64,000 nt of DNA from positions 1,024,001 to 1,088,000 of the forward strand of contig JBDRZU010000001.1 of the NCBI GenBank assembly GCA_039804105.1. Reading direction: 5' to 3'. The notes under the pieces are model-generated. The model saw nothing but the letters and a program-made list of their open reading frames with translations, had not been told where the DNA came from and searched no databases. Source of the DNA: a candidate division WOR-3 bacterium. Its GTDB lineage: Bacteria; Hydrothermota; 32-111. Numbering within the stretch: position 1 is the first letter of the stretch; every line of letters begins with the position of its first letter. The translations under genes were made by a program, and so were the position numbers. Positions 1 to 64,000 of this stretch are shown here, piece by piece.

Positions 1-700
1 GGTTATGTTTTGAATCTCTTTGAGGGTTATCTTCCTTATAAACTTTATAATTTTTTATTAAATTTTCTACAGTTTTCTCATCTATTTTTATAGGATCTTT
101 TCCATTGGGAACAAAAATTGATTCATATTTTTTGTTTATAAAACTTTCCCCATGATGAAAATAACCAATACCTTGGCCAAGATTCAAACTATTTAAAGAT
201 ATCCGTTCTCCTTCTTTAAAATTTTGAATATTTACATTATTTTTTTTAATTTTTTTTCTATCACATGGTTTTATAATCCATTGATTTTGCTCAAAAGAAA
301 CTATTCCAGGCATTGCTGGTTTTGGTGTCCTTTTATAAAGTATTTTTTCTTCATCTATACTTGAAAGACATGAATTCGTTATTGTTTCATAAATATTTCT
401 TATTACTCCTCTTATTTCACTTCCTGGAATAACCGGTTTAGGCGGTTTAGGATCTTTTTGGTTTTTCAAATTATTATATGAATAAAAATCATAACTTTTA
501 ATTTCATCATCTACTGTACTAAATGTTTTATCATTACTTGTATTAGGTATAAAAATAGGTGTTAAAGGTTTAAGTTCACATTCAATGAATCCAGTAAATT
601 TGCCTTTTACTCTTTTTCCCCTTTTTGGTGGATTACTCTCAATAGATACAAAATTATATGGATTTACAAAAGTTTGATTACTCTCTAGATATTTCCCCAT
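1..700 (-). CDS. cas7: Type III-D Cas7 with insertion (TIGR03986-like RAMP), 3' end runs off the window
   Basis: Manual translation from ATG at 700 (GGAGG RBS): MGKYLESNQTFVNPYNFV...FTGFIECELKPLTPIFIP...PVIPGSEIRGVIRNIYETITNSC. NPYNFV and IPGSxxRG motifs are typical; follows csx19. Not in the ORF track because it is truncated. Confidence 0.85.
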   Translation of the reverse strand, partial: MGKYLESNQTFVNPYNFVSIESNPPKRGKRVKGKFTGFIECELKPLTPIFIPNTSNDKTFSTVDDEIKSYDFYSYNNLKNQKDPKPPKPVIPGSEIRGVIRNIYETITNSCLSSIDEEKILYKRTPKPAMPGIVSFEQNQWIIKPCDRKKIKKNNVNIQNFKEGERISLNSLNLGQGIGYFHHGESFINKKYESIFVPNGKDPIKIDEKTVENLIKNYKVYKEDNPQRDSKHN

Positions 701-708
701 TTTTCCTC

Positions 709-1143
709 CTATTTAAATTTTAATATTCGTGCATCAAAAAACTCTATTAAACCATCTTCGGTATATTTATAATAATTTCTAATTTTGTATTTTTCCTTTT
801 TTTCTAAATTGTAATAATTTAAAGAAATGCCTCTTTCTTTTTCTTCATTCCAGAGGTAATATTCTTCATCAATAAAACCATCAAAACTAAAATTTTCAGG
901 AAAGGTTATTTTATCGATCTCAATTATTCTATAATTTATAAGGTCATTGGAAGTCCATAAATATATTTCTCTATCAGTGTTGAAAAATCTTGCCTCAATC
1001 AAATTATTATCATCGATTTTTAAATCATTAAATAAATTTTGATCGCTTAATCCTAAAACAACCTTTTCATATGAATATAAAATAAAAAACATTTCTTTTA
1101 AATTCAATTCTTTAAAAATTTCGTTTAATTTTTTATTTTCCAT
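709..1143 (-). CDS. csx19: Csx19 (type III-D small subunit, TIGR03984-like)
   Basis: 144 aa with LIEARFFNTDREI, EEYYLW and IRNYY..FFDARI motifs; lies between two RAMP genes. Confidence 0.8.
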   Translation of the reverse strand: MENKKLNEIFKELNLKEMFFILYSYEKVVLGLSDQNLFNDLKIDDNNLIEARFFNTDREIYLWTSNDLINYRIIEIDKITFPENFSFDGFIDEEYYLWNEEKERGISLNYYNLEKKEKYKIRNYYKYTEDGLIEFFDARILKFK

Positions 1144-1155
1144 AAAAAACTCCTT

Positions 1156-2451
1156 TTATCTAATTTTCATTAAATTTTCATAACCATTTTTTTCAAAATC
1201 TTTTATATATTTTTCTTTATCATTAACTAAAACTTTCGAAATTTTAAGTAAACCTCTACCCACATTAGTTTCACCACCTATTGCATAGATTCCATTATCT
1301 ATTTCTCTCAAAACTAACATCAGAAGTTCAATATATGAATTCATTAAAGATTCATCTTTTTCTTTTAAAAAAATTTTCAACTTTGTTTTACCATTAAAAC
1401 ATGGTTCATTACAAAACAAAGCACTTTCAATATTTCCTCCTGTAAATCTATCAATCCTGATCCTTGTGTTTGGGATCAATTTGCCGTTTTCTATAACACT
1501 TTCTTCGAAAACAATTTTTGATGGTTTGCTTGTTTTATCGCTTTCTTTAACATAGCCAAATAAATCGTTAATAACTTTTTCAGCATCTTTATTTAGTTCT
1601 TTCAAAACCTGATAACATGAACTTCTAAAAAAACCAGCCCAACTTGTTCCTGGGATAATTGGCCTTCCGTTACTTTGGATTTGTGTTGCATCAACATCTT
1701 CTTCAATTTTATACTCTCTGATCAAAATAGAGTAAGGAATATCAAAAAAAACTTCGATTTTACAAATGTCGCTTTTATCAAGATTAAAAATTTTATGATT
1801 CAAATCTTCGTATCGGATATTTTCCTTTATAGAATTCCATTGAAAATTAATCCACTCTTTGATATTTTTAGAAACATCAACCTTTTGAATTTTTTCATCT
1901 TGTAAAATTACTTTTCCTAATCCTCTATTTGTTTTCGCGCCAAAAGAAATTTCACCATTTTTTAAAGAAGAAATGATTATATAAATAATTTCTTCTATTT
2001 CTTTTTCCTTATATAAAATGTTTTCTCTTAGAACAACTTCTAACCTTAATAAAAATTTATTTGAAACATCAACAATTTCATAATCAAATTTACTTTTATC
2101 AATAGATGTTTTTGTTTCGTAATCAATTGATACTCCTTCCCTAACTTTATTTTTTTCTTTCTCACAGACATTTCCATCATAAAACTTGAAAATACTTTGA
2201 TTACCAACATCACCATTTTCATCGATTAAATTTCCAAAACAATAATCGATTAAATCATCTTTAATACAATTTTTCAAGAAAGATCTTATTTTGCCTGCAA
2301 TGGTTGTTGCTGGTACAAATATTTTGCCTTCTCCATCTCTAACAAAGTCAATATCAGTTAATTCGTCTTCCCCATTTCCAATTAATATAGGAGAAATTGC
2401 TTCCAAAATTCCCTTAATATAATAAATTTTACATATTTTGTTTTCTTTCAT
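1156..2451 (-). CDS. cas7: Cas7-Cas7 double RAMP (Csm3-like) of type III-D
   Basis: Two RAMP units: SPILIG...VPATTIAG...FGAKTNRGLG and IPGTSWAG...RIDRFTGG...IGGETNVGRG. Confidence 0.88.
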   Translation of the reverse strand: MKENKICKIYYIKGILEAISPILIGNGEDELTDIDFVRDGEGKIFVPATTIAGKIRSFLKNCIKDDLIDYCFGNLIDENGDVGNQSIFKFYDGNVCEKEKNKVREGVSIDYETKTSIDKSKFDYEIVDVSNKFLLRLEVVLRENILYKEKEIEEIIYIIISSLKNGEISFGAKTNRGLGKVILQDEKIQKVDVSKNIKEWINFQWNSIKENIRYEDLNHKIFNLDKSDICKIEVFFDIPYSILIREYKIEEDVDATQIQSNGRPIIPGTSWAGFFRSSCYQVLKELNKDAEKVINDLFGYVKESDKTSKPSKIVFEESVIENGKLIPNTRIRIDRFTGGNIESALFCNEPCFNGKTKLKIFLKEKDESLMNSYIELLMLVLREIDNGIYAIGGETNVGRGLLKISKVLVNDKEKYIKDFEKNGYENLMKIR

Positions 2452-2460
2452 TTTTGCTCC

Positions 2461-4560
2461 TTATTTTTTACTTTTGTAAATTAAAAGAGTAAACAAATTA
2501 CTAACATAAAATTTATAAAATTCTAACTTTTTCTCTTCAGTTAATTCACCCAATTCTTTAATTAAATTTTGAAATTCTTTGTTTTCAATAAAATTATTAA
2601 TATCTATTGTTATATTAGAACCTTGATTACTCATCCATAAATACGCTTTTAACTTTTCCAATTCTTTTACTCTACTTTTCCCCATTTTTTCCAACTTTGA
2701 TTTTAATTCAGATAAACTTTCCGATGTTTGGAAAATATTGTTTAATCTATATAAAAAACTTTTATTTATCTTAATTGGAGCATTATTTATTTTTTTCATA
2801 GCAGTTGAAATCAATATTTCTTTTAATTTTTCTTCAAATAAATATTTTTTTATTGCTTTAAATTCTGGGCATTCAACAGAAAATTCAGTATTGATATTTT
2901 TTTCAATATATTGTTTGTTTAACTTTTTATTTCCATGATAGTTTAAAATTATTTGTCCAAAACCTTCATTTGTCCTTTCTCCAAAACCTTTTAGTATATC
3001 TAATTTATTAATTTGAAAAGTTTTATTGTTTTTAATAATTATTTCACTACCTGCAGATATACATTCAATTTGTTGTTTCGGTAAACCCCACACACTTAAA
3101 AATCCTCCAACAAATTTTGTTTTAATAAAAGATTTTACAATAACTAAATCATTAAAATCAACTTTAAATCTTTCACTTAATTCTTTTTTTAAAATGTTTA
3201 AATCATTTGTAATATACCCAGTAGTAGGGTTTCTTAAAATTATATCACTTTTAAAAGTGAGCACTAAATTTGAATTTTTTTCTATTTGCTTAAGATTTTC
3301 AATTAGTTTGTTAAGTTTTATTTCTAAAATGTTTAAACTTCCATATTGAGAATTTTTGGACCTTCCTAAGTAAATAACTCCATTTTCATTAAGCAAATCA
3401 AGTAAAATTTTTAAATATTTATATTTACCAATTATTGTTCCAACAAACTCATTATCTTCTTTTAAACATTCATATTGAAAAAACTCTCCTTCTTCTTTTG
3501 ATGATTTTCCTAAAGATCTATCAACTGGTCTTTTGTGATGATAATTTATTTCTTTTTCTAAATTTTTTATATATAAATTTTCATTTTCAATAGATACCAA
3601 ATCTGAAACAGTTCCTTTCAAAATTTTATTATCATTCTCATTAAAGGTTAAATCAACAATATCATCAGAATCTTTTATCTTTTGTATCGATAATGGACAA
3701 GGGATGTATTCTCTATTATTTTCCTGAATGTAAAAGTTATTAAAAATAACTTCTTTTTTTAAAAATAGATTCGTAAAAAAATTGTCTTTTCCTTTTTTCT
3801 GTAAATATTTATTAGCCAAAAATCCTAAAATAAAACTACCTGGAATAAAATTTTCACTTTTTTCTTTTTTAATGAAGTTTGTATTGACTATTAAACCCTC
3901 TTTTGCTATCCCTCTTATACTAATCTCATAAAGATCTTCATCATTATATTTTGGATAATTTATTTGTAATTTAACTTCATTTTTAGATTCAATTTCTTTT
4001 ATCTCTTCAAGAAAAATTTCTCCAAAACCTCTATTTCTTTTAAGTCCCATAGATCTTGTAATTTTTAATAAATCATTTATAAAACTTTTATATTTCTCAT
4101 CAAAATCAATTTTAAAAACAAATTCTAAATTTTTCTTCAAAACTCTTGATGTTCTCAAAGAATTTTTTAAAGCTACTCCATTTTCATCTATTGAAGTTTG
4201 ATTTCTTAAATAAGTATAGTAAGAGATTATTCTTTCTTTATTAAAAAGAGTTTTATCTTTTTGACTTTTTATATTGTTTTTAATATTTTCATAGTTATTT
4301 ATATAAGCGTTTGATATTCTTAGATTACCAAAAACCTTATCACCACTTTTGCCAAACAAATAATCTATATCTTTTTTTTCAATTTTATAACCATTATCCA
4401 AAAGTTCCATAGCATTTTCTTTTAATAAACCTTTTATTCTCTTCGCTGGGATATAAGGAATTCCAAATTCATCATAAAAAACATCTGTATCTATTATTCC
4501 TGAAAGTCCTTGACCTGAATAAGGTATCGTATCTGATAATAATTTAATTTTTATAAACAT
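2461..4560 (-). CDS. csx10: Csx10-like RAMP fusion (Cas7-Cas5, with a probable helical Cas11-like C-terminus)
   Basis: GIPYIPAKRIKG...MGLKRNRGFG, IPGSFILG...LGRSKNSQYG, AGS...GFGERTNEGFG, then a helical tail; directly after cas10. Confidence 0.85.
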   Translation of the reverse strand: MFIKIKLLSDTIPYSGQGLSGIIDTDVFYDEFGIPYIPAKRIKGLLKENAMELLDNGYKIEKKDIDYLFGKSGDKVFGNLRISNAYINNYENIKNNIKSQKDKTLFNKERIISYYTYLRNQTSIDENGVALKNSLRTSRVLKKNLEFVFKIDFDEKYKSFINDLLKITRSMGLKRNRGFGEIFLEEIKEIESKNEVKLQINYPKYNDEDLYEISIRGIAKEGLIVNTNFIKKEKSENFIPGSFILGFLANKYLQKKGKDNFFTNLFLKKEVIFNNFYIQENNREYIPCPLSIQKIKDSDDIVDLTFNENDNKILKGTVSDLVSIENENLYIKNLEKEINYHHKRPVDRSLGKSSKEEGEFFQYECLKEDNEFVGTIIGKYKYLKILLDLLNENGVIYLGRSKNSQYGSLNILEIKLNKLIENLKQIEKNSNLVLTFKSDIILRNPTTGYITNDLNILKKELSERFKVDFNDLVIVKSFIKTKFVGGFLSVWGLPKQQIECISAGSEIIIKNNKTFQINKLDILKGFGERTNEGFGQIILNYHGNKKLNKQYIEKNINTEFSVECPEFKAIKKYLFEEKLKEILISTAMKKINNAPIKINKSFLYRLNNIFQTSESLSELKSKLEKMGKSRVKELEKLKAYLWMSNQGSNITIDINNFIENKEFQNLIKELGELTEEKKLEFYKFYVSNLFTLLIYKSKK

Positions 4561-4575
4561 AATTTATCTCCTTAT

Positions 4576-6087
4576 TTAAATATTTTCCAAAAATTCCATA
4601 ATTTCGATTGCATCATAGTATGGCGTTATTTTTTCTTCAGTAAAAATTTTATTTGAATTATCATAAGTTGGTAAACAAAAATTTCTACTATTTAAAAAGT
4701 TTATGTAAAATTCAACATCTTCTTTTGATTTTATAAGATAGGAACGCAACTTTTTTATTTTATTTTTTGGTTTATTATTAAAATCGTTAACTAATTTTTT
4801 TAAATTATTAAAATTAAATTTTTCCAATATTTTTTCACCACCTATATAATATGGCCTCCAAAGCAAATTATACGAATCATAGCCTTCTTTAGGTTCTGGT
4901 TTTTGCATATTTGGAACAGAATAAATTTTATTTCTTAATGTTTTAAGATCCGTTGTTATTCCTGAAAAAACAATATGAAAATCTATCCAACTACCTATAT
5001 AATTTAATTTATAATAACTTGAAATTCTTTTTCCTTTTTCCTTTGCACTTTTACATAATTCTTCTGCCAATTCATATCCTCTATAAAATGGAAAATGGGC
5101 TTTTACCAAAGCAACACCAGCAGATGCGGTTAAAGTTAATTCTTTACCATCAATTTTTATCCTTTCTTGTTCAATATTTTTAAGAATATCTTCCGCAATA
5201 CTTAAGCCATATTTACCTTCACAAATTAGGGTAATATCATCCCCTCCAAAAATTATAGGTCTAATTTTTATTTTATTATTGGCTATAAAATGCTTTTTAT
5301 TTTTCATTTTTTTTAAAGTTTCTGAAAACGCTTTTTCATAAATTTTATTTATATCAAATGATATTTTTTTAATTAATCGAATAGAATCTTTAAAATCTTT
5401 TGAATTTTGTAATATTCCTTTAATAAAATTACCCATACTATTTCCATCAATATGAATATAGGCAAGGTGTCCATCTTCTTTACCTCTGAATTTTTCTATA
5501 TTTTTTTCAAAAGTCAAACCATCAAGAACTTCTTTAAATTTTTCTTCAAAAATATTAATTTCTTCTTCTCTCCTCATTAAATATGCTGGTTTTGAAATAT
5601 AACCATCTTCATCTTTATAATAAGCGGGTAGATTATCCAAAAAACTTTCTCTCGTTATTGATATTCCAAGAAGTGATGTCTTTTTAGGTAACTTATTTTT
5701 TCTTATATTCGCTTGTTTTATTAACTCATCAAAATCTTTTTGATAATCCTGTAAATTAGTTTCTTTATATGAAACTGCGAAAGAAACAAGACCATAAGTA
5801 TAATCATAAAAATTTTTAGACAGTTTTTTAGTAAAATTTATTGCGCTTTCCTTATCATTGAACATTAAAAGTAAATTTCCTCCTCCAGAAAATATTATTT
5901 TGCCTTCTTTTGAATCTGATTCAAATCCTTTGTCAAGATCAATTTCTGTCACCCCCAGACTTTTTAAATTTTCATTAGAAAATAATTTTGAAACGATGGA
6001 AGATGCTCCAATATTTTCACGCATTTTTTTTGAAAGAAAAATAAAATTCTGAATCCCTGTCATATCATAATAGGCCAATGTCTTCAT
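4576..6087 (-). CDS. cas10: Cas10 (Palm cyclase intact, no N-terminal HD nuclease domain)
   Basis: DMTGIQNFIF, FSGGGN (palm1), HIDGNSMG and IFGGDDIT (palm2), ASAGVA, PFYRGYELAEELC. Only 503 aa, starting directly at palm1. Confidence 0.93.
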   Translation of the reverse strand: MKTLAYYDMTGIQNFIFLSKKMRENIGASSIVSKLFSNENLKSLGVTEIDLDKGFESDSKEGKIIFSGGGNLLLMFNDKESAINFTKKLSKNFYDYTYGLVSFAVSYKETNLQDYQKDFDELIKQANIRKNKLPKKTSLLGISITRESFLDNLPAYYKDEDGYISKPAYLMRREEEINIFEEKFKEVLDGLTFEKNIEKFRGKEDGHLAYIHIDGNSMGNFIKGILQNSKDFKDSIRLIKKISFDINKIYEKAFSETLKKMKNKKHFIANNKIKIRPIIFGGDDITLICEGKYGLSIAEDILKNIEQERIKIDGKELTLTASAGVALVKAHFPFYRGYELAEELCKSAKEKGKRISSYYKLNYIGSWIDFHIVFSGITTDLKTLRNKIYSVPNMQKPEPKEGYDSYNLLWRPYYIGGEKILEKFNFNNLKKLVNDFNNKPKNKIKKLRSYLIKSKEDVEFYINFLNSRNFCLPTYDNSNKIFTEEKITPYYDAIEIMEFLENI

Positions 6088-6096
6088 CTCTCCTCC

Positions 6097-8472
6097 TTAT
6101 TCATAAATCTTTTTTCCAATCAATTCTATTAACAGATCATTCATTCCTGTTTTAGTATATATATTCAATCTCTGTTTACCACTTTTGGTGACTATCCAGT
6201 AAGAAACACCCTTTTCACCTATCATCTTTTCAAATTCAAGATGGTTTTCATCAACTTTACATTTTCTCATCTCATCGAGGATAAATTCCGTAATCAGGTT
6301 TCTTCCAATTCTGTATATTCTTTTAATAATTTCTCTGATATCTTTATCTGTTATATCATTGATTCCACTGAAACCATCGCCCCATAAAGTTGAATGGCTT
6401 TTTTTCTCTCCAATTCTTATCGGAACTTCTTCCTGATCAATTATATAACTCTTATAATAATCAAAAATCATCTTACCAACAGGAGAATCTGTAAAACTTT
6501 TTATGTTTTTATCGTTGTTAAGTAATATTCTAAAATTTTGTGGCAAATTATTTTTAAATAAATTTTTTGCTCTTTCATAGTCAGTTTCATTTTTTATTTC
6601 CTGTATCAATTCATAATACTTCTCATAAAGTTTGAAATCAAACTCAATTGGAATTTCGGGAAGTTTTACAATAGAATTAAAATCCTCAAAAACATAGTAA
6701 ACTGGAACCTTGTATAGTACTGCAAGTATTGTTGCATAAGCGATCTCTGCTTTGAATCCACCGGTTGCAAGTATTTCAATGTTTCTTCCAGTATTATCGA
6801 TTATGTTCGTAACTTTTTTGATAAAATTTATCAGCCCTCTTGTTTCAAATTCATTTGCATCATATTTTAATCCCTCAATTTTTACCCTTTCAACATTTGC
6901 TTTATATTTTTCAAGAATATACTTTTCAAGTAATTTACACGACTTCTCTCCCTCTTCAGTATCACTTTCTATTAAGTAAAACCAGGAGTTTTTATTTACT
7001 TCTTTTTTTAACTTATGGATTGTATTTGTTTCTGCTGAGACCTTTTCTGGAGGATTTGAAAGCATAAAATCCAAAATATGTTCGAAAGTTTCCTCTTTAC
7101 CAGGACACATCTTTCTAAAATTTCCAAACACCGCAGTTCCAACTGTTACAATATAACTTTTCATATCTTTTCTCCTTAAAAGTTTTCCTTTTTTAAAAAT
7201 CAGTTCTTTCCCATTCTCCCCAATTATCGTTCTAACTTCCTTTTTCAATTTTTGTTTCACATTTTTAATCGCATCCAAATCTCCATGAACAAGCAAAACA
7301 TTTTTCGGAGTAGTTCTGTTGACATAAGATATTATACCTTTCAAACTTGAATGGAGTGACAAAGGAAAGTGTTCAACATTGACTTTTTTCACATACTCCT
7401 TCTCATCTATATATATAACTCCATTTTTTTCAGTTTTTAAAAGTTCATATCCTAAAGTTCCTTTTGCAAGATAACCTGTGAAAAGAACAGAGGATGTCTC
7501 ATCCTCAATAAGATGTTTTAAAATTTGATATGAAGGAGTATGAGGATTCAGCATTCCACTTGAAGCAATTATTATCGATTTTCGAGGTATAGAATCAATT
7601 TTTTCAATATATTTAGATTTTAACGATTTAGAATGACATTCTCTATAAATCGGGGTTATTTTATTTGCCATTCCAACCGTATATATCTTTTTAGTTAACA
7701 ATTCTTTACTTCTTCTTTCAAAAAGAAATAGTATTTCCTGTGTTTTTCCAAGTGCAAAAGCAGGTATCAAAACAATTCCGTTTTTTTCTAATGTTTTATT
7801 TATCGATTCTATAAATCTACTTTCATATTTTTCTCTCATCTTTTCTTCATATTCTGAGTTTCCATTTGTTGTTTCTGTTATCATAATATCAACATTTTTT
7901 TTATAATAGTTTAATTTTCCTGTCATAATATTGTTCGAAACAGAAAAATCACCTGTATAAATCAAAGAGTTCCCTTTGTTATCAAAAATATGTATTCCAC
8001 AACTCCCAATAACATGTCCTGATTTAAAAAGTTTAAAATTTATATTAGAATTCAATTGATTAACCTTGTTCAGTTCAATACATTCTATCTTTCTGTCAAG
8101 TTCAAAAAGATTTAATTTATTAAAATAAATTTCATAGAACCTTTTATTATAGTCATTCATCATTAAAACCTTTGCACTATCAAGAAGCATGATTTTATAG
8201 ATTTCTTTCGAATTCTGACTCATCACAATTCTTTTCACATCAAAAATTTTTTCTATAACAGGCAATGAACCAAGATGATCAAGATGGGGATGAGATACAA
8301 ATAAGAGATCAATTTTTTCATCTTCAATTTTATGAAGTAAAGGTAATTTGTTATATCCAGATTTATTTGGATCCATACCACAATCAAGCATAATTTTTAT
8401 TCCTTCCCAATCAACATAATAAGAGTTTGCCCCAATCTCCTGTGCCCCGCCAAGCGGCATAATTTTTATCAA
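6097..8472 (-). CDS. MBL/beta-CASP nuclease fused to an APE2256/Crn1-like CARF domain, wHTH-like segment and an unassigned C-terminal domain
   Basis: LGGAQEIGAN, LDCG, SHPHLDHLG (HxHxDH), GHVIG, YTGD, ETT, SLHSS, LVHGD. From about aa 437: IVTVGTAV, SAETNTI, SDTEEG, ATGGFKAE, YYVFE, typical of APE2256/SSO1393 CARF. Confidence 0.85.
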   Translation of the reverse strand: MIKIMPLGGAQEIGANSYYVDWEGIKIMLDCGMDPNKSGYNKLPLLHKIEDEKIDLLFVSHPHLDHLGSLPVIEKIFDVKRIVMSQNSKEIYKIMLLDSAKVLMMNDYNKRFYEIYFNKLNLFELDRKIECIELNKVNQLNSNINFKLFKSGHVIGSCGIHIFDNKGNSLIYTGDFSVSNNIMTGKLNYYKKNVDIMITETTNGNSEYEEKMREKYESRFIESINKTLEKNGIVLIPAFALGKTQEILFLFERRSKELLTKKIYTVGMANKITPIYRECHSKSLKSKYIEKIDSIPRKSIIIASSGMLNPHTPSYQILKHLIEDETSSVLFTGYLAKGTLGYELLKTEKNGVIYIDEKEYVKKVNVEHFPLSLHSSLKGIISYVNRTTPKNVLLVHGDLDAIKNVKQKLKKEVRTIIGENGKELIFKKGKLLRRKDMKSYIVTVGTAVFGNFRKMCPGKEETFEHILDFMLSNPPEKVSAETNTIHKLKKEVNKNSWFYLIESDTEEGEKSCKLLEKYILEKYKANVERVKIEGLKYDANEFETRGLINFIKKVTNIIDNTGRNIEILATGGFKAEIAYATILAVLYKVPVYYVFEDFNSIVKLPEIPIEFDFKLYEKYYELIQEIKNETDYERAKNLFKNNLPQNFRILLNNDKNIKSFTDSPVGKMIFDYYKSYIIDQEEVPIRIGEKKSHSTLWGDGFSGINDITDKDIREIIKRIYRIGRNLITEFILDEMRKCKVDENHLEFEKMIGEKGVSYWIVTKSGKQRLNIYTKTGMNDLLIELIGKKIYE

Positions 8473-9875
8473 CGTAACCCCTCTATTGTTATTTTTAATA
8501 ATTCAAAAGATTTTTCTAATTCTTCAAAAGACATGTTTAGGTTATATTTTTTTAAGTAATTGAGTATCAAAAATTTTGCTAATTTTTTTATATCTTCTTG
8601 CTCTTCTTTATTAATAATTTTATCTCCATGAGCCATATTTGAACAGTTTCGTATCTTTGAACAATTAAAAATCCATTTAACATCTATATTTCTTTCTTTA
8701 CTCAAAATATCGTTATTCAAAAGTTTTAATATAAAAACATCATCCATTAGTGCTGTTTTAGGTGGTAAACCAGTTCCTTTATATTCTTCACCAAAAACTT
8801 TTCCAGCAATTTCTTTAAACTTTCCAAAATCTATTTTTATCTTTGAATAATCAGGCTTAGAAGTATCAAATTCATAATCTTTTTTTAAAACTGATTGAAA
8901 AATCATTTCTACTGTTCGATATAACAAAAATGATGAAATTTCATACCGTTCTTTTTTTTCATAAAAAATTCCTAAAAAATAATGATTGAAAATTTTATAT
9001 TCCTCAGTTTCTTTAATGTTTTCCAGTAAATTTACATTAATTTCTAATTTACTTCTTAGATTATTATCTAATTCTTGAAATTTGTTTAATATTTGTTCAT
9101 ATAATTTTTTTGATTCTTCAAAATTAAAATCAATCCAGTTTTTTTGTGCTTGAGATAATAATTTTATTAATTCAATATTATATTGTTTTCTAAAAGTAGT
9201 CTTTTCTTCATATTCTTTTATCAATTTACATGCTTCATTGTAATTGCCTGAATTAAAATAATTTAAAACATCCAACAAAACCTTATCCCCTGAGAGATAA
9301 AAAGGATTATAAATAATTTTTAAAAATTCTGAAGAAAAAAAAGGTTTATTACTTTCTCTTACATATCTTCTATAATCTATATAACATGCGTCTATATTAA
9401 AAATAGCACTGATCATTCCAGATATAGCGCTCATTGTTTTTTTCCCACCTGTTAAATCAATTAAAATTATTTTTTCTTTATTTGAAAGGTATATGTCTAC
9501 AATTTTGTTATAAAAATTAGTTATATCTCTTTCATCTACTTCATGAAATGATATTTTTTCCTTTTCATATTCAATTTTTTCAAGAATAATATCTCTATAT
9601 TTTGAACTTTCCTTAGTAACAATTAAATAAATTGCTTCCTTCGGTTTTACTAATGAACCAGAAAGAATTGAAGTTGCAGGAGAAAGTCCAACTAAAGAAA
9701 TCAAAATATCATATTCTTTTTTTACCTCTTTTTTATTTTCGTCAATAAATTTTTTTAGATATAAAGGTAAAAACTCATTAAAATAAAATCTATCTTTTTC
9801 TTTAAAATCTTTTATTTCATTATATTTTTTGTTCATTTCGTCCATTAATTTTTCAAAATTTTTATCCACCTTCAC
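8469..9875 (-). CDS. CARF-HEPN ancillary ribonuclease (Csm6/Csx1-like, TIGR02710-like)
   Basis: SLVGLSP and IDLTGGKKTMSA CARF motifs; C-terminal RNCSNMAHG HEPN-type motif. The original start is probably GTG at 9875; an in-frame alternative start at 9944 arises from a 69-bp duplication/insertion. Confidence 0.85.
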   Translation of the reverse strand: MKVDKNFEKLMDEMNKKYNEIKDFKEKDRFYFNEFLPLYLKKFIDENKKEVKKEYDILISLVGLSPATSILSGSLVKPKEAIYLIVTKESSKYRDIILEKIEYEKEKISFHEVDERDITNFYNKIVDIYLSNKEKIILIDLTGGKKTMSAISGMISAIFNIDACYIDYRRYVRESNKPFFSSEFLKIIYNPFYLSGDKVLLDVLNYFNSGNYNEACKLIKEYEEKTTFRKQYNIELIKLLSQAQKNWIDFNFEESKKLYEQILNKFQELDNNLRSKLEINVNLLENIKETEEYKIFNHYFLGIFYEKKERYEISSFLLYRTVEMIFQSVLKKDYEFDTSKPDYSKIKIDFGKFKEIAGKVFGEEYKGTGLPPKTALMDDVFILKLLNNDILSKERNIDVKWIFNCSKIRNCSNMAHGDKIINKEEQEDIKKLAKFLILNYLKKYNLNMSFEELEKSFELLKITIEGLR

Positions 9876-9969
9876 TCCTTTTTTTCTATCATACCAAAAC
9901 GTAAGCAAGCGCGTAATAAGCGATTTCCCAATCAACACCTTCACTCCTTTTTTTCTATCATACCAAAAC
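9867..9969. repeat. 34-bp perfect direct repeat flanking a 35-bp unique insert
   Basis: CACCTTCACTCCTTTTTTTCTATCATACCAAAAC at 9867-9900 and 9936-9969; insert at 9901-9935. Confidence 0.95.
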
Positions 9970-10681
9970 CCATTGAATTTTTTTCTCCTAAACCAGAATC
10001 GTAAGCAATATTTATAAGGTCTGTATCTCCTTCAAGAGTTATTTCATCAAAAATTCCTTTCAATTTAATATCTTTGAATTTTATTAATTTTGTATATGTA
10101 TATTTTTTAGAAGCATAGACATTTACTCCTTTACCGGTATATTTTTCACCAAAAAGAATCTCATATTTTTTTGCAAGATTATTATTCACTCTAATATTAA
10201 ACTCATCATCTATTTTCGTAAGATATTCAACTCTTCCATTTTCATAAAGTTTTGACACAACTATTGGTGAATTGCATATAAATTTATCTTTTCCTTTAAA
10301 TTTTGGGGTTCCTCTTATTTTTATTTCCTGTATTTTAAAATACTCATGTTTTATCTCTAAATAGCCCAATTCATAAAAACCTAAAGCGATTATTTCCAAT
10401 AATCTATTCAATGGAGATGATATAAACCATTTAAAACAACCATTTGACAGTTTCAAGTCAAGATCTTTCACTTTGAAAATATTACCTTTTAAAAATGAAT
10501 AGGTAAAAAGTTTGATATTTTTGTGTTCGTTTTCTTCATAAAAACCATCATCATGTATTTTTTTTGCAAGATCTTTATCGACAACATTTATTGATTTATA
10601 AATCGCAGAAGTCAGATAATAATTGTAGTTAAGTGGAATAGACCTTAACTGGTCATTACAACAAATAATTTCTATTCTCAA
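9941..10681 (-). CDS. cas6: CRISPR-associated endoribonuclease Cas6
   Basis: IPLNYNY, HDDG, KLFTYS, SPIVVS and the C-terminal glycine-rich loop GLGEKNSMGFGMI. Confidence 0.95.
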   Translation of the reverse strand: MRIEIICCNDQLRSIPLNYNYYLTSAIYKSINVVDKDLAKKIHDDGFYEENEHKNIKLFTYSFLKGNIFKVKDLDLKLSNGCFKWFISSPLNRLLEIIALGFYELGYLEIKHEYFKIQEIKIRGTPKFKGKDKFICNSPIVVSKLYENGRVEYLTKIDDEFNIRVNNNLAKKYEILFGEKYTGKGVNVYASKKYTYTKLIKFKDIKLKGIFDEITLEGDTDLINIAYDSGLGEKNSMGFGMIEKKE

Positions 10682-10692
10682 AATTTCCCCTC

Positions 10693-12435
10693 TTATATTA
10701 AGTTTATTAAATCGCTCAATTCCCTTATTTTTTCTATATTTTTTGCATTCAAAAATTTTATGTATCTACAGAAAGTTTGTTTAAAAAGTTTCAGTCCTTT
10801 TAAATTTTTTATTATATCTTCCATAACATCTTCATCTTTGTATTTGATATAATATGTTAACAATCCTCTTATTCCAAAAAGCAAATAATCTTCTTTTTCG
10901 AATTCTTTCATTTTTTTAAAAAAGTAATAATAAAGTTTTTTCGACATCTCTTGATCAGTTTCAAGAAATGAAAATGCATAATACTCAATTGCAAGATAAT
11001 ACATGTAATAGAATCTTGTGTCCTTAACTAATTCAAAGAAATCTTCCCACAAAAACTTCACTTCTTCTGATTTTCCAAGATGTGCATTCAATCTTATCTT
11101 CTCAAAATGGATAAAAACTTTCTGAATATTTTCAGGAGTTGCTTTTTTAAGATAATTTTCAGCAAGACCAATATATTTTTTAGAATTATTATAATTCCCT
11201 TTTAAAGTATTCAATTTTGCAAGATAACAGCAAACTCTTGATACATCAGAAGTAAGATACTTTTTACAAAACTCAAGATTATTTAAAAGATATTTTTCTG
11301 CTTTTTTAAAATCCTTATTGTGTATTAAGTATTGAGATAAAGTTCCATAGGTTGATATAGAAAGGTGTTTTCCTGTATATTTTTTTTCTTCCAAGTTCAA
11401 TTTCAAAAGTTTTAAGCCCTCTTTAAATCTGTAAATGTCTTTTAAAAATACTGCATAAACATTGTTAAATTCGATAGAAATATTATTATACTCAAATAAT
11501 TTTTCTTTTATAAGTTCATTTTTTGTATCATTTGCTCTTTTAAAATAATTTTCAGCAGTTAAAATATCTCCCGATTGATTATAATGTAATGCCAATCTTG
11601 ATAGAACAAGAAAGTAATAATTCTTTGACTTTATATCCTCTCTATTTTTAAGATATGCCTCAAGATTATTGTAAATTGGAAGATAGGAATTTTTATCACT
11701 CTTCAACAGATAATTTTCAGCAATATTGAACATTCTTTCAACACCAGAGAGAAATCTTTTATCGACTGTTTCAGTGTAATCTCCAAAGACATTTTTTATT
11801 ACTTCTTTAAAATTTTTCAATTTTTTATCAGGATAAACAAAGATTCCCTCTTTTATTTCCTTATCAAAACAATATTTTTTTTCTTCTATAAAATCAACTT
11901 CAAGCAGATTACCTTCAAAATCGAGTGCTCCAGTAAAACAAAATTTATCTTCCACATATCTATTCGTTACTGCCAAATATAAAAGCACTGCTATTGGAAG
12001 TTCGAGCGATTCACAATCAAGAGAAAAAATCTTTTCTATCTCATCAAAATTTTCAAGTATTATTTTGTTAGGATTCAAATCAATGATTATCTCTTTTTGG
12101 GCAAAATATTTTTCAACAACCACAACTGCTTTTCTTATAACATTTGCTATGTTTTCCTTATAAATGATTGTTTCATTTTCAGAAAAATTGACTTTTAACG
12201 GAATAAGAACCGGATACTTTTGATTTTTATCTATTATTACCACAGGAGCAAAAACATTATATTCCAAATGTGGATTTAAAATATCTACACTTTTACTCAA
12301 ATTTTTCAAAATTGTCTTCATATCATATGTTTTCACTTCATTTAAAAGTTTATCTATTATTAATTTTGAATGACTATAATTTTGAAATTTCAAAAGTAAA
12401 TTCAAATATTCAAATGACCTTAAATCTGATCTCAA
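10693..12435 (-). CDS. Lon-type (S16-like) Ser-Lys protease domain fused to a C-terminal TPR-like helical repeat region
   Basis: DCE-S143-LELPIAV...FCFTGALDFEGNLLEVDFIEE-K186 aligns by eye with Lon DGPSAG...AMTGEI...GxVxPIGGxxEK, with the same 43-residue Ser-Lys spacing. About aa 230-580 is helical repeats (LALHYNQSGDILTAENYFKRA; LAKLNTLKGNYNNSKKYIGLA). No AAA+ or SAVED domain visible. Confidence 0.75.
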   Translation of the reverse strand: MRSDLRSFEYLNLLLKFQNYSHSKLIIDKLLNEVKTYDMKTILKNLSKSVDILNPHLEYNVFAPVVIIDKNQKYPVLIPLKVNFSENETIIYKENIANVIRKAVVVVEKYFAQKEIIIDLNPNKIILENFDEIEKIFSLDCESLELPIAVLLYLAVTNRYVEDKFCFTGALDFEGNLLEVDFIEEKKYCFDKEIKEGIFVYPDKKLKNFKEVIKNVFGDYTETVDKRFLSGVERMFNIAENYLLKSDKNSYLPIYNNLEAYLKNREDIKSKNYYFLVLSRLALHYNQSGDILTAENYFKRANDTKNELIKEKLFEYNNISIEFNNVYAVFLKDIYRFKEGLKLLKLNLEEKKYTGKHLSISTYGTLSQYLIHNKDFKKAEKYLLNNLEFCKKYLTSDVSRVCCYLAKLNTLKGNYNNSKKYIGLAENYLKKATPENIQKVFIHFEKIRLNAHLGKSEEVKFLWEDFFELVKDTRFYYMYYLAIEYYAFSFLETDQEMSKKLYYYFFKKMKEFEKEDYLLFGIRGLLTYYIKYKDEDVMEDIIKNLKGLKLFKQTFCRYIKFLNAKNIEKIRELSDLINLI

Positions 12436-13252
12436 TCATCTCCCCACTTTTTAAAGATTTTACTTTGATAATATTTTCTTTTTCAAAAGATGGAGTCAAA
12501 ATAAGTTCTTTATCTTCTAATTTTTTATTATCTATTAAAAATTTACCTTTTATACTTTTACATATAATTTTTTTGTCTTCAAACTTCAGAAACAAAATAT
12601 TTCCATCATTAAACTTTATTTCTCTCATTTTTTGTAATTTTTCTATATTCTTTATAATTTCGTCTTTTTCTGGTTGTTTCTTTTTTGCTGCCAAAACAGG
12701 TTTTAAAAAATCAACAGGTATTTCCCAGACAAAAACCTTATCTTTTTTAAATTCTTCTATGTAAGTTTTCAAATGGATATATGGAGAAATAAATTTGAAT
12801 TCATCTTCTTTTATTATTTTAAAAACATCATTTAAAATTATATTCAAATTCAAATCTTTCAAATTTGTATCTTCAATATATTTTGAAAAAACGAACGCCT
12901 CTTTCGGCAAAGAAATTTGCACTGGCGCAAAATATATTTTTTGTTTTAATTTTAGGGAGTCATAACACAACTCAGTTTTTCCTTCATATTCTGGGATAAA
13001 TATAACCTCATTATCTAAAATTTCCTTTACAAAAACAAATTTTTCAGGAACTGATTTTAGAATTGGGTTATATAGTGAATAAACTTTTTGGGGTGAGATT
13101 TCAGGAGGACTCTTTCCAATTAAAAATTTTTCAAGCCAATCGTTTAAAGTTTTTAAATACAATTTTTCTTTCTTTTTATCAAATAAAATCTTTTCACCTG
13201 ACTTAAAAAGTATATATTTTTCAAAATCATTAAATTCAATCTGATTTTTCAT
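12410..13252 (-). CDS. Hypothetical protein, putative CalpT-like anti-sigma factor / protease substrate
   Basis: 280 aa, between a sigma-like gene and the Lon-TPR gene (overlaps the latter). N-terminal segment reminiscent of a PemK/MazF-like fold; VLAA at aa 186-189 precedes a ~90-aa beta-rich domain. Confidence 0.5.
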   Translation of the reverse strand: MKNQIEFNDFEKYILFKSGEKILFDKKKEKLYLKTLNDWLEKFLIGKSPPEISPQKVYSLYNPILKSVPEKFVFVKEILDNEVIFIPEYEGKTELCYDSLKLKQKIYFAPVQISLPKEAFVFSKYIEDTNLKDLNLNIILNDVFKIIKEDEFKFISPYIHLKTYIEEFKKDKVFVWEIPVDFLKPVLAAKKKQPEKDEIIKNIEKLQKMREIKFNDGNILFLKFEDKKIICKSIKGKFLIDNKKLEDKELILTPSFEKENIIKVKSLKSGEMIEIRFKVI

Positions 13253-13313
13253 AAACTCCTCAATCTTTCTTTCAATAAATATAAACTAAAAAATTTTCAA
13301 AAAACAAAAATTT

Positions 13314-14243
13314 TTATTTATTTTTGTAATTTTTTAAAATATTTTTTAAATCATCACAAGAGAGAGAATTTTTTACAACAAATTCTTCTATTTTTTTTTC
13401 AATCTTTTTTACATAAAACTGTATATTCTGTGGAGAAGTTTTTAATTCCTCTGCAATCTTTACAATTGTTATATCTTGTAAAAATTTAGATATAATACTT
13501 TTTTCATAATCGTTAAACAATGATTCAAATTTTTCATAATAAAAATTCCAATCCATTTCTTCTGTTTTTAATACAATTTCGTTTTCTCTTATACTACCAT
13601 TACCTTGTTCTTGTTCATCATCAATGATATTCACAACATCATTAAAAGCATATTTCAATTCATCCATTACTTTTTTTATCGATATTTTTCCATTTTCTCT
13701 GTATATCAAATAATCAAGATATTCTTGTAAATCTTTTGTTTTAAATAGTTGCTTGTTTCCTCTTAATTTTGGCTTTTGCGGAATTCTATTCTTTTCGAAA
13801 TTTCTAATCTTATTTTTATTGATCAAAATTTCTTGATCAAATTTAATATCTTTTTTAATTCCATAAAATTCTATTAAAATTTTCTTTATAGTAAAAAAAA
13901 GTTTTTTTTCTGGCTTTTTAGAAGTAATATCTTCGACATAATTTTCAAACATTCTGTTGATTAATTTTTTAAAACCTGTTTCATCAGAAAGATGACCTTT
14001 TTCAATTTTTCCCTTAAAGTAATTTAGATTGTTGTATATTTTTTTAGAAATAAAATTATATATCTCTGATTTAGCAAGATCTTCATTTTCTTTATTATAT
14101 ATTTCAAAAATGATGTAGTATTCGGGATTATGGTAAAACTTTTGTAAAAGATATTCTGTTAAAATTGTTATAAATTGTTCATTTAATTTTTTTTTCTGGG
14201 GGGTTTCTTTATTTTCAATTATTTTTTTTAATAATTCAAACAT
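13314..14243 (-). CDS. ECF-like sigma-70 family factor (CalpS-like position)
   Basis: Region-2-like DLAKSEIYNF...GFKKLINRMFENYVEDI and region-4 HTH FNDYEKSII...ITIVKIAEELKTSPQNIQFYVKKIEKKI. Start moved to ATG 14243 because the ORF-track TTG at 14282 is the -35 box. Confidence 0.65.
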   Translation of the reverse strand: MFELLKKIIENKETPQKKKLNEQFITILTEYLLQKFYHNPEYYIIFEIYNKENEDLAKSEIYNFISKKIYNNLNYFKGKIEKGHLSDETGFKKLINRMFENYVEDITSKKPEKKLFFTIKKILIEFYGIKKDIKFDQEILINKNKIRNFEKNRIPQKPKLRGNKQLFKTKDLQEYLDYLIYRENGKISIKKVMDELKYAFNDVVNIIDDEQEQGNGSIRENEIVLKTEEMDWNFYYEKFESLFNDYEKSIISKFLQDITIVKIAEELKTSPQNIQFYVKKIEKKIEEFVVKNSLSCDDLKNILKNYKNK

Positions 14244-14253
14244 AAATATAAAA

Positions 14254-14282
14254 AATATAAAGTATTTTTTTACTATTGTCAA
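14254..14282 (-). promoter_or_regulatory. Sigma70-type promoter for the sigma/anti-sigma/Lon-cas operon
   Basis: TTGACA (14282-14277), N17, TATATT (14259-14254); ATG about 10 nt downstream, so near-leaderless. Confidence 0.6.
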
Positions 14283-14314
14283 TATATTTTATTTTTTCGA
14301 GAAAAACAATCAAG

Positions 14315-14893
14315 GTTTCCATACCAAAAATGGTGCGATTAAGACCGAGAACGATCCGTTCTCGTCGATTTATAGAATCTTAAAGTTTCCATACCAAAAA
14401 TGGTGCGATTAAGACAAAAAACAATGAAAATTAAAAAAATCATTTCACTTATGTTTCCATACCAAAAATGGTGCGATTAAGACATTTTGAACAACATCGA
14501 CGAAGTTATTTACATCAACCCGTTTCCATACCAAAAATGGTGCGATTAAGACCTAAGATAGGAAGATAGGAAGAGAACAAAAGGAGGCAAAATGTGTTTC
14601 CATACCAAAAATGGTGCGATTAAGACACAACCCCTCTGCTGAGGGCTTCATCACATCTTCTCGAAAGTTTCCATACCAAAAATGGTGCGATTAAGACATT
14701 GATGGATTTATTACTGATTTTTTATGGTCTGATGAAGTTTCCATACCAAAAATGGTGCGATTAAGACGGGGTGAGGAGTTTAGGTACTCCTCTGACTACG
14801 ATAAAGGATTTTGTTTCCATACCAAAAATGGTGCGATTAAGACATAAAATAAAATAAAATAAAAAAATAGGCACCACCGGGTGCGATTAAGAC
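14315..14893 (-). CRISPR. CRISPR array: 8 identical 31-bp repeats plus one half repeat; 7 full spacers (37-45 bp) and a 36-bp leader-proximal segment
   Basis: The + strand repeat GTTTCCATACCAAAAATGGTGCGATTAAGAC starts at 14315, 14385, 14453, 14522, 14596, 14667, 14737 and 14813; GGTGCGATTAAGAC only at 14880-14893. The minus-strand form ends in ATGGAAAC (typical 3' handle). Confidence 0.97.
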
Positions 14894-14913
14894 AGGATCA
14901 TAAATTTAATTTT

Positions 14914-14941
14914 ATTATATACTTATTTTAAAATTTGTCAA
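14914..14941 (-). promoter_or_regulatory. Consensus sigma70 promoter in the CRISPR leader
   Basis: TTGACA (14941-14936), N16, TATAAT (14919-14914), pointing into the array. Confidence 0.75.
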
Positions 14942-14944
14942 GAT

Positions 14945-14994
14945 TTTTCTGTCGATCGGTGGTCGTGCAAAAAACCCGGGGGATCGACAGAAAA
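14945..14994. promoter_or_regulatory. 13-bp perfect inverted repeat in the CRISPR leader
   Basis: TTTTCTGTCGATC (14945-14957), 24-nt loop, GATCGACAGAAAA (14982-14994); GC-rich island in an AT-rich leader. Confidence 0.7.
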
Positions 14995-15044
14995 TTTTCG
15001 CTGTAATATTTACTTTGATATTATAATAAATATAATATCACATT

Positions 15045-15890
15045 ATGATTTATACTTTTTTTGCTGCTTTTTTAATTGGAATTGCAGATGGTTGTTCAAA
15101 GTATGCTATAAGTAAATTGAAAACAGGAAGATTGATGTTCATTTCTGGAACAACTCAAATTTTACTAACCTTTATTTTCTTTAAAATCATGAATGGTAAA
15201 CTTCCTGAGGTATTAACAATTTTTAAACTCTCTTTTATTCAGATTCTTTCAACAATTGCATATCTTTCTTATGTTATAGCACTTTACTATGGAAATGTAT
15301 CAATTATAACCGCTATAATCTCTTCTTCATCAATTTTTACATTTTTACTTGGAACTCTTGTTTTAAAAGAAAAAATAAGTTTTTTTCAGTTTCTCGGAAT
15401 CATTCTGGTTATTGTAGGGAGTATTGGAATTTCGTATGAAAAAAAATCAAACACTCAAAATAACAAAAAAATTCTCTGGCTTACATTAACTGTAATCGCA
15501 ACTATACTCTGGGGAATCTGGGCATTTTTGATCAAAATAATGGTTTCTCATATTAAACCCTTTGAACTCTCTTTTTTTAATTCAACATTCTCTTTTGTTT
15601 TTCTTTTACCATATATGTTTTTTTCTATAAAAACAGAAAAAAATGTTCGAATCGATATTTTTTCAGTTTTTGTTTCAATTCTTTTTGCGGTATTCGTTTT
15701 CACAGGACTTGTTTCTTTTTATTATTCTGCTTCAAGAATACCTGTCTCAATAGCGTTTCCAATATTTTGTTCGTCTCCTCTTGTAACTGCAATATTTTCT
15801 GCAATATTTTTTAAAGAAAAATTACAACTACATCAATATTTTTCTCTGTTTATTATAATTTTTAGTTTATTTTTAATTAATCTGACTTGA
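15045..15890 (+). CDS. EamA/DMT family transporter
   Basis: About 10 TM helices in two repeats with LKEKIS and FKEKL motifs. Confidence 0.85.
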   Translation: MIYTFFAAFLIGIADGCSKYAISKLKTGRLMFISGTTQILLTFIFFKIMNGKLPEVLTIFKLSFIQILSTIAYLSYVIALYYGNVSIITAIISSSSIFTFLLGTLVLKEKISFFQFLGIILVIVGSIGISYEKKSNTQNNKKILWLTLTVIATILWGIWAFLIKIMVSHIKPFELSFFNSTFSFVFLLPYMFFSIKTEKNVRIDIFSVFVSILFAVFVFTGLVSFYYSASRIPVSIAFPIFCSSPLVTAIFSAIFFKEKLQLHQYFSLFIIIFSLFLINLT

Positions 15891-15926
15891 ATTGAATTAA
15901 GTAAAAATTTCTGATATAATCAACCA

Positions 15927-16865
15927 ATGCAGATTTTTATATCTACATTCAGTTCAGTTCTTGGATTGCTTGTAATTGGACTATTAGGATTTTTTCTTGT
16001 ATCAAAAAAATTTCTTGATGAAAAAATTTTTTCCTTCCTTTCAACATTATCTCTTGAAATATCTTTGCCTTGTATGATTTTTTCAGATATTATAACAAAG
16101 TTTGATCCAGTAAGACAAGAAAAATGGTTTTTTTATCCACTTTATTGGGTTGCAACTACTACTTTTATTACTTTTATTTCTTTTCTTGGAAAATTTTTAT
16201 CACCAGAAGAAAACAGAAAAGAGTTTTTTGTTTCTTTGTTGTTTCAAAATGGAATATTTTTCCCTCTTGCAATTTTTTCAACAGTTGATTCTTTTATTGG
16301 ATATAAGATAGATCTTTTTCTATTTATGATGTTTTATGCTGCATTCTTGTTTAATACCTTTTCATTTTTTTACTCAGGGAAAATTGAAAAATTAAATATT
16401 TCAAAAACATTTCATCCAGTTCTTATAGCAACTTTAATCGCATTGATCTTAAAACTTTCATCTTTATCAAATTTCATTCCTGATTTTTTTATAGAAGCTT
16501 TGAAAATGGTTGGATCTATGTCTGTTCCGCTACTAATTCTAATTCTTGGAGGAAACATTTATGTTGACTTAAAAAGATCAAAAAAATTTTATGTAAAAAC
16601 AATTCTATCTTTTGTTCTTTTGAAAAATTTTGTTTTTCCCTTTTTAGGAATTTTGATCCTCTATTTCTTAAAATTGCCTCAAAACATTTCCACAATCATA
16701 TTGCTTGAACTTGCAGTTCCACCGATAACTGCATTACCAATCCTTGTTGAAAGAAACAAAGGAAACAGCAGAGTTGCCAATCAACTTATTCTCTTTTCTT
16801 TTTTAGTTTCACCTATATCAATACCTTTTTCTTTATTTTTGCTTTATAAATTTCTTGGATTTTAA
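15927..16865 (+). CDS. AEC (auxin efflux carrier/malate permease) family transporter
   Basis: SLPCMIF, FQNGIFFPL, VPLLILILG and LAVPP motifs; about 10 TM. Confidence 0.8.
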   Translation: MQIFISTFSSVLGLLVIGLLGFFLVSKKFLDEKIFSFLSTLSLEISLPCMIFSDIITKFDPVRQEKWFFYPLYWVATTTFITFISFLGKFLSPEENRKEFFVSLLFQNGIFFPLAIFSTVDSFIGYKIDLFLFMMFYAAFLFNTFSFFYSGKIEKLNISKTFHPVLIATLIALILKLSSLSNFIPDFFIEALKMVGSMSVPLLILILGGNIYVDLKRSKKFYVKTILSFVLLKNFVFPFLGILILYFLKLPQNISTIILLELAVPPITALPILVERNKGNSRVANQLILFSFLVSPISIPFSLFLLYKFLGF

Positions 16866-17612
16866 AACTTTTTTAGATTTATTCCAATAAATATCAAGTT
16901 CATCAAGCGAAAGATTTTCAAAATTTTTACCATCTTTCTTTATGAGTTCTTCCATACATTTGAACCTGTCTGCAAATTTTATCGTTGCTTTCCTCAACGC
17001 TATTTCTGAATCTACATTCAATCTGTTTGCAAGATGAACTATCGTGAAAAATATGTCTCCAATCTCATTTTCAAACTCTTTTTTGTTTCTCGATTTTTTT
17101 AACTCTTCTATCTCCTCTTCAAGTTTTTTATAAACATCTTCTATTTTATCCCATTCAAATTTTTTCGATGATGCTTTTTTTTGAACTTTATATGCAAGGA
17201 TCATAGAAGGAAGATATATCGGAATTTTGTCCATTATAGATTTATGGTTTTTCTCGTTCTTTTTAATTTCCACCCAATTTTTTAAAACTTCTTTTTCATC
17301 TTTAACTTTAACATTTTCAAAAACATGTGGATGTCTTCTGATCAACTTTTTCTCAAGATTTTTTAATACATCCTTTAAAGTGAATTCCCCTTTTTCTTCT
17401 CCTATTGCAGAATGAAGAATTACCTGTAGTAAAATATCTCCAAGTTCATCAACAATTTTTGCTTTATCTTTTTTGTCAATCGCATCAACAAGTTCATAAG
17501 ATTCTTCAACCACAAATCTTCTAAGTGATTTATGTGTCTGTTTTTTATCCCATGGACATTCTTTTCTTAACTTTTTAACAACTTTTACAAGTCTTTCAAA
17601 ATCTTTTTTCAT
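16833..17612 (-). CDS. mazG: Nucleoside triphosphate pyrophosphohydrolase MazG
   Basis: CPWDKKQTH, EESYEL, DELGDILLQV, RRHPHVF and EIGD; tandem MazG domains. Confidence 0.95.
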   Translation of the reverse strand: MKKDFERLVKVVKKLRKECPWDKKQTHKSLRRFVVEESYELVDAIDKKDKAKIVDELGDILLQVILHSAIGEEKGEFTLKDVLKNLEKKLIRRHPHVFENVKVKDEKEVLKNWVEIKKNEKNHKSIMDKIPIYLPSMILAYKVQKKASSKKFEWDKIEDVYKKLEEEIEELKKSRNKKEFENEIGDIFFTIVHLANRLNVDSEIALRKATIKFADRFKCMEELIKKDGKNFENLSLDELDIYWNKSKKVLKSKKFIKQK

Positions 17613-17995
17613 CTGATCTGTTCTTTTTCTGCCTGTCTTCTTTTATAATCCTCGATCGCCGCTTTTATTCCATCTTCTGCAAGAACAGAACAATGCGTTT
17701 TAATCGCAGGAAGACCACCAAGTTGGTCAACAACATCTTTGTTTGTGATTTTTAAGGCTTCTTCTATAGTTTTTCCTTTCACAAGATCTGTTGTTATCGA
17801 AGAAGATGCGATAGCGGCAACACAACCAAATGTTTCAAATTTCACATCCACAATAACATTGTTTTCAACTTTAATATATATCACCATTTCGTCACCACAC
17901 TGAGGGTTTCCAACTCTTCCTACTCCATCAGGATTTTCCATCTTTCCATAGTTATGTGGATTTCTAAAATGTTCCATGACTGTATTACTGTACAT
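17609..17995 (-). CDS. iscU: Fe-S cluster scaffold NifU/IscU
   Basis: HFRNPHN, GNPQCGD, FGCVAAIASSS, KTHCSVLA. Confidence 0.93.
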   Translation of the reverse strand: MYSNTVMEHFRNPHNYGKMENPDGVGRVGNPQCGDEMVIYIKVENNVIVDVKFETFGCVAAIASSSITTDLVKGKTIEEALKITNKDVVDQLGGLPAIKTHCSVLAEDGIKAAIEDYKRRQAEKEQIR

Positions 17996-18005
17996 AAAAA
18001 ACTCC

Positions 18006-19169
18006 TTACTGTTTGTATGGCGAAATTTTCCTTATTCTTTCAACAACTTCTTTTAGTTTTTCAACAGTATATTTTATTTCTTCTTCGGTATTATATTTGC
18101 TTAATGAAAATCTTATCGAACCATGACATGTTGCATGGTCTCTCCCCATAGCTTTTATAACATGGCTTGGTTCCAAACTCCCGGAAGTGCATGCTGAACC
18201 AGTTGAAACTCCTATTCCAAAATCGTTTAATGAGAAAAGTATCGACTCTCCTTCTATACCTTTAAAAGAATAGTTTAAAGTGTTAAAAACACTCTTTTCA
18301 GGTGTATTCAAAACTATCCCATCAATATTTTTTTCAATACCTTCTTTTAACATCATCTTCAATTTATAAATCTTTTCTTTATGTTCATCAAATTCTTCGT
18401 ATGCAATTTCAAGTGCCTTTGCAATACCCATAATGTATGGAACATTCTCAGTGGACGGTCTCAAATTTTTCTCATGATGTCCACCATGAAAAAGAGGTAT
18501 GGGATTGATCCCGGTTCTTTTATAAAGTATTCCAACACCTTTTGGAGCATGAAATTTGTGTCCTGATAATGACAGCATATCAACATTCAGTTTTTTTACA
18601 TCAAGTGGTAGTTTACCTGCTGCCTGAACTGCGTCAGTGTGAAAATATATTCCTTTCTCCTTTGCAATTTTTCCAATCTCCTCTATCGGTTGTATCGCTC
18701 CCGTTTCATTGTTTGCATACATAACAGAAATCAAAATCGTATCCTCTCTTATGAGAGATTTCAAATGATCAAGATCAATAATTCCATCACTTCCAACATT
18801 TACGAGCGAATATTCAAACCCTTCCTTCTTCGCAAGATATTCAACAGAATTCAAAACTGCATGATGCTCGATTGCGGATGTTATAATATGTTTACCTTTG
18901 TTCTGATATCTTCTTGCAACTCCTTTGATCGCTATGTTGTCTGACTCTGTTCCAGACCCGGTAAAGAAAACATCCTGCTCAGGACAGTTTAAAATTTTTG
19001 CAACTCTTTTCCTTGCGCTTTCTATAGCTTCTCTTGCCTGCTGTCCAAGATCGTATAGAGAAGATGGATTACCATAAATTTCAGTAAAATATTTTTGCAT
19101 TTCCTCAACAACCCTATCATCAACCCTCGTCGTCGCATTGTTATCAAGATAAACAAATTTCCTTTCCAT
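18006..19169 (-). CDS. iscS: Cysteine desulfurase NifS/IscS
   Basis: YLDNNATT, HTDAVQA, SGHKFHAPKG, STGSACTSG. Confidence 0.95.
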   Translation of the reverse strand: MERKFVYLDNNATTRVDDRVVEEMQKYFTEIYGNPSSLYDLGQQAREAIESARKRVAKILNCPEQDVFFTGSGTESDNIAIKGVARRYQNKGKHIITSAIEHHAVLNSVEYLAKKEGFEYSLVNVGSDGIIDLDHLKSLIREDTILISVMYANNETGAIQPIEEIGKIAKEKGIYFHTDAVQAAGKLPLDVKKLNVDMLSLSGHKFHAPKGVGILYKRTGINPIPLFHGGHHEKNLRPSTENVPYIMGIAKALEIAYEEFDEHKEKIYKLKMMLKEGIEKNIDGIVLNTPEKSVFNTLNYSFKGIEGESILFSLNDFGIGVSTGSACTSGSLEPSHVIKAMGRDHATCHGSIRFSLSKYNTEEEIKYTVEKLKEVVERIRKISPYKQ

Positions 19170-19568
19170 TTATTCTCCTTTTATAAAATTTTCAAGTGTA
19201 AAACTTTCAAGAACCTTATCAAGTTCTTTGTTCAACTTATTCATACTTGTACTGATTATACATTTATGTTTCTCAAGACAGATTTTTGAGTTATAACATT
19301 CAACAAATTTTTTTCTGTTCTCAATATCCACTACAAGTTTTTTCAAAGATATTTTTTTAGCATCAATATTTAAAGCATAACCACCCTGTGGTCCCATTTC
19401 ACTCTTTACATAACCCAACTTTAAAATTTTTGCGATTATTTTCCTTGTAAACGGCTTTGGAAAATTGATTATTGAAACAATGTCATTCAATGAAAGATAT
19501 TTACCTTGATTTTTACCAAGTGCTGTTAAAATTGCAATTGTACATTCGAGTTCTTTTGTTATTTTCAT
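19170..19568 (-). CDS. Rrf2 family transcriptional regulator (IscR-like)
   Basis: VKSEMGPQGGYAL wing and a three-Cys C-terminal cluster; leads the iscS-iscU genes. Confidence 0.85.
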   Translation of the reverse strand: MKITKELECTIAILTALGKNQGKYLSLNDIVSIINFPKPFTRKIIAKILKLGYVKSEMGPQGGYALNIDAKKISLKKLVVDIENRKKFVECYNSKICLEKHKCIISTSMNKLNKELDKVLESFTLENFIKGE

Positions 19569-19622
19569 ATTATACCTTTTAAGTATAATATAAACTAAAA
19601 AAACTAAAAGTCAATAGAGTTT

Positions 19623-20264
19623 TTATTTAAACAGAGCATAAAAAATTATGTTCGTTCCCATTTTGAACGACTCTATCCTTTTATATTCCGGATCCTTATA
19701 TTTTTCAGGATAAGTCCATCCATCAGAAATATTTGTATTGTAAAGGAACAGAATTCCGATTTTATCTTTAATGTATATAGCATAAACTTCAGGATTTCCT
19801 GGATAATGCTCATGCATTTTTGGAAATTTTTCCAGTTTAAAATATGTGTTCAGAAGTTCACACTCCTGTCCAAGTGGGAGTTTCACAAGTTCTCTATCAG
19901 GAAAAAGATCTGATAAAAATTTTCTTATATCCTTATCAAACCCATAATCATCATCAATAAGCAAAAAACCACCTTCAAGAATATATTCTCTTATGTTTTT
20001 TATATCTTCAATTTTATATTTCATTCCACCATGACCAACCATGAAAAGGAATGGATACTTTTTTATATTTTTATCTGAAAGTTCAAGAATTATCTCGTTT
20101 GTATCCATCTTTAATGGAGTATTCTGGTTAACATACTTTGCGAGCAACTTCAAATTTTCACCATCGTTATACCAATCTCCACCTTCATATTTTAACCTTA
20201 CTGGTGTAAAATCGAAAGAAAAAATGTTTATTGATAGACCTGTTAAAATGATTAAAACCATCAA
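19623..20264 (-). CDS. DUF4159-like protein
   Basis: RLKYEGGDWY, YPFLFMVGHG, GGFLLIDDDYG, MGTNIIFYAL. Confidence 0.8.
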   Translation of the reverse strand: MMVLIILTGLSINIFSFDFTPVRLKYEGGDWYNDGENLKLLAKYVNQNTPLKMDTNEIILELSDKNIKKYPFLFMVGHGGMKYKIEDIKNIREYILEGGFLLIDDDYGFDKDIRKFLSDLFPDRELVKLPLGQECELLNTYFKLEKFPKMHEHYPGNPEVYAIYIKDKIGILFLYNTNISDGWTYPEKYKDPEYKRIESFKMGTNIIFYALFK

Positions 20265-21421
20265 TCTAAAAATTTCCAGGAAAATCCTCCTTTTAAAAGG
20301 TATTCTTTACTTTCGAGAAAAAATTTTGAACCTATAAAAAATGATCCATCAACTATTTTAAAATTCAAAAAAACCTCAAACTCTTTCGAACTTTTATAAT
20401 CAAAGGTTGAAGACAGTTCAAAATTGTTCTTAAAAAAGTAACCTTTGAGTTTTGCTCTTAAATCGTAGTATAAAATTGTATCTTTGTAAACTATCGATTG
20501 AAAATCAAAAAATCTCGTTTCATATAGAAAACTCAAATTTGGACTGACTCTGTTCTTATAAAAAGGCATGAAATCGATATACAAATTTTTAGTGGTAAAT
20601 CTTAAACCAGTATTGAAAAACAAATCTTTTTCAGGATAGAAAAAATTAATATTCCCATAGATCGAAAACCATTGAAATATTCTCTGTAAAAGACCTGTTG
20701 TAAAATATAAACTCGAGTCATAAAAAAGTTCGAGATTATAGTTGGTTAAAGAAAAACTTCCAAAATATTTTGAGTATAAAAGATGTTGAAAATTTTTATC
20801 CTCTGGATCAAACTTTTCATACGAGTAAACATAAAAGTTTTTTGCGTACAGGAAAACTTTTGAAACGAATTTTTTTGAAAGATCATAACCGATTTTAGTT
20901 GAAAACAGATCGTTTTGATATCCTAAAAGAAGAGATTTTTCAAAATCACTTAATGATATCTCCCCTGTTAATAATTTGTAATTAAAAGTCATTTGGTTGC
21001 TATAATCATAAAGGTTTCCTGAAACAATTTGAAACTTAGAAAAACCTTTAAAAAATAAAACTGAATCATTCTTAAAAAGTGATGAATAGATTTTTGTAGT
21101 GAACCTATCAGATATAAGATTAACATCATAATTCAAAGATGATGGATTTTTATACTCATAGAATGAAAATCTTAAATCTTTCCTTCTATAAATATTTTCC
21201 AACTGAAAATCATAAAAGTTGTAATTCAAAACTAAATTTTTATTGTAAAAAATTTCACCTTCGGAAGAATAATTTTCGAAATCAAACATCGTATTTATTT
21301 TGTATCTGAACAGAAAATATGGATACCTTTCATAAGAATCTCCGGAGAACATATATGTATCGATTTTAAAAGAAAAAATAATCAAGGGAGAAAACAAAAT
21401 AAAAAATAAAATTTTTCTCAT
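20261..21421 (-). CDS. Hypothetical exported, beta-rich (possible outer-membrane) protein
   Basis: Signal-peptide-like N-terminus, aromatic-rich alternating strands, C-terminal GGFSWKFLD. Confidence 0.5.
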   Translation of the reverse strand: MRKILFFILFSPLIIFSFKIDTYMFSGDSYERYPYFLFRYKINTMFDFENYSSEGEIFYNKNLVLNYNFYDFQLENIYRRKDLRFSFYEYKNPSSLNYDVNLISDRFTTKIYSSLFKNDSVLFFKGFSKFQIVSGNLYDYSNQMTFNYKLLTGEISLSDFEKSLLLGYQNDLFSTKIGYDLSKKFVSKVFLYAKNFYVYSYEKFDPEDKNFQHLLYSKYFGSFSLTNYNLELFYDSSLYFTTGLLQRIFQWFSIYGNINFFYPEKDLFFNTGLRFTTKNLYIDFMPFYKNRVSPNLSFLYETRFFDFQSIVYKDTILYYDLRAKLKGYFFKNNFELSSTFDYKSSKEFEVFLNFKIVDGSFFIGSKFFLESKEYLLKGGFSWKFLD

Positions 21422-22014
21422 TTTCTTATAAATTCAAAAAGATCAATTGAAGTTATCTGTTTGAACATTTTTGTGAACAAAAAAATTGGGAAACCAACAA
21501 TATTGAAAAAGTCCCCTTCAATTTTTTCTATAAACATAGATGCCTCTTCCTGTACAGCATAACCACCTGCCTTATCAAGATAGGAAGCATTATTTATATA
21601 CCATTTCAACTCTTTATCAGAAATCTTTTTAAAATATACATCGGTTTTCGCAAAATCTGACAAAATTTTATTTTTATAAAAAAGAGTTATCCCTGTATAA
21701 ACCGAGTGTTTTCTTCCAGAAAGCATTCTCATCATTTTTAAACCATCATTTCTATCAGTTGGTTTTCCTATTATTTTTCTATCGATAAAAACTATGGTAT
21801 CAGCACCAATCACAAGTTGGTTTTCACTTTTTTCAACCGACTTTGCTTTTTCATAAGAACATAGAAGTACAAATTTTCGTGGGTCTTTTATTTCATTATG
21901 TTCTTCGGAGTGTGAATGTTTTGAGATTTTAAAATCAACACCAAGAGATTTCAAAAGTTCAATTCTTCTTTTCGATTCTGAAGCAAGAACTATTTCTATG
22001 TTATTTTTTCTCAT
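21418..22014 (-). CDS. maf: Maf family nucleotide pyrophosphatase
   Basis: [31 protein letters not shown]. Confidence 0.93.
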
Positions 22015-22495
22015 CTATCTTTCTCAACACTCGACAGGGATTACCTGCTGCGATAACATTATCAGGAATATCTTTTGTTACAACAGAACCTGCTCCAATA
22101 ATGCTGTTCTCTCCGACTGTAACATTTGAAAGAATGACAGCATTCGTTCCGATCGAAGCACCTTTCTTGATCAATGTTTTTTCAACTTTCCAATCTTTTT
22201 CTGTTTGCAATTCTCCCTGAGCGTTTGTTGCACGAGGATATTTGTCGTTGATAAACATAACACCATGACCTATAAAAACATTATCTTCGATTTCAACACC
22301 CTCACATATAAAAGAATGTGAAGAGATTTTACAGTTCTTTCCAATTATCGCATTTTTTTGTATTTCAACAAACGCACCAATCTTCGTGTTATCACCTATT
22401 GTGCATCCATAAAGATTTGTGAATTGATATATTTTCACATTTTTCCCAAGTTTTACATCATCCGATATACATCTGAAATCTTTTTCTTTGTCCAT
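22001..22495 (-). CDS. Hexapeptide-repeat (left-handed beta-helix) N-acetyltransferase
   Basis: Repeated IGxxxx hexapeptides, [21 protein letters not shown]. Confidence 0.88.
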
Positions 22496-22510
22496 TTTTC
22501 CTCCATAGAT

Positions 22511-22539
22511 AAAAAAAAGGGGGAAGTGAACTTCCCCCT
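22511..22539 (-). terminator. Rho-independent terminator after hup
   Basis: AGGGGGAAGT-loop-ACTTCCCCCT hairpin followed by a T-run on the minus strand. Confidence 0.8.
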
Positions 22540-22558
22540 GAACAGTGTTTAATCCCTC

Positions 22559-22831
22559 TTACTTCACAGCATCTTTTAGTTTTGCGCCTGGTTTGAAGTG
22601 TGGAACTCTTTTTGCTTTGATCTTGATGACTTCTTTTGTCTGTGGGTTGATTCCCTTACGTGCTTTTCTGTTTTTCACTGAGAAGGTTCCAAAGCCGATC
22701 AATGTGACTGGTTTGTTCTTCTTCAATGATGTTGTGATTCCTTCAATCATTGCATCGATCGCCTCGTTTGCTGCTTTTTTGGAAATTCCCGCTTTCTTTG
22801 CGATTGCATCAATCATCTCTTTTTTGTTCAT
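22559..22831 (-). CDS. hup: DNA-binding protein HU
   Basis: MNKKEMIDAIA...GFGTFSV...RKGINPQT...PHFKPGAKLK. Confidence 0.97.
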   Translation of the reverse strand: MNKKEMIDAIAKKAGISKKAANEAIDAMIEGITTSLKKNKPVTLIGFGTFSVKNRKARKGINPQTKEVIKIKAKRVPHFKPGAKLKDAVK

Positions 22832-22926
22832 CCTTTCTCCTCCTTTTTATGGTTTACACTTTTATGTTATATCTTTTTATCGCATTTGTCAAGAGGGAAT
22901 CTTCAAAAAACCTCTCAAATAAAGGA

Positions 22927-24954
22927 TTATGGAAGAAGAGGTCCAAAAATTCCTTTATCTATAGATATTTCGGGAATCTCCTTAATTGAAATTTGAAAAT
23001 CGTATTTAAAAATATTTGCGTAAGAAGAAATCATAAATCTCGCTTGCCAACAGTGAAGAGAACGGTTCAAAGATGCCATGAATGAAACAAAATTCTTATC
23101 CTTTAAATTGTAGAGAGATGAGAATGTTGCATTCAAATTTTCTCCAACATTCAGACTCAAACTTCCATTTATTGAATTTGAAACAGTTGTATCATTTCTT
23201 TGTAAAAGATAACTCACACTTATATTCATCCTTTTAAATTCGTTAAAAGGATTGTAAATTTGCTCTGAGAAAGATAAAATGTAATTTTCAGAAATTTTTT
23301 TACTATAAATATTAACAGAATGGTTCATTTGAAAACTTATATTTTTTTCTGGAAATATATGATTAGAGATATTTATGTTTGAAAATGAATCTTTTGTAAA
23401 ATTATAAAAAAGATTAACATTGTTTCTTAAAAGTAAAATTTTTTCCTTTTCGGTCTTTCCTTCAAAAATGTTTGAAAAAGAAAATGATAACTTTCTTTCA
23501 TTTTTTAAACTATCAAAAGAGTTAAAATCTTTAAGAAAAGTTGTAGTACCACCTTCAAAACTCATTTCAGGAATGAATGTGTGTCTGAACTTTTGAAATG
23601 GTTTTAATGAAAAAATTGATGTTCCATAAATTTGAGTGTTCAGTTTTAAAGAGTACTTTCCATCTATAAAATTTTTTGCCAAAAATGAATCCGAATAAAA
23701 AGAAATGTTGTAATTTGGTAAAAAGTTCAGATAGTATAATATTTTGTAGTATGTATCAAAATTGTTTGTTATTTTCAAATTCAAATTTCTTTTCTCAAAA
23801 AGAGTATCCCTTAATACTGTTTGACTTATTGAATGTGAATTTTGATAATATATTCCATTTGGGATGAAATTGTTGATTCTGAAAAAATTCACTTTTTTAA
23901 AATATCCATTGTATATGGGCAGATTCATCCTTATTTCTTTTGTAGCAAAATTCTCTCTTCTGTCAAAACTTATGAAAGAATTATAGAAGTTGAAATTTTT
24001 TTGGATAGATACAAACGAATACGCTTCCCTTTTTAACCGAAGGACAAGAGTATCTGAATAATCGGTATATGTTGAAAAGTCAGATTCGAAATCGATTTTA
24101 CTTTTCAAATTTATATCATAAAAAAGTTTATGCGAGTAATCACCGGTTAGATTCCATCTTCTTTTGTTATCTCTTTCAAATATAAAATTACTCGTTAAAT
24201 TTAAAGAGAGTATCGGATGAAAAAGAACTCTTAACTCGTATCCGAAAAGATAACCCCTTTTTTGAATGTAATCAAAAGAAAAAGTCATATCAGAATAATC
24301 ATTTGTTGCCCAGAAATAAGAAAATTGTTTGATATAAAATCCATCAAGAGATGTATACCCTGGTTTTGGCATCAAAAAACCACTTTTTCTGATCGTTGCT
24401 ATTGGAATCACAAAGAACGGAATAGCAACCAAGGGAACCTCTTTCACAAAAAGCACTATTGGAAGTACCATCGCCCTATCTTCTCTGTAAAGAAAGGTCT
24501 TATATGAATAGAACCAATAGTCGGGCTCATCTTTTTTACATGTTGTGAACATTCCTTTATCTATTTCAAACTCATTTTCATTCTTTACATTTATTACCTC
24601 TCCACTGATTTGAAATTTCTGTATCTGTGTTTTTCCTCTGTAAACAAGTCCTGTTCTTTTTTTATAATTAAAATTTATTGAATCTGCTTCGATTCCAAAG
24701 TCATTAAATTCCATTTTGACTTTTCTATATGCAAAAAGTTTTGAAGAGTCAGGAAAAATTAAAAATGAATCAGCAAAGATTTTAAGCGAATCTGTTATAA
24801 TTTGGGAATTTCCTATAAGATAAACACTTTTATTTGCATTGTTGAAAATTATTTGTTCAGAATTAAAATTAACTTTTTCTTCTTTTGAATCCAGAAGCAG
24901 AAATATAAAAAAAAAACAAAAAAATATCTTTAACTTAAACTTCATCTCTCTCAA
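22927..24954 (-). CDS. lptD: LPS-assembly protein LptD-like
   Basis: OstA-like N-terminus, FTTC...PDY, RKSGFLMP, YFWATNDYSD, C-terminal RSLHCW. Confidence 0.8.
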   Translation of the reverse strand: MREMKFKLKIFFCFFFIFLLLDSKEEKVNFNSEQIIFNNANKSVYLIGNSQIITDSLKIFADSFLIFPDSSKLFAYRKVKMEFNDFGIEADSINFNYKKRTGLVYRGKTQIQKFQISGEVINVKNENEFEIDKGMFTTCKKDEPDYWFYSYKTFLYREDRAMVLPIVLFVKEVPLVAIPFFVIPIATIRKSGFLMPKPGYTSLDGFYIKQFSYFWATNDYSDMTFSFDYIQKRGYLFGYELRVLFHPILSLNLTSNFIFERDNKRRWNLTGDYSHKLFYDINLKSKIDFESDFSTYTDYSDTLVLRLKREAYSFVSIQKNFNFYNSFISFDRRENFATKEIRMNLPIYNGYFKKVNFFRINNFIPNGIYYQNSHSISQTVLRDTLFEKRNLNLKITNNFDTYYKILYYLNFLPNYNISFYSDSFLAKNFIDGKYSLKLNTQIYGTSIFSLKPFQKFRHTFIPEMSFEGGTTTFLKDFNSFDSLKNERKLSFSFSNIFEGKTEKEKILLLRNNVNLFYNFTKDSFSNINISNHIFPEKNISFQMNHSVNIYSKKISENYILSFSEQIYNPFNEFKRMNISVSYLLQRNDTTVSNSINGSLSLNVGENLNATFSSLYNLKDKNFVSFMASLNRSLHCWQARFMISSYANIFKYDFQISIKEIPEISIDKGIFGPLLP

Positions 24955-25429
24955 AAAAGAGAATCGATATTAAAAGTATAGCGATACCTATTGAAATCGA
25001 TGCATCCGCAATATTGAATATAGCAAATCTCCAACTCTTTGTTCCAAGATTTATAAAATCGGTGACAACACCCGCTTTTATTCTGTCATAGTTGTTTCCA
25101 AAAGCACCACCAACTATCATGGATAGTGCAATTATTTTTACAACGCTGAATTTTGTTTTCAAAAAATATATTAAAAGAATAAATATTGCAAGAATATTCA
25201 AAATAAGCATCGTCCAATAGTTTCCTATTTTTATAGAAAAAGCAACATTTGGGTTCAAAACATAAGTTAATTTAAAAAACCATCCCCAGACATCAACGGT
25301 TTCTCCAAGTTCAAGATTGTTCACAACAAGAATTTTTGTTAACCTGTCAAGAAACATTACAAGCAAAACTATCGGTAATCCCAAATTCATCTTTCTCTTA
25401 AAATCAATAATCCCAAACTTTTCCATCAT
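24935..25429 (-). CDS. lspA: Lipoprotein signal peptidase II
   Basis: DRLTK, NPNVAFS, GGAFGNNYDR, VTDFI, FNIADASI. Start placed at the ATG overlapping the dksA-like stop. Confidence 0.92.
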   Translation of the reverse strand: MMEKFGIIDFKRKMNLGLPIVLLVMFLDRLTKILVVNNLELGETVDVWGWFFKLTYVLNPNVAFSIKIGNYWTMLILNILAIFILLIYFLKTKFSVVKIIALSMIVGGAFGNNYDRIKAGVVTDFINLGTKSWRFAIFNIADASISIGIAILLISILFFERDEV

Positions 25430-25785
25430 TTTGCCTTTTCTGAACATTTTATGCAGAGTTTTGTGAATGGGAGTGCTTTTAATCTTTTTTGAGATATTTC
25501 CTCTCCACATATCTCACATATTCCGTATGTTCCATTTTGTAATCTCAAAAGTGCTTCATCGATTTCCCTTATTTCTTTAATCAGATCGTTCATATTTATT
25601 GAGGTTGTTTCAAGAGAAGCAGCATCTGTTCCTATATCAGCAGAATGGTAAGGATATGCTGATGTTTCAGAAGAGATGTATTCGTTTGAATTTAGCCTTT
25701 CCTGATATTCTTGTAGTATCTGTTGTTTTTCCTGTTTCATTTTTATCAGTTGTTGTTCGATCGCTTTTTTTGTTTTCTTATCCAT
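25426..25785 (-). CDS. TraR/DksA C4-type zinc finger protein
   Basis: HSADIGTD coiled-coil tip; YGICEICGEEI..RLKALP..LCIKC. Confidence 0.9.
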   Translation of the reverse strand: MDKKTKKAIEQQLIKMKQEKQQILQEYQERLNSNEYISSETSAYPYHSADIGTDAASLETTSINMNDLIKEIREIDEALLRLQNGTYGICEICGEEISQKRLKALPFTKLCIKCSEKAK

Positions 25786-25786
25786 A

Positions 25787-28543
25787 CTATTCCTCCATTT
25801 TTACTGCATTATAACATTTATCACATAGTTCAGGATGATCAGAGTGCTTGCCAACACTTTCAAGATGAAGCCAGCATCTTGCACACTTTTTTTCTTCCGC
25901 TTTTTCACTTTTCAAAACGAATTTGTTTTCTCCTTTTTCGACAGGTTCTCCATCATTGTCAACAAATTTTACATTTGAAACTATAAATAGCTGGAACAAA
26001 ATATCTTTATATTTTTCAAGGATTTTGTTACTATATTCATTCAATCCTTTTATCAAAAGATTTGCTTCAATTGATTTTCCTATGACATTTTCACTTCTCA
26101 ATTTTTCAAGTTGTGATAAAACTTTTTCCCTTATAAGATTCAAAATTTCAAAATCTTTTAATATGTTTTCGTCTTCAAGCCTGTAAATATCATCTGTCAA
26201 TATTTCAAAATGTATCGATTCTTTTTTTGATTTTTTGTTGAAATATTTGTACGCTTGCTCAACTGTAAATGGGATTATCGGTGCTATCAATTTTAACATA
26301 TCATCGAGTAAAATGTATAAAGTGAAAAGTCCTGATTTCCTTTCTTTTGAATTTTTTGGATATGTATACAATCTATCCTTCACTATATCAAGATAGAAAG
26401 ATGAAAGATCTGTAACAATAAACGAATAGAATTCTTTAAATACTTTATGAAATTCATAATCATCGTAGTTTTTAATTATCCTTTTTCTCATCTTTACATA
26501 GTTTGCAAGGATATACCTATCGATTGGATGCAAATCTTCTTTTGTAAGGTTAAAATCTTCAGGTTGACTATTTCCCAAATTTCCAAGCATAAATCTTATC
26601 GTGTTTCTGATTTTAAAATATGTTTCTTTTGAACTTGAAAGAAGTTCCTCTCCAAATGGAGCATCAGATGTATAGTCAACAGAAGAAAACCATAATCTTA
26701 TTATCTCAGCACCATATTTTTTACATATCGTTTCAGGTGAGAAAACATTTCCAAGAGATTTTGACATTTTTTTCATATTCTTATCAAGGATCAAACCGTG
26801 CGTCAAAACCTCTTTATAAGGGGCTTTTCCATCCGTCGCAGTTGAAACTATCAATGAGACCTGGAACCAACCTCTATGCTGATCAACCGCCTCAAGATAA
26901 AGGTCGGAAGGCCAGCGTAGTTCTTTTCTTTTTTTAACAACTGCAGAATGACTTAAAGAAGAATCAAACCAAACATCAAAAATGTTAGTTTCCTTTTCAA
27001 ATTCTGTTGAACCACACTTTTCGCATTTTAAATCTTTTGCAAAATAGGAAACATCTTTTTCAAACCAAATATCCGAACCCTCTTTTAAGATTATATCTCG
27101 TATTTTGTCAATCGTTTCTTTTTTGATATGTGGTGTTGAACATTTTTTACAATAGAATACGGGAATTGGAACACCCCAACTCCTCTGTCTTGAAAGGCAC
27201 CAATCGGGTCTGGTTTTTACCATATTATAGATTCTATCCTTTGACCAGACGGGAATCCATTTTGTGTTATCAATCTCCGAAAGAAGATTGTTTCTAAGGT
27301 TATTTTTTTCAACATCTAAAAACCATTGCTCTGTTGCTCTGAATATCAATTCACTTTTGCATCTCCAGCACACAGGATAAGAGTGGATAATTTTTTCAGC
27401 GAAGATCAAAGAACCTTCATTTTTCAAATCCTCAATGATGTGTGGGTTCGCTTCAAAAACATTCATTCCACCATATTTTTTGATTTCATCAAAAAATTTT
27501 CCTTCTTTGTTAACAGGACAAACTATTTCAAGGTCATTCTTGATTCCTGCCTGATAATCATCATATCCATGGCCTGGTGCGATATGAACTATACCTGTTC
27601 CAACATCGGTTGTAACAAAATCTGCTGTTATGACCTTTCCTTTTTTATTTTTGTCTATTGGATGTATATATTTTTTCCCAATGTATTTTTTTGAATCCGT
27701 TTCCTCAACAATTTTAAACTTATCATCTTTCAATTTTTCTTTTACCGTTTGGACAAGTTTTTTCATCATCACAAGTTTTCCAAAACTTGATTCAACCTCA
27801 ACATACTTTTCATCAGGATGAAATGCAATAGCCACATTAGCAGGTAAAGTCCATGGAGTTGTTGTCCAGATAAGGAAAAATTTGTCCTCATCTTCAAACT
27901 TAAATTTTACAAATATTGATGGAGATTCCTTATCTTCATATTCTATCTCATTTCCGGCAAGAGCGGTCTGACATTTCATACACCAATGTATAGGTCTTAA
28001 ACCTCTGTAAATGAAACCCTTTTCAACAAGTTTTCCAAAATTGTCCACTATATCGGCTTCATAATCATTAGACATTGTAATATAAGGGTTGTCCCAATCA
28101 CCAAAAACCCCTAACCTTTTGAATTCAACTTTTTGAGTGTTCACAAATTTTGACGCATAATCTCTACATTTTTTTCTCAATTCAAGAACAGATGTTTCTT
28201 TTAATTTTGGCCCCAATTCTTTTGTAACATTGTGTTCGATAGGCATTCCATGACAATCCCAACCTGGGATGTATGGTGTTTTGTACCCTCTGATACTTTT
28301 ATATTTGATTATAAAATCTTTCAGAATTTTATTGAACGCTGTTCCAATATGTATATGTCCATTTGCGTATGGTGGCCCATCATGTAAAACATAAAGTTCT
28401 TTATCTTCCCTCTCTTTTAAAAGTTTGTTATAGACATCAATCGAATCCCAATACTTCAAAATTTCCTCTTCCAGAACTGGAAGGTTAGCTTTCATTGGGA
28501 AGTCAGTTTTTGGCAAATTCAAACTATCCTTATAATCCATCAC
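25787..28543 (-). CDS. ileS: Isoleucine--tRNA ligase
   Basis: LHDGPPYANG, GWDCHG, WTTTPWTLP, DWCLSRQR, KMSKS and a C-terminal zinc finger. Confidence 0.98.
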   Translation of the reverse strand: MMDYKDSLNLPKTDFPMKANLPVLEEEILKYWDSIDVYNKLLKEREDKELYVLHDGPPYANGHIHIGTAFNKILKDFIIKYKSIRGYKTPYIPGWDCHGMPIEHNVTKELGPKLKETSVLELRKKCRDYASKFVNTQKVEFKRLGVFGDWDNPYITMSNDYEADIVDNFGKLVEKGFIYRGLRPIHWCMKCQTALAGNEIEYEDKESPSIFVKFKFEDEDKFFLIWTTTPWTLPANVAIAFHPDEKYVEVESSFGKLVMMKKLVQTVKEKLKDDKFKIVEETDSKKYIGKKYIHPIDKNKKGKVITADFVTTDVGTGIVHIAPGHGYDDYQAGIKNDLEIVCPVNKEGKFFDEIKKYGGMNVFEANPHIIEDLKNEGSLIFAEKIIHSYPVCWRCKSELIFRATEQWFLDVEKNNLRNNLLSEIDNTKWIPVWSKDRIYNMVKTRPDWCLSRQRSWGVPIPVFYCKKCSTPHIKKETIDKIRDIILKEGSDIWFEKDVSYFAKDLKCEKCGSTEFEKETNIFDVWFDSSLSHSAVVKKRKELRWPSDLYLEAVDQHRGWFQVSLIVSTATDGKAPYKEVLTHGLILDKNMKKMSKSLGNVFSPETICKKYGAEIIRLWFSSVDYTSDAPFGEELLSSSKETYFKIRNTIRFMLGNLGNSQPEDFNLTKEDLHPIDRYILANYVKMRKRIIKNYDDYEFHKVFKEFYSFIVTDLSSFYLDIVKDRLYTYPKNSKERKSGLFTLYILLDDMLKLIAPIIPFTVEQAYKYFNKKSKKESIHFEILTDDIYRLEDENILKDFEILNLIREKVLSQLEKLRSENVIGKSIEANLLIKGLNEYSNKILEKYKDILFQLFIVSNVKFVDNDGEPVEKGENKFVLKSEKAEEKKCARCWLHLESVGKHSDHPELCDKCYNAVKMEE

Positions 28544-29166
28544 TCCTCCGTATTAAAGAATCTATCTCCAGCATCCCCAAGTCCTGGGATGATATAGCCG
28601 TTTTCGTTGAGTTTTTCATCAACTGCAACAGTGTATATATCAAGATTTGGTGTTGACTCCTGAACCGCTTTCAACCCTTCTGGAGCTGAAATTATACTTA
28701 TTACAGCATCGGGTTTCACATTGTATCCTGATAGTATTTCAACTGTTTTTATTATTGATCCACCTGTTGCAAGCATCGGATCGAGAATAAAAACAGAATA
28801 GTTGTTAATATTTTTGGGCAAGTTAACATAGTATGTTATCGGTTTTAATATATGTTCATCTCTTTTTAGTCCAATCATTCCAACATGTGTCTTTGGATAA
28901 AACTTTCTAATAAGTGGAATCATTCCAATTCCCGCTCTTAAAATTGGAACAAGAAGAATCTCTTTTTTTATGAATTCACATTCGATCTCTTTAAATGGAG
29001 TTTCAACTTTTGATTTTTTTGTTAAAAGATTTTTTGTTGCTTCAAGAAAGAGAATCAAAGAAAGTTCTTCAAGATTTTTTGAAAAAATATCGGAACTTGT
29101 TTTTTTATCTCTTAAAATTGCAAGTTTTTCAAGAGCAAGTGGATGTTTTATTTCATGAATAGTCAT
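28540..29166 (-). CDS. upp: Uracil phosphoribosyltransferase
   Basis: VPILRAG, LDPMLATGGS, YIIPGLGDAGDR. Confidence 0.97.
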   Translation of the reverse strand: MTIHEIKHPLALEKLAILRDKKTSSDIFSKNLEELSLILFLEATKNLLTKKSKVETPFKEIECEFIKKEILLVPILRAGIGMIPLIRKFYPKTHVGMIGLKRDEHILKPITYYVNLPKNINNYSVFILDPMLATGGSIIKTVEILSGYNVKPDAVISIISAPEGLKAVQESTPNLDIYTVAVDEKLNENGYIIPGLGDAGDRFFNTEE

Positions 29167-29876
29167 TTTGACTCCTTTTTATCTTTTAAAACCTTTAAAT
29201 ATGGAATAACTTTTTTATTCTCAGGAAATTTTTTTAACAGTTGATTCCAGAATTTTTCAGCATCATCATATTTTTTAAGATTATAATAGGAAAGACCAGC
29301 ATAAAAGTATGCTTCTTCCATGTTTTTGTTCAACTCAATACTTTTTTTAAAGTATATCAAAGCATTTGAGTATTTTTTCATCTCATAGTATACTCTTCCA
29401 ATTTTTAGCTTTATATCGGGATATTTTTTTGTTAAGTTATCAGCTTTTTTATAAGTTTCAAGAGCGTTATTAAAATCGTTTGTTTCAAAATAAAGATCTC
29501 CAAGTTGCAATAAAAGTTTTATTATCTTTTCCTTCTTACCAAAACCTGAGTTACCTTGTTTTTTTTCAAGTTTTGATGCTATATCAAACTGTTCCTCAGC
29601 AAGATCGTATTTTCCCATCTCATTATAGGTCAAAGCAAGATTTAAATGTGCTTCAACATAATTCGGATTAAGTTTTATTGCCTCTTTGAATTCTTTCTCG
29701 GCTTCTTCAAGATTATTCAAAAAATTGTAAGCAAGTCCAAGATAGTTTCTAACATCAGGCCAATCAGGGTGTTCTTTCAAAACATTCAGAAATGTAAAAA
29801 GTGCTTTTTTATACTCTCCCTTATCAAGCATTTCCTTCCCATCTTTAATAAGGTCTTTAACATTTTTCATAAACAC
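29163..29876 (-). CDS. Tetratricopeptide repeat protein
   Basis: Multiple canonical TPR units (LGLAY...AIKLNPNYVEAHLNLA). Confidence 0.9.
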   Translation of the reverse strand: MFMKNVKDLIKDGKEMLDKGEYKKALFTFLNVLKEHPDWPDVRNYLGLAYNFLNNLEEAEKEFKEAIKLNPNYVEAHLNLALTYNEMGKYDLAEEQFDIASKLEKKQGNSGFGKKEKIIKLLLQLGDLYFETNDFNNALETYKKADNLTKKYPDIKLKIGRVYYEMKKYSNALIYFKKSIELNKNMEEAYFYAGLSYYNLKKYDDAEKFWNQLLKKFPENKKVIPYLKVLKDKKESK

Positions 29877-30048
29877 CTCTTTAAAAATTTTAGTTTTTTA
29901 GTTTATCATAAAAATTTTGTAAAATCAATATTTTTAAGGAAAATTTTATTATCCTGTTTTGAGAATAACAGATTATTTAATTGTATAAAATCATCAAATT
30001 TGGTAAAAACCAAAATCCTTTAAGTTATTATTTAAAACAACTTATAAA

Positions 30049-30077
30049 AAAATGTCAAAAAGTCAAGCACCGTCCCC
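30049..30077 (+). repeat. REP-like dispersed repeat, copy A
   Basis: AAAATGTCAAAAAGTCAAGCACCGTCCCC. Confidence 0.9.
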
Positions 30078-30128
30078 GGATTGTTGATATGATATTGATT
30101 TTTAGGATAAAAGTTGTAAAATGAATTT

Positions 30129-30533
30129 ATGTTTTATTTTGAATTTTACTTGAACACAAAAAACGACGAAGAAATTATCGATATAACTGATAAAGTTGAA
30201 CAGATTGTAAAAGGTTCAAATGTAAAAGATGGTTTGGTTCATGTTTATGTACCACATGCAACAGCAGGTATAATTTTAAACGAAAGTGCTGATCCAAATA
30301 TCAAAACAGATTTTTTAAACACTTTAAACAAATTTATTCCCAAAAGAGCAGGTTATCTACACGATAGAATCGATGGAAACGCAGCAGCACATATAAAAAG
30401 TTCTCTTGTTGGTTCAAGTATAACTCTACCTTTAAAAGATGGAAGATTGATCCTTGGCACATGGCAATCAATAATGTTTTGTGAATTTGATGGACCTAGA
30501 AACAACAGAAAAATTATCATTCAGATAATTTAA
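30129..30533 (+). CDS. yjbQ: YjbQ/UPF0047 family protein
   Basis: PHATAG, NE..DP, HD..DGNAAAHIKSSL, LGTWQ, EFDGPR. Confidence 0.92.
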   Translation: MFYFEFYLNTKNDEEIIDITDKVEQIVKGSNVKDGLVHVYVPHATAGIILNESADPNIKTDFLNTLNKFIPKRAGYLHDRIDGNAAAHIKSSLVGSSITLPLKDGRLILGTWQSIMFCEFDGPRNNRKIIIQII

Positions 30534-30697
30534 TTTTTGTTGTCACTGTTCTGATCTTTAAAAACAAATATCCAAAGTTTTATTATTACAAAAAACAAAA
30601 ATTGAACTAAAAAAGTTATCGGTATTGCCAATACAATTAAAAACAAACTCTTTGTAACATTGTTACTTTCCTTTATGATTTCTATCATATTATACAT
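30530..30697 (-). CDS. Small single-TM protein, probable OadG-like decarboxylase gamma subunit
   Basis: Manual translation gives 55 aa: MYNMIEIIKESNNVTKSLFLIVLAIPITFLVQFLFFVIIKLWIFVFKDQNSDNKN. Directly downstream of oadB; below the ORF-track cutoff. Confidence 0.55.
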   Translation of the reverse strand: MYNMIEIIKESNNVTKSLFLIVLAIPITFLVQFLFFVIIKLWIFVFKDQNSDNKN

Positions 30698-30709
30698 CCT
30701 TTATCCTTT

Positions 30710-31831
30710 TTAACCCATCAAAAGTGGAACAAGAGCAAGTACAAGTCCACCTGCTATAACTGAACCAATCTGTCCTGAAAGATTTGCACTAACTGCTTCC
30801 ATAAGAATATAATTATTCTTATCCTCTTCCTGTGCAAGTTTATGAACAACTCTTGCACTCATAGGAAATGCAGAAATTCCAGAAGCACCAACCATTGGAT
30901 TGATTTTGTTTTTTAGAAAAAGGTTTAAAAATTTCGCAAACAGAATTCCACCAGCAGTATCAAAGATAAAAGCAAACAGTCCAAGCAACATAATTTTTAT
31001 AGTATCAAAAGTCAAAAATTTTTCCGCCTGCATAGTTGAACCTATCGCAATACCAAGCAGAAGAGTTGTTATAGACGCAAGTTCATTTTGAGCACTTTTT
31101 GAAAGTTTTTCAACAACTCCCGATTCTCTCAAAAGATTGCCAAGCATAAGAGAACCTATAAGAGGAACACTCATTGGAGCAATAAAACCTGAAATTAAAG
31201 TAACAATAATTGGAAAAGAAATTTTTAAGGATTTAGGAACATTTTTCCCATTCTTTTTCATTCTTATCAATCTTTCTTTTCTCGTTGTTAAAGATTTTAT
31301 CACAACTGGCTGTATCAAAGGAACAAGAGCCATATAGGAGTATGCTGCAACCGAAATTGCTCCAAGATAATTTTTTGCAAATTTTGTTGCGACATAAATT
31401 GAAGTTGGCCCATCAGCAGCACCGATAATTCCAATAGCACTTGAAACCTTAAAATCAAAACCAAGCAGAGTTGCAAAAAGTATTGTCGCAAAAATTCCAA
31501 ACTGTGCTGCTGCACCAAAAAACATCATAACTGGTTGAGTGAACATCGGTGTAAAATCACACATTGCACCAACTGCTATAAAAATGATTATTGGAAAAAG
31601 TTCTGTTGTTATTCCAGTATCAAATAGTATTTTTAAAAAACCGGAGACCCCTTCATGCTCAAGAACAACTGAAAGTGGAAGATTTACAAGTATGGTACTA
31701 AAACCGATTGGTAATAGCAGTAAAGGTTCATACTCTTTTTTGATTGCAAGGTAAATCAAAATCAATCCAACTAAAATCATTACCAACGATTGTATACTGG
31801 TTGATTTGAATCCAACAAAAAGTAAATCCAA
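30710..31831 (-). CDS. oadB: Na+-translocating decarboxylase beta subunit
   Basis: EPLLLLPIGF, IGIIGAADGPTSIY, AAYSYMALVP, GISAFPMSARV. Confidence 0.93.
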   Translation of the reverse strand: MDLLFVGFKSTSIQSLVMILVGLILIYLAIKKEYEPLLLLPIGFSTILVNLPLSVVLEHEGVSGFLKILFDTGITTELFPIIIFIAVGAMCDFTPMFTQPVMMFFGAAAQFGIFATILFATLLGFDFKVSSAIGIIGAADGPTSIYVATKFAKNYLGAISVAAYSYMALVPLIQPVVIKSLTTRKERLIRMKKNGKNVPKSLKISFPIIVTLISGFIAPMSVPLIGSLMLGNLLRESGVVEKLSKSAQNELASITTLLLGIAIGSTMQAEKFLTFDTIKIMLLGLFAFIFDTAGGILFAKFLNLFLKNKINPMVGASGISAFPMSARVVHKLAQEEDKNNYILMEAVSANLSGQIGSVIAGGLVLALVPLLMG

Positions 31832-31924
31832 TTTTCCTCCACTATCGATATTTCTTTAATAAAACATCTTCTTTTTGCAATCTAAAATTTTTTCTATCTA
31901 TTAAAATTTAAAACACTTACAAAA

Positions 31925-31953
31925 AAAATGTCAAAAAGTCAAGCACCGTCCCC
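31925..31953 (+). repeat. REP-like repeat, copy B (supplies the cstA C-terminus and stop codon)
   Basis: Identical 29-mer; the minus strand reads GGG GAC GGT GCT TGA = GDGA-stop. Confidence 0.9.
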
Positions 31954-33576
31954 AGATTTAGTTTTTAACTTTAAAACAAATAGTTTTGTGGTTTCAGATA
32001 TCATAAACAATGCAAGGATTAGAAGTAGAACAGATATAATTCCAAGTAAAATTTTTGAACTTTTGAAAAACTTTACCGTTTGTATCGTGAGTGCTGTCAA
32101 TGTGAAAATTAGCATTAGAATCGAAGGTATCAGGGTGTATAAAGTCGCTTTATTTCTACTCAAAAGCCATACTGTTACAACAAGAAGTGTCAAAGCAGCA
32201 ACAAGTTGATTTGATGCACCAAAAACTGGCCATATTGACTGCCATGGTCCAAGTGAAAGATATGTTGCAAGTCCAATAACGATAGCAGTATTTACATACA
32301 TGTTTTTCATAAACTTTATTTTAAATGTCCCACCAAAAAGTTCATCTCCAATATACCTTGTAATCCTTGTTGCAGTATCAAGTGTTGTAACAATAAAAGT
32401 TTTAAGCATTGTTATTCCAATGAACATTCCGAGTGTTCCAAAAAGAGGTTTTGCTATCTCTCCATAGCCCTTTCCAAAAGCAACGATCCATTTTCCTTCC
32501 TTAACAAGTTCAGGATAAACAAACCCTTCTTTTCCACCAAACCAATATAGACCTGCGGAAACAGATATTACAGCAAGAATGCTTAAAACACCTTCTGTCA
32601 ACATTGCACCATATCCTATCTTTTTTGCATCACCTTCGTTGTTCAATTGTTTTGAAGTTGTTCCGCTCGCAACAAGTGAGTGAAATCCCGATATTGCACC
32701 ACATGCAATCGTGATAAACATCATCGGGAAAAGTGTTCCCTCACTACCTTTAAAACTAACAAAAGCAGGGGTTTTTATTTCTGGTCTTGTAATAAATATT
32801 CCAGTATAACCTGCTATCAATCCAAAAAACAAAACAAAAAATGAAAGGTAATCTCTTGGTTGTAAAATTATGTTAACAGGTAGAACAGATGCAGTATAAG
32901 CATAAAATATGAGTAAACTTATAAGCCAACCTGTATATGTCCATTTTATCGGAAATCTTATTCCAAGTAGTATCAAACCAAACATTAAAACAACTCCAAT
33001 AACCGTTGCAACAATAGTGTTCATTTTGAATCTATAAAGCATAATTCCAACAAGAACTGCAAGTACTATTATTCCAAAAGTAGGAATAGCGATCTCTGGA
33101 GTTGTTTCAAGAGTTTTTGCAGCGGATGCAGCAAAAACTGCTATAACAAGTATTAAAGACAGCCATAGAAAAATTGAAAAAATGATCTTTGCTTTTGAAC
33201 CTAAAACGGATTCAGTTGTATCACCTATCGTTTTCCCATCATTTCTCAAAGAAATCATCAAACTTGAAAAATCGTGAACTCCCCCAAAAAATATTGAACC
33301 AAGAATTATCCATAAAACTGCTGGAAACCAGCCCCAAACAGCACAAGCGATCACAGGTCCAAGTATTGGACCAGCACCTGCAATTGATGAAAAATGGTGT
33401 CCAAAAAGAATGAGCCAATTCTTTGCAGGAACATAATCGATACCATCATATTTATAATTTGCTGGAGTAGTGTTTTCTTTTTTCACATCAAAAAGTTTTT
33501 CAAGAACTCTTCCATAAAATCTATAACCTATAATAAATATCAAAATTGAACCCATGGCGAGCACTATTGAACTCAT
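31939..33576 (-). CDS. cstA: Carbon starvation protein A (peptide/pyruvate transporter)
   Basis: DGIDYVP, FGHHFSSIAGAGPILGP, ACGAISGFHSL, TTLDTATR, WPVFGASNQL. Confidence 0.95.
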   Translation of the reverse strand: MSSIVLAMGSILIFIIGYRFYGRVLEKLFDVKKENTTPANYKYDGIDYVPAKNWLILFGHHFSSIAGAGPILGPVIACAVWGWFPAVLWIILGSIFFGGVHDFSSLMISLRNDGKTIGDTTESVLGSKAKIIFSIFLWLSLILVIAVFAASAAKTLETTPEIAIPTFGIIVLAVLVGIMLYRFKMNTIVATVIGVVLMFGLILLGIRFPIKWTYTGWLISLLIFYAYTASVLPVNIILQPRDYLSFFVLFFGLIAGYTGIFITRPEIKTPAFVSFKGSEGTLFPMMFITIACGAISGFHSLVASGTTSKQLNNEGDAKKIGYGAMLTEGVLSILAVISVSAGLYWFGGKEGFVYPELVKEGKWIVAFGKGYGEIAKPLFGTLGMFIGITMLKTFIVTTLDTATRITRYIGDELFGGTFKIKFMKNMYVNTAIVIGLATYLSLGPWQSIWPVFGASNQLVAALTLLVVTVWLLSRNKATLYTLIPSILMLIFTLTALTIQTVKFFKSSKILLGIISVLLLILALFMISETTKLFVLKLKTKSGDGA

Positions 33577-33596
33577 TTTCTCCTCCTGATCAATAA

Positions 33597-33622
33597 AAAG
33601 GGCGGTTTTAAAACCGTCCTTT
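33597..33622 (-). terminator. Rho-independent terminator after the hydrogenase operon
   Basis: AAAGGACGGTTT-TA-AAACCGCCCTTT hairpin followed by Ts on the minus strand. Confidence 0.7.
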
Positions 33623-33644
33623 CGTATATGTATTAAAACTTTTT

Positions 33645-35429
33645 TTACACAAGATCTGATCTATCCACATATTTTGTATGCAACAACTTGTGTGAAAGTT
33701 CTGAGTATGGTTCACCAAGGAATTCTTTGTAAGCTTTTTGAACCATCGGGTTCTGATGTGATGCTCTGAACTGAAGCATTTCTTTATCCTCTTTATAAAG
33801 CCCTTCTGCTCTTCTTGCTCTCGCTGCATATTCACATGCATACGGCTGTCCACCACCACCAACGCATCCACCTGGGCATGCCATTATTTCGATGAAGTGG
33901 TATTCTGATTCACCTTTTTCTTTCAACTGCTGTGCAACCTTTGTTAAAAGTTTTCTTGCATTTCCAAGTCCATGTGCAACAGCAACCTTTAATGGAACTT
34001 TCTTTCCAAGTTTCTTCACTGGAACTTCAAGAACTCCCTCTTTTATTCCTTCCATTCCTCTGACAATCTTTATATCATAATCTTTCATCTCCTCACCTGA
34101 AAGCACAAAGTAGGCGGTTCTGATCGCTGCTTCCATAACTCCACCAGTTGCTCCAAATATCGTTCCAGCACCAGTATAGAATCCCATCAATTCATCAGCA
34201 GGTTCATCTGGTAAATTCTTAAAATCGATTCCAGATTGTCTGATCATCTTTGCAAATTCTCTTGTTGTCAAAACATAATCAACATCTCTATAACCACTCG
34301 CGTTCATCTCTGGTCTTGCTGCTTCATATTTTTTCGCTGTGCATGGCATTATTGAAACTGAAACTATATCTTTTGGATCTATCTTTTCCATCTTTGCATA
34401 GTATGTTTTTGCAAGTGCTCCAAACATCTGTTGTGGTGACTTTGCAGATGAAATGTGTTCTCTTAAATCAGCAAAAAATGTCTCCATAAATTTTATCCAT
34501 CCAGGTGAACAGGATGTTATAACTGGCAGATGTTTTCCAAACTCACCTGTTTCAAATGCTTTAAAAATCTTATGGACAACCTCGGTTCCTTCTTCCATAA
34601 TTGTCAGATCTGCTGTAAAGTTTGTATCAAACACTCTATCAAAACCCATCCTTCTTAGAACAGCGTGCATTTTTCCTGCTGTAACCTCACCTTCTTTGAA
34701 TCCAAACTCTTCACCTATAGCAACTCTTACAGCAGGTGCTTCCTGAACAACAACATGTTTTGTTGGATCGTTTATTGCAGCCCAAACATCATCAATGCTT
34801 GATTTTTCATAAAGAGCACCAACAGGGCAAACAACAACACATTGACCACAGTTCGTGCAGACACTATCTGAAAGTGGCATATCCATGAATGGAGCCATCT
34901 TCGTTTCATATCCTCTGTTGATAAAATCGATAGCGAATACAGTTTGAATGTTTTGACACACCTGAATACATCTTCCGCACAGGATACATTTGTTTGGATC
35001 CCTTATGATTACACCCTTATCATCAAGAGGCATATCCCTGTCAAACCTTTTGAACGGAAGTTCATAAACACCAAGTTTTTCAGCCATAGCCTGCAATTCA
35101 CAACTCTGGTTTCTGAAACACTCAAGACAATCGTTTGGATGGTTTGAAAGTATAAGTTCAAGAACCGTTTTCCTTGCATCGATAACCTGTTTTGTATTCG
35201 TTTTAATTTTCATCTTATCAGCAACGGGTGTGCAGCATGCTCTTTTAAGAGTTGGTGTATTTTCGACTTCAACTACACAAATACCACAGTTACCTGTTGG
35301 AGTTAGATCTTTATAGTAGCAGAGAGTTGGAATCTCAACATTGATCTTCTTCGCAGCATCAAGTATCGTTGTTCCCTCAGGAACTTTTACTTCGATACCA
35401 TCAATATAAACTGTTAATTCTTTAACCAT
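33645..35429 (-). CDS. hydA: Group A [FeFe]-hydrogenase catalytic subunit (HydA/HndD-like)
   Basis: N-terminal 2Fe-2S, His-ligated and 2x4Fe-4S motifs; H-cluster motifs TSCSPGW, MPCTAKKYE and EIMACPGGCVGGGGQP. Confidence 0.95.
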   Translation of the reverse strand: MVKELTVYIDGIEVKVPEGTTILDAAKKINVEIPTLCYYKDLTPTGNCGICVVEVENTPTLKRACCTPVADKMKIKTNTKQVIDARKTVLELILSNHPNDCLECFRNQSCELQAMAEKLGVYELPFKRFDRDMPLDDKGVIIRDPNKCILCGRCIQVCQNIQTVFAIDFINRGYETKMAPFMDMPLSDSVCTNCGQCVVVCPVGALYEKSSIDDVWAAINDPTKHVVVQEAPAVRVAIGEEFGFKEGEVTAGKMHAVLRRMGFDRVFDTNFTADLTIMEEGTEVVHKIFKAFETGEFGKHLPVITSCSPGWIKFMETFFADLREHISSAKSPQQMFGALAKTYYAKMEKIDPKDIVSVSIMPCTAKKYEAARPEMNASGYRDVDYVLTTREFAKMIRQSGIDFKNLPDEPADELMGFYTGAGTIFGATGGVMEAAIRTAYFVLSGEEMKDYDIKIVRGMEGIKEGVLEVPVKKLGKKVPLKVAVAHGLGNARKLLTKVAQQLKEKGESEYHFIEIMACPGGCVGGGGQPYACEYAARARRAEGLYKEDKEMLQFRASHQNPMVQKAYKEFLGEPYSELSHKLLHTKYVDRSDLV

Positions 35430-35439
35430 TGTTCTCTCC

Positions 35440-37014
35440 TTATTTATTTAACATTTTTTTTATATCATCTTCAAGATATTTACTAAAACTGTTGATCGGA
35501 ATATAAGGTGACTGTCCAAGAGGACAGAAAGATGTGAGTTTCATTATGTATGATAACTCTTTCATCTTTTCCCAATCTTCTATAGTTGATCTACCTTTAA
35601 GAATATTCTTTGAATGTATAGAAAGTTGTTTTGTTCCGATCCTACATGGTGAACACTTTCCACACGATTCATGCTTAAAAAACTGTAAAATTGAATCCAA
35701 TGTCTCAACAGCGTTTCTATCCTCTGAAAGAACAAGTATCGCACCTGAACCTAAAACTGCTGCATATTCACCAAGTGAATCAAAATCCATCTTCACATCA
35801 ATTCCTTTTTCAGATATGAATGCACCAGCAGCACCACCGATCAACGCTGCTTTAAATTTTTTACCTTCTTTTAATCCACCACCATATTTGAAAATAATAT
35901 CTTTCAAAGTTGTTCCCATTGGAACCTCAATAAGACCAGGATAAAGAATATCTCCCATAAGTGTGTAAACCTTTGTTCCTGGACATTTTTCTGTTCCAAA
36001 ACTTTTATACCATTTGCTTCCATTTTTGATTATATCCGTGACATTTGTGAGTGTCTCAACATTGTTGACAACAGATGGGTTCTGTCTGAAACCTTTTACT
36101 CCCGGGAATGGTGGCTTGTTTCTTGGGTTTCCCCTTTTTCCTTCCATCGACTCGATAAGTGCTGTTTCCTCTCCACAAACATAAGCCCCAGCACCTTTTC
36201 TAACCTCAATATCAAAAGAGAAGTTTGATTCAAGAATATTCTTTCCGAGAAGGTTGTACTCTTTACATTTTTTTATAGCATTTTCAACTCTTCTAATTGA
36301 AAGATCATACTCACCTCTTATATAAATGAACCCTTTTGATGCACCAACAGCATAACCTGCAAGAATCATACCTTCGATCAATCTGTAAGGTACACCTTCC
36401 ATTATCAACCTGTCTTTAAATGTTCCAGGTTCACCTTCATCAGCATTGCAAATAATATATTTTTCTCCCTTAAGTGGCGCTGTAAATGACCATTTCAAAC
36501 CTGTTGGGAAACCTGCTCCACCTCTTCCTCTTAATCCCGATTCTTTAACCTCTTTCACAACATCCTCAGGTTTCATTTCAAACAACGCTTTCCCTAATGC
36601 TTCAAATCCACCTATTCCAATATACTCCTCTATGTTTTCAGGATCAATTTCACCTGATCCTTTTAAAACTATTCTTTCCTCTTTTGGTCTTTCAAGTGTA
36701 ACTGTTTCACCTTTAACTATCTCACCTGAAAAAACGAGATCTTTGACTATTCTTCCTTTTAAAAGATGTTCGTTAACGATTCTTGGAACATCTTCACTTT
36801 TAACATTTACATAGTAGACACCTTCTGGGTAAACAACAAGAACAACCCCCTTTCCAGATATTCCAAGATTACCAGTTTCTGCAACCATAACCTCTTCTGA
36901 AAGTCCTGCTTTTTCGATCTCCTTTTTCAATTTTTCAAAAATCCCTTTAGCACCTGCAAGGAGAGTTTCTGGATCAATAGAAACCAAAATATGAGTTCTG
37001 AATATTTTAGCCAT
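35440..37014 (-). CDS. NuoF/HydB-like flavoprotein, paralog 2 (TFK-type; Cys-less N-terminal thioredoxin-like domain)
   Basis: SGLRGRGGAGFPTG, NADEGEPGTFKDR, YVCGEETAL, ESCGKCSPCR...CPLG. Confidence 0.9.
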   Translation of the reverse strand: MAKIFRTHILVSIDPETLLAGAKGIFEKLKKEIEKAGLSEEVMVAETGNLGISGKGVVLVVYPEGVYYVNVKSEDVPRIVNEHLLKGRIVKDLVFSGEIVKGETVTLERPKEERIVLKGSGEIDPENIEEYIGIGGFEALGKALFEMKPEDVVKEVKESGLRGRGGAGFPTGLKWSFTAPLKGEKYIICNADEGEPGTFKDRLIMEGVPYRLIEGMILAGYAVGASKGFIYIRGEYDLSIRRVENAIKKCKEYNLLGKNILESNFSFDIEVRKGAGAYVCGEETALIESMEGKRGNPRNKPPFPGVKGFRQNPSVVNNVETLTNVTDIIKNGSKWYKSFGTEKCPGTKVYTLMGDILYPGLIEVPMGTTLKDIIFKYGGGLKEGKKFKAALIGGAAGAFISEKGIDVKMDFDSLGEYAAVLGSGAILVLSEDRNAVETLDSILQFFKHESCGKCSPCRIGTKQLSIHSKNILKGRSTIEDWEKMKELSYIMKLTSFCPLGQSPYIPINSFSKYLEDDIKKMLNK

Positions 37015-37471
37015 TTTTCTTCTCCCTGTATTTGGTTATTATTTCATCAATCTTTTCCGGTGTAAGATTTCCATACATATCATCATCTATCATCATTGCG
37101 GGAGCAACTGCGCAAACACCAAGACATGATGATGTTTCAAGTGTAAACATGTTATCATCAGTTGTCTCTCCTTCTTTTACTCCGAGCGTCTTTTTCAGAT
37201 AGTTGAACACAGTATCACTTCCCATGAGTTGACATGGTGGTGAAACGCAAACTCTAACGATATGATGTCCACGTTTTTTCACTGAAAACATCGTATAGAA
37301 TGTTGCAACTCCCATCACTTCGGATCTACTGACTTTTAGATACTTTGAAACAGCAACAAGATCATCCTCTGAAAGATACTTTTCCTCTTTTGAATTCTGT
37401 ATATCATGCAGGATGTAAAGGAGGTTTTCTCTTGTTGGTTCATACTTTTTAAGTATTTTTTCTCTATCCAT
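37007..37471 (-). CDS. NuoE/HydC-like 2Fe-2S subunit, paralog 2
   Basis: VATFYTMF, CVSPPC, CLGVCAVAP. Start at MDREK (ATG 37471, GGAGG RBS). Confidence 0.88.
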   Translation of the reverse strand: MDREKILKKYEPTRENLLYILHDIQNSKEEKYLSEDDLVAVSKYLKVSRSEVMGVATFYTMFSVKKRGHHIVRVCVSPPCQLMGSDTVFNYLKKTLGVKEGETTDDNMFTLETSSCLGVCAVAPAMMIDDDMYGNLTPEKIDEIITKYREKKNG

Positions 37472-37484
37472 AAATCCTCCGAAT

Positions 37485-39107
37485 TTATTTTTTCTTTTTA
37501 AAACATATACCCGCTCTACATTTCTTCTCATTTATATGTTCAAGATACTCATCTTTGAAATACCTTATAGTTGAAAGAACCGGATTTGGTGCTGTTTGAC
37601 CAAGTCCACACAAAGATGTTTTGCAGATCTGTTCTCCAAGATGTATTAAAAGATCCAACTCTTCCTCTTTTGCTCTTCCTTTTGAGATCCTTTCAAGAAT
37701 CTCAAGCATCTTTTTTGTTCCGATTCTGCATGGTGGACATTTTCCACATGACTCATCCTGAGTGAATTCAAGAAAATATTTTGCAAGATCGACCATACAT
37801 GTATCCTCACTCATAATGATAAGTCCACCTGAACCTATTATCGTTCCAAGTTTTTTCACACTTTCATAATCAAGTGGAGTATCAATAAATTCAGCAGGGA
37901 TACATCCTCCAGAAGGCCCTCCGATCTGTGCTGCTTTAAACTTTTTATTGTTTGGAAGTCCACCACCGATTTCATAAACCATTTCTCTTAATGTTGTTCC
38001 CATCGGAACCTCAACAAGACCAGTGTTGTTTATCTCACCTGCAAGTGCAAAAACTTTTGTTCCCTTACTCTTTTCAGTTCCAATCGATGAGAACCATTTG
38101 CTTCCTTTTAGGATTATCTGACATATGTTTGCGTATGTCTCAACATTGTTTATCAGAGTTGGTTTTCCAAATAACCCTTTATCTGCTGGAAATGGTGGTT
38201 TTGGAGACGGTGTTCCTCTTTGTCCTTCTATAGAATGCATCAATGCTGTTTCTTCTCCACAAACAAAAGCACCTGCACCAACTCTTATTTCAAGATCAAA
38301 ATCAAGTCCTTTACCAAAAATATTTTTTCCTAAAAGATTCTCATCATACGCTTTTTTGATTGCACTCTTCAACCTTTTTATAGCGAGTGGATACTCTGCT
38401 CTCACATAAACATAACCTTGTCTTGCTCCAACAGCATATCCTGCAATAGTCATTGCTTCGATAACTGAAAAAGGATCTCCTTCAAGAACAGATCGATCCA
38501 TAAAAGCACCTGGATCTCCCTCATCAGCGTTGCACACCACATATTTTTCGTCTCCTTTCGAGTTTCTAACTAATTCCCATTTGAGTCCTGTTGGGAAACC
38601 TGCTCCCCCCCTTCCCCTCAGGCCTGAATCTTTTATCTCTTTAATTACATCCTCAGGGCTCATCTCAGTTAAAACTTTTGCAAGTGCACTGTAACCATCT
38701 TTTCCGATATACTCTTCAAGTGATTCAGGATCTATGATTCCACAGTTTCTTAAAACTATCTTTAACTGTTTCTGGAAAAATGGGATCTGAGCTGCCTGTT
38801 GAACTATCTTTTCAGAATCTTTTTCTTTGTAAAGCAACCTTTGAACCACTCTTCCTTTTAATAAATGTTCTTCAACTATGTCTTTTGCATCCTCAGGTTT
38901 CAATTTTTTATAGAAAACTCCATCAGGATAAACTATCACAACAGGTCCAAGTTCACATATCCCAACACAACCTGTTTCAACTATGTTCACCATACCTTCA
39001 AGTTTATGTTTCTTTAACTCTTCAACAAGTTTATCTCTGAAAGAATAACCTCCACTTGAAATACAGGATGCTCCAGCACACAGAAGAAGGTTATATATTT
39101 TTGCCAT
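37485..39107 (-). CDS. NuoF/HydB-like flavoprotein, paralog 1 (AFM-type)
   Basis: CAGASC...GCVGIC, GRGGAGFPTG, NADEGDPGAFMDR, ESCGKCPPCR...CGLG; ends without the 2x[4Fe-4S] tail. Confidence 0.9.
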   Translation of the reverse strand: MAKIYNLLLCAGASCISSGGYSFRDKLVEELKKHKLEGMVNIVETGCVGICELGPVVIVYPDGVFYKKLKPEDAKDIVEEHLLKGRVVQRLLYKEKDSEKIVQQAAQIPFFQKQLKIVLRNCGIIDPESLEEYIGKDGYSALAKVLTEMSPEDVIKEIKDSGLRGRGGAGFPTGLKWELVRNSKGDEKYVVCNADEGDPGAFMDRSVLEGDPFSVIEAMTIAGYAVGARQGYVYVRAEYPLAIKRLKSAIKKAYDENLLGKNIFGKGLDFDLEIRVGAGAFVCGEETALMHSIEGQRGTPSPKPPFPADKGLFGKPTLINNVETYANICQIILKGSKWFSSIGTEKSKGTKVFALAGEINNTGLVEVPMGTTLREMVYEIGGGLPNNKKFKAAQIGGPSGGCIPAEFIDTPLDYESVKKLGTIIGSGGLIIMSEDTCMVDLAKYFLEFTQDESCGKCPPCRIGTKKMLEILERISKGRAKEEELDLLIHLGEQICKTSLCGLGQTAPNPVLSTIRYFKDEYLEHINEKKCRAGICFKKKK

Positions 39108-39117
39108 CCTTCCTCCA

Positions 39118-39477
39118 TTACTTTGATGATACCAACAAATCTTTTACTATGTTTCCATTTACAAAATGTTCAGCGACTATTCTTCTTGCCTTTTCAGGTG
39201 TGAGGTTACCATAAGTTATCATCTCTTTACCTTCTTCATAAACATCAACTATCGGTTCCCTATCGCAGAGTCCTCTACAACCTGATTGGGTTATCACGAT
39301 ATCTGTAAGATTTCTTTTTGATATTTCATCAAGAAGTGCAGACAAAACTTCTCTTGCTCCTGCTGCTATTCCACAAGTTCCCATTCCCACAACTGCTTTT
39401 ATTCTCCCTTTACCTTCTCTTAAACTTGTCTCTTTTTCCATTTTCTCTCTGATCTTTTTTAGATCTTCAAGTTTCAT
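39118..39477 (-). CDS. Thioredoxin-like [2Fe-2S] ferredoxin (HndB/HydD-like)
   Basis: VGMGTCGIAAGAR, SGCRGLCDREP. Confidence 0.9.
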   Translation of the reverse strand: MKLEDLKKIREKMEKETSLREGKGRIKAVVGMGTCGIAAGAREVLSALLDEISKRNLTDIVITQSGCRGLCDREPIVDVYEEGKEMITYGNLTPEKARRIVAEHFVNGNIVKDLLVSSK

Positions 39478-40028
39478 AATGCCTCCTGATTTTTTATTGA
39501 ATTTAAATTTTCCTTAATAAACTGTTTGATATAACCTGAAATCTGCGGATTACCAAGATTCATTCCACTAAAAACTTCTTTCAATTCCCTGCTATCTATC
39601 TTTACTTTGGTACCATTTTTCTCATAATTAAAAATTATATCAACCCCTTCATAAACCGTCATCAGAATCCATAGTGTTTCTTCAAGGTTTCCAAGTGGCA
39701 AAGCATCTATATGGTTTTTGTTAACAGAGAAAAACACCTTTGTTCCAACACCTTTTTTTGACTCGATTTTGAATTTACCATCACTCTGTTCAACATTCTG
39801 TTTTAAAAGTGGTAAACCGAGTCCAAATTTTTTCTTTCTTTCATCTTTAGTTGTAAAGAAAGGATCAAGAACCATCTTTAAAAGTTCCTCATCCATTCCA
39901 ACACCATCATCAATGATTTCAAACCTCATTTCGTCCTTATCCTCATAAAAATTGATCTCGACCAGTTTCGCTTTCGCCCTGATGCTGTTTTCGGCAATAT
40001 CGAGAATATGAAGTGATAAATCTCTCAT
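39474..40028 (-). CDS. Histidine-kinase-like ATPase (GHKL) of hydrogenase clusters
   Basis: LHILDIAENS, DDGVGM, DPFFTTK, GLGLP. Confidence 0.88.
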   Translation of the reverse strand: MRDLSLHILDIAENSIRAKAKLVEINFYEDKDEMRFEIIDDGVGMDEELLKMVLDPFFTTKDERKKKFGLGLPLLKQNVEQSDGKFKIESKKGVGTKVFFSVNKNHIDALPLGNLEETLWILMTVYEGVDIIFNYEKNGTKVKIDSRELKEVFSGMNLGNPQISGYIKQFIKENLNSIKNQEAL

Positions 40029-40519
40029 TTAACTTCTTCAACTGCCTTTTTCCTGTATTCATTTATTATTTCAATAACCCTGTCCTCTGTCAACTTTCCA
40101 TAAACTTCTTCATCGATCATCATCACAGGTGCAAGACCACACGCCCCAAGACACCTTGCTCCTTGAATTTTAAATAGCCCATCTTCAGTTGTCTGCTCAA
40201 GTTCAACATTCAACTCTTTTTTTAAAGTACTCAAAATTTTATCAGCACCTTTAACATAACATGCAGTTCCAAGACAGAGTTTTATGTTATGTTTACTTGG
40301 TGGTTGCAGTGTAAAGAAATGGTAAAAAGTTATAACTCCATAGATCACACTTCTATAAACACCAAGTTCCTTTGAAATTAAACTTATCGCTTCCTGTGGA
40401 ATATATCCAAAAAGTTCCTGTGTTTTATGTAAAACTTCTATAAGATCCTTTTGTCCTTTTGGATGTTTTTTTATCTCTTCTTTCAGTTGCTCAAGCAACT
40501 CCTCTTTTTTGACTTTCAT
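40025..40519 (-). CDS. NuoE/HydC-like 2Fe-2S subunit, paralog 1
   Basis: VITFYHFF, CLGTACYVKG, CLGACGLAP. Confidence 0.92.
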   Translation of the reverse strand: MKVKKEELLEQLKEEIKKHPKGQKDLIEVLHKTQELFGYIPQEAISLISKELGVYRSVIYGVITFYHFFTLQPPSKHNIKLCLGTACYVKGADKILSTLKKELNVELEQTTEDGLFKIQGARCLGACGLAPVMMIDEEVYGKLTEDRVIEIINEYRKKAVEEVK

Positions 40520-40522
40520 CTT

Positions 40523-41248
40523 TTATCCTCCTTTATGACATTCGATCATGTTCTCTTCAAGAACTTTTTTAAAAACTTCAAAACCTCTGTTTTCAATCGT
40601 TCCATCAAATTCAAAAGCGATATATCTTCTTCCAATCTCATCGATATAATGAGCATCAGAAGAACATATAATTTTATACCTTTCTTTGTATAAATCAACC
40701 TCTTTCGTGATTTCAACTCCATCAAGTTTTAAATCAGAAGGAATAAATCCAAGTTGCGACACTATTGAAAAATTTGGTCTATCTATATGTGAAGCAAATG
40801 CAAGCCCACCAAAACTATGAATAAGTGAAATAACCTGGTCAACAGACATTTCAGATGAAATCCCTAAAAAATAAGGATACTCATATAAAACCTCATCATA
40901 CATGTCAACAACAACCTGTTTCCCCATTTTTTCAGGATCATTTTTTATTTTTGGAAGCGTTTTTTCAAATTCTTTGTAAAAATTCTCGATACTTTCAAGA
41001 TTTTCAAAATATCCAAGTATATGAACTTCCTCTTTTGTTTGAATCTCAATTCCTGGTATCACCTCAACATCTATCATATCAGCAGCATCCATAACTCCTT
41101 TTATATTATGAATAGAGTTATGGTCTGTGATCGCAATAATGTCAAGTTTCATGAATTTTGCCATTTTTGAAATTTGAACAGGAGACATATACCAATCAGC
41201 ACATGGAGAAAGACATGTATGAATATGTAAGTCGGCCTTATGTCTCAT
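40523..41248 (-). CDS. PHP domain phosphoesterase
   Basis: DLHIHTCLSPC, ITDHN, SHIDR, SSDAH. Confidence 0.9.
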   Translation of the reverse strand: MRHKADLHIHTCLSPCADWYMSPVQISKMAKFMKLDIIAITDHNSIHNIKGVMDAADMIDVEVIPGIEIQTKEEVHILGYFENLESIENFYKEFEKTLPKIKNDPEKMGKQVVVDMYDEVLYEYPYFLGISSEMSVDQVISLIHSFGGLAFASHIDRPNFSIVSQLGFIPSDLKLDGVEITKEVDLYKERYKIICSSDAHYIDEIGRRYIAFEFDGTIENRGFEVFKKVLEENMIECHKGG

Positions 41249-41571
41249 CTAACTCCTAAGTTGTAAAGAAGTCCAGCAACTTCAAAAGAATTTTTTTCAC
41301 TTTTTAAAATTGCTATTCCCTCTTTTTTAGCTGTTTCAACTGTTTCCTCATCAGGGGAAAACCCATCACATATCACTATAGCAGAGATATCTGCCATCTT
41401 TGCAACAGCAACTATATTTTTGTGTGTCTGAACAGTTAGCCATATAGATTTTGGTTTTATTTTTCCCATAACAACAGATAAGAGATCTGAAACATAACCG
41501 TATTCAACATCGTTGTCGCCATCAGTAACAGTTTCAAGATTGAGTTTATTTTTTATCTCCGAAACTTTCAT
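41245..41571 (-). CDS. DRTGG domain protein
   Basis: GYVSDLLSVVM, WLTVQTHKNIVAVA. Confidence 0.85.
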   Translation of the reverse strand: MKVSEIKNKLNLETVTDGDNDVEYGYVSDLLSVVMGKIKPKSIWLTVQTHKNIVAVAKMADISAIVICDGFSPDEETVETAKKEGIAILKSEKNSFEVAGLLYNLGVR

Positions 41572-42848
41572 AACTTCTCCTTTTCTTTTTTATACTCTTC
41601 TTTTAAAATTACAATACATTCATCGATATTTTTTATTCCCTGAACAATGTCCTCAGCAAACGCTTTACATGTTGGACACCCGCAAGCACCACAATCGATT
41701 CCTGGGAGTTTCTTTTCGATTTCGTTCAACTTTTCGAGTTTATCAAGAGCGATATTAATGTCAGGATCGAGTGTAATCGGCCTTGGGGTAATTTTTTCTG
41801 ATAGAATCATCTCTTTCTCTCTAATATCTTGTTCAACAACCTTTGCTTCATCAGATTCAATTTTAATCTTTTCTGCTAACCTATCAATCCTTTCCTTTGC
41901 AACAAAGGGATTCTCTTTGTTAAAGATTCCCCCAACACAACCACCAGGGCACGCTTGCGCCTCGATATAATCAAAAATCTCCATCTTTCCATCTTCAATT
42001 TTTTCAAGCACCTTTATAACATTGTGAATCTCATCAACCGAAAGTTTTCTTATCTTTCCCTTTATCGAATCATTCTCTCCCCCCTCTCTACCCCATCTGA
42101 TCCCTCTTTTTCCTGATTTTACAATGTCGTTTCTCTTAACTATCGAATCGATATGGTTGACAAGTTTTTCATATATATCAGTAATCGATATCACACCATC
42201 CACAGGTGAAACCGTTTCTCCAACCGGCTCTTTAACGGATGTGACTTTTGCAGGGCAAGGTGTTATAAAGAAAACTCCAATCTCGTCCTCTTTCAGTCCC
42301 GTCTTTTTCACTGCCTCTCTTTTTGCAATCTTTGCTGTGATATCCATTGGTGTTATTATTGGAATTATATTTTCAACAAGGGAAGGGAACCTCACCTGTA
42401 TCAATCGAACAACCGATGGGCATGCTGAGGAGATTAAAGGTGTTATATCCTTATGTTCCTCAATATATTTTTGGGTATAATCGGAAATAATTTCTGCTCC
42501 AACAGCAACCTCAAACACATCATCAAAACCAATCTCAATAAGTCCACCAAGTATTCCTGCTATTTCGAGTCGTTCAGGGAACTGACCTGTTATCGATGGT
42601 GCAGGTATAGCGATTCTGTATTTGTATTTTTTCAGAGAGTCAAGTGGATCAGAGACAGCGTATTTTGCATGGTTTGGACATATTCTTATACATTCCCCAC
42701 AGTCGATACACCTTTCTTCGATTATGAATGCTTTTTCTTTTCTGATTCTTATAGCTTCAGTTGGGCATCTTCTCATACAATGGGTGCACCCTTTACAATC
42801 CTCTTCCCTTAATCTTACAGAATGAAAGTATTTAATTTTATTTCCCAG
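41568..42848 (-). CDS. Putative sensory [FeFe]-hydrogenase-like protein (group D/HydS-like) with C-terminal FeS domain
   Basis: Variant H-cluster motifs ISSACP, ITPCPAK and AQACPGGCVGG; C-terminal LPGIDCGACGCPTC. The frame extends upstream of the ORF-track start to include CKGCTHCMRRCP, which implies a CTG start at 42848. Confidence 0.8.
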   Translation of the reverse strand: MGNKIKYFHSVRLREEDCKGCTHCMRRCPTEAIRIRKEKAFIIEERCIDCGECIRICPNHAKYAVSDPLDSLKKYKYRIAIPAPSITGQFPERLEIAGILGGLIEIGFDDVFEVAVGAEIISDYTQKYIEEHKDITPLISSACPSVVRLIQVRFPSLVENIIPIITPMDITAKIAKREAVKKTGLKEDEIGVFFITPCPAKVTSVKEPVGETVSPVDGVISITDIYEKLVNHIDSIVKRNDIVKSGKRGIRWGREGGENDSIKGKIRKLSVDEIHNVIKVLEKIEDGKMEIFDYIEAQACPGGCVGGIFNKENPFVAKERIDRLAEKIKIESDEAKVVEQDIREKEMILSEKITPRPITLDPDINIALDKLEKLNEIEKKLPGIDCGACGCPTCKAFAEDIVQGIKNIDECIVILKEEYKKEKEKL

Positions 42849-43269
42849 AATTTCTCCTGATTATAAAATGGACTTTTGTTCCATCCGGAACCTTACTTTC
42901 GATTTCAAAAAAATCAGAATTTTTTTTTATGTTTGGAAGTCCCATCCCAGCACCAAAACCTAACTCTCTTATTTTTTCAGGTGCTGTTGAATATCCTTCC
43001 TGCATCGCAAGTTCAATGTTTTCAATTCCTGGACCATTATCTATAACCCAAACATCAACCTGTTGTGGAGTTATAACTGCCTCCATCCTTCCATCAGACG
43101 CATGAACCACAACATTCATCTCTGCCTCATAACTTGCAATTGCAACCCTTCTGATATCCTCTGGTGGATAACCCAACTGCTTCAAACTGTTTTTCAAATT
43201 ACTCGACGCTGAACCTGCTCTATCAAAATCATTATGTTTTATTTCAAAATTCAATTTTATTTCACTCAT
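42838..43269 (-). CDS. Anti-sigma regulatory factor / Ser-Thr kinase (RsbT-like GHKL)
   Basis: IASYEAEMNVVVH, DNGPGI, GYSTA, GFGAGMGLPN. Confidence 0.9.
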   Translation of the reverse strand: MSEIKLNFEIKHNDFDRAGSASSNLKNSLKQLGYPPEDIRRVAIASYEAEMNVVVHASDGRMEAVITPQQVDVWVIDNGPGIENIELAMQEGYSTAPEKIRELGFGAGMGLPNIKKNSDFFEIESKVPDGTKVHFIIRRNSGK

Positions 43270-43616
43270 ATTTTGAAGTTTACACCATTTTCATACAACA
43301 GACCACATGTTTCAAACATACCTTTATCTGTTACATATATTGAAATACCACTTTTATTAGCAAGTTCAACCATTTCCTTTGTTGGTTTTTTCCCTCTCAC
43401 AAATATCACAGCCGACGCCTCTACCATCTCTGCTGTTCTGATAGTCTGGATGTTCAAAAGGTTTGTGACAATAACCCCATCTTTTTCTGCTATCAGAAGC
43501 ACTTCACTCATCAGATCCGATGCACAGATAGACGAAACACATCTGCTTGCATCAACCTCATAACATTCCTTACACGGAACTATTTTTTTTATATCATCAA
43601 GTTTCAGTTTTTTCAT
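43266..43616 (-). CDS. DRTGG domain protein
   Basis: ASDLMSEVL, TIRTAEM, FVRGKKP, MFETCGLLY. Confidence 0.85.
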   Translation of the reverse strand: MKKLKLDDIKKIVPCKECYEVDASRCVSSICASDLMSEVLLIAEKDGVIVTNLLNIQTIRTAEMVEASAVIFVRGKKPTKEMVELANKSGISIYVTDKGMFETCGLLYENGVNFKI

Positions 43617-43656
43617 AATTTTTTAATTATATTATATAACTTCATTAAGTCAACTC

Positions 43657-43715
43657 TTAAAATCGGGGACGGTGCTTGTTAAAATCGGGGACGGTGCTTG
43701 ACTTTTTGACATTTT
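43657..43715 (-). repeat. REP-like repeat, copy C, with a 22-bp tandem duplication of its GGGG end
   Basis: TTAAAATCGGGGACGGTGCTTG at 43657-43678 and 43679-43700, continuing ACTTTTTGACATTTT. Confidence 0.9.
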
Positions 43716-43748
43716 TTTGTAACTTATTCTTTTTTCGATAGATATTAC

Positions 43749-45083
43749 TTATAAACTTTTTATCATATTTACATATTTTTCAACTTCAAACTTTCTTTTT
43801 AGTCCATTTTCACTCATATATCTGACTTTTCCAAAAATTTCTCTCTCTTTAAAAGGTCTATCATGTTTTCCAAAACACCATGATATTCCCGCATATCCAT
43901 TGGAATCTCTTCCATCAAGTTCATATTTGTCGTTTAGGTAAATCAATCTTTCATACGCCTCTTCTGGAGTTTTGCTCCACTCGATCACTTTTTTACCCCA
44001 ATACATCCTCATATACCCATGCATCTTACCTTTTATAACCATCTCTTTCTGTGCACTATTCCAGAAACGATCATGAGTTTTACTGTTTTCGAGTTCTTCT
44101 AATGTGTATAAGTATTTTCTTTTATCTTTAATATGTTTTTTTAAACTCTCTTTTGCCCAATTTGGCAAAGAATCAAACTTGTCATAATTTTCGTTATAAT
44201 ATGTAAAATTTATCGCGAATTCTCTTCTAACTATCAACTCATCAAGAAAAGGATTTTTAATATTCGAATTCACTTTTAAAACCTTCAATACAATCTCAAC
44301 AGGTGAAATTTGACCAAAATGAAGATATGGACTCAGATCTGATGTAAAACTTTTTGTTGGATCGTTTTTAAAAAGTTCATACTCTTTTAACTTATTCGTT
44401 AAAAAATCTTCCAATTTATTCTTTGCCTTACTATATCCTCCTCTGTAAAATTTTGAAGATGAAACAGATCTATCACAATTTATTTTCGTTAAAAGATTTT
44501 GAATGTCTAACCTATAAAACATCTTATCCCATTTCTTCAATGGCTTTTGAATTTTTATTTCATTCAAAAAATTAGGCGCTTTTTCTATAATTTTTCTTCT
44601 GAATGTTGCTGCAGAAAATTCTTCTTTGTTAGATACTACTTCTACTGGAACAACAATGTCGGTTTCAACTTGAAAAAACGAACTTTTGATTCCTTTTATT
44701 ATTTCGCTTCTCCAACTCCTTTGTATTCTTGTATATCCCATATCTGTTATCACAAGCGATGCTTTTGAAGAATATTTTGTAACTATTTCAACAGGATCTC
44801 CAACTTCTAATATTGTTCCGATACCAAAAGATTCAAGTTTTTCAAAAGTTTCCTTTAAACCTTCAAGCATAAAAAAGTAATGCCTTAAGTTTGCGTTTGG
44901 GAAAGATGGTACTAAACAGAAAACAACAAGTAAAGGTAACTTAAATTCATTTGATTTCTCTATCGAAAAAGATAAAGCATGGTTATATTCAACTCTTTGT
45001 GATGCCTGCATCCAATATAAAACAAAATCCCCTTTTTTAACTCCATAATCTTTTAGAACTTTTATTCTTTCCTGCTCAACCAT
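43749..45083 (-). CDS. phr: Class II CPD DNA photolyase
   Basis: VLYWMQASQR, LSPYLHFGQIS, ELIVRRE, GKMHGYMRMYWGKK, YELDGRDSNGY, GKHDRP. Confidence 0.93.
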   Translation of the reverse strand: MVEQERIKVLKDYGVKKGDFVLYWMQASQRVEYNHALSFSIEKSNEFKLPLLVVFCLVPSFPNANLRHYFFMLEGLKETFEKLESFGIGTILEVGDPVEIVTKYSSKASLVITDMGYTRIQRSWRSEIIKGIKSSFFQVETDIVVPVEVVSNKEEFSAATFRRKIIEKAPNFLNEIKIQKPLKKWDKMFYRLDIQNLLTKINCDRSVSSSKFYRGGYSKAKNKLEDFLTNKLKEYELFKNDPTKSFTSDLSPYLHFGQISPVEIVLKVLKVNSNIKNPFLDELIVRREFAINFTYYNENYDKFDSLPNWAKESLKKHIKDKRKYLYTLEELENSKTHDRFWNSAQKEMVIKGKMHGYMRMYWGKKVIEWSKTPEEAYERLIYLNDKYELDGRDSNGYAGISWCFGKHDRPFKEREIFGKVRYMSENGLKRKFEVEKYVNMIKSL

Positions 45084-45085
45084 AT

Positions 45086-46339
45086 TTAAAGATGGAATTT
45101 TTTAATATAACCTTTTATTAAATTTTTTGGGTCATAAAATTTAACAAGATCTTTTAGCTTCAATTTCTTTAAGGATCTTTTTGGTTCACCCTTTTTATAT
45201 TGTTTGATGAAATCCAGAATTTGAAGTGAACCTTTTTCTATTGAACACTGATTTTTTGCAAACTCATAAGCTTTTTCAGAAATTTTTTCTAAACTCAAAT
45301 CATCTTTTTCAATTTTATCAAAAAAATTCATCAAAGAAACTTCAAAATTGTTAATATCTATTGAAAAAACGCAATCTTTTGGTATATCCTCAAAAGATTT
45401 TTCTCTAATTATTGCGGTTGGTATTCCAAACCCTAAAAATTTTATCAAATTACTAGACATCTCTCCTCTTACGGGATATCTAATGTTTATCGCATAATCA
45501 CATTCTTTCATCAATTTTAAAAATTTTTCATCGTCGACCTCTTTGAAAATCTCACAATACTGTTCAAGATTTTGCTTTTCTATTATTTTTTTAAGATCTA
45601 TATCAACATCCTCACCAACAATCCTTAGTATAATCTGTCTCGTTGAACCATTTTGAAACTTTTTAAAAACTTGTAAAGTTTCCTCTATCATCCTGTCTTT
45701 GGAAAGGTATCCAAAGATTCCAACAGTTATTTTTTCTTTTTTTAATCGATCCACTTTCTCTACCCATGGACATATATGATTTATTTTTAAAACCTTAGCT
45801 TCTGGATTTATTTCTGTTATAAGATTTTTTGCATATTCTGAATGAACAATAAAATGGTTATTCGAAAGAGCAATTTCACGTAGCAAAGGGAAATCAACAA
45901 AAAGGTTTCTATCTTTTCCTTGGTTGTTTAAAAGTTGTTTAATTTTTTGAAAGTCATCCGTTTCATTGAGTAAATATTTCAAATACAGGAATGGTTCTTT
46001 ATGCTGTATAGATCTATAATACAAAAGATCATGTAGATTTAGATCATGAAGAAAAACTATTCCAGGTTCTTTCAATGCTTTTTCATAAGAAGGAAGATGT
46101 AATGGATGGTTTCCGAGAGAATATATTAAAAGATCAAAATCACCATCGCGAACCAAATCGATGTAAATTCCATTTCCATTTCGTGTTGCAGAAACAGGGA
46201 AAAAATCAAATTCTACACTCTTTTTCAACTCTTTCAAAAGCACTTCTGAATAAACCGAAATTCCCGACCTAACAGGTGGAAAAGGACTTACCCACCCTAT
46301 TTTTTTCTTATTCGGGGACGGTGCTTGACTTTTTGACAT
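45086..46339 (-). CDS. GT-B (GT4-like) glycosyltransferase
   Basis: SPFPPVRSGISVYS, YSLGNHPLH, LHD..LH, IRYPVRGEMSS. The annotated N-terminus MSKSQAPSP comes from the repeat. Confidence 0.8.
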   Translation of the reverse strand: MSKSQAPSPNKKKIGWVSPFPPVRSGISVYSEVLLKELKKSVEFDFFPVSATRNGNGIYIDLVRDGDFDLLIYSLGNHPLHLPSYEKALKEPGIVFLHDLNLHDLLYYRSIQHKEPFLYLKYLLNETDDFQKIKQLLNNQGKDRNLFVDFPLLREIALSNNHFIVHSEYAKNLITEINPEAKVLKINHICPWVEKVDRLKKEKITVGIFGYLSKDRMIEETLQVFKKFQNGSTRQIILRIVGEDVDIDLKKIIEKQNLEQYCEIFKEVDDEKFLKLMKECDYAINIRYPVRGEMSSNLIKFLGFGIPTAIIREKSFEDIPKDCVFSIDINNFEVSLMNFFDKIEKDDLSLEKISEKAYEFAKNQCSIEKGSLQILDFIKQYKKGEPKRSLKKLKLKDLVKFYDPKNLIKGYIKKFHL

Positions 46340-47225
46340 TTTTCTCCTTTTCCCTTTTATAAATTGTTCCTAAAGAAGACAGTTGAAGTGTTTTAAAATA
46401 TTTTATTCTCGATATTTGCCTATATGTTAAAAGATATTTATCGTGTAAAAAAACAAGTAACTCTGCTCTTAATTTTTTCCAGAAATTTTCGCTAAAATTT
46501 GCTTTTTTAAAGTCAATATTTTTTTCTTTTTCAAACTCATGTATCAACTCTTCAATTTCTAAGTTTCTTTCTTTTTTTGTCCTTATGTTCGTAAAAGTAT
46601 TTTCAGTTTTTCTTCTATCAAATTTTTTCATCGCTTCTTTAAAAAATTCTTCGCTTCCAAGAAATTCTCCAACTCTTGATTTTTTCACAGGTAAATTTTT
46701 TCTCTCCCAAGCTTTCAAAGATTGATTTAGCTGTTTTATATTTCCAAAAAGTTCTTCAACTTTTTCTTTGGCAATAAAACTTTCGGTATCAGAAAAATAG
46801 TGGTTTATACTTGACCATTGATAATCAAACGGATTTTCAACTATATCTGCTTTTACAGGATTTAGCAAGGTGTATATGATAGACATTTTCAAATACTTGT
46901 CATCCTGTATCAGTGTTGATTTAAACCTACTTGCAAAAACATATCCTCTACCTCCAAAATTTTTCCTATAATATATTCCATAAGAACCATCAAGTTCTTT
47001 TATAAACTCTGATAATAAATTTTTATGATTTTTTATAACTAAGTGAAAATGGTTTTTCATCAAACAATATGCATAGATTTCCATGCCATATTTTTTTGAT
47101 AAAATCTCAAGAAGTTCAAGAAAATGTTGCTTTGCTTTTGGATTGAAAAATATCTTTTCATTTTTAAACCCTCTGTTCATAATATGATGGTATGAACCTT
47201 CATACTTAACTCTTGCTCTTCTCAT
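46308..47225 (-). CDS. REP-associated tyrosine transposase (RAYT, IS200-like Y1 HUH)
   Basis: YHHIMNRG, YAYCLMKNHFHL (HUH), RFKS, Y..LNPVKA, DYQWSS; C-terminal HTH-like tail. Confidence 0.9.
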   Translation of the reverse strand: MRRARVKYEGSYHHIMNRGFKNEKIFFNPKAKQHFLELLEILSKKYGMEIYAYCLMKNHFHLVIKNHKNLLSEFIKELDGSYGIYYRKNFGGRGYVFASRFKSTLIQDDKYLKMSIIYTLLNPVKADIVENPFDYQWSSINHYFSDTESFIAKEKVEELFGNIKQLNQSLKAWERKNLPVKKSRVGEFLGSEEFFKEAMKKFDRRKTENTFTNIRTKKERNLEIEELIHEFEKEKNIDFKKANFSENFWKKLRAELLVFLHDKYLLTYRQISRIKYFKTLQLSSLGTIYKREKEKNVKKSSTVPE

Positions 47226-47300
47226 TACTCCTCCCCGTTTTTTAACTTATCATATTTGATAAGGTTACACAAAAATGTCAAAAAGTCAAGCACCGTCCCC
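46314..47300. mobile_element. RAYT gene bracketed by inverted REP-like copies D (46314-46342, -) and E (47272-47300, +)
   Basis: GGGGACGGTGCTTGACTTTTTGACATTTT ... AAAATGTCAAAAAGTCAAGCACCGTCCCC form perfect inverted ends around the transposase. Confidence 0.75.
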
Positions 47301-47666
47301 GATAATAGTTACAATTTTTCTTTTTTTGCGGATCAGACGGATTTGAGGGAAGGGAATTTTTTTATCTTTGATTTCATGAATTTTTTTGTAACCCTTTTCG
47401 GTTAGAACAAGATATTTCTCTCTCTTATCTGTTTCTGAAACTAGTTTTTTTAAAAAACCTTTTTTTATAAGTTTTTCAGTGATCTTTGTCATCCTCGGTT
47501 TTGAAACATAAAGTTCTTTTGAAAGTTGTGTAAGATCCATTTTTTTCTCACTGATCGTACACAATACCATCGCTTCATTCATCGTAAGTTTTGTCTCCTT
47601 TTTGAGATTGTAGTCAAAAAGGTAGAGTTCTTTGAAAATTTTTTTAAGATAACAGATTTTTTCCAT
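47286..47666 (-). CDS. MarR family transcriptional regulator
   Basis: LTMNEAMVL, MTKITEKLIKKGFL, DKREKYLVLTEKG; C-terminal GDGA-stop supplied by repeat E. Confidence 0.88.
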   Translation of the reverse strand: MEKICYLKKIFKELYLFDYNLKKETKLTMNEAMVLCTISEKKMDLTQLSKELYVSKPRMTKITEKLIKKGFLKKLVSETDKREKYLVLTEKGYKKIHEIKDKKIPFPQIRLIRKKRKIVTIIGDGA

Positions 47667-47679
47667 AAACTTTTAAAAT

Positions 47680-47723
47680 TAGTTAATATTGTTAACTATA
47701 TAACAAAAAATTAAAAAAGTCAA
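47680..47723 (-). promoter_or_regulatory. marR promoter with an overlapping palindromic operator
   Basis: TTGACT (47723-47718), N17, TATAGT (47700-47695); inverted repeat TAGTTAA-TATTG-TTAACTA at 47680-47698. Confidence 0.55.
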
Positions 47724-47843
47724 TAATTCTCTATTAATCAATAATCTCAAAAATTTTTAAAAATTATGATTTCTAAAAAAATGTAAATTTTTCTATTGAC
47801 ATTTTTCTGAAAAGATTTAAAATTGAAAAAAATCGGGAGTATT

Positions 47844-48350
47844 ATGGATAAAAAATGTTCCATTTCCAGTTTTTTTAACTCTTTTTTATTTTTTTTCGTA
47901 ATCTATCTTTTTCTCACCTACCCTTTTAACATTCAAGAAATTTTAACAGGCTTTCTTGTTTCAATTATTCTTGTGTTTCTTTTTAAAAATTTTCTTGATT
48001 ATTTTTCGTTAAAAATACCTTTATTTTTATCTCTGTTTCATCTTTTGATTTACATTTTCTATCTTTTGTTCGAAATTGTCAAAGCGAACCTTAATGTTGC
48101 AAAAATAGTTCTTTCTCCAAGAATCAATGTGAACTCTGCTATAGTGTCTTGTAGAACACAATTAAAATCTGAACTTGCAAAATCGATTCTTGCCAATTCG
48201 ATCACATTAACTCCTGGAACTCTCTCGGTTGATATTGATGGTGATACGCTGTTTATACATTGTATTGATGTTAAATCTACATCTGAAGATGATGTTTATA
48301 AAAATATTGTCAAACCGTTTGAAGATAAAATAAAGAGGTTTGCATTATGA
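47844..48350 (+). CDS. MnhE/MbxA-like antiporter subunit
   Basis: EIVKANLNVA, LANSITLTPGTLSVD, LFIHCI. Confidence 0.9.
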   Translation: MDKKCSISSFFNSFLFFFVIYLFLTYPFNIQEILTGFLVSIILVFLFKNFLDYFSLKIPLFLSLFHLLIYIFYLLFEIVKANLNVAKIVLSPRINVNSAIVSCRTQLKSELAKSILANSITLTPGTLSVDIDGDTLFIHCIDVKSTSEDDVYKNIVKPFEDKIKRFAL

Positions 48351-48610
48351 ATACTTTATATACTGTTTGGTTTATCATCCTTGGATTATCGGTACTACTT
48401 ATACTGTTTAGATTTTTTAAAGGGCCCCTTATTCAGGATCGGACAATCGCTCTTGATATGTTTACAACGATCTCTTCAGGTGGTCTTGTTTTGATCGCTT
48501 CTTTTTTGGAAAACCTACTTATTTTAGACATCTCTCTTGTTTATGCAATTCTCTCTTTTGTATCGGTTGTAGCTATTTCAAAATATCTTGAAGAGAGAGG
48601 TTCAAAATGA
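48347..48610 (+). CDS. MnhF/MbxB-like subunit
   Basis: RFFKGP..DRTIALD, LDISLVYAILSF. Confidence 0.88.
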   Translation: MNTLYTVWFIILGLSVLLILFRFFKGPLIQDRTIALDMFTTISSGGLVLIASFLENLLILDISLVYAILSFVSVVAISKYLEERGSK

Positions 48611-48930
48611 ACATAATAGGCATTATTCTGATTTTCATAGGAGTAATTTTTTCTTTACTTGGAAGTATTGGGATATTAAGGATGAAAGATTTATACAACA
48701 GATTACAAACTTCAACAAAAGCAACCACTCTTGGTGCTTTTTCTACAATAATCGGTGTTGGTTTTTTGCATCCATCATGGTTTTTCAAACTCATTCTCAT
48801 ATCTTTTTTCATTCTCATAACAGCCCCTATCGCTTCCCATTCACTCGCAAGAGCATCACATAAAACAGGAGTAGCACTAAAAAAAGATCAGTTCGATGCT
48901 TTAAAAAACGAAAATGGAGAAACAAAATGA
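48607..48930 (+). CDS. MnhG/MbxC-like subunit
   Basis: GILRMKDLYNRLQTSTKATTLG, TAPIASHSLARA. Confidence 0.9.
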   Translation: MNIIGIILIFIGVIFSLLGSIGILRMKDLYNRLQTSTKATTLGAFSTIIGVGFLHPSWFFKLILISFFILITAPIASHSLARASHKTGVALKKDQFDALKNENGETK

Positions 48931-49169
48931 TATTCTGGATTTTTATTTTTATTTTCGTTCTTTCGATAATTCTTTCTATCATCTCAATCCTTGTAAAAGA
49001 TCTTCTGTATTCCGTTCTATCCCTTGCTCTTTTAAGTTTGATAACATCTATACTTTTTCTTATTTTAAATGCTCCTGATGTAGCAATCACTGAAGCAGCA
49101 GTTGGAGCGGCTTTAACAACTGTTATCTACATCTTTGGAATCAGAAGAACAAAAAGGGAGGATGAATGA
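48927..49169 (+). CDS. MbxD-like (DUF4040) subunit
   Basis: LNAPDVAITEAAVGA. Confidence 0.88.
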   Translation: MIFWIFIFIFVLSIILSIISILVKDLLYSVLSLALLSLITSILFLILNAPDVAITEAAVGAALTTVIYIFGIRRTKREDE

Positions 49170-49996
49170 GAGAAACAGATTTTAATGTTGGAAAATTTTT
49201 TGCTTTTATTTTTGTTATGATCATTTTTTTATTTATGATTTCTTCACTTTTTGAAGAAGGGAACGGTCTAAAACTTGATCCAACTCTAAAAGATATAAAA
49301 AATAGAATATCTTATTTCCATTCCTTAAAATCGGTCAAGGAAAGTGAACGAATCCTTCAGAATTATAACGATTTTTCAAGATATAGAGAAATAGTTGATA
49401 GTGCAAAAACGATCACCTTAAATGAATCAAAAGATCTTGAAAATGGTTCAGCGAACCTTGTTACATCTATTGTTCTTGATTATAGGGGATTCGATACACT
49501 CGGGGAACTTCTTGTGCTTTTCATTTCGATTCTTGGACTAACAATCATACTTTCAGGGTTATCTTTTGAAAAGTTCAAAGAACCATCTTTTTTACAGATT
49601 ACAGGTGTAAAATTTATTTCACCTTTTATAACTCTTGTTGCTATCTATGTATTTTTACATGGACATCTTTCCCCAGGCGGTGGATTCCCCGCAGGAGCAA
49701 TGATCGCAACCGCCACACTTTTTTCACTGATTGGGTATAAATACAGTTACACCATATCCATTCTTAAAATCATCGAATCAAAATCTGGTTTTTTAATAGT
49801 TTTTCTTGCAATCTGTGGACTATATTTTACAGGTTCATTTTTTAGCAACTTTTTACCAACTGGAAAAGTTGGAGAACTTTTCAGTTCAATTTTGATTCTT
49901 ATCATCTATTCCCTTGTTGGATTTAAAGTTGGTGCGGAACTTTCAACAGGTATAAAAACCCTTTACGATGGAGAAAAAGATGCAAATAGACAATAG
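49166..49996 (+). CDS. MnhB / MbxE-F fused subunit
   Basis: NLVTSIVLDYRGFDTLGE and HGHLSPGGGFPAG in one ORF. Confidence 0.88.
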   Translation: MRETDFNVGKFFAFIFVMIIFLFMISSLFEEGNGLKLDPTLKDIKNRISYFHSLKSVKESERILQNYNDFSRYREIVDSAKTITLNESKDLENGSANLVTSIVLDYRGFDTLGELLVLFISILGLTIILSGLSFEKFKEPSFLQITGVKFISPFITLVAIYVFLHGHLSPGGGFPAGAMIATATLFSLIGYKYSYTISILKIIESKSGFLIVFLAICGLYFTGSFFSNFLPTGKVGELFSSILILIIYSLVGFKVGAELSTGIKTLYDGEKDANRQ

Positions 49997-50351
49997 AACT
50001 TTATATATTTTTTCTTTCATTATTTTTCTGATAGGAGTTTATGGGGTGATTACCAACAAAAATCTCTTCAAAATCCTTATATCTTTAAGTATAATGGAAA
50101 CAGCATTAAATATTTTTCTTGTATCAATAGGCTACATATCAGGATCAAAACCACCAATACTATTTTCTGGAATGAAAACAATTTCTCCTACAAATATAAA
50201 TATTTCTGATCCATTACCTCATGCATTGGTTTTAACAGCAATAGTGATAGGTGTTGGAACAACTGCTGTTGGAGTTGGACTTGCGATAAAACTTTTTAAC
50301 CACTATAAAACTTTAAATATCAACAGAATGGGAGATAAAGATGAATTATAA
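49980..50351 (+). CDS. MnhC/MbxG-like subunit
   Basis: KNLFKILISLSIME, DPLPHALVLTAIVIG. Confidence 0.9.
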   Translation: MQIDNRTLYIFSFIIFLIGVYGVITNKNLFKILISLSIMETALNIFLVSIGYISGSKPPILFSGMKTISPTNINISDPLPHALVLTAIVIGVGTTAVGVGLAIKLFNHYKTLNINRMGDKDEL

Positions 50352-51861
50352 TCCACCTGTTCTTCTCATAGCGATACCTGTTTTATCCTCTTTTCTCTCA
50401 CTTATTTTTGGAATTTACAACAAACTACTATCAAAAATAATCCTTGTCATAACAGTACTTTTCAATCTGATTTTTGGAGTTTTTCTTCACAATCTCGTTT
50501 TAAAAAATGGTAACATTCTTACAGTTATTGGCAACTATTTTCCTCCTTTTGGAATAAACCTTTTGATCACATATTTTTCAATTTCACTACTTCTTTTACT
50601 CTATTTAATATTTTTTGTGTCATCATTAATTTTCGTAGTAAAAAAAGATGAAAGAGCAGATAAAATATCTTCTCTTCTTTTGTTATATCTTGCATCTTTT
50701 TCAGGTATTTTACTGACTGGCGATCTTTTCAACATGTTCGTTTTTATTGAAATTTTCTCGATAGCAAACATAACACTAATTTCGTTAAAAGGGAACCAAT
50801 TATCAACAAAAGGATCTTTAAAGTATCTAATAATAACCTCAATAGGTGCTTCACTTTTTCTTTTTGGCACAGGATTTTTATATGGAATTTTGGGAACCTT
50901 AAACCTTGCTGAAATATCGTTAAATTTTGATAAGATATCTTACTTTTCAAAAATTTTCATCTTTTTGTTCTTTCTTGGCTCAATCATGGCTGAACTTGAA
51001 GTTTTTCCTTTCAACTTCTGGATCTCTGATTCCTATTCTGGTTCAAGAAATTTTGTCAATATACTTTTAAGTGGTTTAAGTTCGATAGTCGCGCTCTATA
51101 TATTTGTAAGATTGTTTATAACGATTTTTGGTTTACCAACATTTACGACGATCTCTTATTCTTTACCTTTCAATGTAAAATTCCTTTTACCAACAATCTT
51201 TGGTTTATCTGTTATAGTCAACGAACTTGCTGCTTTATCATCCAAAAATGTCAAAAGGGTTCTTGGATTTTCATCAGCATCATCATTATCTTTGATTCTT
51301 CTGTCAATATCAACCGGTCAGAAAGATGGAATCATCTCTGCAATTTTGATAGGGATTTCGGTTATACTATCTAAACCACTTTTGTTTCTCTCATCCCATC
51401 AGATAATGAAAGGAATAAAAGATAAAAATATCGATTCGTTTACAGGTGGTTTTCGTAAGCATCCTTTGTATTCAATACTTTTTATAATCGGAGTTTTCAC
51501 TCTTATTGGATTTCCACTAACTCCTTCATTCTATGGAAAATTTTTGTTATTTATCCTTGCAACCGAAAAAGTATCCTACATCACTTTAATCACAATAGTT
51601 ATAATTTTCTCTATAACAATAGAACTTTTTTATTACTTTAGGCTGATCCATAAACTTTTTATTCCTTCAGAAGAGAAATTTCATTTTGAGAAAACAAAGA
51701 AAAATTTTGCGTATATTTTTTCCGGATTATTGCTCACTTTAATAATAATCTTGATTTCAATAAAACCATATTTTACACAGAACATAGTTGAAAAGGCAAC
51801 AGATGATATTTTCTATAAATCAGGTTATATAAAAAGTTGTTTAAAATCAGGAGAAAAATGA
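50341..51861 (+). CDS. MnhD/MbxH-like proton-conducting membrane subunit
   Basis: GNYFPPFGI, TGDLFNMFVFIE, GTLNLA, GFPLTPSFYGK. Confidence 0.88.
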   Translation: MNYNPPVLLIAIPVLSSFLSLIFGIYNKLLSKIILVITVLFNLIFGVFLHNLVLKNGNILTVIGNYFPPFGINLLITYFSISLLLLLYLIFFVSSLIFVVKKDERADKISSLLLLYLASFSGILLTGDLFNMFVFIEIFSIANITLISLKGNQLSTKGSLKYLIITSIGASLFLFGTGFLYGILGTLNLAEISLNFDKISYFSKIFIFLFFLGSIMAELEVFPFNFWISDSYSGSRNFVNILLSGLSSIVALYIFVRLFITIFGLPTFTTISYSLPFNVKFLLPTIFGLSVIVNELAALSSKNVKRVLGFSSASSLSLILLSISTGQKDGIISAILIGISVILSKPLLFLSSHQIMKGIKDKNIDSFTGGFRKHPLYSILFIIGVFTLIGFPLTPSFYGKFLLFILATEKVSYITLITIVIIFSITIELFYYFRLIHKLFIPSEEKFHFEKTKKNFAYIFSGLLLTLIIILISIKPYFTQNIVEKATDDIFYKSGYIKSCLKSGEK

Positions 51862-53750
51862 TGATAGGAAAAATTTTATTATCAGGTGTCTTGATCTCCT
51901 TTCTTTCTCTCTTCGTAAGAAAAAAGTTTAACTATTTCAGATGGATTCTTTTCTCAATTTATACTCTTTTAACTTTATTTTTTGTATACATCTTGAAAAA
52001 TGATTTTTACTTTTCTGAAAACTATAAGATTCTTTCTTTATACGGTTTAAACTTTTCTTTGAACTTTAAAATAACACCTCTTGGCTGGTTATTTTCATTT
52101 TTTACAACACTTTTAACTTTTTTGATCTCAATTTTTTCAATACAAAAAAATCAAGAAGAAGAAAGTGAAAAGATCATATCATTCTTCTGGTTTTACCTTA
52201 TCGTTTCAAATATTGGAATATTTTTTGCCAGTGATTTTTTTACACTTTTTATATTCTGGGAACTTATGACTTTTTCATCTTATTTTGTGATCTCCCCGGG
52301 CTGGATGAAATCGTTCAGAGCTGTTAATTACTACTTTGTTCTATCAACCATTGGTGCATTTTTTATGCTTCTTGGAATCGGATTTCTCTATGCTGGAACA
52401 AAAGATTTTTCAATCGATACAGGGTATTTATATCTTTTTACACTCTTTTCAAAAAGTCCTTTACTTGCTGTTCTTATAACAACAACTTTCATCTTAGGTT
52501 TTTTCACAAAATCTGCTCTAATACCTTTCCATATCTGGCCTGCTCAAGCACACGCGGAAGCACCTGATGATTTTTCAGCCTTTCTGTCAGGGATAATGAT
52601 AAAATATGGACTTTTTGGAAATCTTTTATTTCTTGTGCCTTTGTTTTTACTCATAAAAGAATACCCCGCAACGCAGATCATAACCAACAAGATTCCACTT
52701 TTTTCACATATTCTTGCTTGGGTTGGAGCGATAACTTCAGTTGTTGCAACATTTCTTGCAATAGAATCTAACGATATGAAAAAACTCGCTGCATATTCAA
52801 CAGTTGCAAATATCGGCTATGCAACAACTGCAATCTTTACATTATCATCTTACGGGATCGCAGGTGGAATTTTCCAGATAATTACACATGCTATTTTTAA
52901 AACCGCAATCTTTTTATCACTTGCAGCAGTTAAATATCGAACACATGAAAGAGAGATGCATAAACTTGGTGGACTCGCTTACAAAATGCCTGTTACATTT
53001 TTAACATTTCTCTTGGGGATAATCGCTGCAGCAGGTATTCCACCACTCAACGGATACGCTTCAAAATGGATGATATATCAGTCCTTGCTTGCTTATAGAT
53101 TCCCATTCTTAACAGTTATGATCTTTTTATCATCAACTGGCGCATTTATGTATCTATTCAGAGCATTGCACTCAATTTTCCTTGGTCAATTACCTGAAAA
53201 GTTTGATCATATTAAAGAGGTTCCTATTTTGATGCAGATTCCAATGTATATTCTTATGGGTTTGATGCTTTTAACCGGAGTTTATCCAGGTATAGTATTA
53301 AAGCCCATAAACATTGTGCTTCAATGTTACAATCTACAACCTTTAAAGTTGACTTACACAACAATGTTTTCTACATTATCATCTGTTGATTCTCTAAAAG
53401 TTTTTCTCACCTTCGTTGGATCTTTCGCATTCGCTTTCATCCTCTATCTTTTAGGGAAACCAAGAAAACATGTCGAGCCACTTGATAATTATACAGCAGG
53501 ACAGGATCCAAAAGAGTTTGGTCTGACAAGAGAACTTTACCATTTTGCATTGAAATTCTATGAACCTTTTGAACATATATTTGACAGATATAGAACCGAT
53601 ACAAAAGAGTTTTATGATTCTTTTGAAAGGAAGGTAAACGAGATCGGTAAATTCTTGAAAGAAACTTTGTCCGGAAACATTAGAAACTCTGCATACATTT
53701 TTGTTTTTGGTTTAGTCATAATAATTCTTTATGGGTGGTTAGTATGGTAA
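51858..53750 (+). CDS. Second proton-conducting subunit (MbxH'/NuoL-M-like)
   Basis: FWELMT, PFHIWPAQAHAEAP, KKLAAYSTV, HAIFK, GIPPLNGYASKW. Confidence 0.9.
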   Translation: MMIGKILLSGVLISFLSLFVRKKFNYFRWILFSIYTLLTLFFVYILKNDFYFSENYKILSLYGLNFSLNFKITPLGWLFSFFTTLLTFLISIFSIQKNQEEESEKIISFFWFYLIVSNIGIFFASDFFTLFIFWELMTFSSYFVISPGWMKSFRAVNYYFVLSTIGAFFMLLGIGFLYAGTKDFSIDTGYLYLFTLFSKSPLLAVLITTTFILGFFTKSALIPFHIWPAQAHAEAPDDFSAFLSGIMIKYGLFGNLLFLVPLFLLIKEYPATQIITNKIPLFSHILAWVGAITSVVATFLAIESNDMKKLAAYSTVANIGYATTAIFTLSSYGIAGGIFQIITHAIFKTAIFLSLAAVKYRTHEREMHKLGGLAYKMPVTFLTFLLGIIAAAGIPPLNGYASKWMIYQSLLAYRFPFLTVMIFLSSTGAFMYLFRALHSIFLGQLPEKFDHIKEVPILMQIPMYILMGLMLLTGVYPGIVLKPINIVLQCYNLQPLKLTYTTMFSTLSSVDSLKVFLTFVGSFAFAFILYLLGKPRKHVEPLDNYTAGQDPKEFGLTRELYHFALKFYEPFEHIFDRYRTDTKEFYDSFERKVNEIGKFLKETLSGNIRNSAYIFVFGLVIIILYGWLVW

Positions 53751-54634
53751 ACAACTATATTATAAGATTTTTGTTCGCTGCTTTTTTATCGATTATACTT
53801 GGACTTCTTTATATGGGAATCGGAAGAAAATATATTGCAAGAATCAGAAGATGTTATGCAGGTCCATTCTACCAATCTTATATTGATGTGATAAAACTTT
53901 TTTCAAAAAAATCGATATCTCACAACTGGATAATGGATTTTGGAGTGATGATGGGTTTTGCAGGTATTATAGCAACTGTAATCTTTCTTCCAATCGGTCC
54001 ATTCACCGTTTTCCCTGATATGAAGGGAAACCTTATCGTTATAATGTATTTTATGACTATTGGATATCTTGGAATGGCTATGGGTGTTGCAGCATCTGGT
54101 AATCCAAATGCAACTATCGGTATCGCAAGAGCTCTTGCTTTGATGGTTGGATATGAGATTCCCTTCGCTCTTGCTGTTATTCTACTTGTTTTTGTAAACA
54201 AATCTTCACTTCTTGCAGACATTATAACCACACAACAGGGTTCAATCTTACATTGGAACGCTTTCAGATATCCATTCGCTTTTGTTGGCTCTTTGATCGC
54301 TTTACAGGGAATGCTTGGGGAGCAACCTTTTGATGCTATGATCGCTCCAGCAGAGATCGCTTCAGGACCAATGGTTGAACTTTCAGGGAAATTTTTGGGT
54401 TTTGGTTTTCTTCAACATGGTGCTCAAATATTTTTAGAGACCGGAATAATCGCTGCAATGTTTTTAGGTGGTGGGACATTTTTAGGATTCTTTTCAAAGC
54501 AGTTGTTTTTATATTTGATAACACTTTCGATCGCTGCTGTTTTTCCAAGATACAGATTTGAGGATGCTGTAAAATTCTTCTGGATCATTCCAACATCTCT
54601 CGTTCTAATGCAACTTTTAATCTTTTTAATTTAG
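53744..54634 (+). CDS. NuoH/MbxM-like membrane subunit
   Basis: RKYIARI..GPFYQSYIDVIKL, PFDAMIAPAEIASGPMVELSG, PRYRFED. Confidence 0.9.
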   Translation: MVNNYIIRFLFAAFLSIILGLLYMGIGRKYIARIRRCYAGPFYQSYIDVIKLFSKKSISHNWIMDFGVMMGFAGIIATVIFLPIGPFTVFPDMKGNLIVIMYFMTIGYLGMAMGVAASGNPNATIGIARALALMVGYEIPFALAVILLVFVNKSSLLADIITTQQGSILHWNAFRYPFAFVGSLIALQGMLGEQPFDAMIAPAEIASGPMVELSGKFLGFGFLQHGAQIFLETGIIAAMFLGGGTFLGFFSKQLFLYLITLSIAAVFPRYRFEDAVKFFWIIPTSLVLMQLLIFLI

Positions 54635-54643
54635 AGGTGTATT

Positions 54644-55201
54644 ATGTTGTTAACTTCAACAAAAGATTTAAAGGATAAAGGGTTCGAAGAGATTTTGAAC
54701 TTCTTTAGAAAAAAATCTTTATGGATGCTTCATTACTGTACAGGGTGTGGTGCTGTTGAACTTCCTCCAACTATGACCTCAAGATGGGATATGGAAAGAT
54801 TTGGTATGGGACCTATGGCAACTCCCCGTCAGGCAGATCTTTTACTGATTACAGGCTATCTTTCAGTCAAATCTTTGAAAAGAGTAATTTACACCTATGA
54901 ACAGATGCAAGAACCAAAATGGGTTATTGCATTTGGTTCATGTCCTATAAATGGTGGTATATACTACGACTCCTACTCTGTTATAAACCGTCTTGCTTTA
55001 TATTTGCCTGTTGATTTATCTATAGAAGGTTGTATGCCAAGACCTGAAGCGATCATTGATGGTTTCACGAAACTTATGAAACAGATCGAAAAAGGTGAAG
55101 CTATAGGATATAAAAAATATAAAGAGAATTACGAGTGGTACAAGAAAAATCAAAGAGAAGTTCTTGAAAGAACAACTCCGGTTTTAGAACAGGAGGAATA
55201 G
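54644..55201 (+). CDS. NuoB/MbxJ-like Fe-S subunit
   Basis: YCTGCGAVE, PRQADLL, FGSCPINGG, GCMPRPEA. Confidence 0.93.
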   Translation: MLLTSTKDLKDKGFEEILNFFRKKSLWMLHYCTGCGAVELPPTMTSRWDMERFGMGPMATPRQADLLLITGYLSVKSLKRVIYTYEQMQEPKWVIAFGSCPINGGIYYDSYSVINRLALYLPVDLSIEGCMPRPEAIIDGFTKLMKQIEKGEAIGYKKYKENYEWYKKNQREVLERTTPVLEQEE

Positions 55202-55692
55202 TGGAACAAAAAGAGTTGATCAGATATATTGAAGAAAATTTTAAATACAACAAAAAAATTCAAAAAATCGATGAAAAACAATTTTCGATAACTGTTGAGA
55301 AAGATAAAATTCTAAATATTCTTTCATTCTTAAAACTTATCGATTTTAAACAACTCGCTTTAATAACCGCTGTTGACTGGATCAAAGAAAACAAATTTGA
55401 AGTTGTTTACATTCTCTTTTCTTATTCCCATGTTCAACAGATTCTTGTAAAAACATTTATCGATCGAGATAAACCAGAAATTGAAACTATAAAAACTCTA
55501 TGGGAAGTTGCTTCGATGTATGAAAGGGATGTTCATGAATTTTTTGGTATCGACTTTATTGGAAACGATGATAAAAGACCTTTGATTTTGCATAACTGGA
55601 AAGATAAACCACCACTCAGAAAAGATTTTGATTCTTTGAAATATTCAAACAAAATTTTTGGAAAATTCAAAAAGGACGAGGAAAATGACTGA
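55201..55692 (+). CDS. NuoC/MbxK-like subunit
   Basis: TAVDW, YERDVHEFFGIDF, PPLRKDF. Confidence 0.9.
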   Translation: MEQKELIRYIEENFKYNKKIQKIDEKQFSITVEKDKILNILSFLKLIDFKQLALITAVDWIKENKFEVVYILFSYSHVQQILVKTFIDRDKPEIETIKTLWEVASMYERDVHEFFGIDFIGNDDKRPLILHNWKDKPPLRKDFDSLKYSNKIFGKFKKDEEND

Positions 55693-56821
55693 AATATTAA
55701 CATATCTTGGAAAAGATCAACAATACGAAAAGTATGAACTCTTCTTTGGTCCAAACCATCCTGGAATGCATGGAAATTTTTCCTACATATTAACTGTTGA
55801 AGGACACACGATAAAAAAGGTTGATCCTGATCCAGGTTTATTACATAGAGGTTTTGAAAAACTTGCAGAAAGAAGAAAATGGATGCAAAATATAGCGTTG
55901 ATACCAAGGATTTGTGTCCCTGAGCCAGATATAAATGAGGTTATATATTCAATAGCAGTTGAAAAACTTATGGGAGTTGAAATCCCATTAAGAGCACAGT
56001 ATATAAGAACGATAATCCTTGAAATGGCTCGTATAGGATCTTTCCTTTTCGGTTTTGGAGGAATCGGTGGAGCGACTGGCCTTTACACAGCATCATACTG
56101 GTCATTTTCTGATCGAGATTATCTACTCGATCTTTTTGAATGGCTCACAGGTGCAAGAGTTTATCATATGTTTATAATACCAGGTGGAGTTAGAAGAGAT
56201 TTACCTTCAGGATGGATAGATAAACTTTCAGAAACTGTTGATTATTTACAAAAGAGATTGTATGAATATGATAGGTTGATTTATAACAATCCTCTAATAG
56301 TAAAAAGATTGACAGGTATTGGAAAGTTAACAAAAGAGGAAGCAATAGAGTATGGTATCACTGGACCAAATTTAAGAGCAACAGGTGTAAAATATGATAC
56401 AAGGAAGATGGTGCCTTATGCTGCTTATGACAGAATTGATTTTGAGATACCAATACAAAAAGAAGGTGATGGACTTGCACGAGCGATACAGAAAAGAGAA
56501 GAATTTCAATTAAGTTTAGATATTATCAAAAAAGCGATAAAAGATTTACCTGATGGACCTGTTAGAGCAAAGATGCCAAATCCACTCAAATTTAAAGTTC
56601 CAAAAGGTGAAGTTTATGTTAAGATCGAATCTTCAAGAGGAGAACATGCTTACTATATTGTATCTGATGGATCTGATAAACCATACAGAATGGCTGTGAG
56701 AGGTGGATCATACACAGCAGGTCTTGTGTTAGCACAAAAAATCCTTGTTGGAATGAGAATTGAGGATGTTGCTTTATGGATGGCAACTATGGATATTTGT
56801 CCACCAGATTTTGATAGATAA
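55685..56821 (+). CDS. NuoD/MbxL(MbsL)-like catalytic subunit without a NiFe site
   Basis: FGPNHPGMHG, GLLHRGFEK, RICVPEPD and C-terminal DICPPDFDR; one Cys is left in each former CxxC. Confidence 0.9.
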   Translation: MTEILTYLGKDQQYEKYELFFGPNHPGMHGNFSYILTVEGHTIKKVDPDPGLLHRGFEKLAERRKWMQNIALIPRICVPEPDINEVIYSIAVEKLMGVEIPLRAQYIRTIILEMARIGSFLFGFGGIGGATGLYTASYWSFSDRDYLLDLFEWLTGARVYHMFIIPGGVRRDLPSGWIDKLSETVDYLQKRLYEYDRLIYNNPLIVKRLTGIGKLTKEEAIEYGITGPNLRATGVKYDTRKMVPYAAYDRIDFEIPIQKEGDGLARAIQKREEFQLSLDIIKKAIKDLPDGPVRAKMPNPLKFKVPKGEVYVKIESSRGEHAYYIVSDGSDKPYRMAVRGGSYTAGLVLAQKILVGMRIEDVALWMATMDICPPDFDR

Positions 56822-56830
56822 GGAGAAAAA

Positions 56831-58687
56831 ATGGATTACAAAAAGAAATCTATACTTGGTCCTTTAAGTTCTTTAAAATATCTTTTCAAAGATCCAATAA
56901 CTGTAAGGTATCCAAAAGAGAACAAAAAAACATATCCTGATGTTGAAGGTGTTTCACCACAATATCGAGGAAGACACATAAACGATCTTGAAAAATGTAT
57001 CGGATGTGGAACATGTATGGACATCTGTCCAACTGGCGCTATCGAGATGGTCGAGTTTGATGATGTAAAAGAAAAGTTTGGTGCAACAAAAAAAAGACCG
57101 GTTATCGATTATGGCAGATGTTGTTTTTGTGCTTTCTGTGTTGATGTTTGCACATCCTCATCTTTATCAATGTCACGTGAATTCATTAACAATTTTACAA
57201 CACCGATTGACTCTTTTATGGATAAACAGGGTGAAGATATTTCAAAAAATTTTATATTACGACCTGACACGAGATTTTCAAACAATCCTGGTTGGACAAC
57301 AAACAATGAATACTCCTGGCTTGAACTTGAACGAGTCGTAATGGGCATTTTTGATGCAAACACAAGAGTTGAATCATTTCTTGAAATGGTCAAAGGTTAC
57401 ACAAAAGAAGAGGCAATAAAAGAAGCAAGAAGATGTGTTGCTTGTGGTTTGTGTAAAGATGCATGTCCGATCCATATGGATATACCCGAATACATCCAGG
57501 CGATTTTTAATGATGATGTAAAAGAATCTGTGAAACAGATTTATAAAACTAATCCTCTTCCTGAGGTTTGTGGTCGTGTATGTACTCATAAATGCGAAAC
57601 AGCATGCTCAATAGGTCACAGAGGAGAACCTGTTGCTATAAGGTGGCTTAAAAGATATGCTGTTGATTCTTTACCACTTGAAGATTATACAAAAATTCTA
57701 CAAACAAAACCGATAAAACAGATAAATAAAAAGATCGCTATAATCGGTGGTGGTCCTGCTGGATTATCATCTGCATATTTCCTGTCTCTTATGGGATACA
57801 AAATCACAGTGTTTGAAGAGAATGAAAAAGTTGGTGGAATAATGAGGTATGGAATCCCTGCATACAGGTTACCTGATTATGCTCTTGACAAAGATGTTGA
57901 CTTCATAAAATCAATTGGTGTTGAGTTTAAAACAGGTTATAAGATGGATAAAGAAAAATTTCAAAAAATATACAACGATTTTGATGCAGTAATACTTGCA
58001 ACAGGTTTCAACCTTGGTAGATCAACAAAAGTTCCTGGAACAGAAAAAGAAGGTGTTATTCAAGCACTTGATTTTTTACAGGAAGTAAGGGAATTTCTAA
58101 CAGGAAAAAGAAAAGATGTAAAAATCACCGATAATGTTTTGGTTATAGGTGGTGGCAATGTTGCTTTCGATTGTTCAAGAAGTGTCGCAAGATTACAAAA
58201 GATGAAATATGGAAAGGTAAAAGTCACACAGGTGTGTCTTGAAACACTTGACATTATTCCTGCTGATAAAGAAGAAGTAGAAGAGAGTGCAGAAGAGGGA
58301 GTAGTTTTAATCTGTGGCAGAGGTCCAAAACAAATAGTTATCGGAGAGGATGGACATGTAAAAGGTCTTGATTCTATGAAATGTGAATCGGTTTTTGATG
58401 AGAATATGAATTTCAATCCAAAATTCAACGAAGAGGACAGGTTGATCTGTGAAGCAACAATGATAATCGAAGCGATTGGACAGGCACCAGATTATTCATA
58501 CATTCCTGATGAGATAAAAAGTAAAATGAAATTTGAAAGGGGTAAAATAGTTCTTGATAAAGATTTTTCAACTGGTGTTGATAAAATTTTTGCTGCAGGA
58601 GATATTGTAAGAGGACCTGATATTGTCAACGGAATCGCAACAGGTCTTAATGCAGCGATTGGTGTTGATAAAAAATTTACTTCTTAA
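56831..58687 (+). CDS. NuoI/MbxN 2x[4Fe-4S] domain fused to a GltD-like FAD/NAD(P)H oxidoreductase
   Basis: CIGCGTCMDICP and CCFCAFCVDVC; then EARRCVAC, CGRVCTHKCE, IIGGGPAG, VIGGGNVAFD, FAAGDIV. Confidence 0.9.
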   Translation: MDYKKKSILGPLSSLKYLFKDPITVRYPKENKKTYPDVEGVSPQYRGRHINDLEKCIGCGTCMDICPTGAIEMVEFDDVKEKFGATKKRPVIDYGRCCFCAFCVDVCTSSSLSMSREFINNFTTPIDSFMDKQGEDISKNFILRPDTRFSNNPGWTTNNEYSWLELERVVMGIFDANTRVESFLEMVKGYTKEEAIKEARRCVACGLCKDACPIHMDIPEYIQAIFNDDVKESVKQIYKTNPLPEVCGRVCTHKCETACSIGHRGEPVAIRWLKRYAVDSLPLEDYTKILQTKPIKQINKKIAIIGGGPAGLSSAYFLSLMGYKITVFEENEKVGGIMRYGIPAYRLPDYALDKDVDFIKSIGVEFKTGYKMDKEKFQKIYNDFDAVILATGFNLGRSTKVPGTEKEGVIQALDFLQEVREFLTGKRKDVKITDNVLVIGGGNVAFDCSRSVARLQKMKYGKVKVTQVCLETLDIIPADKEEVEESAEEGVVLICGRGPKQIVIGEDGHVKGLDSMKCESVFDENMNFNPKFNEEDRLICEATMIIEAIGQAPDYSYIPDEIKSKMKFERGKIVLDKDFSTGVDKIFAAGDIVRGPDIVNGIATGLNAAIGVDKKFTS

Positions 58688-58733
58688 ATTTTAGCTTAGA
58701 AAATACGAAAAAGTTTATAGTTTATATTTAAAT

Positions 58734-59282
58734 TTAAACAATAATTGCAAACTCTTTGAATTTTTTTCGAATAGGTCTTTTTGTTTCTTGCTCTTTTTGC
58801 CAATCACTCATCAAATCGTTTACTTTCCTATCATGTTTCCCAACTATTATCAAAGCAATAACATTATCATCTTTTTCAAGATTGAAATTATTTTTTATTT
58901 TTTCAACATCATAACCTGCTATCGTATGAGCAACAAGTCCCATCTCTGTTGCTCTTAATACTAAAAAACCAACAGAAATTCCTGTATCGAAAAGATAATA
59001 TTCTCGTTTTTTGATAACACAATCGTAATCTTTTTTTGAATAAATGATTATTACCATCGATGCTTTTGTTGCCCATCTGTTACCCTCTGGTAAAGATTCA
59101 AAAACTTTTTTTAAATTTTTTTTACTCTTAACAAAAATAAATCGCTCTGGTTGTTTATTGAAACATGAAGGAGCAAGAACTGCACATTCGGCCAAATTTT
59201 TAATTAGTTTGTTGTCAATTTTAACCGGCTCAAGGGAACGAAAAGATCTTCTTTTTTTTATAGTTTTATATACACAATCCAT
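58734..59282 (-). CDS. Nitroreductase family protein
   Basis: IKKRRSFRS, LAPSCFNKQP, DTGIS..LRATEMGL. Confidence 0.9.
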   Translation of the reverse strand: MDCVYKTIKKRRSFRSLEPVKIDNKLIKNLAECAVLAPSCFNKQPERFIFVKSKKNLKKVFESLPEGNRWATKASMVIIIYSKKDYDCVIKKREYYLFDTGISVGFLVLRATEMGLVAHTIAGYDVEKIKNNFNLEKDDNVIALIIVGKHDRKVNDLMSDWQKEQETKRPIRKKFKEFAIIV

Positions 59283-59391
59283 AGAACCTCCATTTAAAAA
59301 ATTTTATCAAATATCAAAAAAATTTCCATTAAAATTTTTTTGGCTCAAAAAATTTTGGTAAAAATTAGAAGATTAAATGAAGAAATTCTTA

Positions 59392-59754
59392 TTAAAAATC
59401 TTCAAATTTTCTGCAATGTCGTCTTATTCTATGTTGTTTACCAAAATTATCAGTGAATTTATTTTTGAAAACAACATTTCCACCTTCAATTTTCAGAGTT
59501 TTTCCATTTACAATAGAATCTGCAATTTTTTTATGAGCAGAATTTATAATATTTCCAAATGTTTGCCTTGATATTCCCATCAATTTTGCTGCCTCTTCTT
59601 GATACAAACCTTCAAGATCAGCAAGTCGTATCGCTTCAAGTTCATCTTTTTCGATAACAATTTCATCAAGCAAATTTTTTGGAACTCCAGCAGGTTTAAA
59701 ATAAACAACATTTGGTTCAAACCAAATAGTTCTAAATTTTTTTGGCCTTGGCAT
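59392..59754 (-). CDS. DUF134 family predicted DNA-binding protein
   Basis: MPRPKK.R, YFKPAG, ELEAIRLADLEGLYQEEAAKLMGISRQTF, IEGG. Confidence 0.92.
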   Translation of the reverse strand: MPRPKKFRTIWFEPNVVYFKPAGVPKNLLDEIVIEKDELEAIRLADLEGLYQEEAAKLMGISRQTFGNIINSAHKKIADSIVNGKTLKIEGGNVVFKNKFTDNFGKQHRIRRHCRKFEDF

Positions 59755-59814
59755 ACAGTTTAAAATCCTCGGTTTTTTATTTATGAAATATTGTTTAAAA
59801 TTACCATTGTTATA

Positions 59815-60207
59815 TTAATGCTTATGGTTATAGTTGTGATGGTGGTTGTGATCATGTTTATGGTTATGATCGTGTTCATGATGACATGTTTTTTCCCCAA
59901 ATTTTAAAGAATCGTTAGCAAAATCTCTTGCAATGTTTTCAACCGTGTCGATTTTAACACCTTCTATAACCTTGATCTTTTTGAACTCAAAAATCTTTTT
60001 TGCATTATCACCAATGCTTCCAACAATCACAACTTCAATATTCTGTTTTGAAAGCCAATTAGGAATAACTCCCGGCTGATGTGGTGGAGGTGTTAGTTGT
60101 TCAATCAATTTTACATTACCATTTTCAATTTCATAGATAAAAAACTGTGGACTGTGACCAAAATGAGAAGAAAGATTGTTGTTTTCACCAGCGATAGCGA
60201 TTCTCAT
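59815..60207 (-). CDS. NifB/NifX family (IssA-like) protein with a His-rich tail
   Basis: SHFGHSPQF, PHQPG, CHHEHDHNHKHDHNHHH. Confidence 0.88.
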   Translation of the reverse strand: MRIAIAGENNNLSSHFGHSPQFFIYEIENGNVKLIEQLTPPPHQPGVIPNWLSKQNIEVVIVGSIGDNAKKIFEFKKIKVIEGVKIDTVENIARDFANDSLKFGEKTCHHEHDHNHKHDHNHHHNYNHKH

Positions 60208-60473
60208 TTTTCCTCCCTTTCAGTATTATTTTCAACCATTTTTTTCAGTTCGTTAAGATATTTTTCCGTGTTTTCGATTTTCTTTTTTAACCCTTCATTT
60301 GAAAGTTCACCTGATTCACCTCTGAATCCAAACCTTCTCTGGTTTCTGTTATAACATTTTCTTCCTCTTTTTCCAGTTATAAATCCTGGCTGTTTATAAC
60401 CAGAACAATAACCAAATCCTCTACCTGTTCTTGGACCAAATCCTTCAAGACCTCTTCCATTTCCTCCAGGCAT
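60204..60473 (-). CDS. DUF5320-like small Gly/Arg-rich protein
   Basis: MPGGNGRG..GFGPRTGRGFGYCSG..PGF followed by a coiled coil. Confidence 0.8.
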   Translation of the reverse strand: MPGGNGRGLEGFGPRTGRGFGYCSGYKQPGFITGKRGRKCYNRNQRRFGFRGESGELSNEGLKKKIENTEKYLNELKKMVENNTEREEK

Positions 60474-60491
60474 GATACCTTCTTTTTGTTT

Positions 60492-60532
60492 TTAGCATAT
60501 GCTAATTATAATTAAATTTTCCATTTCGTCAA
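60492..60532 (-). promoter_or_regulatory. Promoter plus 14-bp palindromic operator for the DUF5320-NifX-DUF134 operon
   Basis: TTGACG (60532-60527), N16, TATAAT (60510-60505); perfect palindrome TTAGCATATGCTAA at 60492-60505. Confidence 0.6.
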
Positions 60533-60621
60533 GGTGTTTTTTTAAATCATCAATGAAAAATTTTATAGAAAATTAATTGTTATACATGCAGATAATTGTT
60601 GAAATTTTTGCTATTTACAAT

Positions 60622-60650
60622 AAAATGTCAAAATGTCAAGCACCGTCCCC
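60622..60650 (+). repeat. REP-like repeat, copy F (1 mismatch)
   Basis: AAAATGTCAAAATGTCAAGCACCGTCCCC. Confidence 0.88.
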
Positions 60651-60672
60651 AATTTAGATAAATTTTTTTGTT

Positions 60673-61385
60673 TCAGGGTGAAATTAATTCTCCATGTTGA
60701 AAAACTTTTAAACCAGTAATTTCGTGCCAAGTTTCATTTTCTGTTAATTTTTCCGTTGCTATAATTATTGCTTTTTCATCTGGAGATTTTATATCTGCCA
60801 AATTAATTTCATATTGAACATCTTTTAATTTTACAAATTCAAAAGGTGCTTTTCTTTGAGTATAGAATAAACGATCGTCACCATAAGCATAAAGTTTTCT
60901 TCCATCTGAAATGAGAAAATTCAATCTTCCATACCTTTTAATTACATCAGATTCTTTTTCTAATATTTTTTCGATTTCTTTTGTATTGCTTTGTATCTTT
61001 TCCATTAAATAACAAAAAATATGTTCTGAGTCAGTTTTTCCTTTTGGTTCTAAAATTTTAAGCGATAGGTTGTTTATATTTACAGTTCCATTATGGGCAA
61101 AGATCCAATTATTTATTTTAAAAGGATGGGTATTATCGTGATTTTGAGCTCCACATGATGCCAATCGAACATGCCCTATGATTATTTTGCTTTTAAAGGT
61201 AAATTCTTTTTTTGTAATATCTTCTTTTTCTAAAGAATCTGGTTTTTTAAGAATCTCCCACTTACCATTTTCAAAAAAGCAAATCCCCACCCATGGTTAT
61301 TTATTTTACCCCTATATTGAAACTCTTTCAAAGAAAACTGGACATCCACTTCTTTATTAGAACATACACCCAATAATTGACACAT
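60673..61385 (-). pseudogene. Class II (Ntn) glutamine amidotransferase, YafJ/EgtC-like, frameshifted
   Basis: ATG 61385 (GGAGG RBS) gives MCQLLGVCSN...HGWGFAF. The rest (ENGKW...GHVRLAS...NTHPF...FAHNG...GKTDSE) is in another frame, with the shift in a T6 run (A6 at 61273-61278). Confidence 0.75.
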
Positions 61386-61431
61386 TTCCCCTCCTTTTTA
61401 AAATTTTATTTCTTTTTATCAATTAAAATTT

Positions 61432-61460
61432 GGGGACGGTGCTTGACTTTTTGACATTTT
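61432..61460 (-). repeat. REP-like repeat, copy G
   Basis: GGGGACGGTGCTTGACTTTTTGACATTTT. Confidence 0.9.
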
Positions 61461-61557
61461 TTTTATAAGTATTTTTAAAATAAATATTTAACATCGTCGA
61501 TCAGGTATTAATAATTTAAAAAAAATAATTTTTTAGATAATAACATAAACATTTTTC

Positions 61558-64000
61558 TTAATACTTTAACTCAAAATTTTTTTCTTTCTTTAAAAATTTA
61601 ACACTTTTATCAAAAATTTCTTCAAAAATCAATTTCAATAAATTTTCGAAATTCTTTAATACTTCATCATCAACAATTAATTTATCATTCCCAACTTCAG
61701 CATCAAAAAATCTTTTCGGTTTTCTTAAAGAATAAATCCTTAAACCAAATTTTTCCCATTCTCTGTTTTTTCCTCTTTCCTTGTTAATAATATATGCATA
61801 AAAAAGAAGTTGAAAAAGTTTTGAATACTTTTCTGGATTTCCTTTTAATTTTTCAAAATTTTCTAAACTCTTTTCTCCAGCAAAATCAAAATCTTCGTTT
61901 TTTAATTTCATTTCGTTATCTTGTATACTCCCTGTCTTATAATCACAAATTCTAAGATTTCCATTTTCTTTTTCTATTCTATCAATAGTGCCTTTTAGTT
62001 TTAAATCAAAACCTGAAAATTTTTCTGTAATTTCAATTTCTTTTTCTACTTCACATATTTCAAGGCCATTTTTAACCCTCTCTAAATCATATCTCAAAAA
62101 ATCTTTTACCATCTTTTTTATCATCTCTTTCATAAGAAGTGGCTTTCCAAATGAAGAGTCATTAATTTTGTTGTTTTTAAAGTCATTTTCAATTATTTTA
62201 TCATATTTAATGTTTTCCAAAATTTTTTCAATATCTTTTTCTTTAAACATTTCTTTCTTTAATTGTAAATTTGAATATAATTCTTTCAGTATACTATGTG
62301 CTGCTGTTCCAATAATATCTGCTCCAACTTCACCCGGTTCATTTTCCTCTTTGACTCCCAAAACAAAGTTATAATAGAAATCAATAGGATTTCTCAAATA
62401 CGTTATAAGTGCGGTTGGAGAAAATTTTTTTTCTTTTAAAATCTCTATTATACTATCATTCTTTTCTATCTCTTCTAAACACACTTTATTTTCAACATAA
62501 TAATCAATATACGAAAAATTGATTTTAATATTTTCAAATATTCCACCTTTTCTATTTTCATAAAGAATTTGCTCTATAAATCTGCTTCTTTCTTTAAAAT
62601 CGACATCTCCTCCTGTTGAATAGGAAATATAAAATTTTTTACTTTTAAAAAGCAAAGAATAAAAATAGTATGAAAACAAAATATCGTTTTCCCTATATGT
62701 AGGAAGTCCCCATATAACTCTTAAATCGTAAGGAATAAATGTTTTTTCATCTTTTCCTTTTGGGATTATACCTTCATTTACAGAAAGAATTATCGTTTTT
62801 TCAAAATCAAGACATCTCGTTTCAAGAACACCCATAATTTGAAAATCCTGTAAAGGATCTCCAGAATATGGAACTTTTTCATTTTTTATCATTCTTCTTA
62901 TCAGAGTTTCAAGAGTTTCAAGATTTTCAATATTCCCAAATTCAATATCTTTATACTTTTCAACAAAAGATATCATTCTGTTTAAAATCTGAACCATTCT
63001 AACACTATTTGCTTCTTCGATGACTCTATTTTCACTTTCTTCTCTGTGTCCAACCATAAGAACTATATTTAAAATCTTTTTTAAAATTTCTAATGGAGAA
63101 AGAAACTTATTATTTGAATACCATTCAAAAATATTCTGTAAAAATTCATCATCAAACTTTTCATCTAAACCTATAAAAGTGATTCCCTTATCAATTTTCT
63201 CTTCTAAAGATTTCAAAAACTTTTTATGTTTATAGTTTTGTTTTATATATGTTGATTCGATAACATTTAAAACATCTTTATAGTAAAAACCTTTTTCATT
63301 TTTTTCACAATGCATTTTTAAAATATCGAGCACAAACCTTGCGATAGGTGTTTGTTCAAAGGGAAACCCCATCGTGATATTGATTTTATTTATGTATGAT
63401 GGAATCCCTGAAATAACAGGGAAAAGTAATGTTTCATCTGGAAGAACAACTGTTGCATTAGTTTGTTTATCATTAAGAACACTTTCGAAAAGATGTATTT
63501 GAGAAACAGATGAAGAAGACGAATATATAGATATTTCCTCGTTTAAATAAGTATCTATAATAATACCATTTTTTTCCCATTTGTTTAGATATTCTTTAAT
63601 AAATTTTACGGATTCAAAGTCTTTCTCAATTAATTTTTGTTGAGTATCAAAAACAATTTTTACATTACAATTTTTTATCAGATTATCAATGATCTTTTGT
63701 TCTGATGGAGTAAAAATACCAAAGCCCGCTATGATTACATTTTTATATTTTTTAAAATCTTTTGACTTTTCACTTGCCTTTCGATAAATCCTACCTCTAT
63801 ATCCACTATTTTTCTTATCAAGTTCTTCGTTAATTAAAGAATAAACCTTTTCAAAAACATTCATAAAATCGAGATACTTTTTCCCAGAATTCTCATATTG
63901 ATTTAAAATTTCAATATTCTCTATTTTCTTTTTGTCTAACAGATAAAGATCTATATCATTAAAATCATTCAAAAAAATATCAAAAATTTTAACAAAATCT
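61558..64000 (-). CDS. AddB/RexB-like PD-(D/E)XK nuclease family protein, 5' end outside the window
   Basis: VVLPDETLL, NITMG, QIMGVLETRCLDF, SRFIEQ, FSPTAL, GTIDRIE..ICDYKTG, QLLFYA. The frame stays open to the window edge. Confidence 0.85.
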   Translation of the reverse strand, partial: DFVKIFDIFLNDFNDIDLYLLDKKKIENIEILNQYENSGKKYLDFMNVFEKVYSLINEELDKKNSGYRGRIYRKASEKSKDFKKYKNVIIAGFGIFTPSEQKIIDNLIKNCNVKIVFDTQQKLIEKDFESVKFIKEYLNKWEKNGIIIDTYLNEEISIYSSSSSVSQIHLFESVLNDKQTNATVVLPDETLLFPVISGIPSYINKINITMGFPFEQTPIARFVLDILKMHCEKNEKGFYYKDVLNVIESTYIKQNYKHKKFLKSLEEKIDKGITFIGLDEKFDDEFLQNIFEWYSNNKFLSPLEILKKILNIVLMVGHREESENRVIEEANSVRMVQILNRMISFVEKYKDIEFGNIENLETLETLIRRMIKNEKVPYSGDPLQDFQIMGVLETRCLDFEKTIILSVNEGIIPKGKDEKTFIPYDLRVIWGLPTYRENDILFSYYFYSLLFKSKKFYISYSTGGDVDFKERSRFIEQILYENRKGGIFENIKINFSYIDYYVENKVCLEEIEKNDSIIEILKEKKFSPTALITYLRNPIDFYYNFVLGVKEENEPGEVGADIIGTAAHSILKELYSNLQLKKEMFKEKDIEKILENIKYDKIIENDFKNNKINDSSFGKPLLMKEMIKKMVKDFLRYDLERVKNGLEICEVEKEIEITEKFSGFDLKLKGTIDRIEKENGNLRICDYKTGSIQDNEMKLKNEDFDFAGEKSLENFEKLKGNPEKYSKLFQLLFYAYIINKERGKNREWEKFGLRIYSLRKPKRFFDAEVGNDKLIVDDEVLKNFENLLKLIFEEIFDKSVKFLKKEKNFELKY

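Follow-up and report, generated by a model that had tools for sequence, protein, structure and literature searches.

The question raised by this locus is what a protease-like protein, a partner of no assigned family and a sigma-like protein do together at the head of a type III CRISPR operon. The three genes (hereafter the trio) lie in the window, the whole 64,000-nt stretch analysed here (positions 1,024,001 to 1,088,000 of contig JBDRZU010000001.1, from a candidate division WOR-3 bacterium, genome G000), where they occupy the interval between a CRISPR array and cas6. As an earlier note on this DNA had claimed, they are three co-oriented ORFs on the minus strand that head a III-D operon: the sigma-like gene (13314-14243) is followed after 61 nt by the gene for a 280-aa protein (12410-13252), which overlaps by 26 nt the gene for a 580-aa protein (Lon-TPR; 10693-12435), and this in turn is separated by 11 nt from cas6 (9941-10681). 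The cas6 gene overlaps csx1 (CARF-HEPN; 8469-9944) by 4 nt, and the minus strand then carries a gene for a beta-CASP-CARF7 fusion (6097-8472), cas10d with a GGDD motif (4576-6087), csx10 (2461-4560), cas7 (1156-2451), csx19 (709-1143) and a second cas7 (2-700) that runs past the window edge. Pfam, NCBIfam and PADLOC matches to cas6 and to the remainder of the module within the window (2-9944) assign the operon to type III-D. Beyond the window, the same locus has genes for a 588-aa Cas7, Cas4, Cas1 and a CARF7-DUF2103 protein, and a 39-repeat array.

The array next to the trio (14315-14893, minus strand) consists of eight full 31-nt repeats, GTCTTAATCGCACCATTTTTGGTATGGAAAC on the minus strand, and one degenerate, leader-proximal repeat that forms a terminator-like hairpin. 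Its leader (14914-14990, minus strand) comprises a palindrome, CTGTCGATC..GATCGACAG (14990-14949, with the core CCCCCGGGTTTTTTGC), and directly after it a perfect promoter, TTGACA-16-TATAAT (14941-14914). The same leader element, with compensatory changes in the arms, precedes the array of a second trio locus (L001, in genome G001; see below), and the core motif was present at the leaders of all three arrays of G000 and both arrays of G001. A sigma-70-like promoter, TTGACA-17-TATATT (14254-14282, minus strand; 11 of 12 matches), lies directly 5' of the sigma-like gene, whose orthologue at L001 is likewise preceded by a TTGACA promoter. Because the longer TTG start at 14282 coincides with the -35 hexamer of this promoter, the ATG at 14243 is the better start of the gene.

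The 580-aa protein was analysed using an AF2 model (pLDDT 89.9, pTM 0.84) and a family alignment (A3) of ten members with 31-90% identity, including five distant ones (P0010-P0014). On the basis of the model it can confidently be divided into a three-helix bundle, a Lon protease fold and a TPR superhelix resembling those of Rap, NprR and LGN. The bundle (aa 1-53; 12277-12435, minus strand) is modelled as helices 2-16, 20-33 and 37-53, and its residues Y10, L14 and N19 are invariant in the alignment. The Lon (S16) fold (aa 54-222; 11770-12276, minus strand) was matched by VIA-align to four solved Lon or Lon-like domains, those of Thermus thermophilus RadA (5h45; Z 14.9, rmsd 3.0, 149 residues aligned), Escherichia coli Lon (1rr9; Z 14.6, rmsd 3.0, 152 residues aligned), yeast Lon (7sxo; Z 14.6) and Methanocaldococcus jannaschii Lon (1xhk; Z 14.1). 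Sequence matches to this domain included 1xhk (E 0.0013-0.008), PF13541 (E 5e-4) and LonB, and the family profile next best matched the phylum's canonical Lons along with a Lon-repeat protein. Residues Ser143 (codon 12009-12007) and Lys186 (codon 11880-11878) fall on the catalytic Ser-Lys pair of 1xhk in alignments and do not vary in any of the ten family members, making them candidates for a catalytic dyad; E145, G169 and G175 are also invariant. LonA/LonB (MEROPS S16), RadA/Sms and ComM have the same fold and the same 43-residue spacing of Ser and Lys, but the Lon-like domains of RadA and ComM are inactive, unlike the conserved dyad found here. The Ser motif of Lon-TPR, D-C-x-S-x-E-L, is not the one that canonically surrounds the catalytic Ser of Lon, and the protein has neither an AAA+ module nor a LAN domain and is fused to TPRs. 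Searches of Pfam, NCBIfam and PADLOC gave no match to AAA+, CARF or SAVED on Lon-TPR, and comparison of the model with solved structures showed that a CARF/SAVED-type domain is absent.

The TPR superhelix (aa 232-580; 10696-11742, minus strand) comprises about 17 helices, and its structure matches were to the Rap protein of phage Phi3T (Z 22.7), LGN (Z 22.5), domain III of MalT (Z 22.4) and NprR (Z 21.9; Foldseek E 1.4e-5), with AimR and PlcR as further peptide- or polypeptide-binding TPR receptors, although sequence identity to the RRNPP and LGN TPRs was only 8-16% and Pfam TPR matches on the window protein were sub-threshold. The assignments of the earlier note thus hold for this protein: an N-terminal Lon fold with the S143/K186 dyad, no AAA+, CARF or SAVED domain, and a C-terminal region of about 350 aa that is TPR-like rather than a cryptic SAVED or CARF. 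Conservation within the protein is also highest in the superhelix, whose mean pairwise identity across the family is 39% compared to 31.5% for the Lon domain. It has 43 invariant positions, many of them polar (including N257, N272, R280, N317, N324, N325, D333, R400 and R448), and the polar ones may form a groove. That the TPRs are conserved most across the family fits a conserved ligand. Literature searches found no description of this Lon-TPR architecture.

No family could be assigned to the 280-aa protein (12410-13252, minus strand) by searches of Pfam, NCBIfam, PADLOC, PHROG or PDB sequences. Its AF2 model is poor (pLDDT 46 overall, and 65-84 only for aa 210-280), and the layout it suggests is an alpha/beta part formed by roughly the first 170 aa, an unstructured linker (aa 171-195) containing ..PVLAAKKKQPEK.. 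and a C-terminal beta-sandwich (aa 204-280), for which FHA- or Ig-like folds were matched weakly (highest Z 6.9). A part of about 22 kDa is followed by an alanine-rich linker with an LAA motif and a part of about 10 kDa, a layout like that of CalpT; CCaCalpT is reported to be cut in LAAA to give fragments of 24.3 and 10.9 kDa (10.1101/2024.05.08.593097). Its sequence matched neither of the CalpT domains, MazF/PemK and DUF2080, and a model this poor, with the first 200 residues effectively unmodelled, gives little basis for judging the fold; the protein could instead serve as a sensor or adaptor, or have an unrelated role.

In the 309-aa product of the first gene (13314-14243, minus strand), a GerE/sigma4-type HTH occupies roughly aa 245-295 near the C-terminus, the place that sigma4 takes in sigma factors, and the N-terminal two thirds have no assigned fold. 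The sigma-70 family was the best NCBIfam match for all five members of its family, with TIGR02937 (sigma70-ECF) giving a best E value of 4.1e-5 and every match sub-threshold (16.2 bits for the window protein against a cut-off of 42.9); GerE matched four of the five, and phrog_1740, annotated 'RNA polymerase sigma factor', matched with an E value of 3.8e-5. A PDB profile search found nothing, and hhalign comparison with the ECF and group-3 sigma factors of the same genome gave probabilities of 3-5%, with only the HTH aligned confidently (E 0.015 against the ECF sigmas). The earlier description of this protein as an ECF-like sigma factor is thus weakly supported by the consistent but sub-threshold matches and the HTH, and it is better described as a weakly sigma-like DNA-binding protein.

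Lon-TPR is rare: an exhaustive search of 1.84 billion representatives found six clusters with the same architecture, and full-length matches to each of the three trio proteins occurred in the same 2 of 271 genomes from the phylum; consecutive locus tags or shared contigs tie the trio genes together in another two close relatives. The second genome, G001, is congeneric, and at L001 a diverged trio, cas6 and the same repeat head a type III-A (Csm1-5) operon; CRISPR linkage is documented only in one genus, from the neighbourhoods of two species representatives, with two near-identical contigs besides. The trio proteins of the two loci are 29-48% identical (sigma-like protein 29%, 280-aa partner 38%), compared to 62% for Cas6 and 88% for the product of a flanking housekeeping gene, indicating that two well-diverged versions keep the same place, heading type III operons of different subtypes. 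Outside the trio, only cas6 and the repeat are common to the III-D and III-A loci, with Cas10, Cas5 and Cas7 coming from different families. A close Cas6 was present only in the two trio-bearing genomes among 13 of the family, and the trio is tightly packed with cas6 at both loci. Thus, the three genes are co-inherited with cas6 and the repeat. The proposal of the earlier note that the TPRs sense the target-bound III-D complex is disfavoured by the III-A setting in G001, as a docking partner would need to be common to both complexes. As one module accompanies both III-D and III-A effectors, whatever it senses would not be peculiar to either subtype.

The reading that we favour, although it is tentative and we would rate it somewhat below an even chance, is that the trio is a proteolytic switch in which a Ser-Lys protease gated by its TPRs cuts the 280-aa partner and so controls the sigma-like protein. 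Lon-TPR would act as an ATP-independent Ser143-Lys186 endopeptidase, and its Rap/NprR/LGN-type superhelix would be a receptor that takes up a polypeptide in extended form, the likeliest candidates being a conserved stretch of either co-inherited partner and a signal peptide or protein that is itself conserved. Engagement of the receptor would lead the protease to cut the 280-aa partner, presumably its substrate, at a site predicted to lie in the linker (aa 171-195) between the alpha/beta part and the beta domain. If the partner holds the 309-aa protein, the cut would release or activate it, and this putative sigma factor would then alter transcription, probably of defence or cas genes. By analogy, the protease/anti-sigma/sigma logic of three type III precedents, CalpL-CalpT-CalpS, Csx29-Csx30-CASP-sigma and DdvA-DdvS, argues for this reading. 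In Myxococcus xanthus, the transmembrane TPR-CHAT anti-sigma DdvA and the ECF sigma DdvS are described as controlling a CBASS/type III-B island; like the trio, they couple a type III CRISPR locus with TPRs, a protease-like domain and a sigma factor, and they provide a precedent for expression control rather than effector function (PMC11506125). The TPR part of DdvA was also among the fold matches of Lon-TPR (8rot, Z 13.8). However, DdvA sits in the membrane, its anti-sigma domain is zinc-bound and its CHAT site is degenerate, whereas the trio proteins look soluble, have no recognisable anti-sigma domain and include a Lon domain with an intact dyad.

The nature of the trigger would distinguish this switch from several rivals. 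The trio is like CalpL-CalpT-CalpS in placing an ATPase-less Lon-type Ser-Lys protease beside a partner of about 33 kDa and a sigma-like protein at a type III locus, for which a transcriptional output is likely, and it could be a closer analogue still, in which a Cas10 product (cA3, cA4, cA6 or another nucleotide) bound by a cryptic sensor switches on cleavage and frees the sigma-like protein. Both loci encode a GGDD Cas10 together with CARF effectors (Csx1, the beta-CASP-CARF7 fusion and CARF7-DUF2103 at the window locus; Csx1 at L001), so that the cOA pathway is complete at each, and signalling by a messenger would account for the use of a single module with both subtypes. The sensor might be the N-terminal part of the 280-aa protein, residues 1-200 of which have no assigned fold, the TPRs or the three-helix region, and sensors other than CARF and SAVED are described in type III signalling (PMC11229360, PMC12669027). 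We nevertheless regard this as unlikely, given that Pfam, NCBIfam and PADLOC searches found no CARF, SAVED or other nucleotide-sensor match on the trio proteins and that the well-modelled Lon-TPR contains no such domain. CalpL has SAVED where Lon-TPR has a 350-aa TPR superhelix, and to our knowledge no TPR superhelix binds cOA. The nearest PDB sequence relative of the Lon domain was archaeal Lon 1xhk, with CalpL not retrieved at E values up to 10; the 309-aa protein, with its weak sigma signals, likewise differs from the ECF-like CalpS. A messenger-free alternative, in which the TPRs and bundle dock on a crRNA-loaded type III complex and target RNA activates the protease allosterically, is suggested by Craspase, where Csx29 joins a protease to a three-helix bundle and eight TPRs that are described as sensing the target RNA 3' end on Cas7-11, and where the locus also encodes an unassigned substrate-like protein and a sigma-like protein (PMC10028731). 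Type III-E is reported to derive from III-D (PMC12669027), and the Lon-TPR gene is translationally packed with cas genes. The parts are of the same three types but in the order bundle, protease, TPR rather than bundle, TPR, protease, the protease is a Ser-Lys Lon instead of a Cys-His CHAT, and the effectors are multi-subunit III-D or III-A complexes with active-looking cyclases instead of Cas7-11. No match to Csx30 or Csx31 was found, and Csx29 was absent among the best 50 matches listed in each of three structure comparisons, a result that is not decisive. Docking on complexes whose Cas10, Cas5 and Cas7 families differ is hard to square with the TPRs being the most conserved part at 31-48% identity, and we consider it quite improbable.

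Rap (including the phage Rap with pheromone), NprR, AimR and PlcR being among the best TPR matches, with Z scores of 20-22.7 over about 300 residues for the RRNPP receptors and LGN/Pins, Lon-TPR might instead bind a small secreted or phage peptide and tune CRISPR expression through the sigma-like protein, in a quorum- or arbitrium-like manner; one family member is named 'ComR tetratricopeptide domain-containing protein' in UniRef, and PF18710 is precomputed on member P0004. But scores just as high were obtained for LGN and MalT, whose ligands are protein segments or of other kinds, the spacings within the cassette (61 nt, a 26-nt overlap and 11 nt) leave no room for a pro-peptide gene, and none adjoins Lon-TPR, which, unlike the RRNPP receptors, carries a protease in place of an HTH or phosphatase output domain; with the Pfam TPR matches below threshold as well, such a system seems very unlikely. 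A more serious, though still doubtful, alternative is that there is no sigma switch at all and the 309-aa HTH protein acts on the cas operon as a conventional repressor or activator, with Lon-TPR and the 280-aa protein doing another job: an abortive-infection protease with its inhibitor or chaperone, a protease for Cas processing or turnover, or a self-contained defence cassette located by chance in the CRISPR loci of this genus. The C-terminal HTH alone is reasonably supported in the 309-aa protein, the trio has its own consensus sigma-70-type promoter, and its CRISPR context is known from one genus only. This is countered by the sigma-70 family being the best NCBIfam match for five of five members, with a PHROG sigma family in agreement, by strict co-inheritance of the three genes, as in CalpL-CalpT-CalpS and Csx29-Csx30-CASP-sigma, and by a position between array and cas6 that is kept across 29-48% divergence. 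On the proteolytic switch reading, then, the trio looks like another form of a device known from type III CRISPR systems, the transcription switch operated by a protease.

The three genes proved to be tightly packed on the minus strand of an AT-rich window (GC 23-37%), immediately after a CRISPR array (14893-14315; eight full 31-nt repeats and one degenerate leader-proximal copy), in the order 309-aa sigma-like gene (13314-14243), 280-aa partner gene (12410-13252) and 580-aa Lon-TPR gene (10693-12435). Downstream of this trio lie cas6, csx1 (CARF-HEPN), a beta-CASP-CARF7 fusion gene, cas10d, csx10, cas7 and csx19, and beyond the window are genes for a 588-aa Cas7, Cas4 and Cas1, a 39-repeat array and a gene for a CARF7-DUF2103 protein. 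Successive genes from the trio through cas6 to csx1 are separated by 61 nt, a 26-nt overlap, 11 nt and a 4-nt overlap. With Cas10d, Csx10, Csx19 and Cas7 all present, the assignment of the module to type III-D in the earlier note was correct. A TTGACA-17-TATATT promoter was found upstream of the 309-aa gene, and the TTG start chosen by the ORF finder at 14282 turned out to be its -35 box, so the ATG at 14243 is the right start. The trio had been correctly delimited, and the codons of S143 and K186 in the Lon-TPR gene had also been correctly placed.

Several other features of the region were recorded. The fusion gene in the III-D operon (6097-8472, minus strand) encodes a 791-aa protein in which an MBL/beta-CASP nuclease (aCPSF1 match, E 8.6e-64; type VII Cas14 model NF045584, E 1.5e-57 over the N-terminal half) is joined to a CARF7 sensor (PF09651, E 1.6e-29); the protein has the appearance of a beta-CASP effector gated by cOA. 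The array beside the trio is the smallest of three in this genome (G000); one on the flanking stretch G000:C1:1012001-1024700 (at 6223 to about 9100 of that stretch, between the CARF7-DUF2103 gene and cas1) has 39 copies of the same repeat, and one at G000:C1:1092099-1095114, about 4 kb past the window end, has at least 20. On the first of these stretches (525-1514, minus strand), a few kb beyond the CRISPR locus, a gene for a 329-aa protein matched the PADLOC model RTasDUF1848 (labelled DRT; E 1.1e-42), and the region may be a defence island.

Single-sequence searches with the 580-aa protein gave only weak signals, namely the Lon-like domain family PF13541 (E 5e-4), LonB TIGR00764 (E 0.034), TPR_12 (E 6e-4) and the Lon protease domain of M. 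jannaschii (PDB 1xhk, E 0.008), in whose alignment S143 and K186 fell on the catalytic serine and lysine. An AlphaFold2 model built from a 10-sequence family alignment was of high quality (pLDDT 89.9, pTM 0.84) and comprised three helices at the N-terminus (aa 2-53), then an alpha/beta domain (aa 54-222) and finally about 17 further helices (aa 232-576). The model was compared with known structures by an all-against-representatives search, by Foldseek and by a second-look alignment. In the first of these, residues 54-222 matched the Lon-like domain of T. thermophilus RadA (5h45; Z 14.9; 149 residues aligned at rmsd 3.0), the Lon proteases of yeast (7sxo; Z 14.6), E. coli (1rr9; Z 14.6; 152 residues aligned at rmsd 3.0) and M. 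jannaschii (1xhk; Z 14.1), and ComM (Z 13.8), and residues 223-567 matched MalT domain III (Z 22.4), LGN (Z 21.9), phage Rap (Z 21.8; Z 22.7 for phage Phi3T Rap in the second-look alignment) and NprR (Z 20.0; Foldseek E 1.4e-5); AimR and PlcR were also among the matches of this part, the Rap, NprR, AimR and PlcR rows spanning Z 15-22.7. Thus, the N-terminal domain adopts a Lon fold, as the earlier note had supposed, and the C-terminus is a TPR superhelix rather than a cryptic SAVED or CARF domain. The same note had seen no AAA+, CARF or SAVED domain, and this was borne out: Pfam, NCBIfam and PADLOC searches of the 580-aa protein gave no SAVED or CARF match, the C-terminal 350 residues being modelled as TPR, and no AAA+ module was matched, only the 53-residue three-helix bundle standing ahead of the protease domain. 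Nor was there a Pfam match to CHAT, the protease domain having the Lon fold. CalpL and Csx29 were absent from the best 50 matches of each of the three structure comparisons, which has no bearing on relatedness since the N-terminal domain was modelled as part of the whole protein.

The family detectable from this protein is extremely rare and very small. A word-indexed search of 5.8 billion proteins returned five relatives. When 1.84 billion cluster representatives were screened exhaustively by hmmsearch, using a profile of the N-terminal 225 residues (E up to 0.001), seven proteins emerged, six of the same architecture (572-589 aa, matched over more than 200 residues) and one with repeated canonical Lon protease domains (E 7e-6). 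Relatives were also sought in viral contigs, plasmids and phages, and none was found there. In the 10-sequence alignment, whose members are 31-90% identical to the window protein, S143, E145, G169, G175 and K186 were invariant. When seven of the ten rows were retained, one for each diverged lineage (leaving out three that were near-identical to the window protein or to another member, P0004), mean pairwise identity was 25% for the three-helix bundle, 31.5% for the Lon domain and 39% for the TPR region, which had 43 invariant positions, many of them polar, with N272, R280, N317, N325, R400 and R448 in their number. Such high conservation of the TPR region would suggest that its ligand is itself conserved and not a phage protein evolving at speed, a phage protein being one of the inputs that the earlier note had considered.

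The 280-aa partner was much less informative. Neither Pfam, NCBIfam, PADLOC and PHROGs nor the sequences of the PDB assigned it to a family, and a profile search of the PDB with its family gave one non-significant match, to SMI1/KNR4 (E 0.13). Its AlphaFold2 model was poor (pLDDT 46.4) apart from a C-terminal beta domain (aa 210-280, pLDDT 65-84) preceded by an unstructured stretch (aa 171-195), and Foldseek returned only MHC-like rows, which were meaningless. VIA-align placed aa 204-280 among generic beta-sandwiches, with FHA- or Ig-like matches of Z up to 6.9. The ESM Atlas yielded nothing usable (model pLDDT 0.41, best feature score 0.77). A predicted complex of the sigma-like and 280-aa proteins scored 0.03 and 0.00 (mark 0.32) and, the fold of the partner being uncertain, is evidence for neither side. 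The layout of the protein, about 22 kDa, a linker containing PVLAAKKK and about 10 kDa, recalls CalpT, of which the CCaCalpT protein is described as being cut in LAAA into pieces of 24.3 and 10.9 kDa, and in which the N-terminal domain is described as MazF-like and the C-terminal one as DUF2080 (10.1101/2024.05.08.593097); this is a resemblance only. PemK or DUF2080 domains gave no Pfam match in the 280-aa protein at E up to 1, and a search of both genomes that carry the trio with the models for these CalpT domains (PF09853 and PF02452) gave no match up to E 10.

The 309-aa protein, which had been taken for an ECF-like sigma factor, is probably sigma-like. A C-terminal helix-turn-helix of the GerE/sigma4 kind was found in four of five family members (best E 6.4e-4), and TIGR02937, the sigma-70/ECF superfamily model, was the commonest NCBIfam match in all five (best E 4.1e-5); single members also matched FliA/WhiG (8.8e-5) and SigH (3.6e-4), and the window protein matched PHROG 1740, 'RNA polymerase sigma factor' (E 3.8e-5). 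However, every sigma-type score of the family fell below the curated cut-off. A profile search of the PDB with the family gave no matches, and comparison by hhalign with ECF and group-3 sigma alignments, built from the source genome and its relatives, gave E 0.008-0.015 (probability 3-5%) and aligned only the sigma4-like helix-turn-helix with any confidence, with no reliable alignment of sigma2. In the ESM Atlas the protein fell at 0.96 with unnamed clusters of 309-369 aa, one of which carried Sigma70_r2 on 14% of its members, a lead only. Because of the sub-cut-off scores and the alignment confined to the helix-turn-helix, we use the label 'sigma-like'; a C-terminus of the sigma4 type is supported, and the protein may be an ECF-like sigma factor as originally assigned.

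A second version of the trio was found on contig LGFX01000004 of 'candidate division TA06 bacterium 32_111' (G001), a genome of the same genus. This locus (L001) has the same chromosomal neighbours as the window, a flanking 387-aa protein being 88% identical, and a 26-copy array whose repeat differs from that of the window by one base. The gene order is sigma-like (330 aa), partner (279 aa), Lon-TPR (581 aa), cas6, Csm1 (HD and GGDD), Csm2, Csm3, Csm4, Csm5 and a different Csx1, an effector module of type III-A. Identity to the window proteins was 29% for the sigma-like protein, 38% for the partner, 48% for Lon-TPR and 62% for Cas6. At one chromosomal site, then, two well-diverged versions of the trio, cas6 and repeat stand at the head of effector modules that differ in subtype. 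Over window 1-14900 and L001 6100-19700, a III-D module in one species has its counterpart in a III-A module in the other, and array, trio and cas6 are kept (identity 29-62%); with this front end conserved, the effector module behind it has been swapped. The association of Lon-TPR with CRISPR thus held in both readable trio loci, each of which lies inside a type III operon with a GGDD cyclase, III-D in G000 and III-A in G001, both from one genus. Both loci also carry CARF effectors, and in both genomes the trio has its own consensus promoter of the sigma-70 type.

For every one of the trio proteins, full-length matches in a survey of 271 genomes from the phylum were confined to these two. Lon-TPR matches were found in 17 genomes and were partial only in 15; the partial matches came from canonical Lon proteins (771-788 aa) and from proteins with TPRs alone, and partial matches to the sigma-like protein were plain, generic helix-turn-helix proteins. 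Two of roughly nine TPR-only matches were examined and were unrelated cyclase-STAND-TPR proteins in ordinary neighbourhoods. Seen in the course of this check, contig G130:C30 (7620-17417) encodes three tandem paralogues of about 1,030-1,100 aa, each an adenylate/guanylate cyclase joined to a STAND-like AAA_16 ATPase and TPRs; they are unrelated to the trio. A close Cas6 was present only in the two trio-bearing genomes, of 13 in the family. According to source labels and contig data, the trio also occurs together in two further near-identical relatives.

The arrays themselves share a conserved leader element directly upstream of the -35 box (window 14949-14990; L001 6019-6060; G000:C1:1021080-1021095; G000:C1:1093599-1093614; G001:C13:56602-56617). 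It is a palindrome with arms CTGTCGATC..GATCGACAG in the window and CTGTCTA..TAGACAG in L001, the changes being compensatory, and a core of CCCCCGGG(A/T)TTTTTGC. The core occurs three times in G000 and twice in G001, every time adjoining an array of the same repeat, and the reversed-pattern control gave no occurrence; the element may serve as an operator or as a signal structured within the leader. The leader-proximal first repeat of the window array (14862-14893) is degenerate (GTCTTAATCGCACCCGGTGGTGC), and the pseudo-spacer after it consists of A and T only. With the adjoining T-run this repeat makes a hairpin resembling a terminator, and a perfect TTGACA-16-TATAAT promoter lies just upstream of the hairpin, an arrangement that may attenuate transcription of the 8-repeat array.

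The most likely reading of the trio, a tentative one, is that of a protease-operated transcription switch. A conserved partner or signal would have an extended segment that the TPR receptor captures; the Lon domain, with its Ser-Lys dyad, would then cut the 280-aa protein within its linker, as predicted near L187-A188-A189-K190, and the cut would free or activate the sigma-like protein. The promoter that the trio has in both genomes fits constitutive expression with post-translational control, and since GGDD cyclases and CARF effectors are kept at both loci, the trio would act beside the cOA pathway and not instead of it. A different view, which we consider rather unlikely, is that there is no sigma switch at all, the locus encoding either a helix-turn-helix regulator next to a protease and partner that are unrelated to it, or a defence cassette complete in itself.

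What the receptor would sense is constrained by the comparison of the two loci. The earlier note had proposed that the TPRs might dock on the target-bound III-D complex; the trio also heads a III-A operon in G001, which argues against docking specific to one subtype, so that of the original interpretation the Lon fold, the catalytic dyad, the TPRs and the embedding in type III operons stand and this part is disfavoured. Docking on the effector in the manner of Craspase is for the same reason quite improbable, the effector subtype having been swapped between III-D and III-A. The swap would be compatible with a diffusible messenger acting on a cryptic sensor, but no sensor domain is visible, and we regard this as unlikely. 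An input that has nothing to do with the effector would be consistent with the swap as well. The likeness of the modelled TPRs to those of RRNPP receptors, at the level of fold only, raises the idea of peptide sensing. However, the cognate pro-peptide gene adjoins the receptor gene in RRNPP systems and none lies beside Lon-TPR, where gaps of 61 and 11 nt and a 26-nt overlap up to cas6 leave no room for one, making this the least probable of the inputs, and very improbable.

If the switch reading is right, the trio would work like CalpL-T-S and Csx29-Csx30-CASP-sigma, but it belongs to neither system. Like CalpL, the window protein has an AAA+-less Lon-family domain with a Ser-Lys dyad; CalpL has a protease-fused SAVED domain as its cA4 sensor where Lon-TPR has a TPR superhelix, and the CalpT domains are absent by sequence from the 280-aa partner. 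Canonical LonA and LonB proteases differ in having an AAA+ ATPase module before the protease domain. In Csx29 of Craspase it is CHAT, a caspase-like Cys-His protease, that is fused to TPRs, and the effector is the single protein Cas7-11, whereas the trio loci have multi-subunit III-D (Cas10d, Csx10, Csx19, Cas7) or III-A (Csm1-5) complexes. Csx29 is described as having eight TPRs and a protease besides a bundle of three helices (PMC10028731). These are the same three kinds of parts as in Lon-TPR, in another order and with another protease, which suggests convergent assembly. The trio also recalls DdvA-DdvS, in which, according to PMC11506125, a TPR-CHAT anti-sigma controls a type III-B and CBASS island, and it is not a member of that system either. 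No Lon-TPR protein linked to CRISPR or to defence came up in full-text literature searches, and passages of a 2024 survey of type III effectors and of the 2025 CRISPR classification (PMC11229360, PMC12669027) mention only cOA-activated Lon and caspase proteases. The domain combination is rare and, as far as the searches reach, undescribed, and the trio would be a variant of the CRISPR-associated protease and sigma switch. Six clusters in 1.84 billion representatives is a rarity that fits the 'long tail' of CRISPR-linked genes.

RNA sensing by type III systems is coupled to proteases in two ways, by cyclic oligoadenylate binding to SAVED (CalpL, SAVED-CHAT) and by direct docking of TPR-CHAT (Craspase), and a Lon protease in which a TPR receptor replaces SAVED is a recombination of both solutions. 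It is possible, although on balance doubtful, that Lon-TPR represents a third class of CRISPR-associated protease: a predicted Ser-Lys protease gated by TPRs and not by cyclic nucleotides, acting beside an intact cOA pathway, able to move between III-A and III-D effectors along with cas6 and the repeat, triggered by a conserved cue, protein or peptide, that signals infection or crRNP activity (for example, one presented by Cas6 or the crRNA handle), and with a dedicated sigma-like factor as its output. If the input is indeed neither cOA nor effector docking, the trio would represent another signalling channel in CRISPR immunity and also another programmable protease scaffold. That cas6 and the repeat accompany the trio when effector modules change between III-D and III-A amounts to a natural experiment on what the trio senses.

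Follow-up and report, generated by a model that had tools for sequence, protein, structure and literature searches.

P0001, a 280 amino acid protein encoded beside a type III CRISPR system, is probably a functional analog of CalpT, an anti-sigma factor. Its MazF-like N-terminal part may hold the neighboring ECF-like sigma factor inactive, and its small C-terminal beta domain may tether it to the Lon-TPR protease that is co-translated with it. Once the type III CRISPR system alongside fires, the protease's Lon domain (S143/K186) would cut the inter-domain stretch after A189, the conserved Ala of P-[VI]-[LF]-x-A/K-x-K (the slash marks the cut in this and other site motifs), to give fragments of 22.5 and 10.8 kDa. 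The new end, ...KPVLAA-COOH, would mimic the end of the host ssrA tag (...FALAA), and host ClpXP, perhaps along with other AAA+ proteases, would take the N-terminal fragment and so free the sigma factor. We put the probability of this explanation at roughly 0.3. Taken by itself, a cut at A189/K190 is possible and rather doubtful, and a cut combined with ClpXP-type removal through LAA is unlikely. The analysis shows the motif, the architecture, the order of the genes, the invariant dyad and the ClpXP and ssrA features of the host, whereas analogy with CalpL/CalpT/CalpS and with RseA is our ground for the binding of the sigma factor, for cleavage and where it falls, and for degradation of the fragment.

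Gene block and protein architecture

The window is a 64,000 nucleotide stretch of a candidate division WOR-3 genome. It contains a conserved block in the order ECF-sigma-like, P0001, Lon-TPR and Cas6, with an adjoining CRISPR array. The features are as follows.

14312..14853, no strand assigned: CRISPR array with 8 or more repeats, immediately upstream of the sigma-like gene
13314..14282, minus strand: ECF-sigma-like gene, a 322 amino acid open reading frame (309 amino acids in databases, from M14)
12410..13252, minus strand: P0001 gene, encoding the 280 amino acid CalpT-like protein, a putative anti-sigma factor and protease substrate (open reading frame and translation)
12827..13105, minus strand: P0001 residues 50-142, a MazF/CcdB/Kid-like beta barrel by VIA-align fold matches
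12632..12745, minus strand: P0001 residues 170-207, the inter-domain stretch with the motif (pLDDT <50)
12686..12697, minus strand: codons of V186-L187-A188-A189, proposed P4-P1 and would-be C-terminal LAA
12683..12685, minus strand: codon of K190, the proposed P1' residue
12413..12631, minus strand: P0001 residues 208-280, a small beta-sandwich domain that corresponds in position to CalpT10 (modelled strands)
10693..12435, minus strand: Lon-TPR gene, encoding 580 amino acids with a Lon-type protease domain fused to TPR repeats
12007..12009, minus strand: S143 of Lon-TPR, candidate catalytic serine (LDCES), aligned to the DGDS Ser of 1xhk
11878..11880, minus strand: K186 of Lon-TPR, candidate catalytic lysine (IEEKK), aligned to the NEK-motif Lys of 1xhk
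9941..10681, minus strand: cas6 (Pfam Cas6, E 3.7e-24), with which the conserved block ends

All four loci with context (the window, L017 in the same-genus relative G001, L018 and L019) share the order sigma-like, P0001, Lon-TPR, Cas6, and in each the P0001 gene lies between the ECF-sigma-like and Lon-type protease genes. The P0001 gene ends 26 nt inside the Lon-TPR gene, and an identical 26-nt overlap occurs in L017, where Cas6b is found at E 4.6e-56. The CRISPR repeat family of the window also flanks the module in L017 (26 repeats there). The neighboring effector module is type III-D in the window genome and III-A in G001. The window locus also encodes RNA-degrading ancillary effectors, a Csm6-like CARF-HEPN protein and an MBL/beta-CASP-CARF protein. 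We treated as spurious a low-complexity open reading frame of 164 amino acids that lies across two conserved genes on the plus strand (12270-12764).

The translation of P0001 places KPVLAAKKKQPE at residues 184-195 of the 280 amino acid product, with A189 encoded by GCA at 12688-12686, exactly where the sequence-only reading had put them. L187-A188-A189 forms a hydrophobic-Ala-Ala triplet immediately before K190, which would be degron-type only if the putative cut falls after A189. The parts on either side of A189/K190 have calculated sizes of 22.54 kDa (1-189, 189 amino acids) and 10.84 kDa (190-280, 91 amino acids), and the earlier expectation of CalpT-like fragment sizes holds for these values.

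The AlphaFold2 model of P0001 has a mean pLDDT of 62.7 from an alignment of eight rows; the other four models scored 43-46. Helices occupy residues 9-44 and a beta barrel 56-128; at 170-207 the pLDDT falls below 50, which may reflect the shallow alignment instead of true disorder, and from 210 to 278 there are only strands. The beta-rich C-terminal part proposed from sequence is thus present at the level of the model. In a VIA-align comparison with 48,161 chains, MazF, CcdB, Kid and related toxin folds took up 12 of the 14 best rows, matching residues 50-142 over 85-91 aligned positions. The best matches, 8zws_A and 5wyg_A, align over 85-86 residues with an rmsd of about 3 A and Z 8.1, a level that VIA-align calls common for best hits, and the barrel itself has pLDDT 56-85. 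The C-terminal strands (pLDDT about 65-81) have FHA- or Ig-like fold matches at Z 5-7 and, in the model, resemble only a generic beta sandwich. The predicted build agrees with that of CalpT suggested earlier: a MazF-fold N-terminal domain, a low-confidence linker and a small beta domain, encoded between sigma-like and protease neighbors. By sequence P0001 has no match in Pfam, PADLOC, NCBIfam or PDB (PDB chains at E up to 10), and all eight family members lack matches to PF09853 (DUF2080) and to the PemK/MazF families at E up to 10. No usable match came from the ESM Atlas, where the feature score was 0.77 at best and the structural TM about 0.3.

Lon-TPR has weak Lon matches (1xhk, E 0.0079; PF13541, E 5e-4; LonB, E 0.034) and a TPR_12 match (E 6e-4); the Pfam and NCBIfam scores are all below the curated cut-offs. 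The Lon-TPR family profile matches canonical Lon open reading frames across positions 130-212, and the candidate dyad, S143 and K186, is invariant in all eight Lon-TPR sequences. No SAVED or CARF domain was matched in Pfam, PADLOC or NCBIfam, and no CalpL chain in PDB. Predictions of the Lon-TPR and P0001 complex (full lengths, own alignments) had scores of 0.21 and 0.00, where the mark is 0.32, and yielded neither a verdict nor contacts. Our literature search returned no relevant paper on the fusion; passages in PMC12669027, PMC11229360, PMC6546367 and PMC10910872 that concern Lon and TPR do not mention one.

By fold, the sigma-like protein matches sigma region 2 over residues 1-118 (Z 6.5-6.9), region 4 over residues 228-296 (Z 8.4-8.8) and ECF sigma L as a whole (Z 9.0). 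By sequence it matches TIGR02937 (sigma70-ECF) at E 0.0077, below the cut-off, and GerE at E 0.007.

The candidate site among relatives

The P0001 family comprises eight known sequences, in two lineages plus one distant protein. Three relatives besides P0001 itself were found in a set of 5.8 billion proteins, where the search covered near-length proteins, with fused or split forms outside its scope, and three representatives in a set of 1.84 billion. The genome scan gave one P0001-family locus and the metagenome scan two. When 271 genomes of the phylum were searched with profiles, the P0001 family turned up in G000 and G001, with a marginal match in G045 (E 0.009). Lon-TPR was likewise confined to G000 and G001 in this search, and 11 further genomes were matched only via TPR repeats or canonical Lon. 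Canonical CalpT (DUF2080) matches occur in 2 of the 271 genomes, as small unrelated open reading frames (59 and 71 amino acids), and none is in the window's own genome.

The aligned site reads VLAA/K in two sequences, VLVA/K in one, IFTA/K in four and LAS-AK in one. The proposed check on (L/V)AA conservation therefore gave a divided answer: the LAA ending is present in two of the eight (the remainder being LVA in P0002, FTA in four and LAS in one), so Ala-Ala is not conserved, while the Ala-Lys pair is kept in seven of the eight rows and in both lineages, and in P0006 it lies one column to the right. Eight sequences amount to 2-3 independent observations even for Ala-Lys. LAA and LVA forms occur in proteins with 83% identity, and in the TA06-like lineage the module is complete while the ending is FTA. 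As far as the alignment goes, the putative strong LAA/LVA tag is a sub-lineage feature, and the family as a whole keeps only what would be Ala-COOH before Lys. Between lineages, 9 of 23 residues are identical in the motif stretch (hand count) and the whole protein is 36-38% identical, so the site is not marked out as specially constrained.

Ala is scarce in this genome, at 3.5% of residues across a crude set of 1361 open reading frames, with 4 in the 280 residues of P0001 and 4-8 per 280 in proteins of the family. The frequency of [LV]AA is 3.0e-4 per residue, which gives an expectation of 0.085 per 280 amino acids and of 0.012 for a 38-residue linker, and 8.1% of 345 open reading frames of 230-330 amino acids contain it. 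In 200,000 shuffles of P0001 the motif appeared anywhere in 0.7% and inside 170-207 in 0.08%. Given the low expectation and the rare shuffles, a chance origin of [LV]AA in the P0001 linker is unlikely, on a test made post hoc for a motif that had been picked by eye.

The host degradation machinery and competing explanations

The host could read an LAA end, judging from its clpX-clpP genes, the six retained ssrA-recognition residues of ClpX and a tmRNA tag that ends in ALAA. The clpX gene (514.7 bits, above the cut-off) and clpP are adjacent. We had considered that ClpX might be missing when a Pfam search for its zinc finger was empty, and rejected this when the full ClpX model matched. Aligned to 8e91_A, the host protein has identical residues at the equivalents of Y153, V154, T199, V202, R228 and H230, all of which are required for ssrA recognition (PMC7652416). 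The tmRNA reading frame, from an Rfam-supported gene, ends in ...NNFALAA before the stop; the tag peptide proposed by ARAGORN was rejected in favor of this frame.

ClpX recognizes ssrA mainly by its C-terminal Ala-Ala, and changes to the penultimate Ala raise KM for ClpXP (PMC7652416), so an FTA ending would be at best a weak ClpX tag. LVA is described as a fast ssrA-type tag in PMC11003136. The background given in the sequence-only reading, namely the CalpT fragments and C-terminal Ala-Ala as the ClpX determinant, agrees with PMC11417357, PMC7652416 and bioRxiv 10.1101/2024.05.08.593097.

VLAA may instead be a lineage-specific accident of the linker, which we regard as a serious possibility short of even odds; the protease would then cut elsewhere, for example in 135-154 or further along 170-207, or P0001 would be a non-substrate adaptor or regulator of Lon-TPR. 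The model has a second low-confidence stretch at 135-154, and Lon peptidases, for which Ala is a preferred fit at P1, also cut after Leu, Phe and Val (PMC11986505), residues that are common in P0001. Variation of the motif between close relatives, the lack of detected sequence homology of P0001 to CalpT and the choice of the motif by eye, with its post hoc chance estimate, speak for the same reading. It sits poorly with the CalpT-like sizes of 23 and 10 kDa, which a cut in 135-154 would miss, with the conserved overlap of the P0001 and protease genes, and with the notable retention of a rare residue before Lys in lineages that have diverged so far. A different account, which we hold to be improbable, keeps the Lon-TPR cut at the conserved Ala/Lys and makes the LAA ending incidental in this genome, so that the sigma factor would be released by the cut itself, by loss of the docking domain or by ssrA-independent proteolysis (FtsH, canonical Lon, ClpAP or tail-independent unfolding). 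Conservation of x-Ala/Lys without Ala-Ala and the intact module with FTA in the TA06-like lineage fit this account, as does a Salmonella LVA-tagged reporter whose degradation persists without ClpXP (PMC11003136). In canonical CalpT, however, the cut alone left CalpS unreleased and the terminal Ala was required (bioRxiv 10.1101/2024.05.08.593097). The match between the motif and the genome's own tag end also weighs against an incidental LAA, as does the depletion of C-terminal Ala in the crude set of open reading frames (10 of 1361 vs 48 expected).

The MazF-like N-terminal domain could also be an active RNase toxin that is restrained either by the C-terminal domain of P0001 or by its sigma-like neighbor, in which case the Lon-TPR cut would unleash RNA cleavage and growth arrest and not a transcription switch. 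The toxin chains among the best fold matches and the RNA-degrading effectors of the locus are compatible with this idea. We consider it highly improbable in view of the missing PemK/MazF sequence match, the sigma-like partner conserved next door and the anti-sigma role described for canonical CalpT, which has the same fold. The proposed cut-and-degrade mechanism draws on a P1 Ala that suits both the Lon preference and the CalpL cut (LAA/A), on a low-confidence linker between two folded parts, and on the retention of Ala-Lys in seven of eight sequences of a family to which a four-Ala protein belongs.

Comparison with known systems

The proposal is a plausible extrapolation of the published CalpT mechanism to a sequence-unrelated analog paired with a protease that lacks SAVED. 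CalpT, described as MazF plus DUF2080, acts as an anti-sigma factor. It is a 33 kDa protein that yields CalpT23 (PMC11417357), and the CCaCalpT fragments are 24.3 and 10.9 kDa. CalpL cuts CalpT in an Ala-rich linker at LAA/A and the exposed LAA is a C-degron, which was found to be functional in CalpT24N by A204D and by GFP fusions (both points and the fragment sizes from bioRxiv 10.1101/2024.05.08.593097). The degron step, which the sequence-only reading treated as new, had therefore already been published for CalpT and, having a counterpart in RseA, is no new principle.

The window resembles the CalpL-CalpT-CalpS locus of Ca. Cloacimonas acidaminovorans in having a Lon-type Ser/Lys protease along with an ECF-like sigma beside type III CRISPR. 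P0001 is also about 33 kDa, with a modelled MazF-fold N-terminal domain and a small C-terminal domain, and the fragments of 22.5 and 10.8 kDa and the LAA end predicted for it compare with about 24 and 11 kDa in CalpT. The differences are that CalpL has a cA4-binding SAVED domain where the window protease has TPR repeats, that no sequence similarity could be detected between P0001 and either CalpT or DUF2080, or between Lon-TPR and CalpL (PDB chains), and that P1' is Ala in CalpT and Lys in P0001, with Ala-Ala not kept across the P0001 family. The cut site of Sulfurihydrogenibium CalpT reportedly also follows an Ala. Because neither P0001 nor Lon-TPR has sequence similarity to its counterpart, the analogy rests on fold, size and gene order.

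In RseA/sigma-E of E. coli and RsdA/sigma-D of mycobacteria, a cut exposes VAA, ClpXP reads it, and the ECF sigma factor is freed (bioRxiv 10.1101/491043, and as cited in bioRxiv 10.1101/2024.05.08.593097). The likeness is a site-specific cut of an anti-sigma factor that exposes an Ala-ended tail and frees an ECF sigma factor, which is only proposed for the window. Those systems have membrane-anchored ZAS or RseA-type anti-sigma factors and site-1 and site-2 membrane proteases, whereas P0001 is soluble with a predicted MazF fold and its presumed cutter is a cytoplasmic Lon-type protease.

Type III-E Craspase consists of gRAMP and the TPR-CHAT protein Csx29 and cuts Csx30, which controls a sigma factor. 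Like the window, it combines a type III locus with a protease fused to TPR repeats and with a substrate, putative in the window, that is tied to a sigma factor. It differs in that the protease is CHAT (caspase-like) and its TPR docks on gRAMP, whereas the window protease is Lon. We gave less weight to the idea that the TPR docks, as in Craspase, on a single effector complex, since the module adjoins III-D in one genome and III-A in another, which argues against docking on one effector type.

The L-A-A of P0001 and L-V-A of P0002 resemble the ssrA tag, whose determinant for ClpX is such a C-terminal triplet with a free carboxylate and which ends in ALAA in this host. Variants of the ssrA tag include LVA, AAV and ASV. 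The P0001 motif differs in being internal, so a prior cut would be needed.

The block of sigma-like, P0001, Lon-TPR and Cas6 genes could be an undescribed type III CRISPR protease arm without a CARF/SAVED sensor, which we regard as doubtful. Such an arm would travel with its array and Cas6 between III-D and III-A, its TPR would be a new alarm receiver (for a nucleotide signal or a shared protein partner), and its substrate, unlike CalpT in sequence, would follow the same two-step logic of a cut after Ala and removal of a MazF-like fragment through the exposed end. The more interesting question is what links type III CRISPR to a Lon-TPR protease in which no nucleotide sensor is known, and if the mechanism is true, A189/K190 and an AA-to-DD variant would be a precise and cheap handle on Lon-TPR action and its trigger. 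Canonical CalpT and membrane anti-sigma factors would then not be the only cases of cut-then-degrade logic with an Ala-ended tail; it would reappear in a CRISPR protease switch that lacks SAVED and is unrelated in sequence.

Gene order and spread of the block

Every gene from 2 to 14282 of the window lies on the minus strand. The features are listed below.

709-1143, minus strand: Csx19 (type III-D module)
1156-2451, minus strand: double Cas7 (type III-D module)
2461-4560, minus strand: Cas7-Cas5 fusion (type III-D module)
4576-6087, minus strand: Cas10, 503 aa, GGDD at 281 (type III-D module)
6097-8472, minus strand: MBL/beta-CASP-CARF ancillary gene
8469-9944, minus strand: Csm6-like CARF-HEPN gene
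9941-10681, minus strand: Cas6 gene
10693-12435, minus strand: Lon-TPR gene, 580 aa, combining TPR repeats with a weakly matching Lon-type peptidase region
12410-13252, minus strand: P0001 gene, the CalpT-like protein (ORF and translation, 280 aa, 33.36 kDa)
13314-14282, minus strand: sigma-like ORF, 322 aa; the database version starts at M14 (309 aa)
14312-14853: CRISPR array

We predict that the locus in all likelihood makes cyclic oligoadenylates, because the Cas10 carries GGDD and two CARF proteins are encoded, yet Lon-TPR carries no known sensor. The 791-aa product of 6097-8472 (minus strand) fuses an MBL/beta-CASP nuclease (Lactamase_B, Beta-Casp, RMMBL) to a CARF domain (Cas_APE2256, E 1.6e-29), followed by roughly 185 more C-terminal residues; among ancillary effectors this architecture is one of the less common. 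Two exact 34-nt copies in direct orientation (9867-9900 and 9936-9969, spacing 69 nt) span the cas6/Csm6-like junction and straddle both the end of cas6 near 9941 and the GTG start of the Csm6-like gene at 9944. One copy comprises the Cas6 C terminus, the ribosome-binding site, and the start, and the second lies inside the Csm6-like ORF in a different frame. The P0001 and Lon-TPR genes share a 26-nt overlap. Antisense to their junction is a low-complexity ORF of 164 aa (12270-12764, plus strand) that is probably not a gene.

The P0001 family is very small. A search of 5.8 billion proteins gave three more members (a pair 83% identical to P0001 and a fragment of 182 aa), and a search of a 1.84-billion protein set gave three representatives, P0002 (83%), P0005 (36%), and P0006 (32%). 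P0001-like loci were found in one genome (L017, from MAG TA06 bacterium 32_111) and at two metagenome loci (L018 and L019). Among 271 genomes of the phylum, P0001 and Lon-TPR occur only in their own genome and in G001, a genome of the same genus whose locus is identical to L017. The order sigma-like protein, P0001-like protein, Lon-TPR, and Cas6 is found in all four loci with context, and the 26-nt overlap is also present in L017. The stretches compared were 4936-16039 of L017 (G001:C13) and 1-14853 of the window. On one side of the L017 block is an array of 26 repeats that belongs to the window's repeat family, and on the other is a type III-A module, in which a Cas10 of 812 aa with HD is followed by Csm2, Csm3, and Csm4. 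The block adjoins III-D in the window and III-A (HD-Cas10 Csm) in L017; thus what it accompanies is the array and Cas6 rather than one effector subtype, and its presence next to both subtypes argues against protease docking on a single effector type. The same-genus versions are 36-38% identical for P0001, 48-49% for Lon-TPR, and 31-32% for the sigma-like protein.

Predicted build of P0001, Lon-TPR, and the sigma-like protein

The sequence-only reading placed a cleavage site after A189 of P0001, ahead of a beta-rich C-terminal part. Translation confirms residues 184-195 as KPVLAAKKKQPE, with A189 encoded by GCA at 12688-12686. A cut there would give computed parts of 189 aa (22.54 kDa) and 91 aa (10.84 kDa), and the proposed likeness in size to CalpT fragments (roughly 23 and 10 kDa) holds. 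The beta-rich part was also borne out, as AlphaFold2 models an all-beta domain at 210-278. Structure models of the locus proteins were built on 6-8-row alignments; for P0001 the input had eight rows, and the best model has a mean pLDDT of 62.7 (43-46 in the remaining four). In the best model, residues 9-44 are helical, residues 56-128 form a beta barrel, and pLDDT is below 50 across residues 170-207, a stretch that includes the motif.

P0001 has no sequence matches in Pfam, PADLOC, NCBIfam, or PDB, and DUF2080 was undetectable in sequence searches. By fold comparison, residues 50-142 resemble the MazF/CcdB/Kid toxin barrel in 12 of the 14 best rows, from 48,161 chains (best match Z 8.1, rmsd about 3 A, 85-86 residues aligned), and residues 205-280 resemble generic FHA- or Ig-like sandwiches (Z 5-7).

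When Lon-TPR is aligned with the Lon peptidase domain from M. jannaschii (1xhk, E 0.0079), its residues S143 and K186 correspond to the catalytic Ser and Lys. Both are unchanged in 8/8 family members, and the family profile also matches canonical Lon ORFs (positions 130-212). Domain-profile searches found no CARF or SAVED domain in Lon-TPR, and the literature searched yielded no publication describing such a Lon-TPR fusion at a CRISPR locus. The database cluster representative, P0007, is listed as "100%" and has at least two substitutions relative to the Lon-TPR of the window (e.g., L171F, N256H), so the window's own translation was used in the family alignment (A5). Four genomes of the genus keep ORFs roughly 1160 aa long (L038, at G000:C1:76651-77154, L027, L029, and L039) that share TPR repeats with the C-terminal half of Lon-TPR (E 3e-9 to 4e-6); Pfam matched only generic TPR families on the portion examined.

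The model of the sigma-like protein has a pLDDT of 74. Residues 1-118 resemble ECF sigma region 2 (SigC 2o7g, Z 6.6; sigma-E 2mao, Z 6.5), residues 228-296 resemble region 4 of CnrH, SigW, SigL, SigD, and SigK (Z 8.4-8.8), and whole sigma L (6dv9_F) matches with Z 9.0, all values in a range common for helical proteins. An ECF-sigma identity is suggested by the consistent names of the matches to the model, not by the Z scores. There is also a sub-threshold sigma70-ECF sequence match (E 0.0077).

Conservation of the motif and the host machinery

Rows of the 8-row alignment at the candidate site
P0001, P0003: PVLAA-KKKQP
P0002: PVLVA-KKKQP
P0005, L017, L018, L019: PIFTA-KLKRT
P0006: LAS-AKQQT, in a gappy part of the row, Ala-Lys one column rightward

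An (L/V)AA motif at the domain boundary is kept in only 2/8 rows, while Ala-Lys is kept in seven of the eight. Those seven rows represent two lineages, and the comparison covers 2-3 independent lineages. The retained Ala carries some weight because Ala is scarce in the family (seven rows have 4-8 per roughly 280 aa and P0006 has 15). Between-lineage identity at the motif stretch is 9/23 (our count), not above the whole-protein level. LVA is a widely used fast ssrA-type tag (PMC11003136), and a tag-like ending is therefore kept in 3/3 members of the window's sub-lineage. Nothing was found in the literature on FTA as a degradation tag, and altering the penultimate Ala gives a higher KM for ClpXP (PMC7652416). 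Judged from these rows, what the family as a whole seems to require is an Ala at the newly exposed terminus rather than "Ala-Ala".

To estimate the chance of the motif, 1361 non-overlapping ORFs, each 150 aa or longer, served as a crude set that is not a gene call. Ala is 3.5% of residues in this Ala-poor genome. The frequency of [LV]AA is 3.0e-4 per residue (0.012 expected per 38-residue stretch), and among the 345 ORFs in the 230-330 aa size range, 8.1% have at least one. P0001 contains four Ala; in 200,000 shuffles, [LV]AA arose anywhere in 0.7% and inside 170-207 in 0.08%. The motif is unlikely as a chance product, with the caveat that it was first chosen by eye.

As far as sequence tells, the host could read the tag. 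Its clpX (514.7 bits, above cut-off) is adjacent to clpP, and the product is identical to the 424-residue chain 8e91_A at Y153, V154, T199, V202, R228, and H230, the six residues critical for ssrA binding (PMC7652416). The tmRNA gene (158 bits) reads in frame ...NNFALAA and then stop. In the crude ORF set, 10/1361 end in Ala (48 expected from composition, about five-fold depletion) and none in Ala-Ala (1.7 expected); this fits avoidance of such ends, and other causes are possible.

The tag peptide called by ARAGORN (32 residues, ending FLFK) looks wrong: it disagrees with the in-frame ...NNFALAA-stop nearer the 5' part of the tmRNA gene (L001 1504-1837; G000:C2:378168-378504, minus strand), and the resume codon was seemingly miscalled. 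The host ClpX (L009 1477-2658, minus strand; G000:C1:796545-797726) has an N-terminal CxxC...CxxC stretch, and a Pfam zf-C4_ClpX search of the host genome gave zero matches, which suggests a divergent zinc-binding domain.

Proposed mechanism and comparison with CalpT

According to bioRxiv 10.1101/2024.05.08.593097, CalpL, a SAVED-Lon protease, cuts Ca. Cloacimonas acidaminovorans CalpT in 202-LAAA (A204/A205) into parts of 24.3 and 10.9 kDa, and this cut alone does not release the sigma factor CalpS. The exposed PEDTLQLAA end is a C-degron, blocked by A204D and able to destabilize GFP fusions, which its authors liken to RseA (VAA) and ClpXP. PMC11417357 gives the same account in outline for a Sulfurihydrogenibium system.

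We favor the reading that P0001 works like CalpT (probability about 0.6). The N part would hold the sigma-like protein, the C domain would tie P0001 to Lon-TPR, and the activated protease would cut in the inter-domain stretch. Lon peptidases favor Leu, Ala, Phe, and Val at P1 (PMC11986505). As the scissile bond we tentatively put A189|K190 ahead of any other single position, because it holds the only Ala that is conserved in this stretch, Ala at P1 suits both Lon and CalpL, and the fragment sizes agree. If A189 were the site, host ClpXP would probably recognize the exposed LAA end; the full chain from this cut to ClpXP reading is rather doubtful.

A cut elsewhere, or none, with VLAA incidental, is a serious possibility; it is consistent with the LAA and LVA endings of relatives 83% identical, and the Ala kept before Lys in two Ala-poor lineages speaks against it. 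Cleavage at Ala|Lys with the ssrA-like end playing no part would fit the FTA rows; the CalpT cut, which alone does not release CalpS, and the match of the LAA ending to the host's own tmRNA tag point the other way, and we consider it rather unlikely. The barrel might also mean that the MazF-like domain acts as a toxin, which we regard as improbable since CalpT, with that same fold, acts as an anti-sigma.

The degron interpretation has partial support; it is a reasonable and testable extension of the published mechanism, weakened by incomplete conservation. As the degron route is published for CalpT, a cut followed by degron reading would carry that mechanism over to a new protein unrelated to CalpT in sequence. 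Canonical CalpT is MazF plus DUF2080 (bioRxiv 10.1101/2024.05.08.593097), an overall build that P0001 is predicted to share; the more novel point is the SAVED-less Lon-TPR switch itself.
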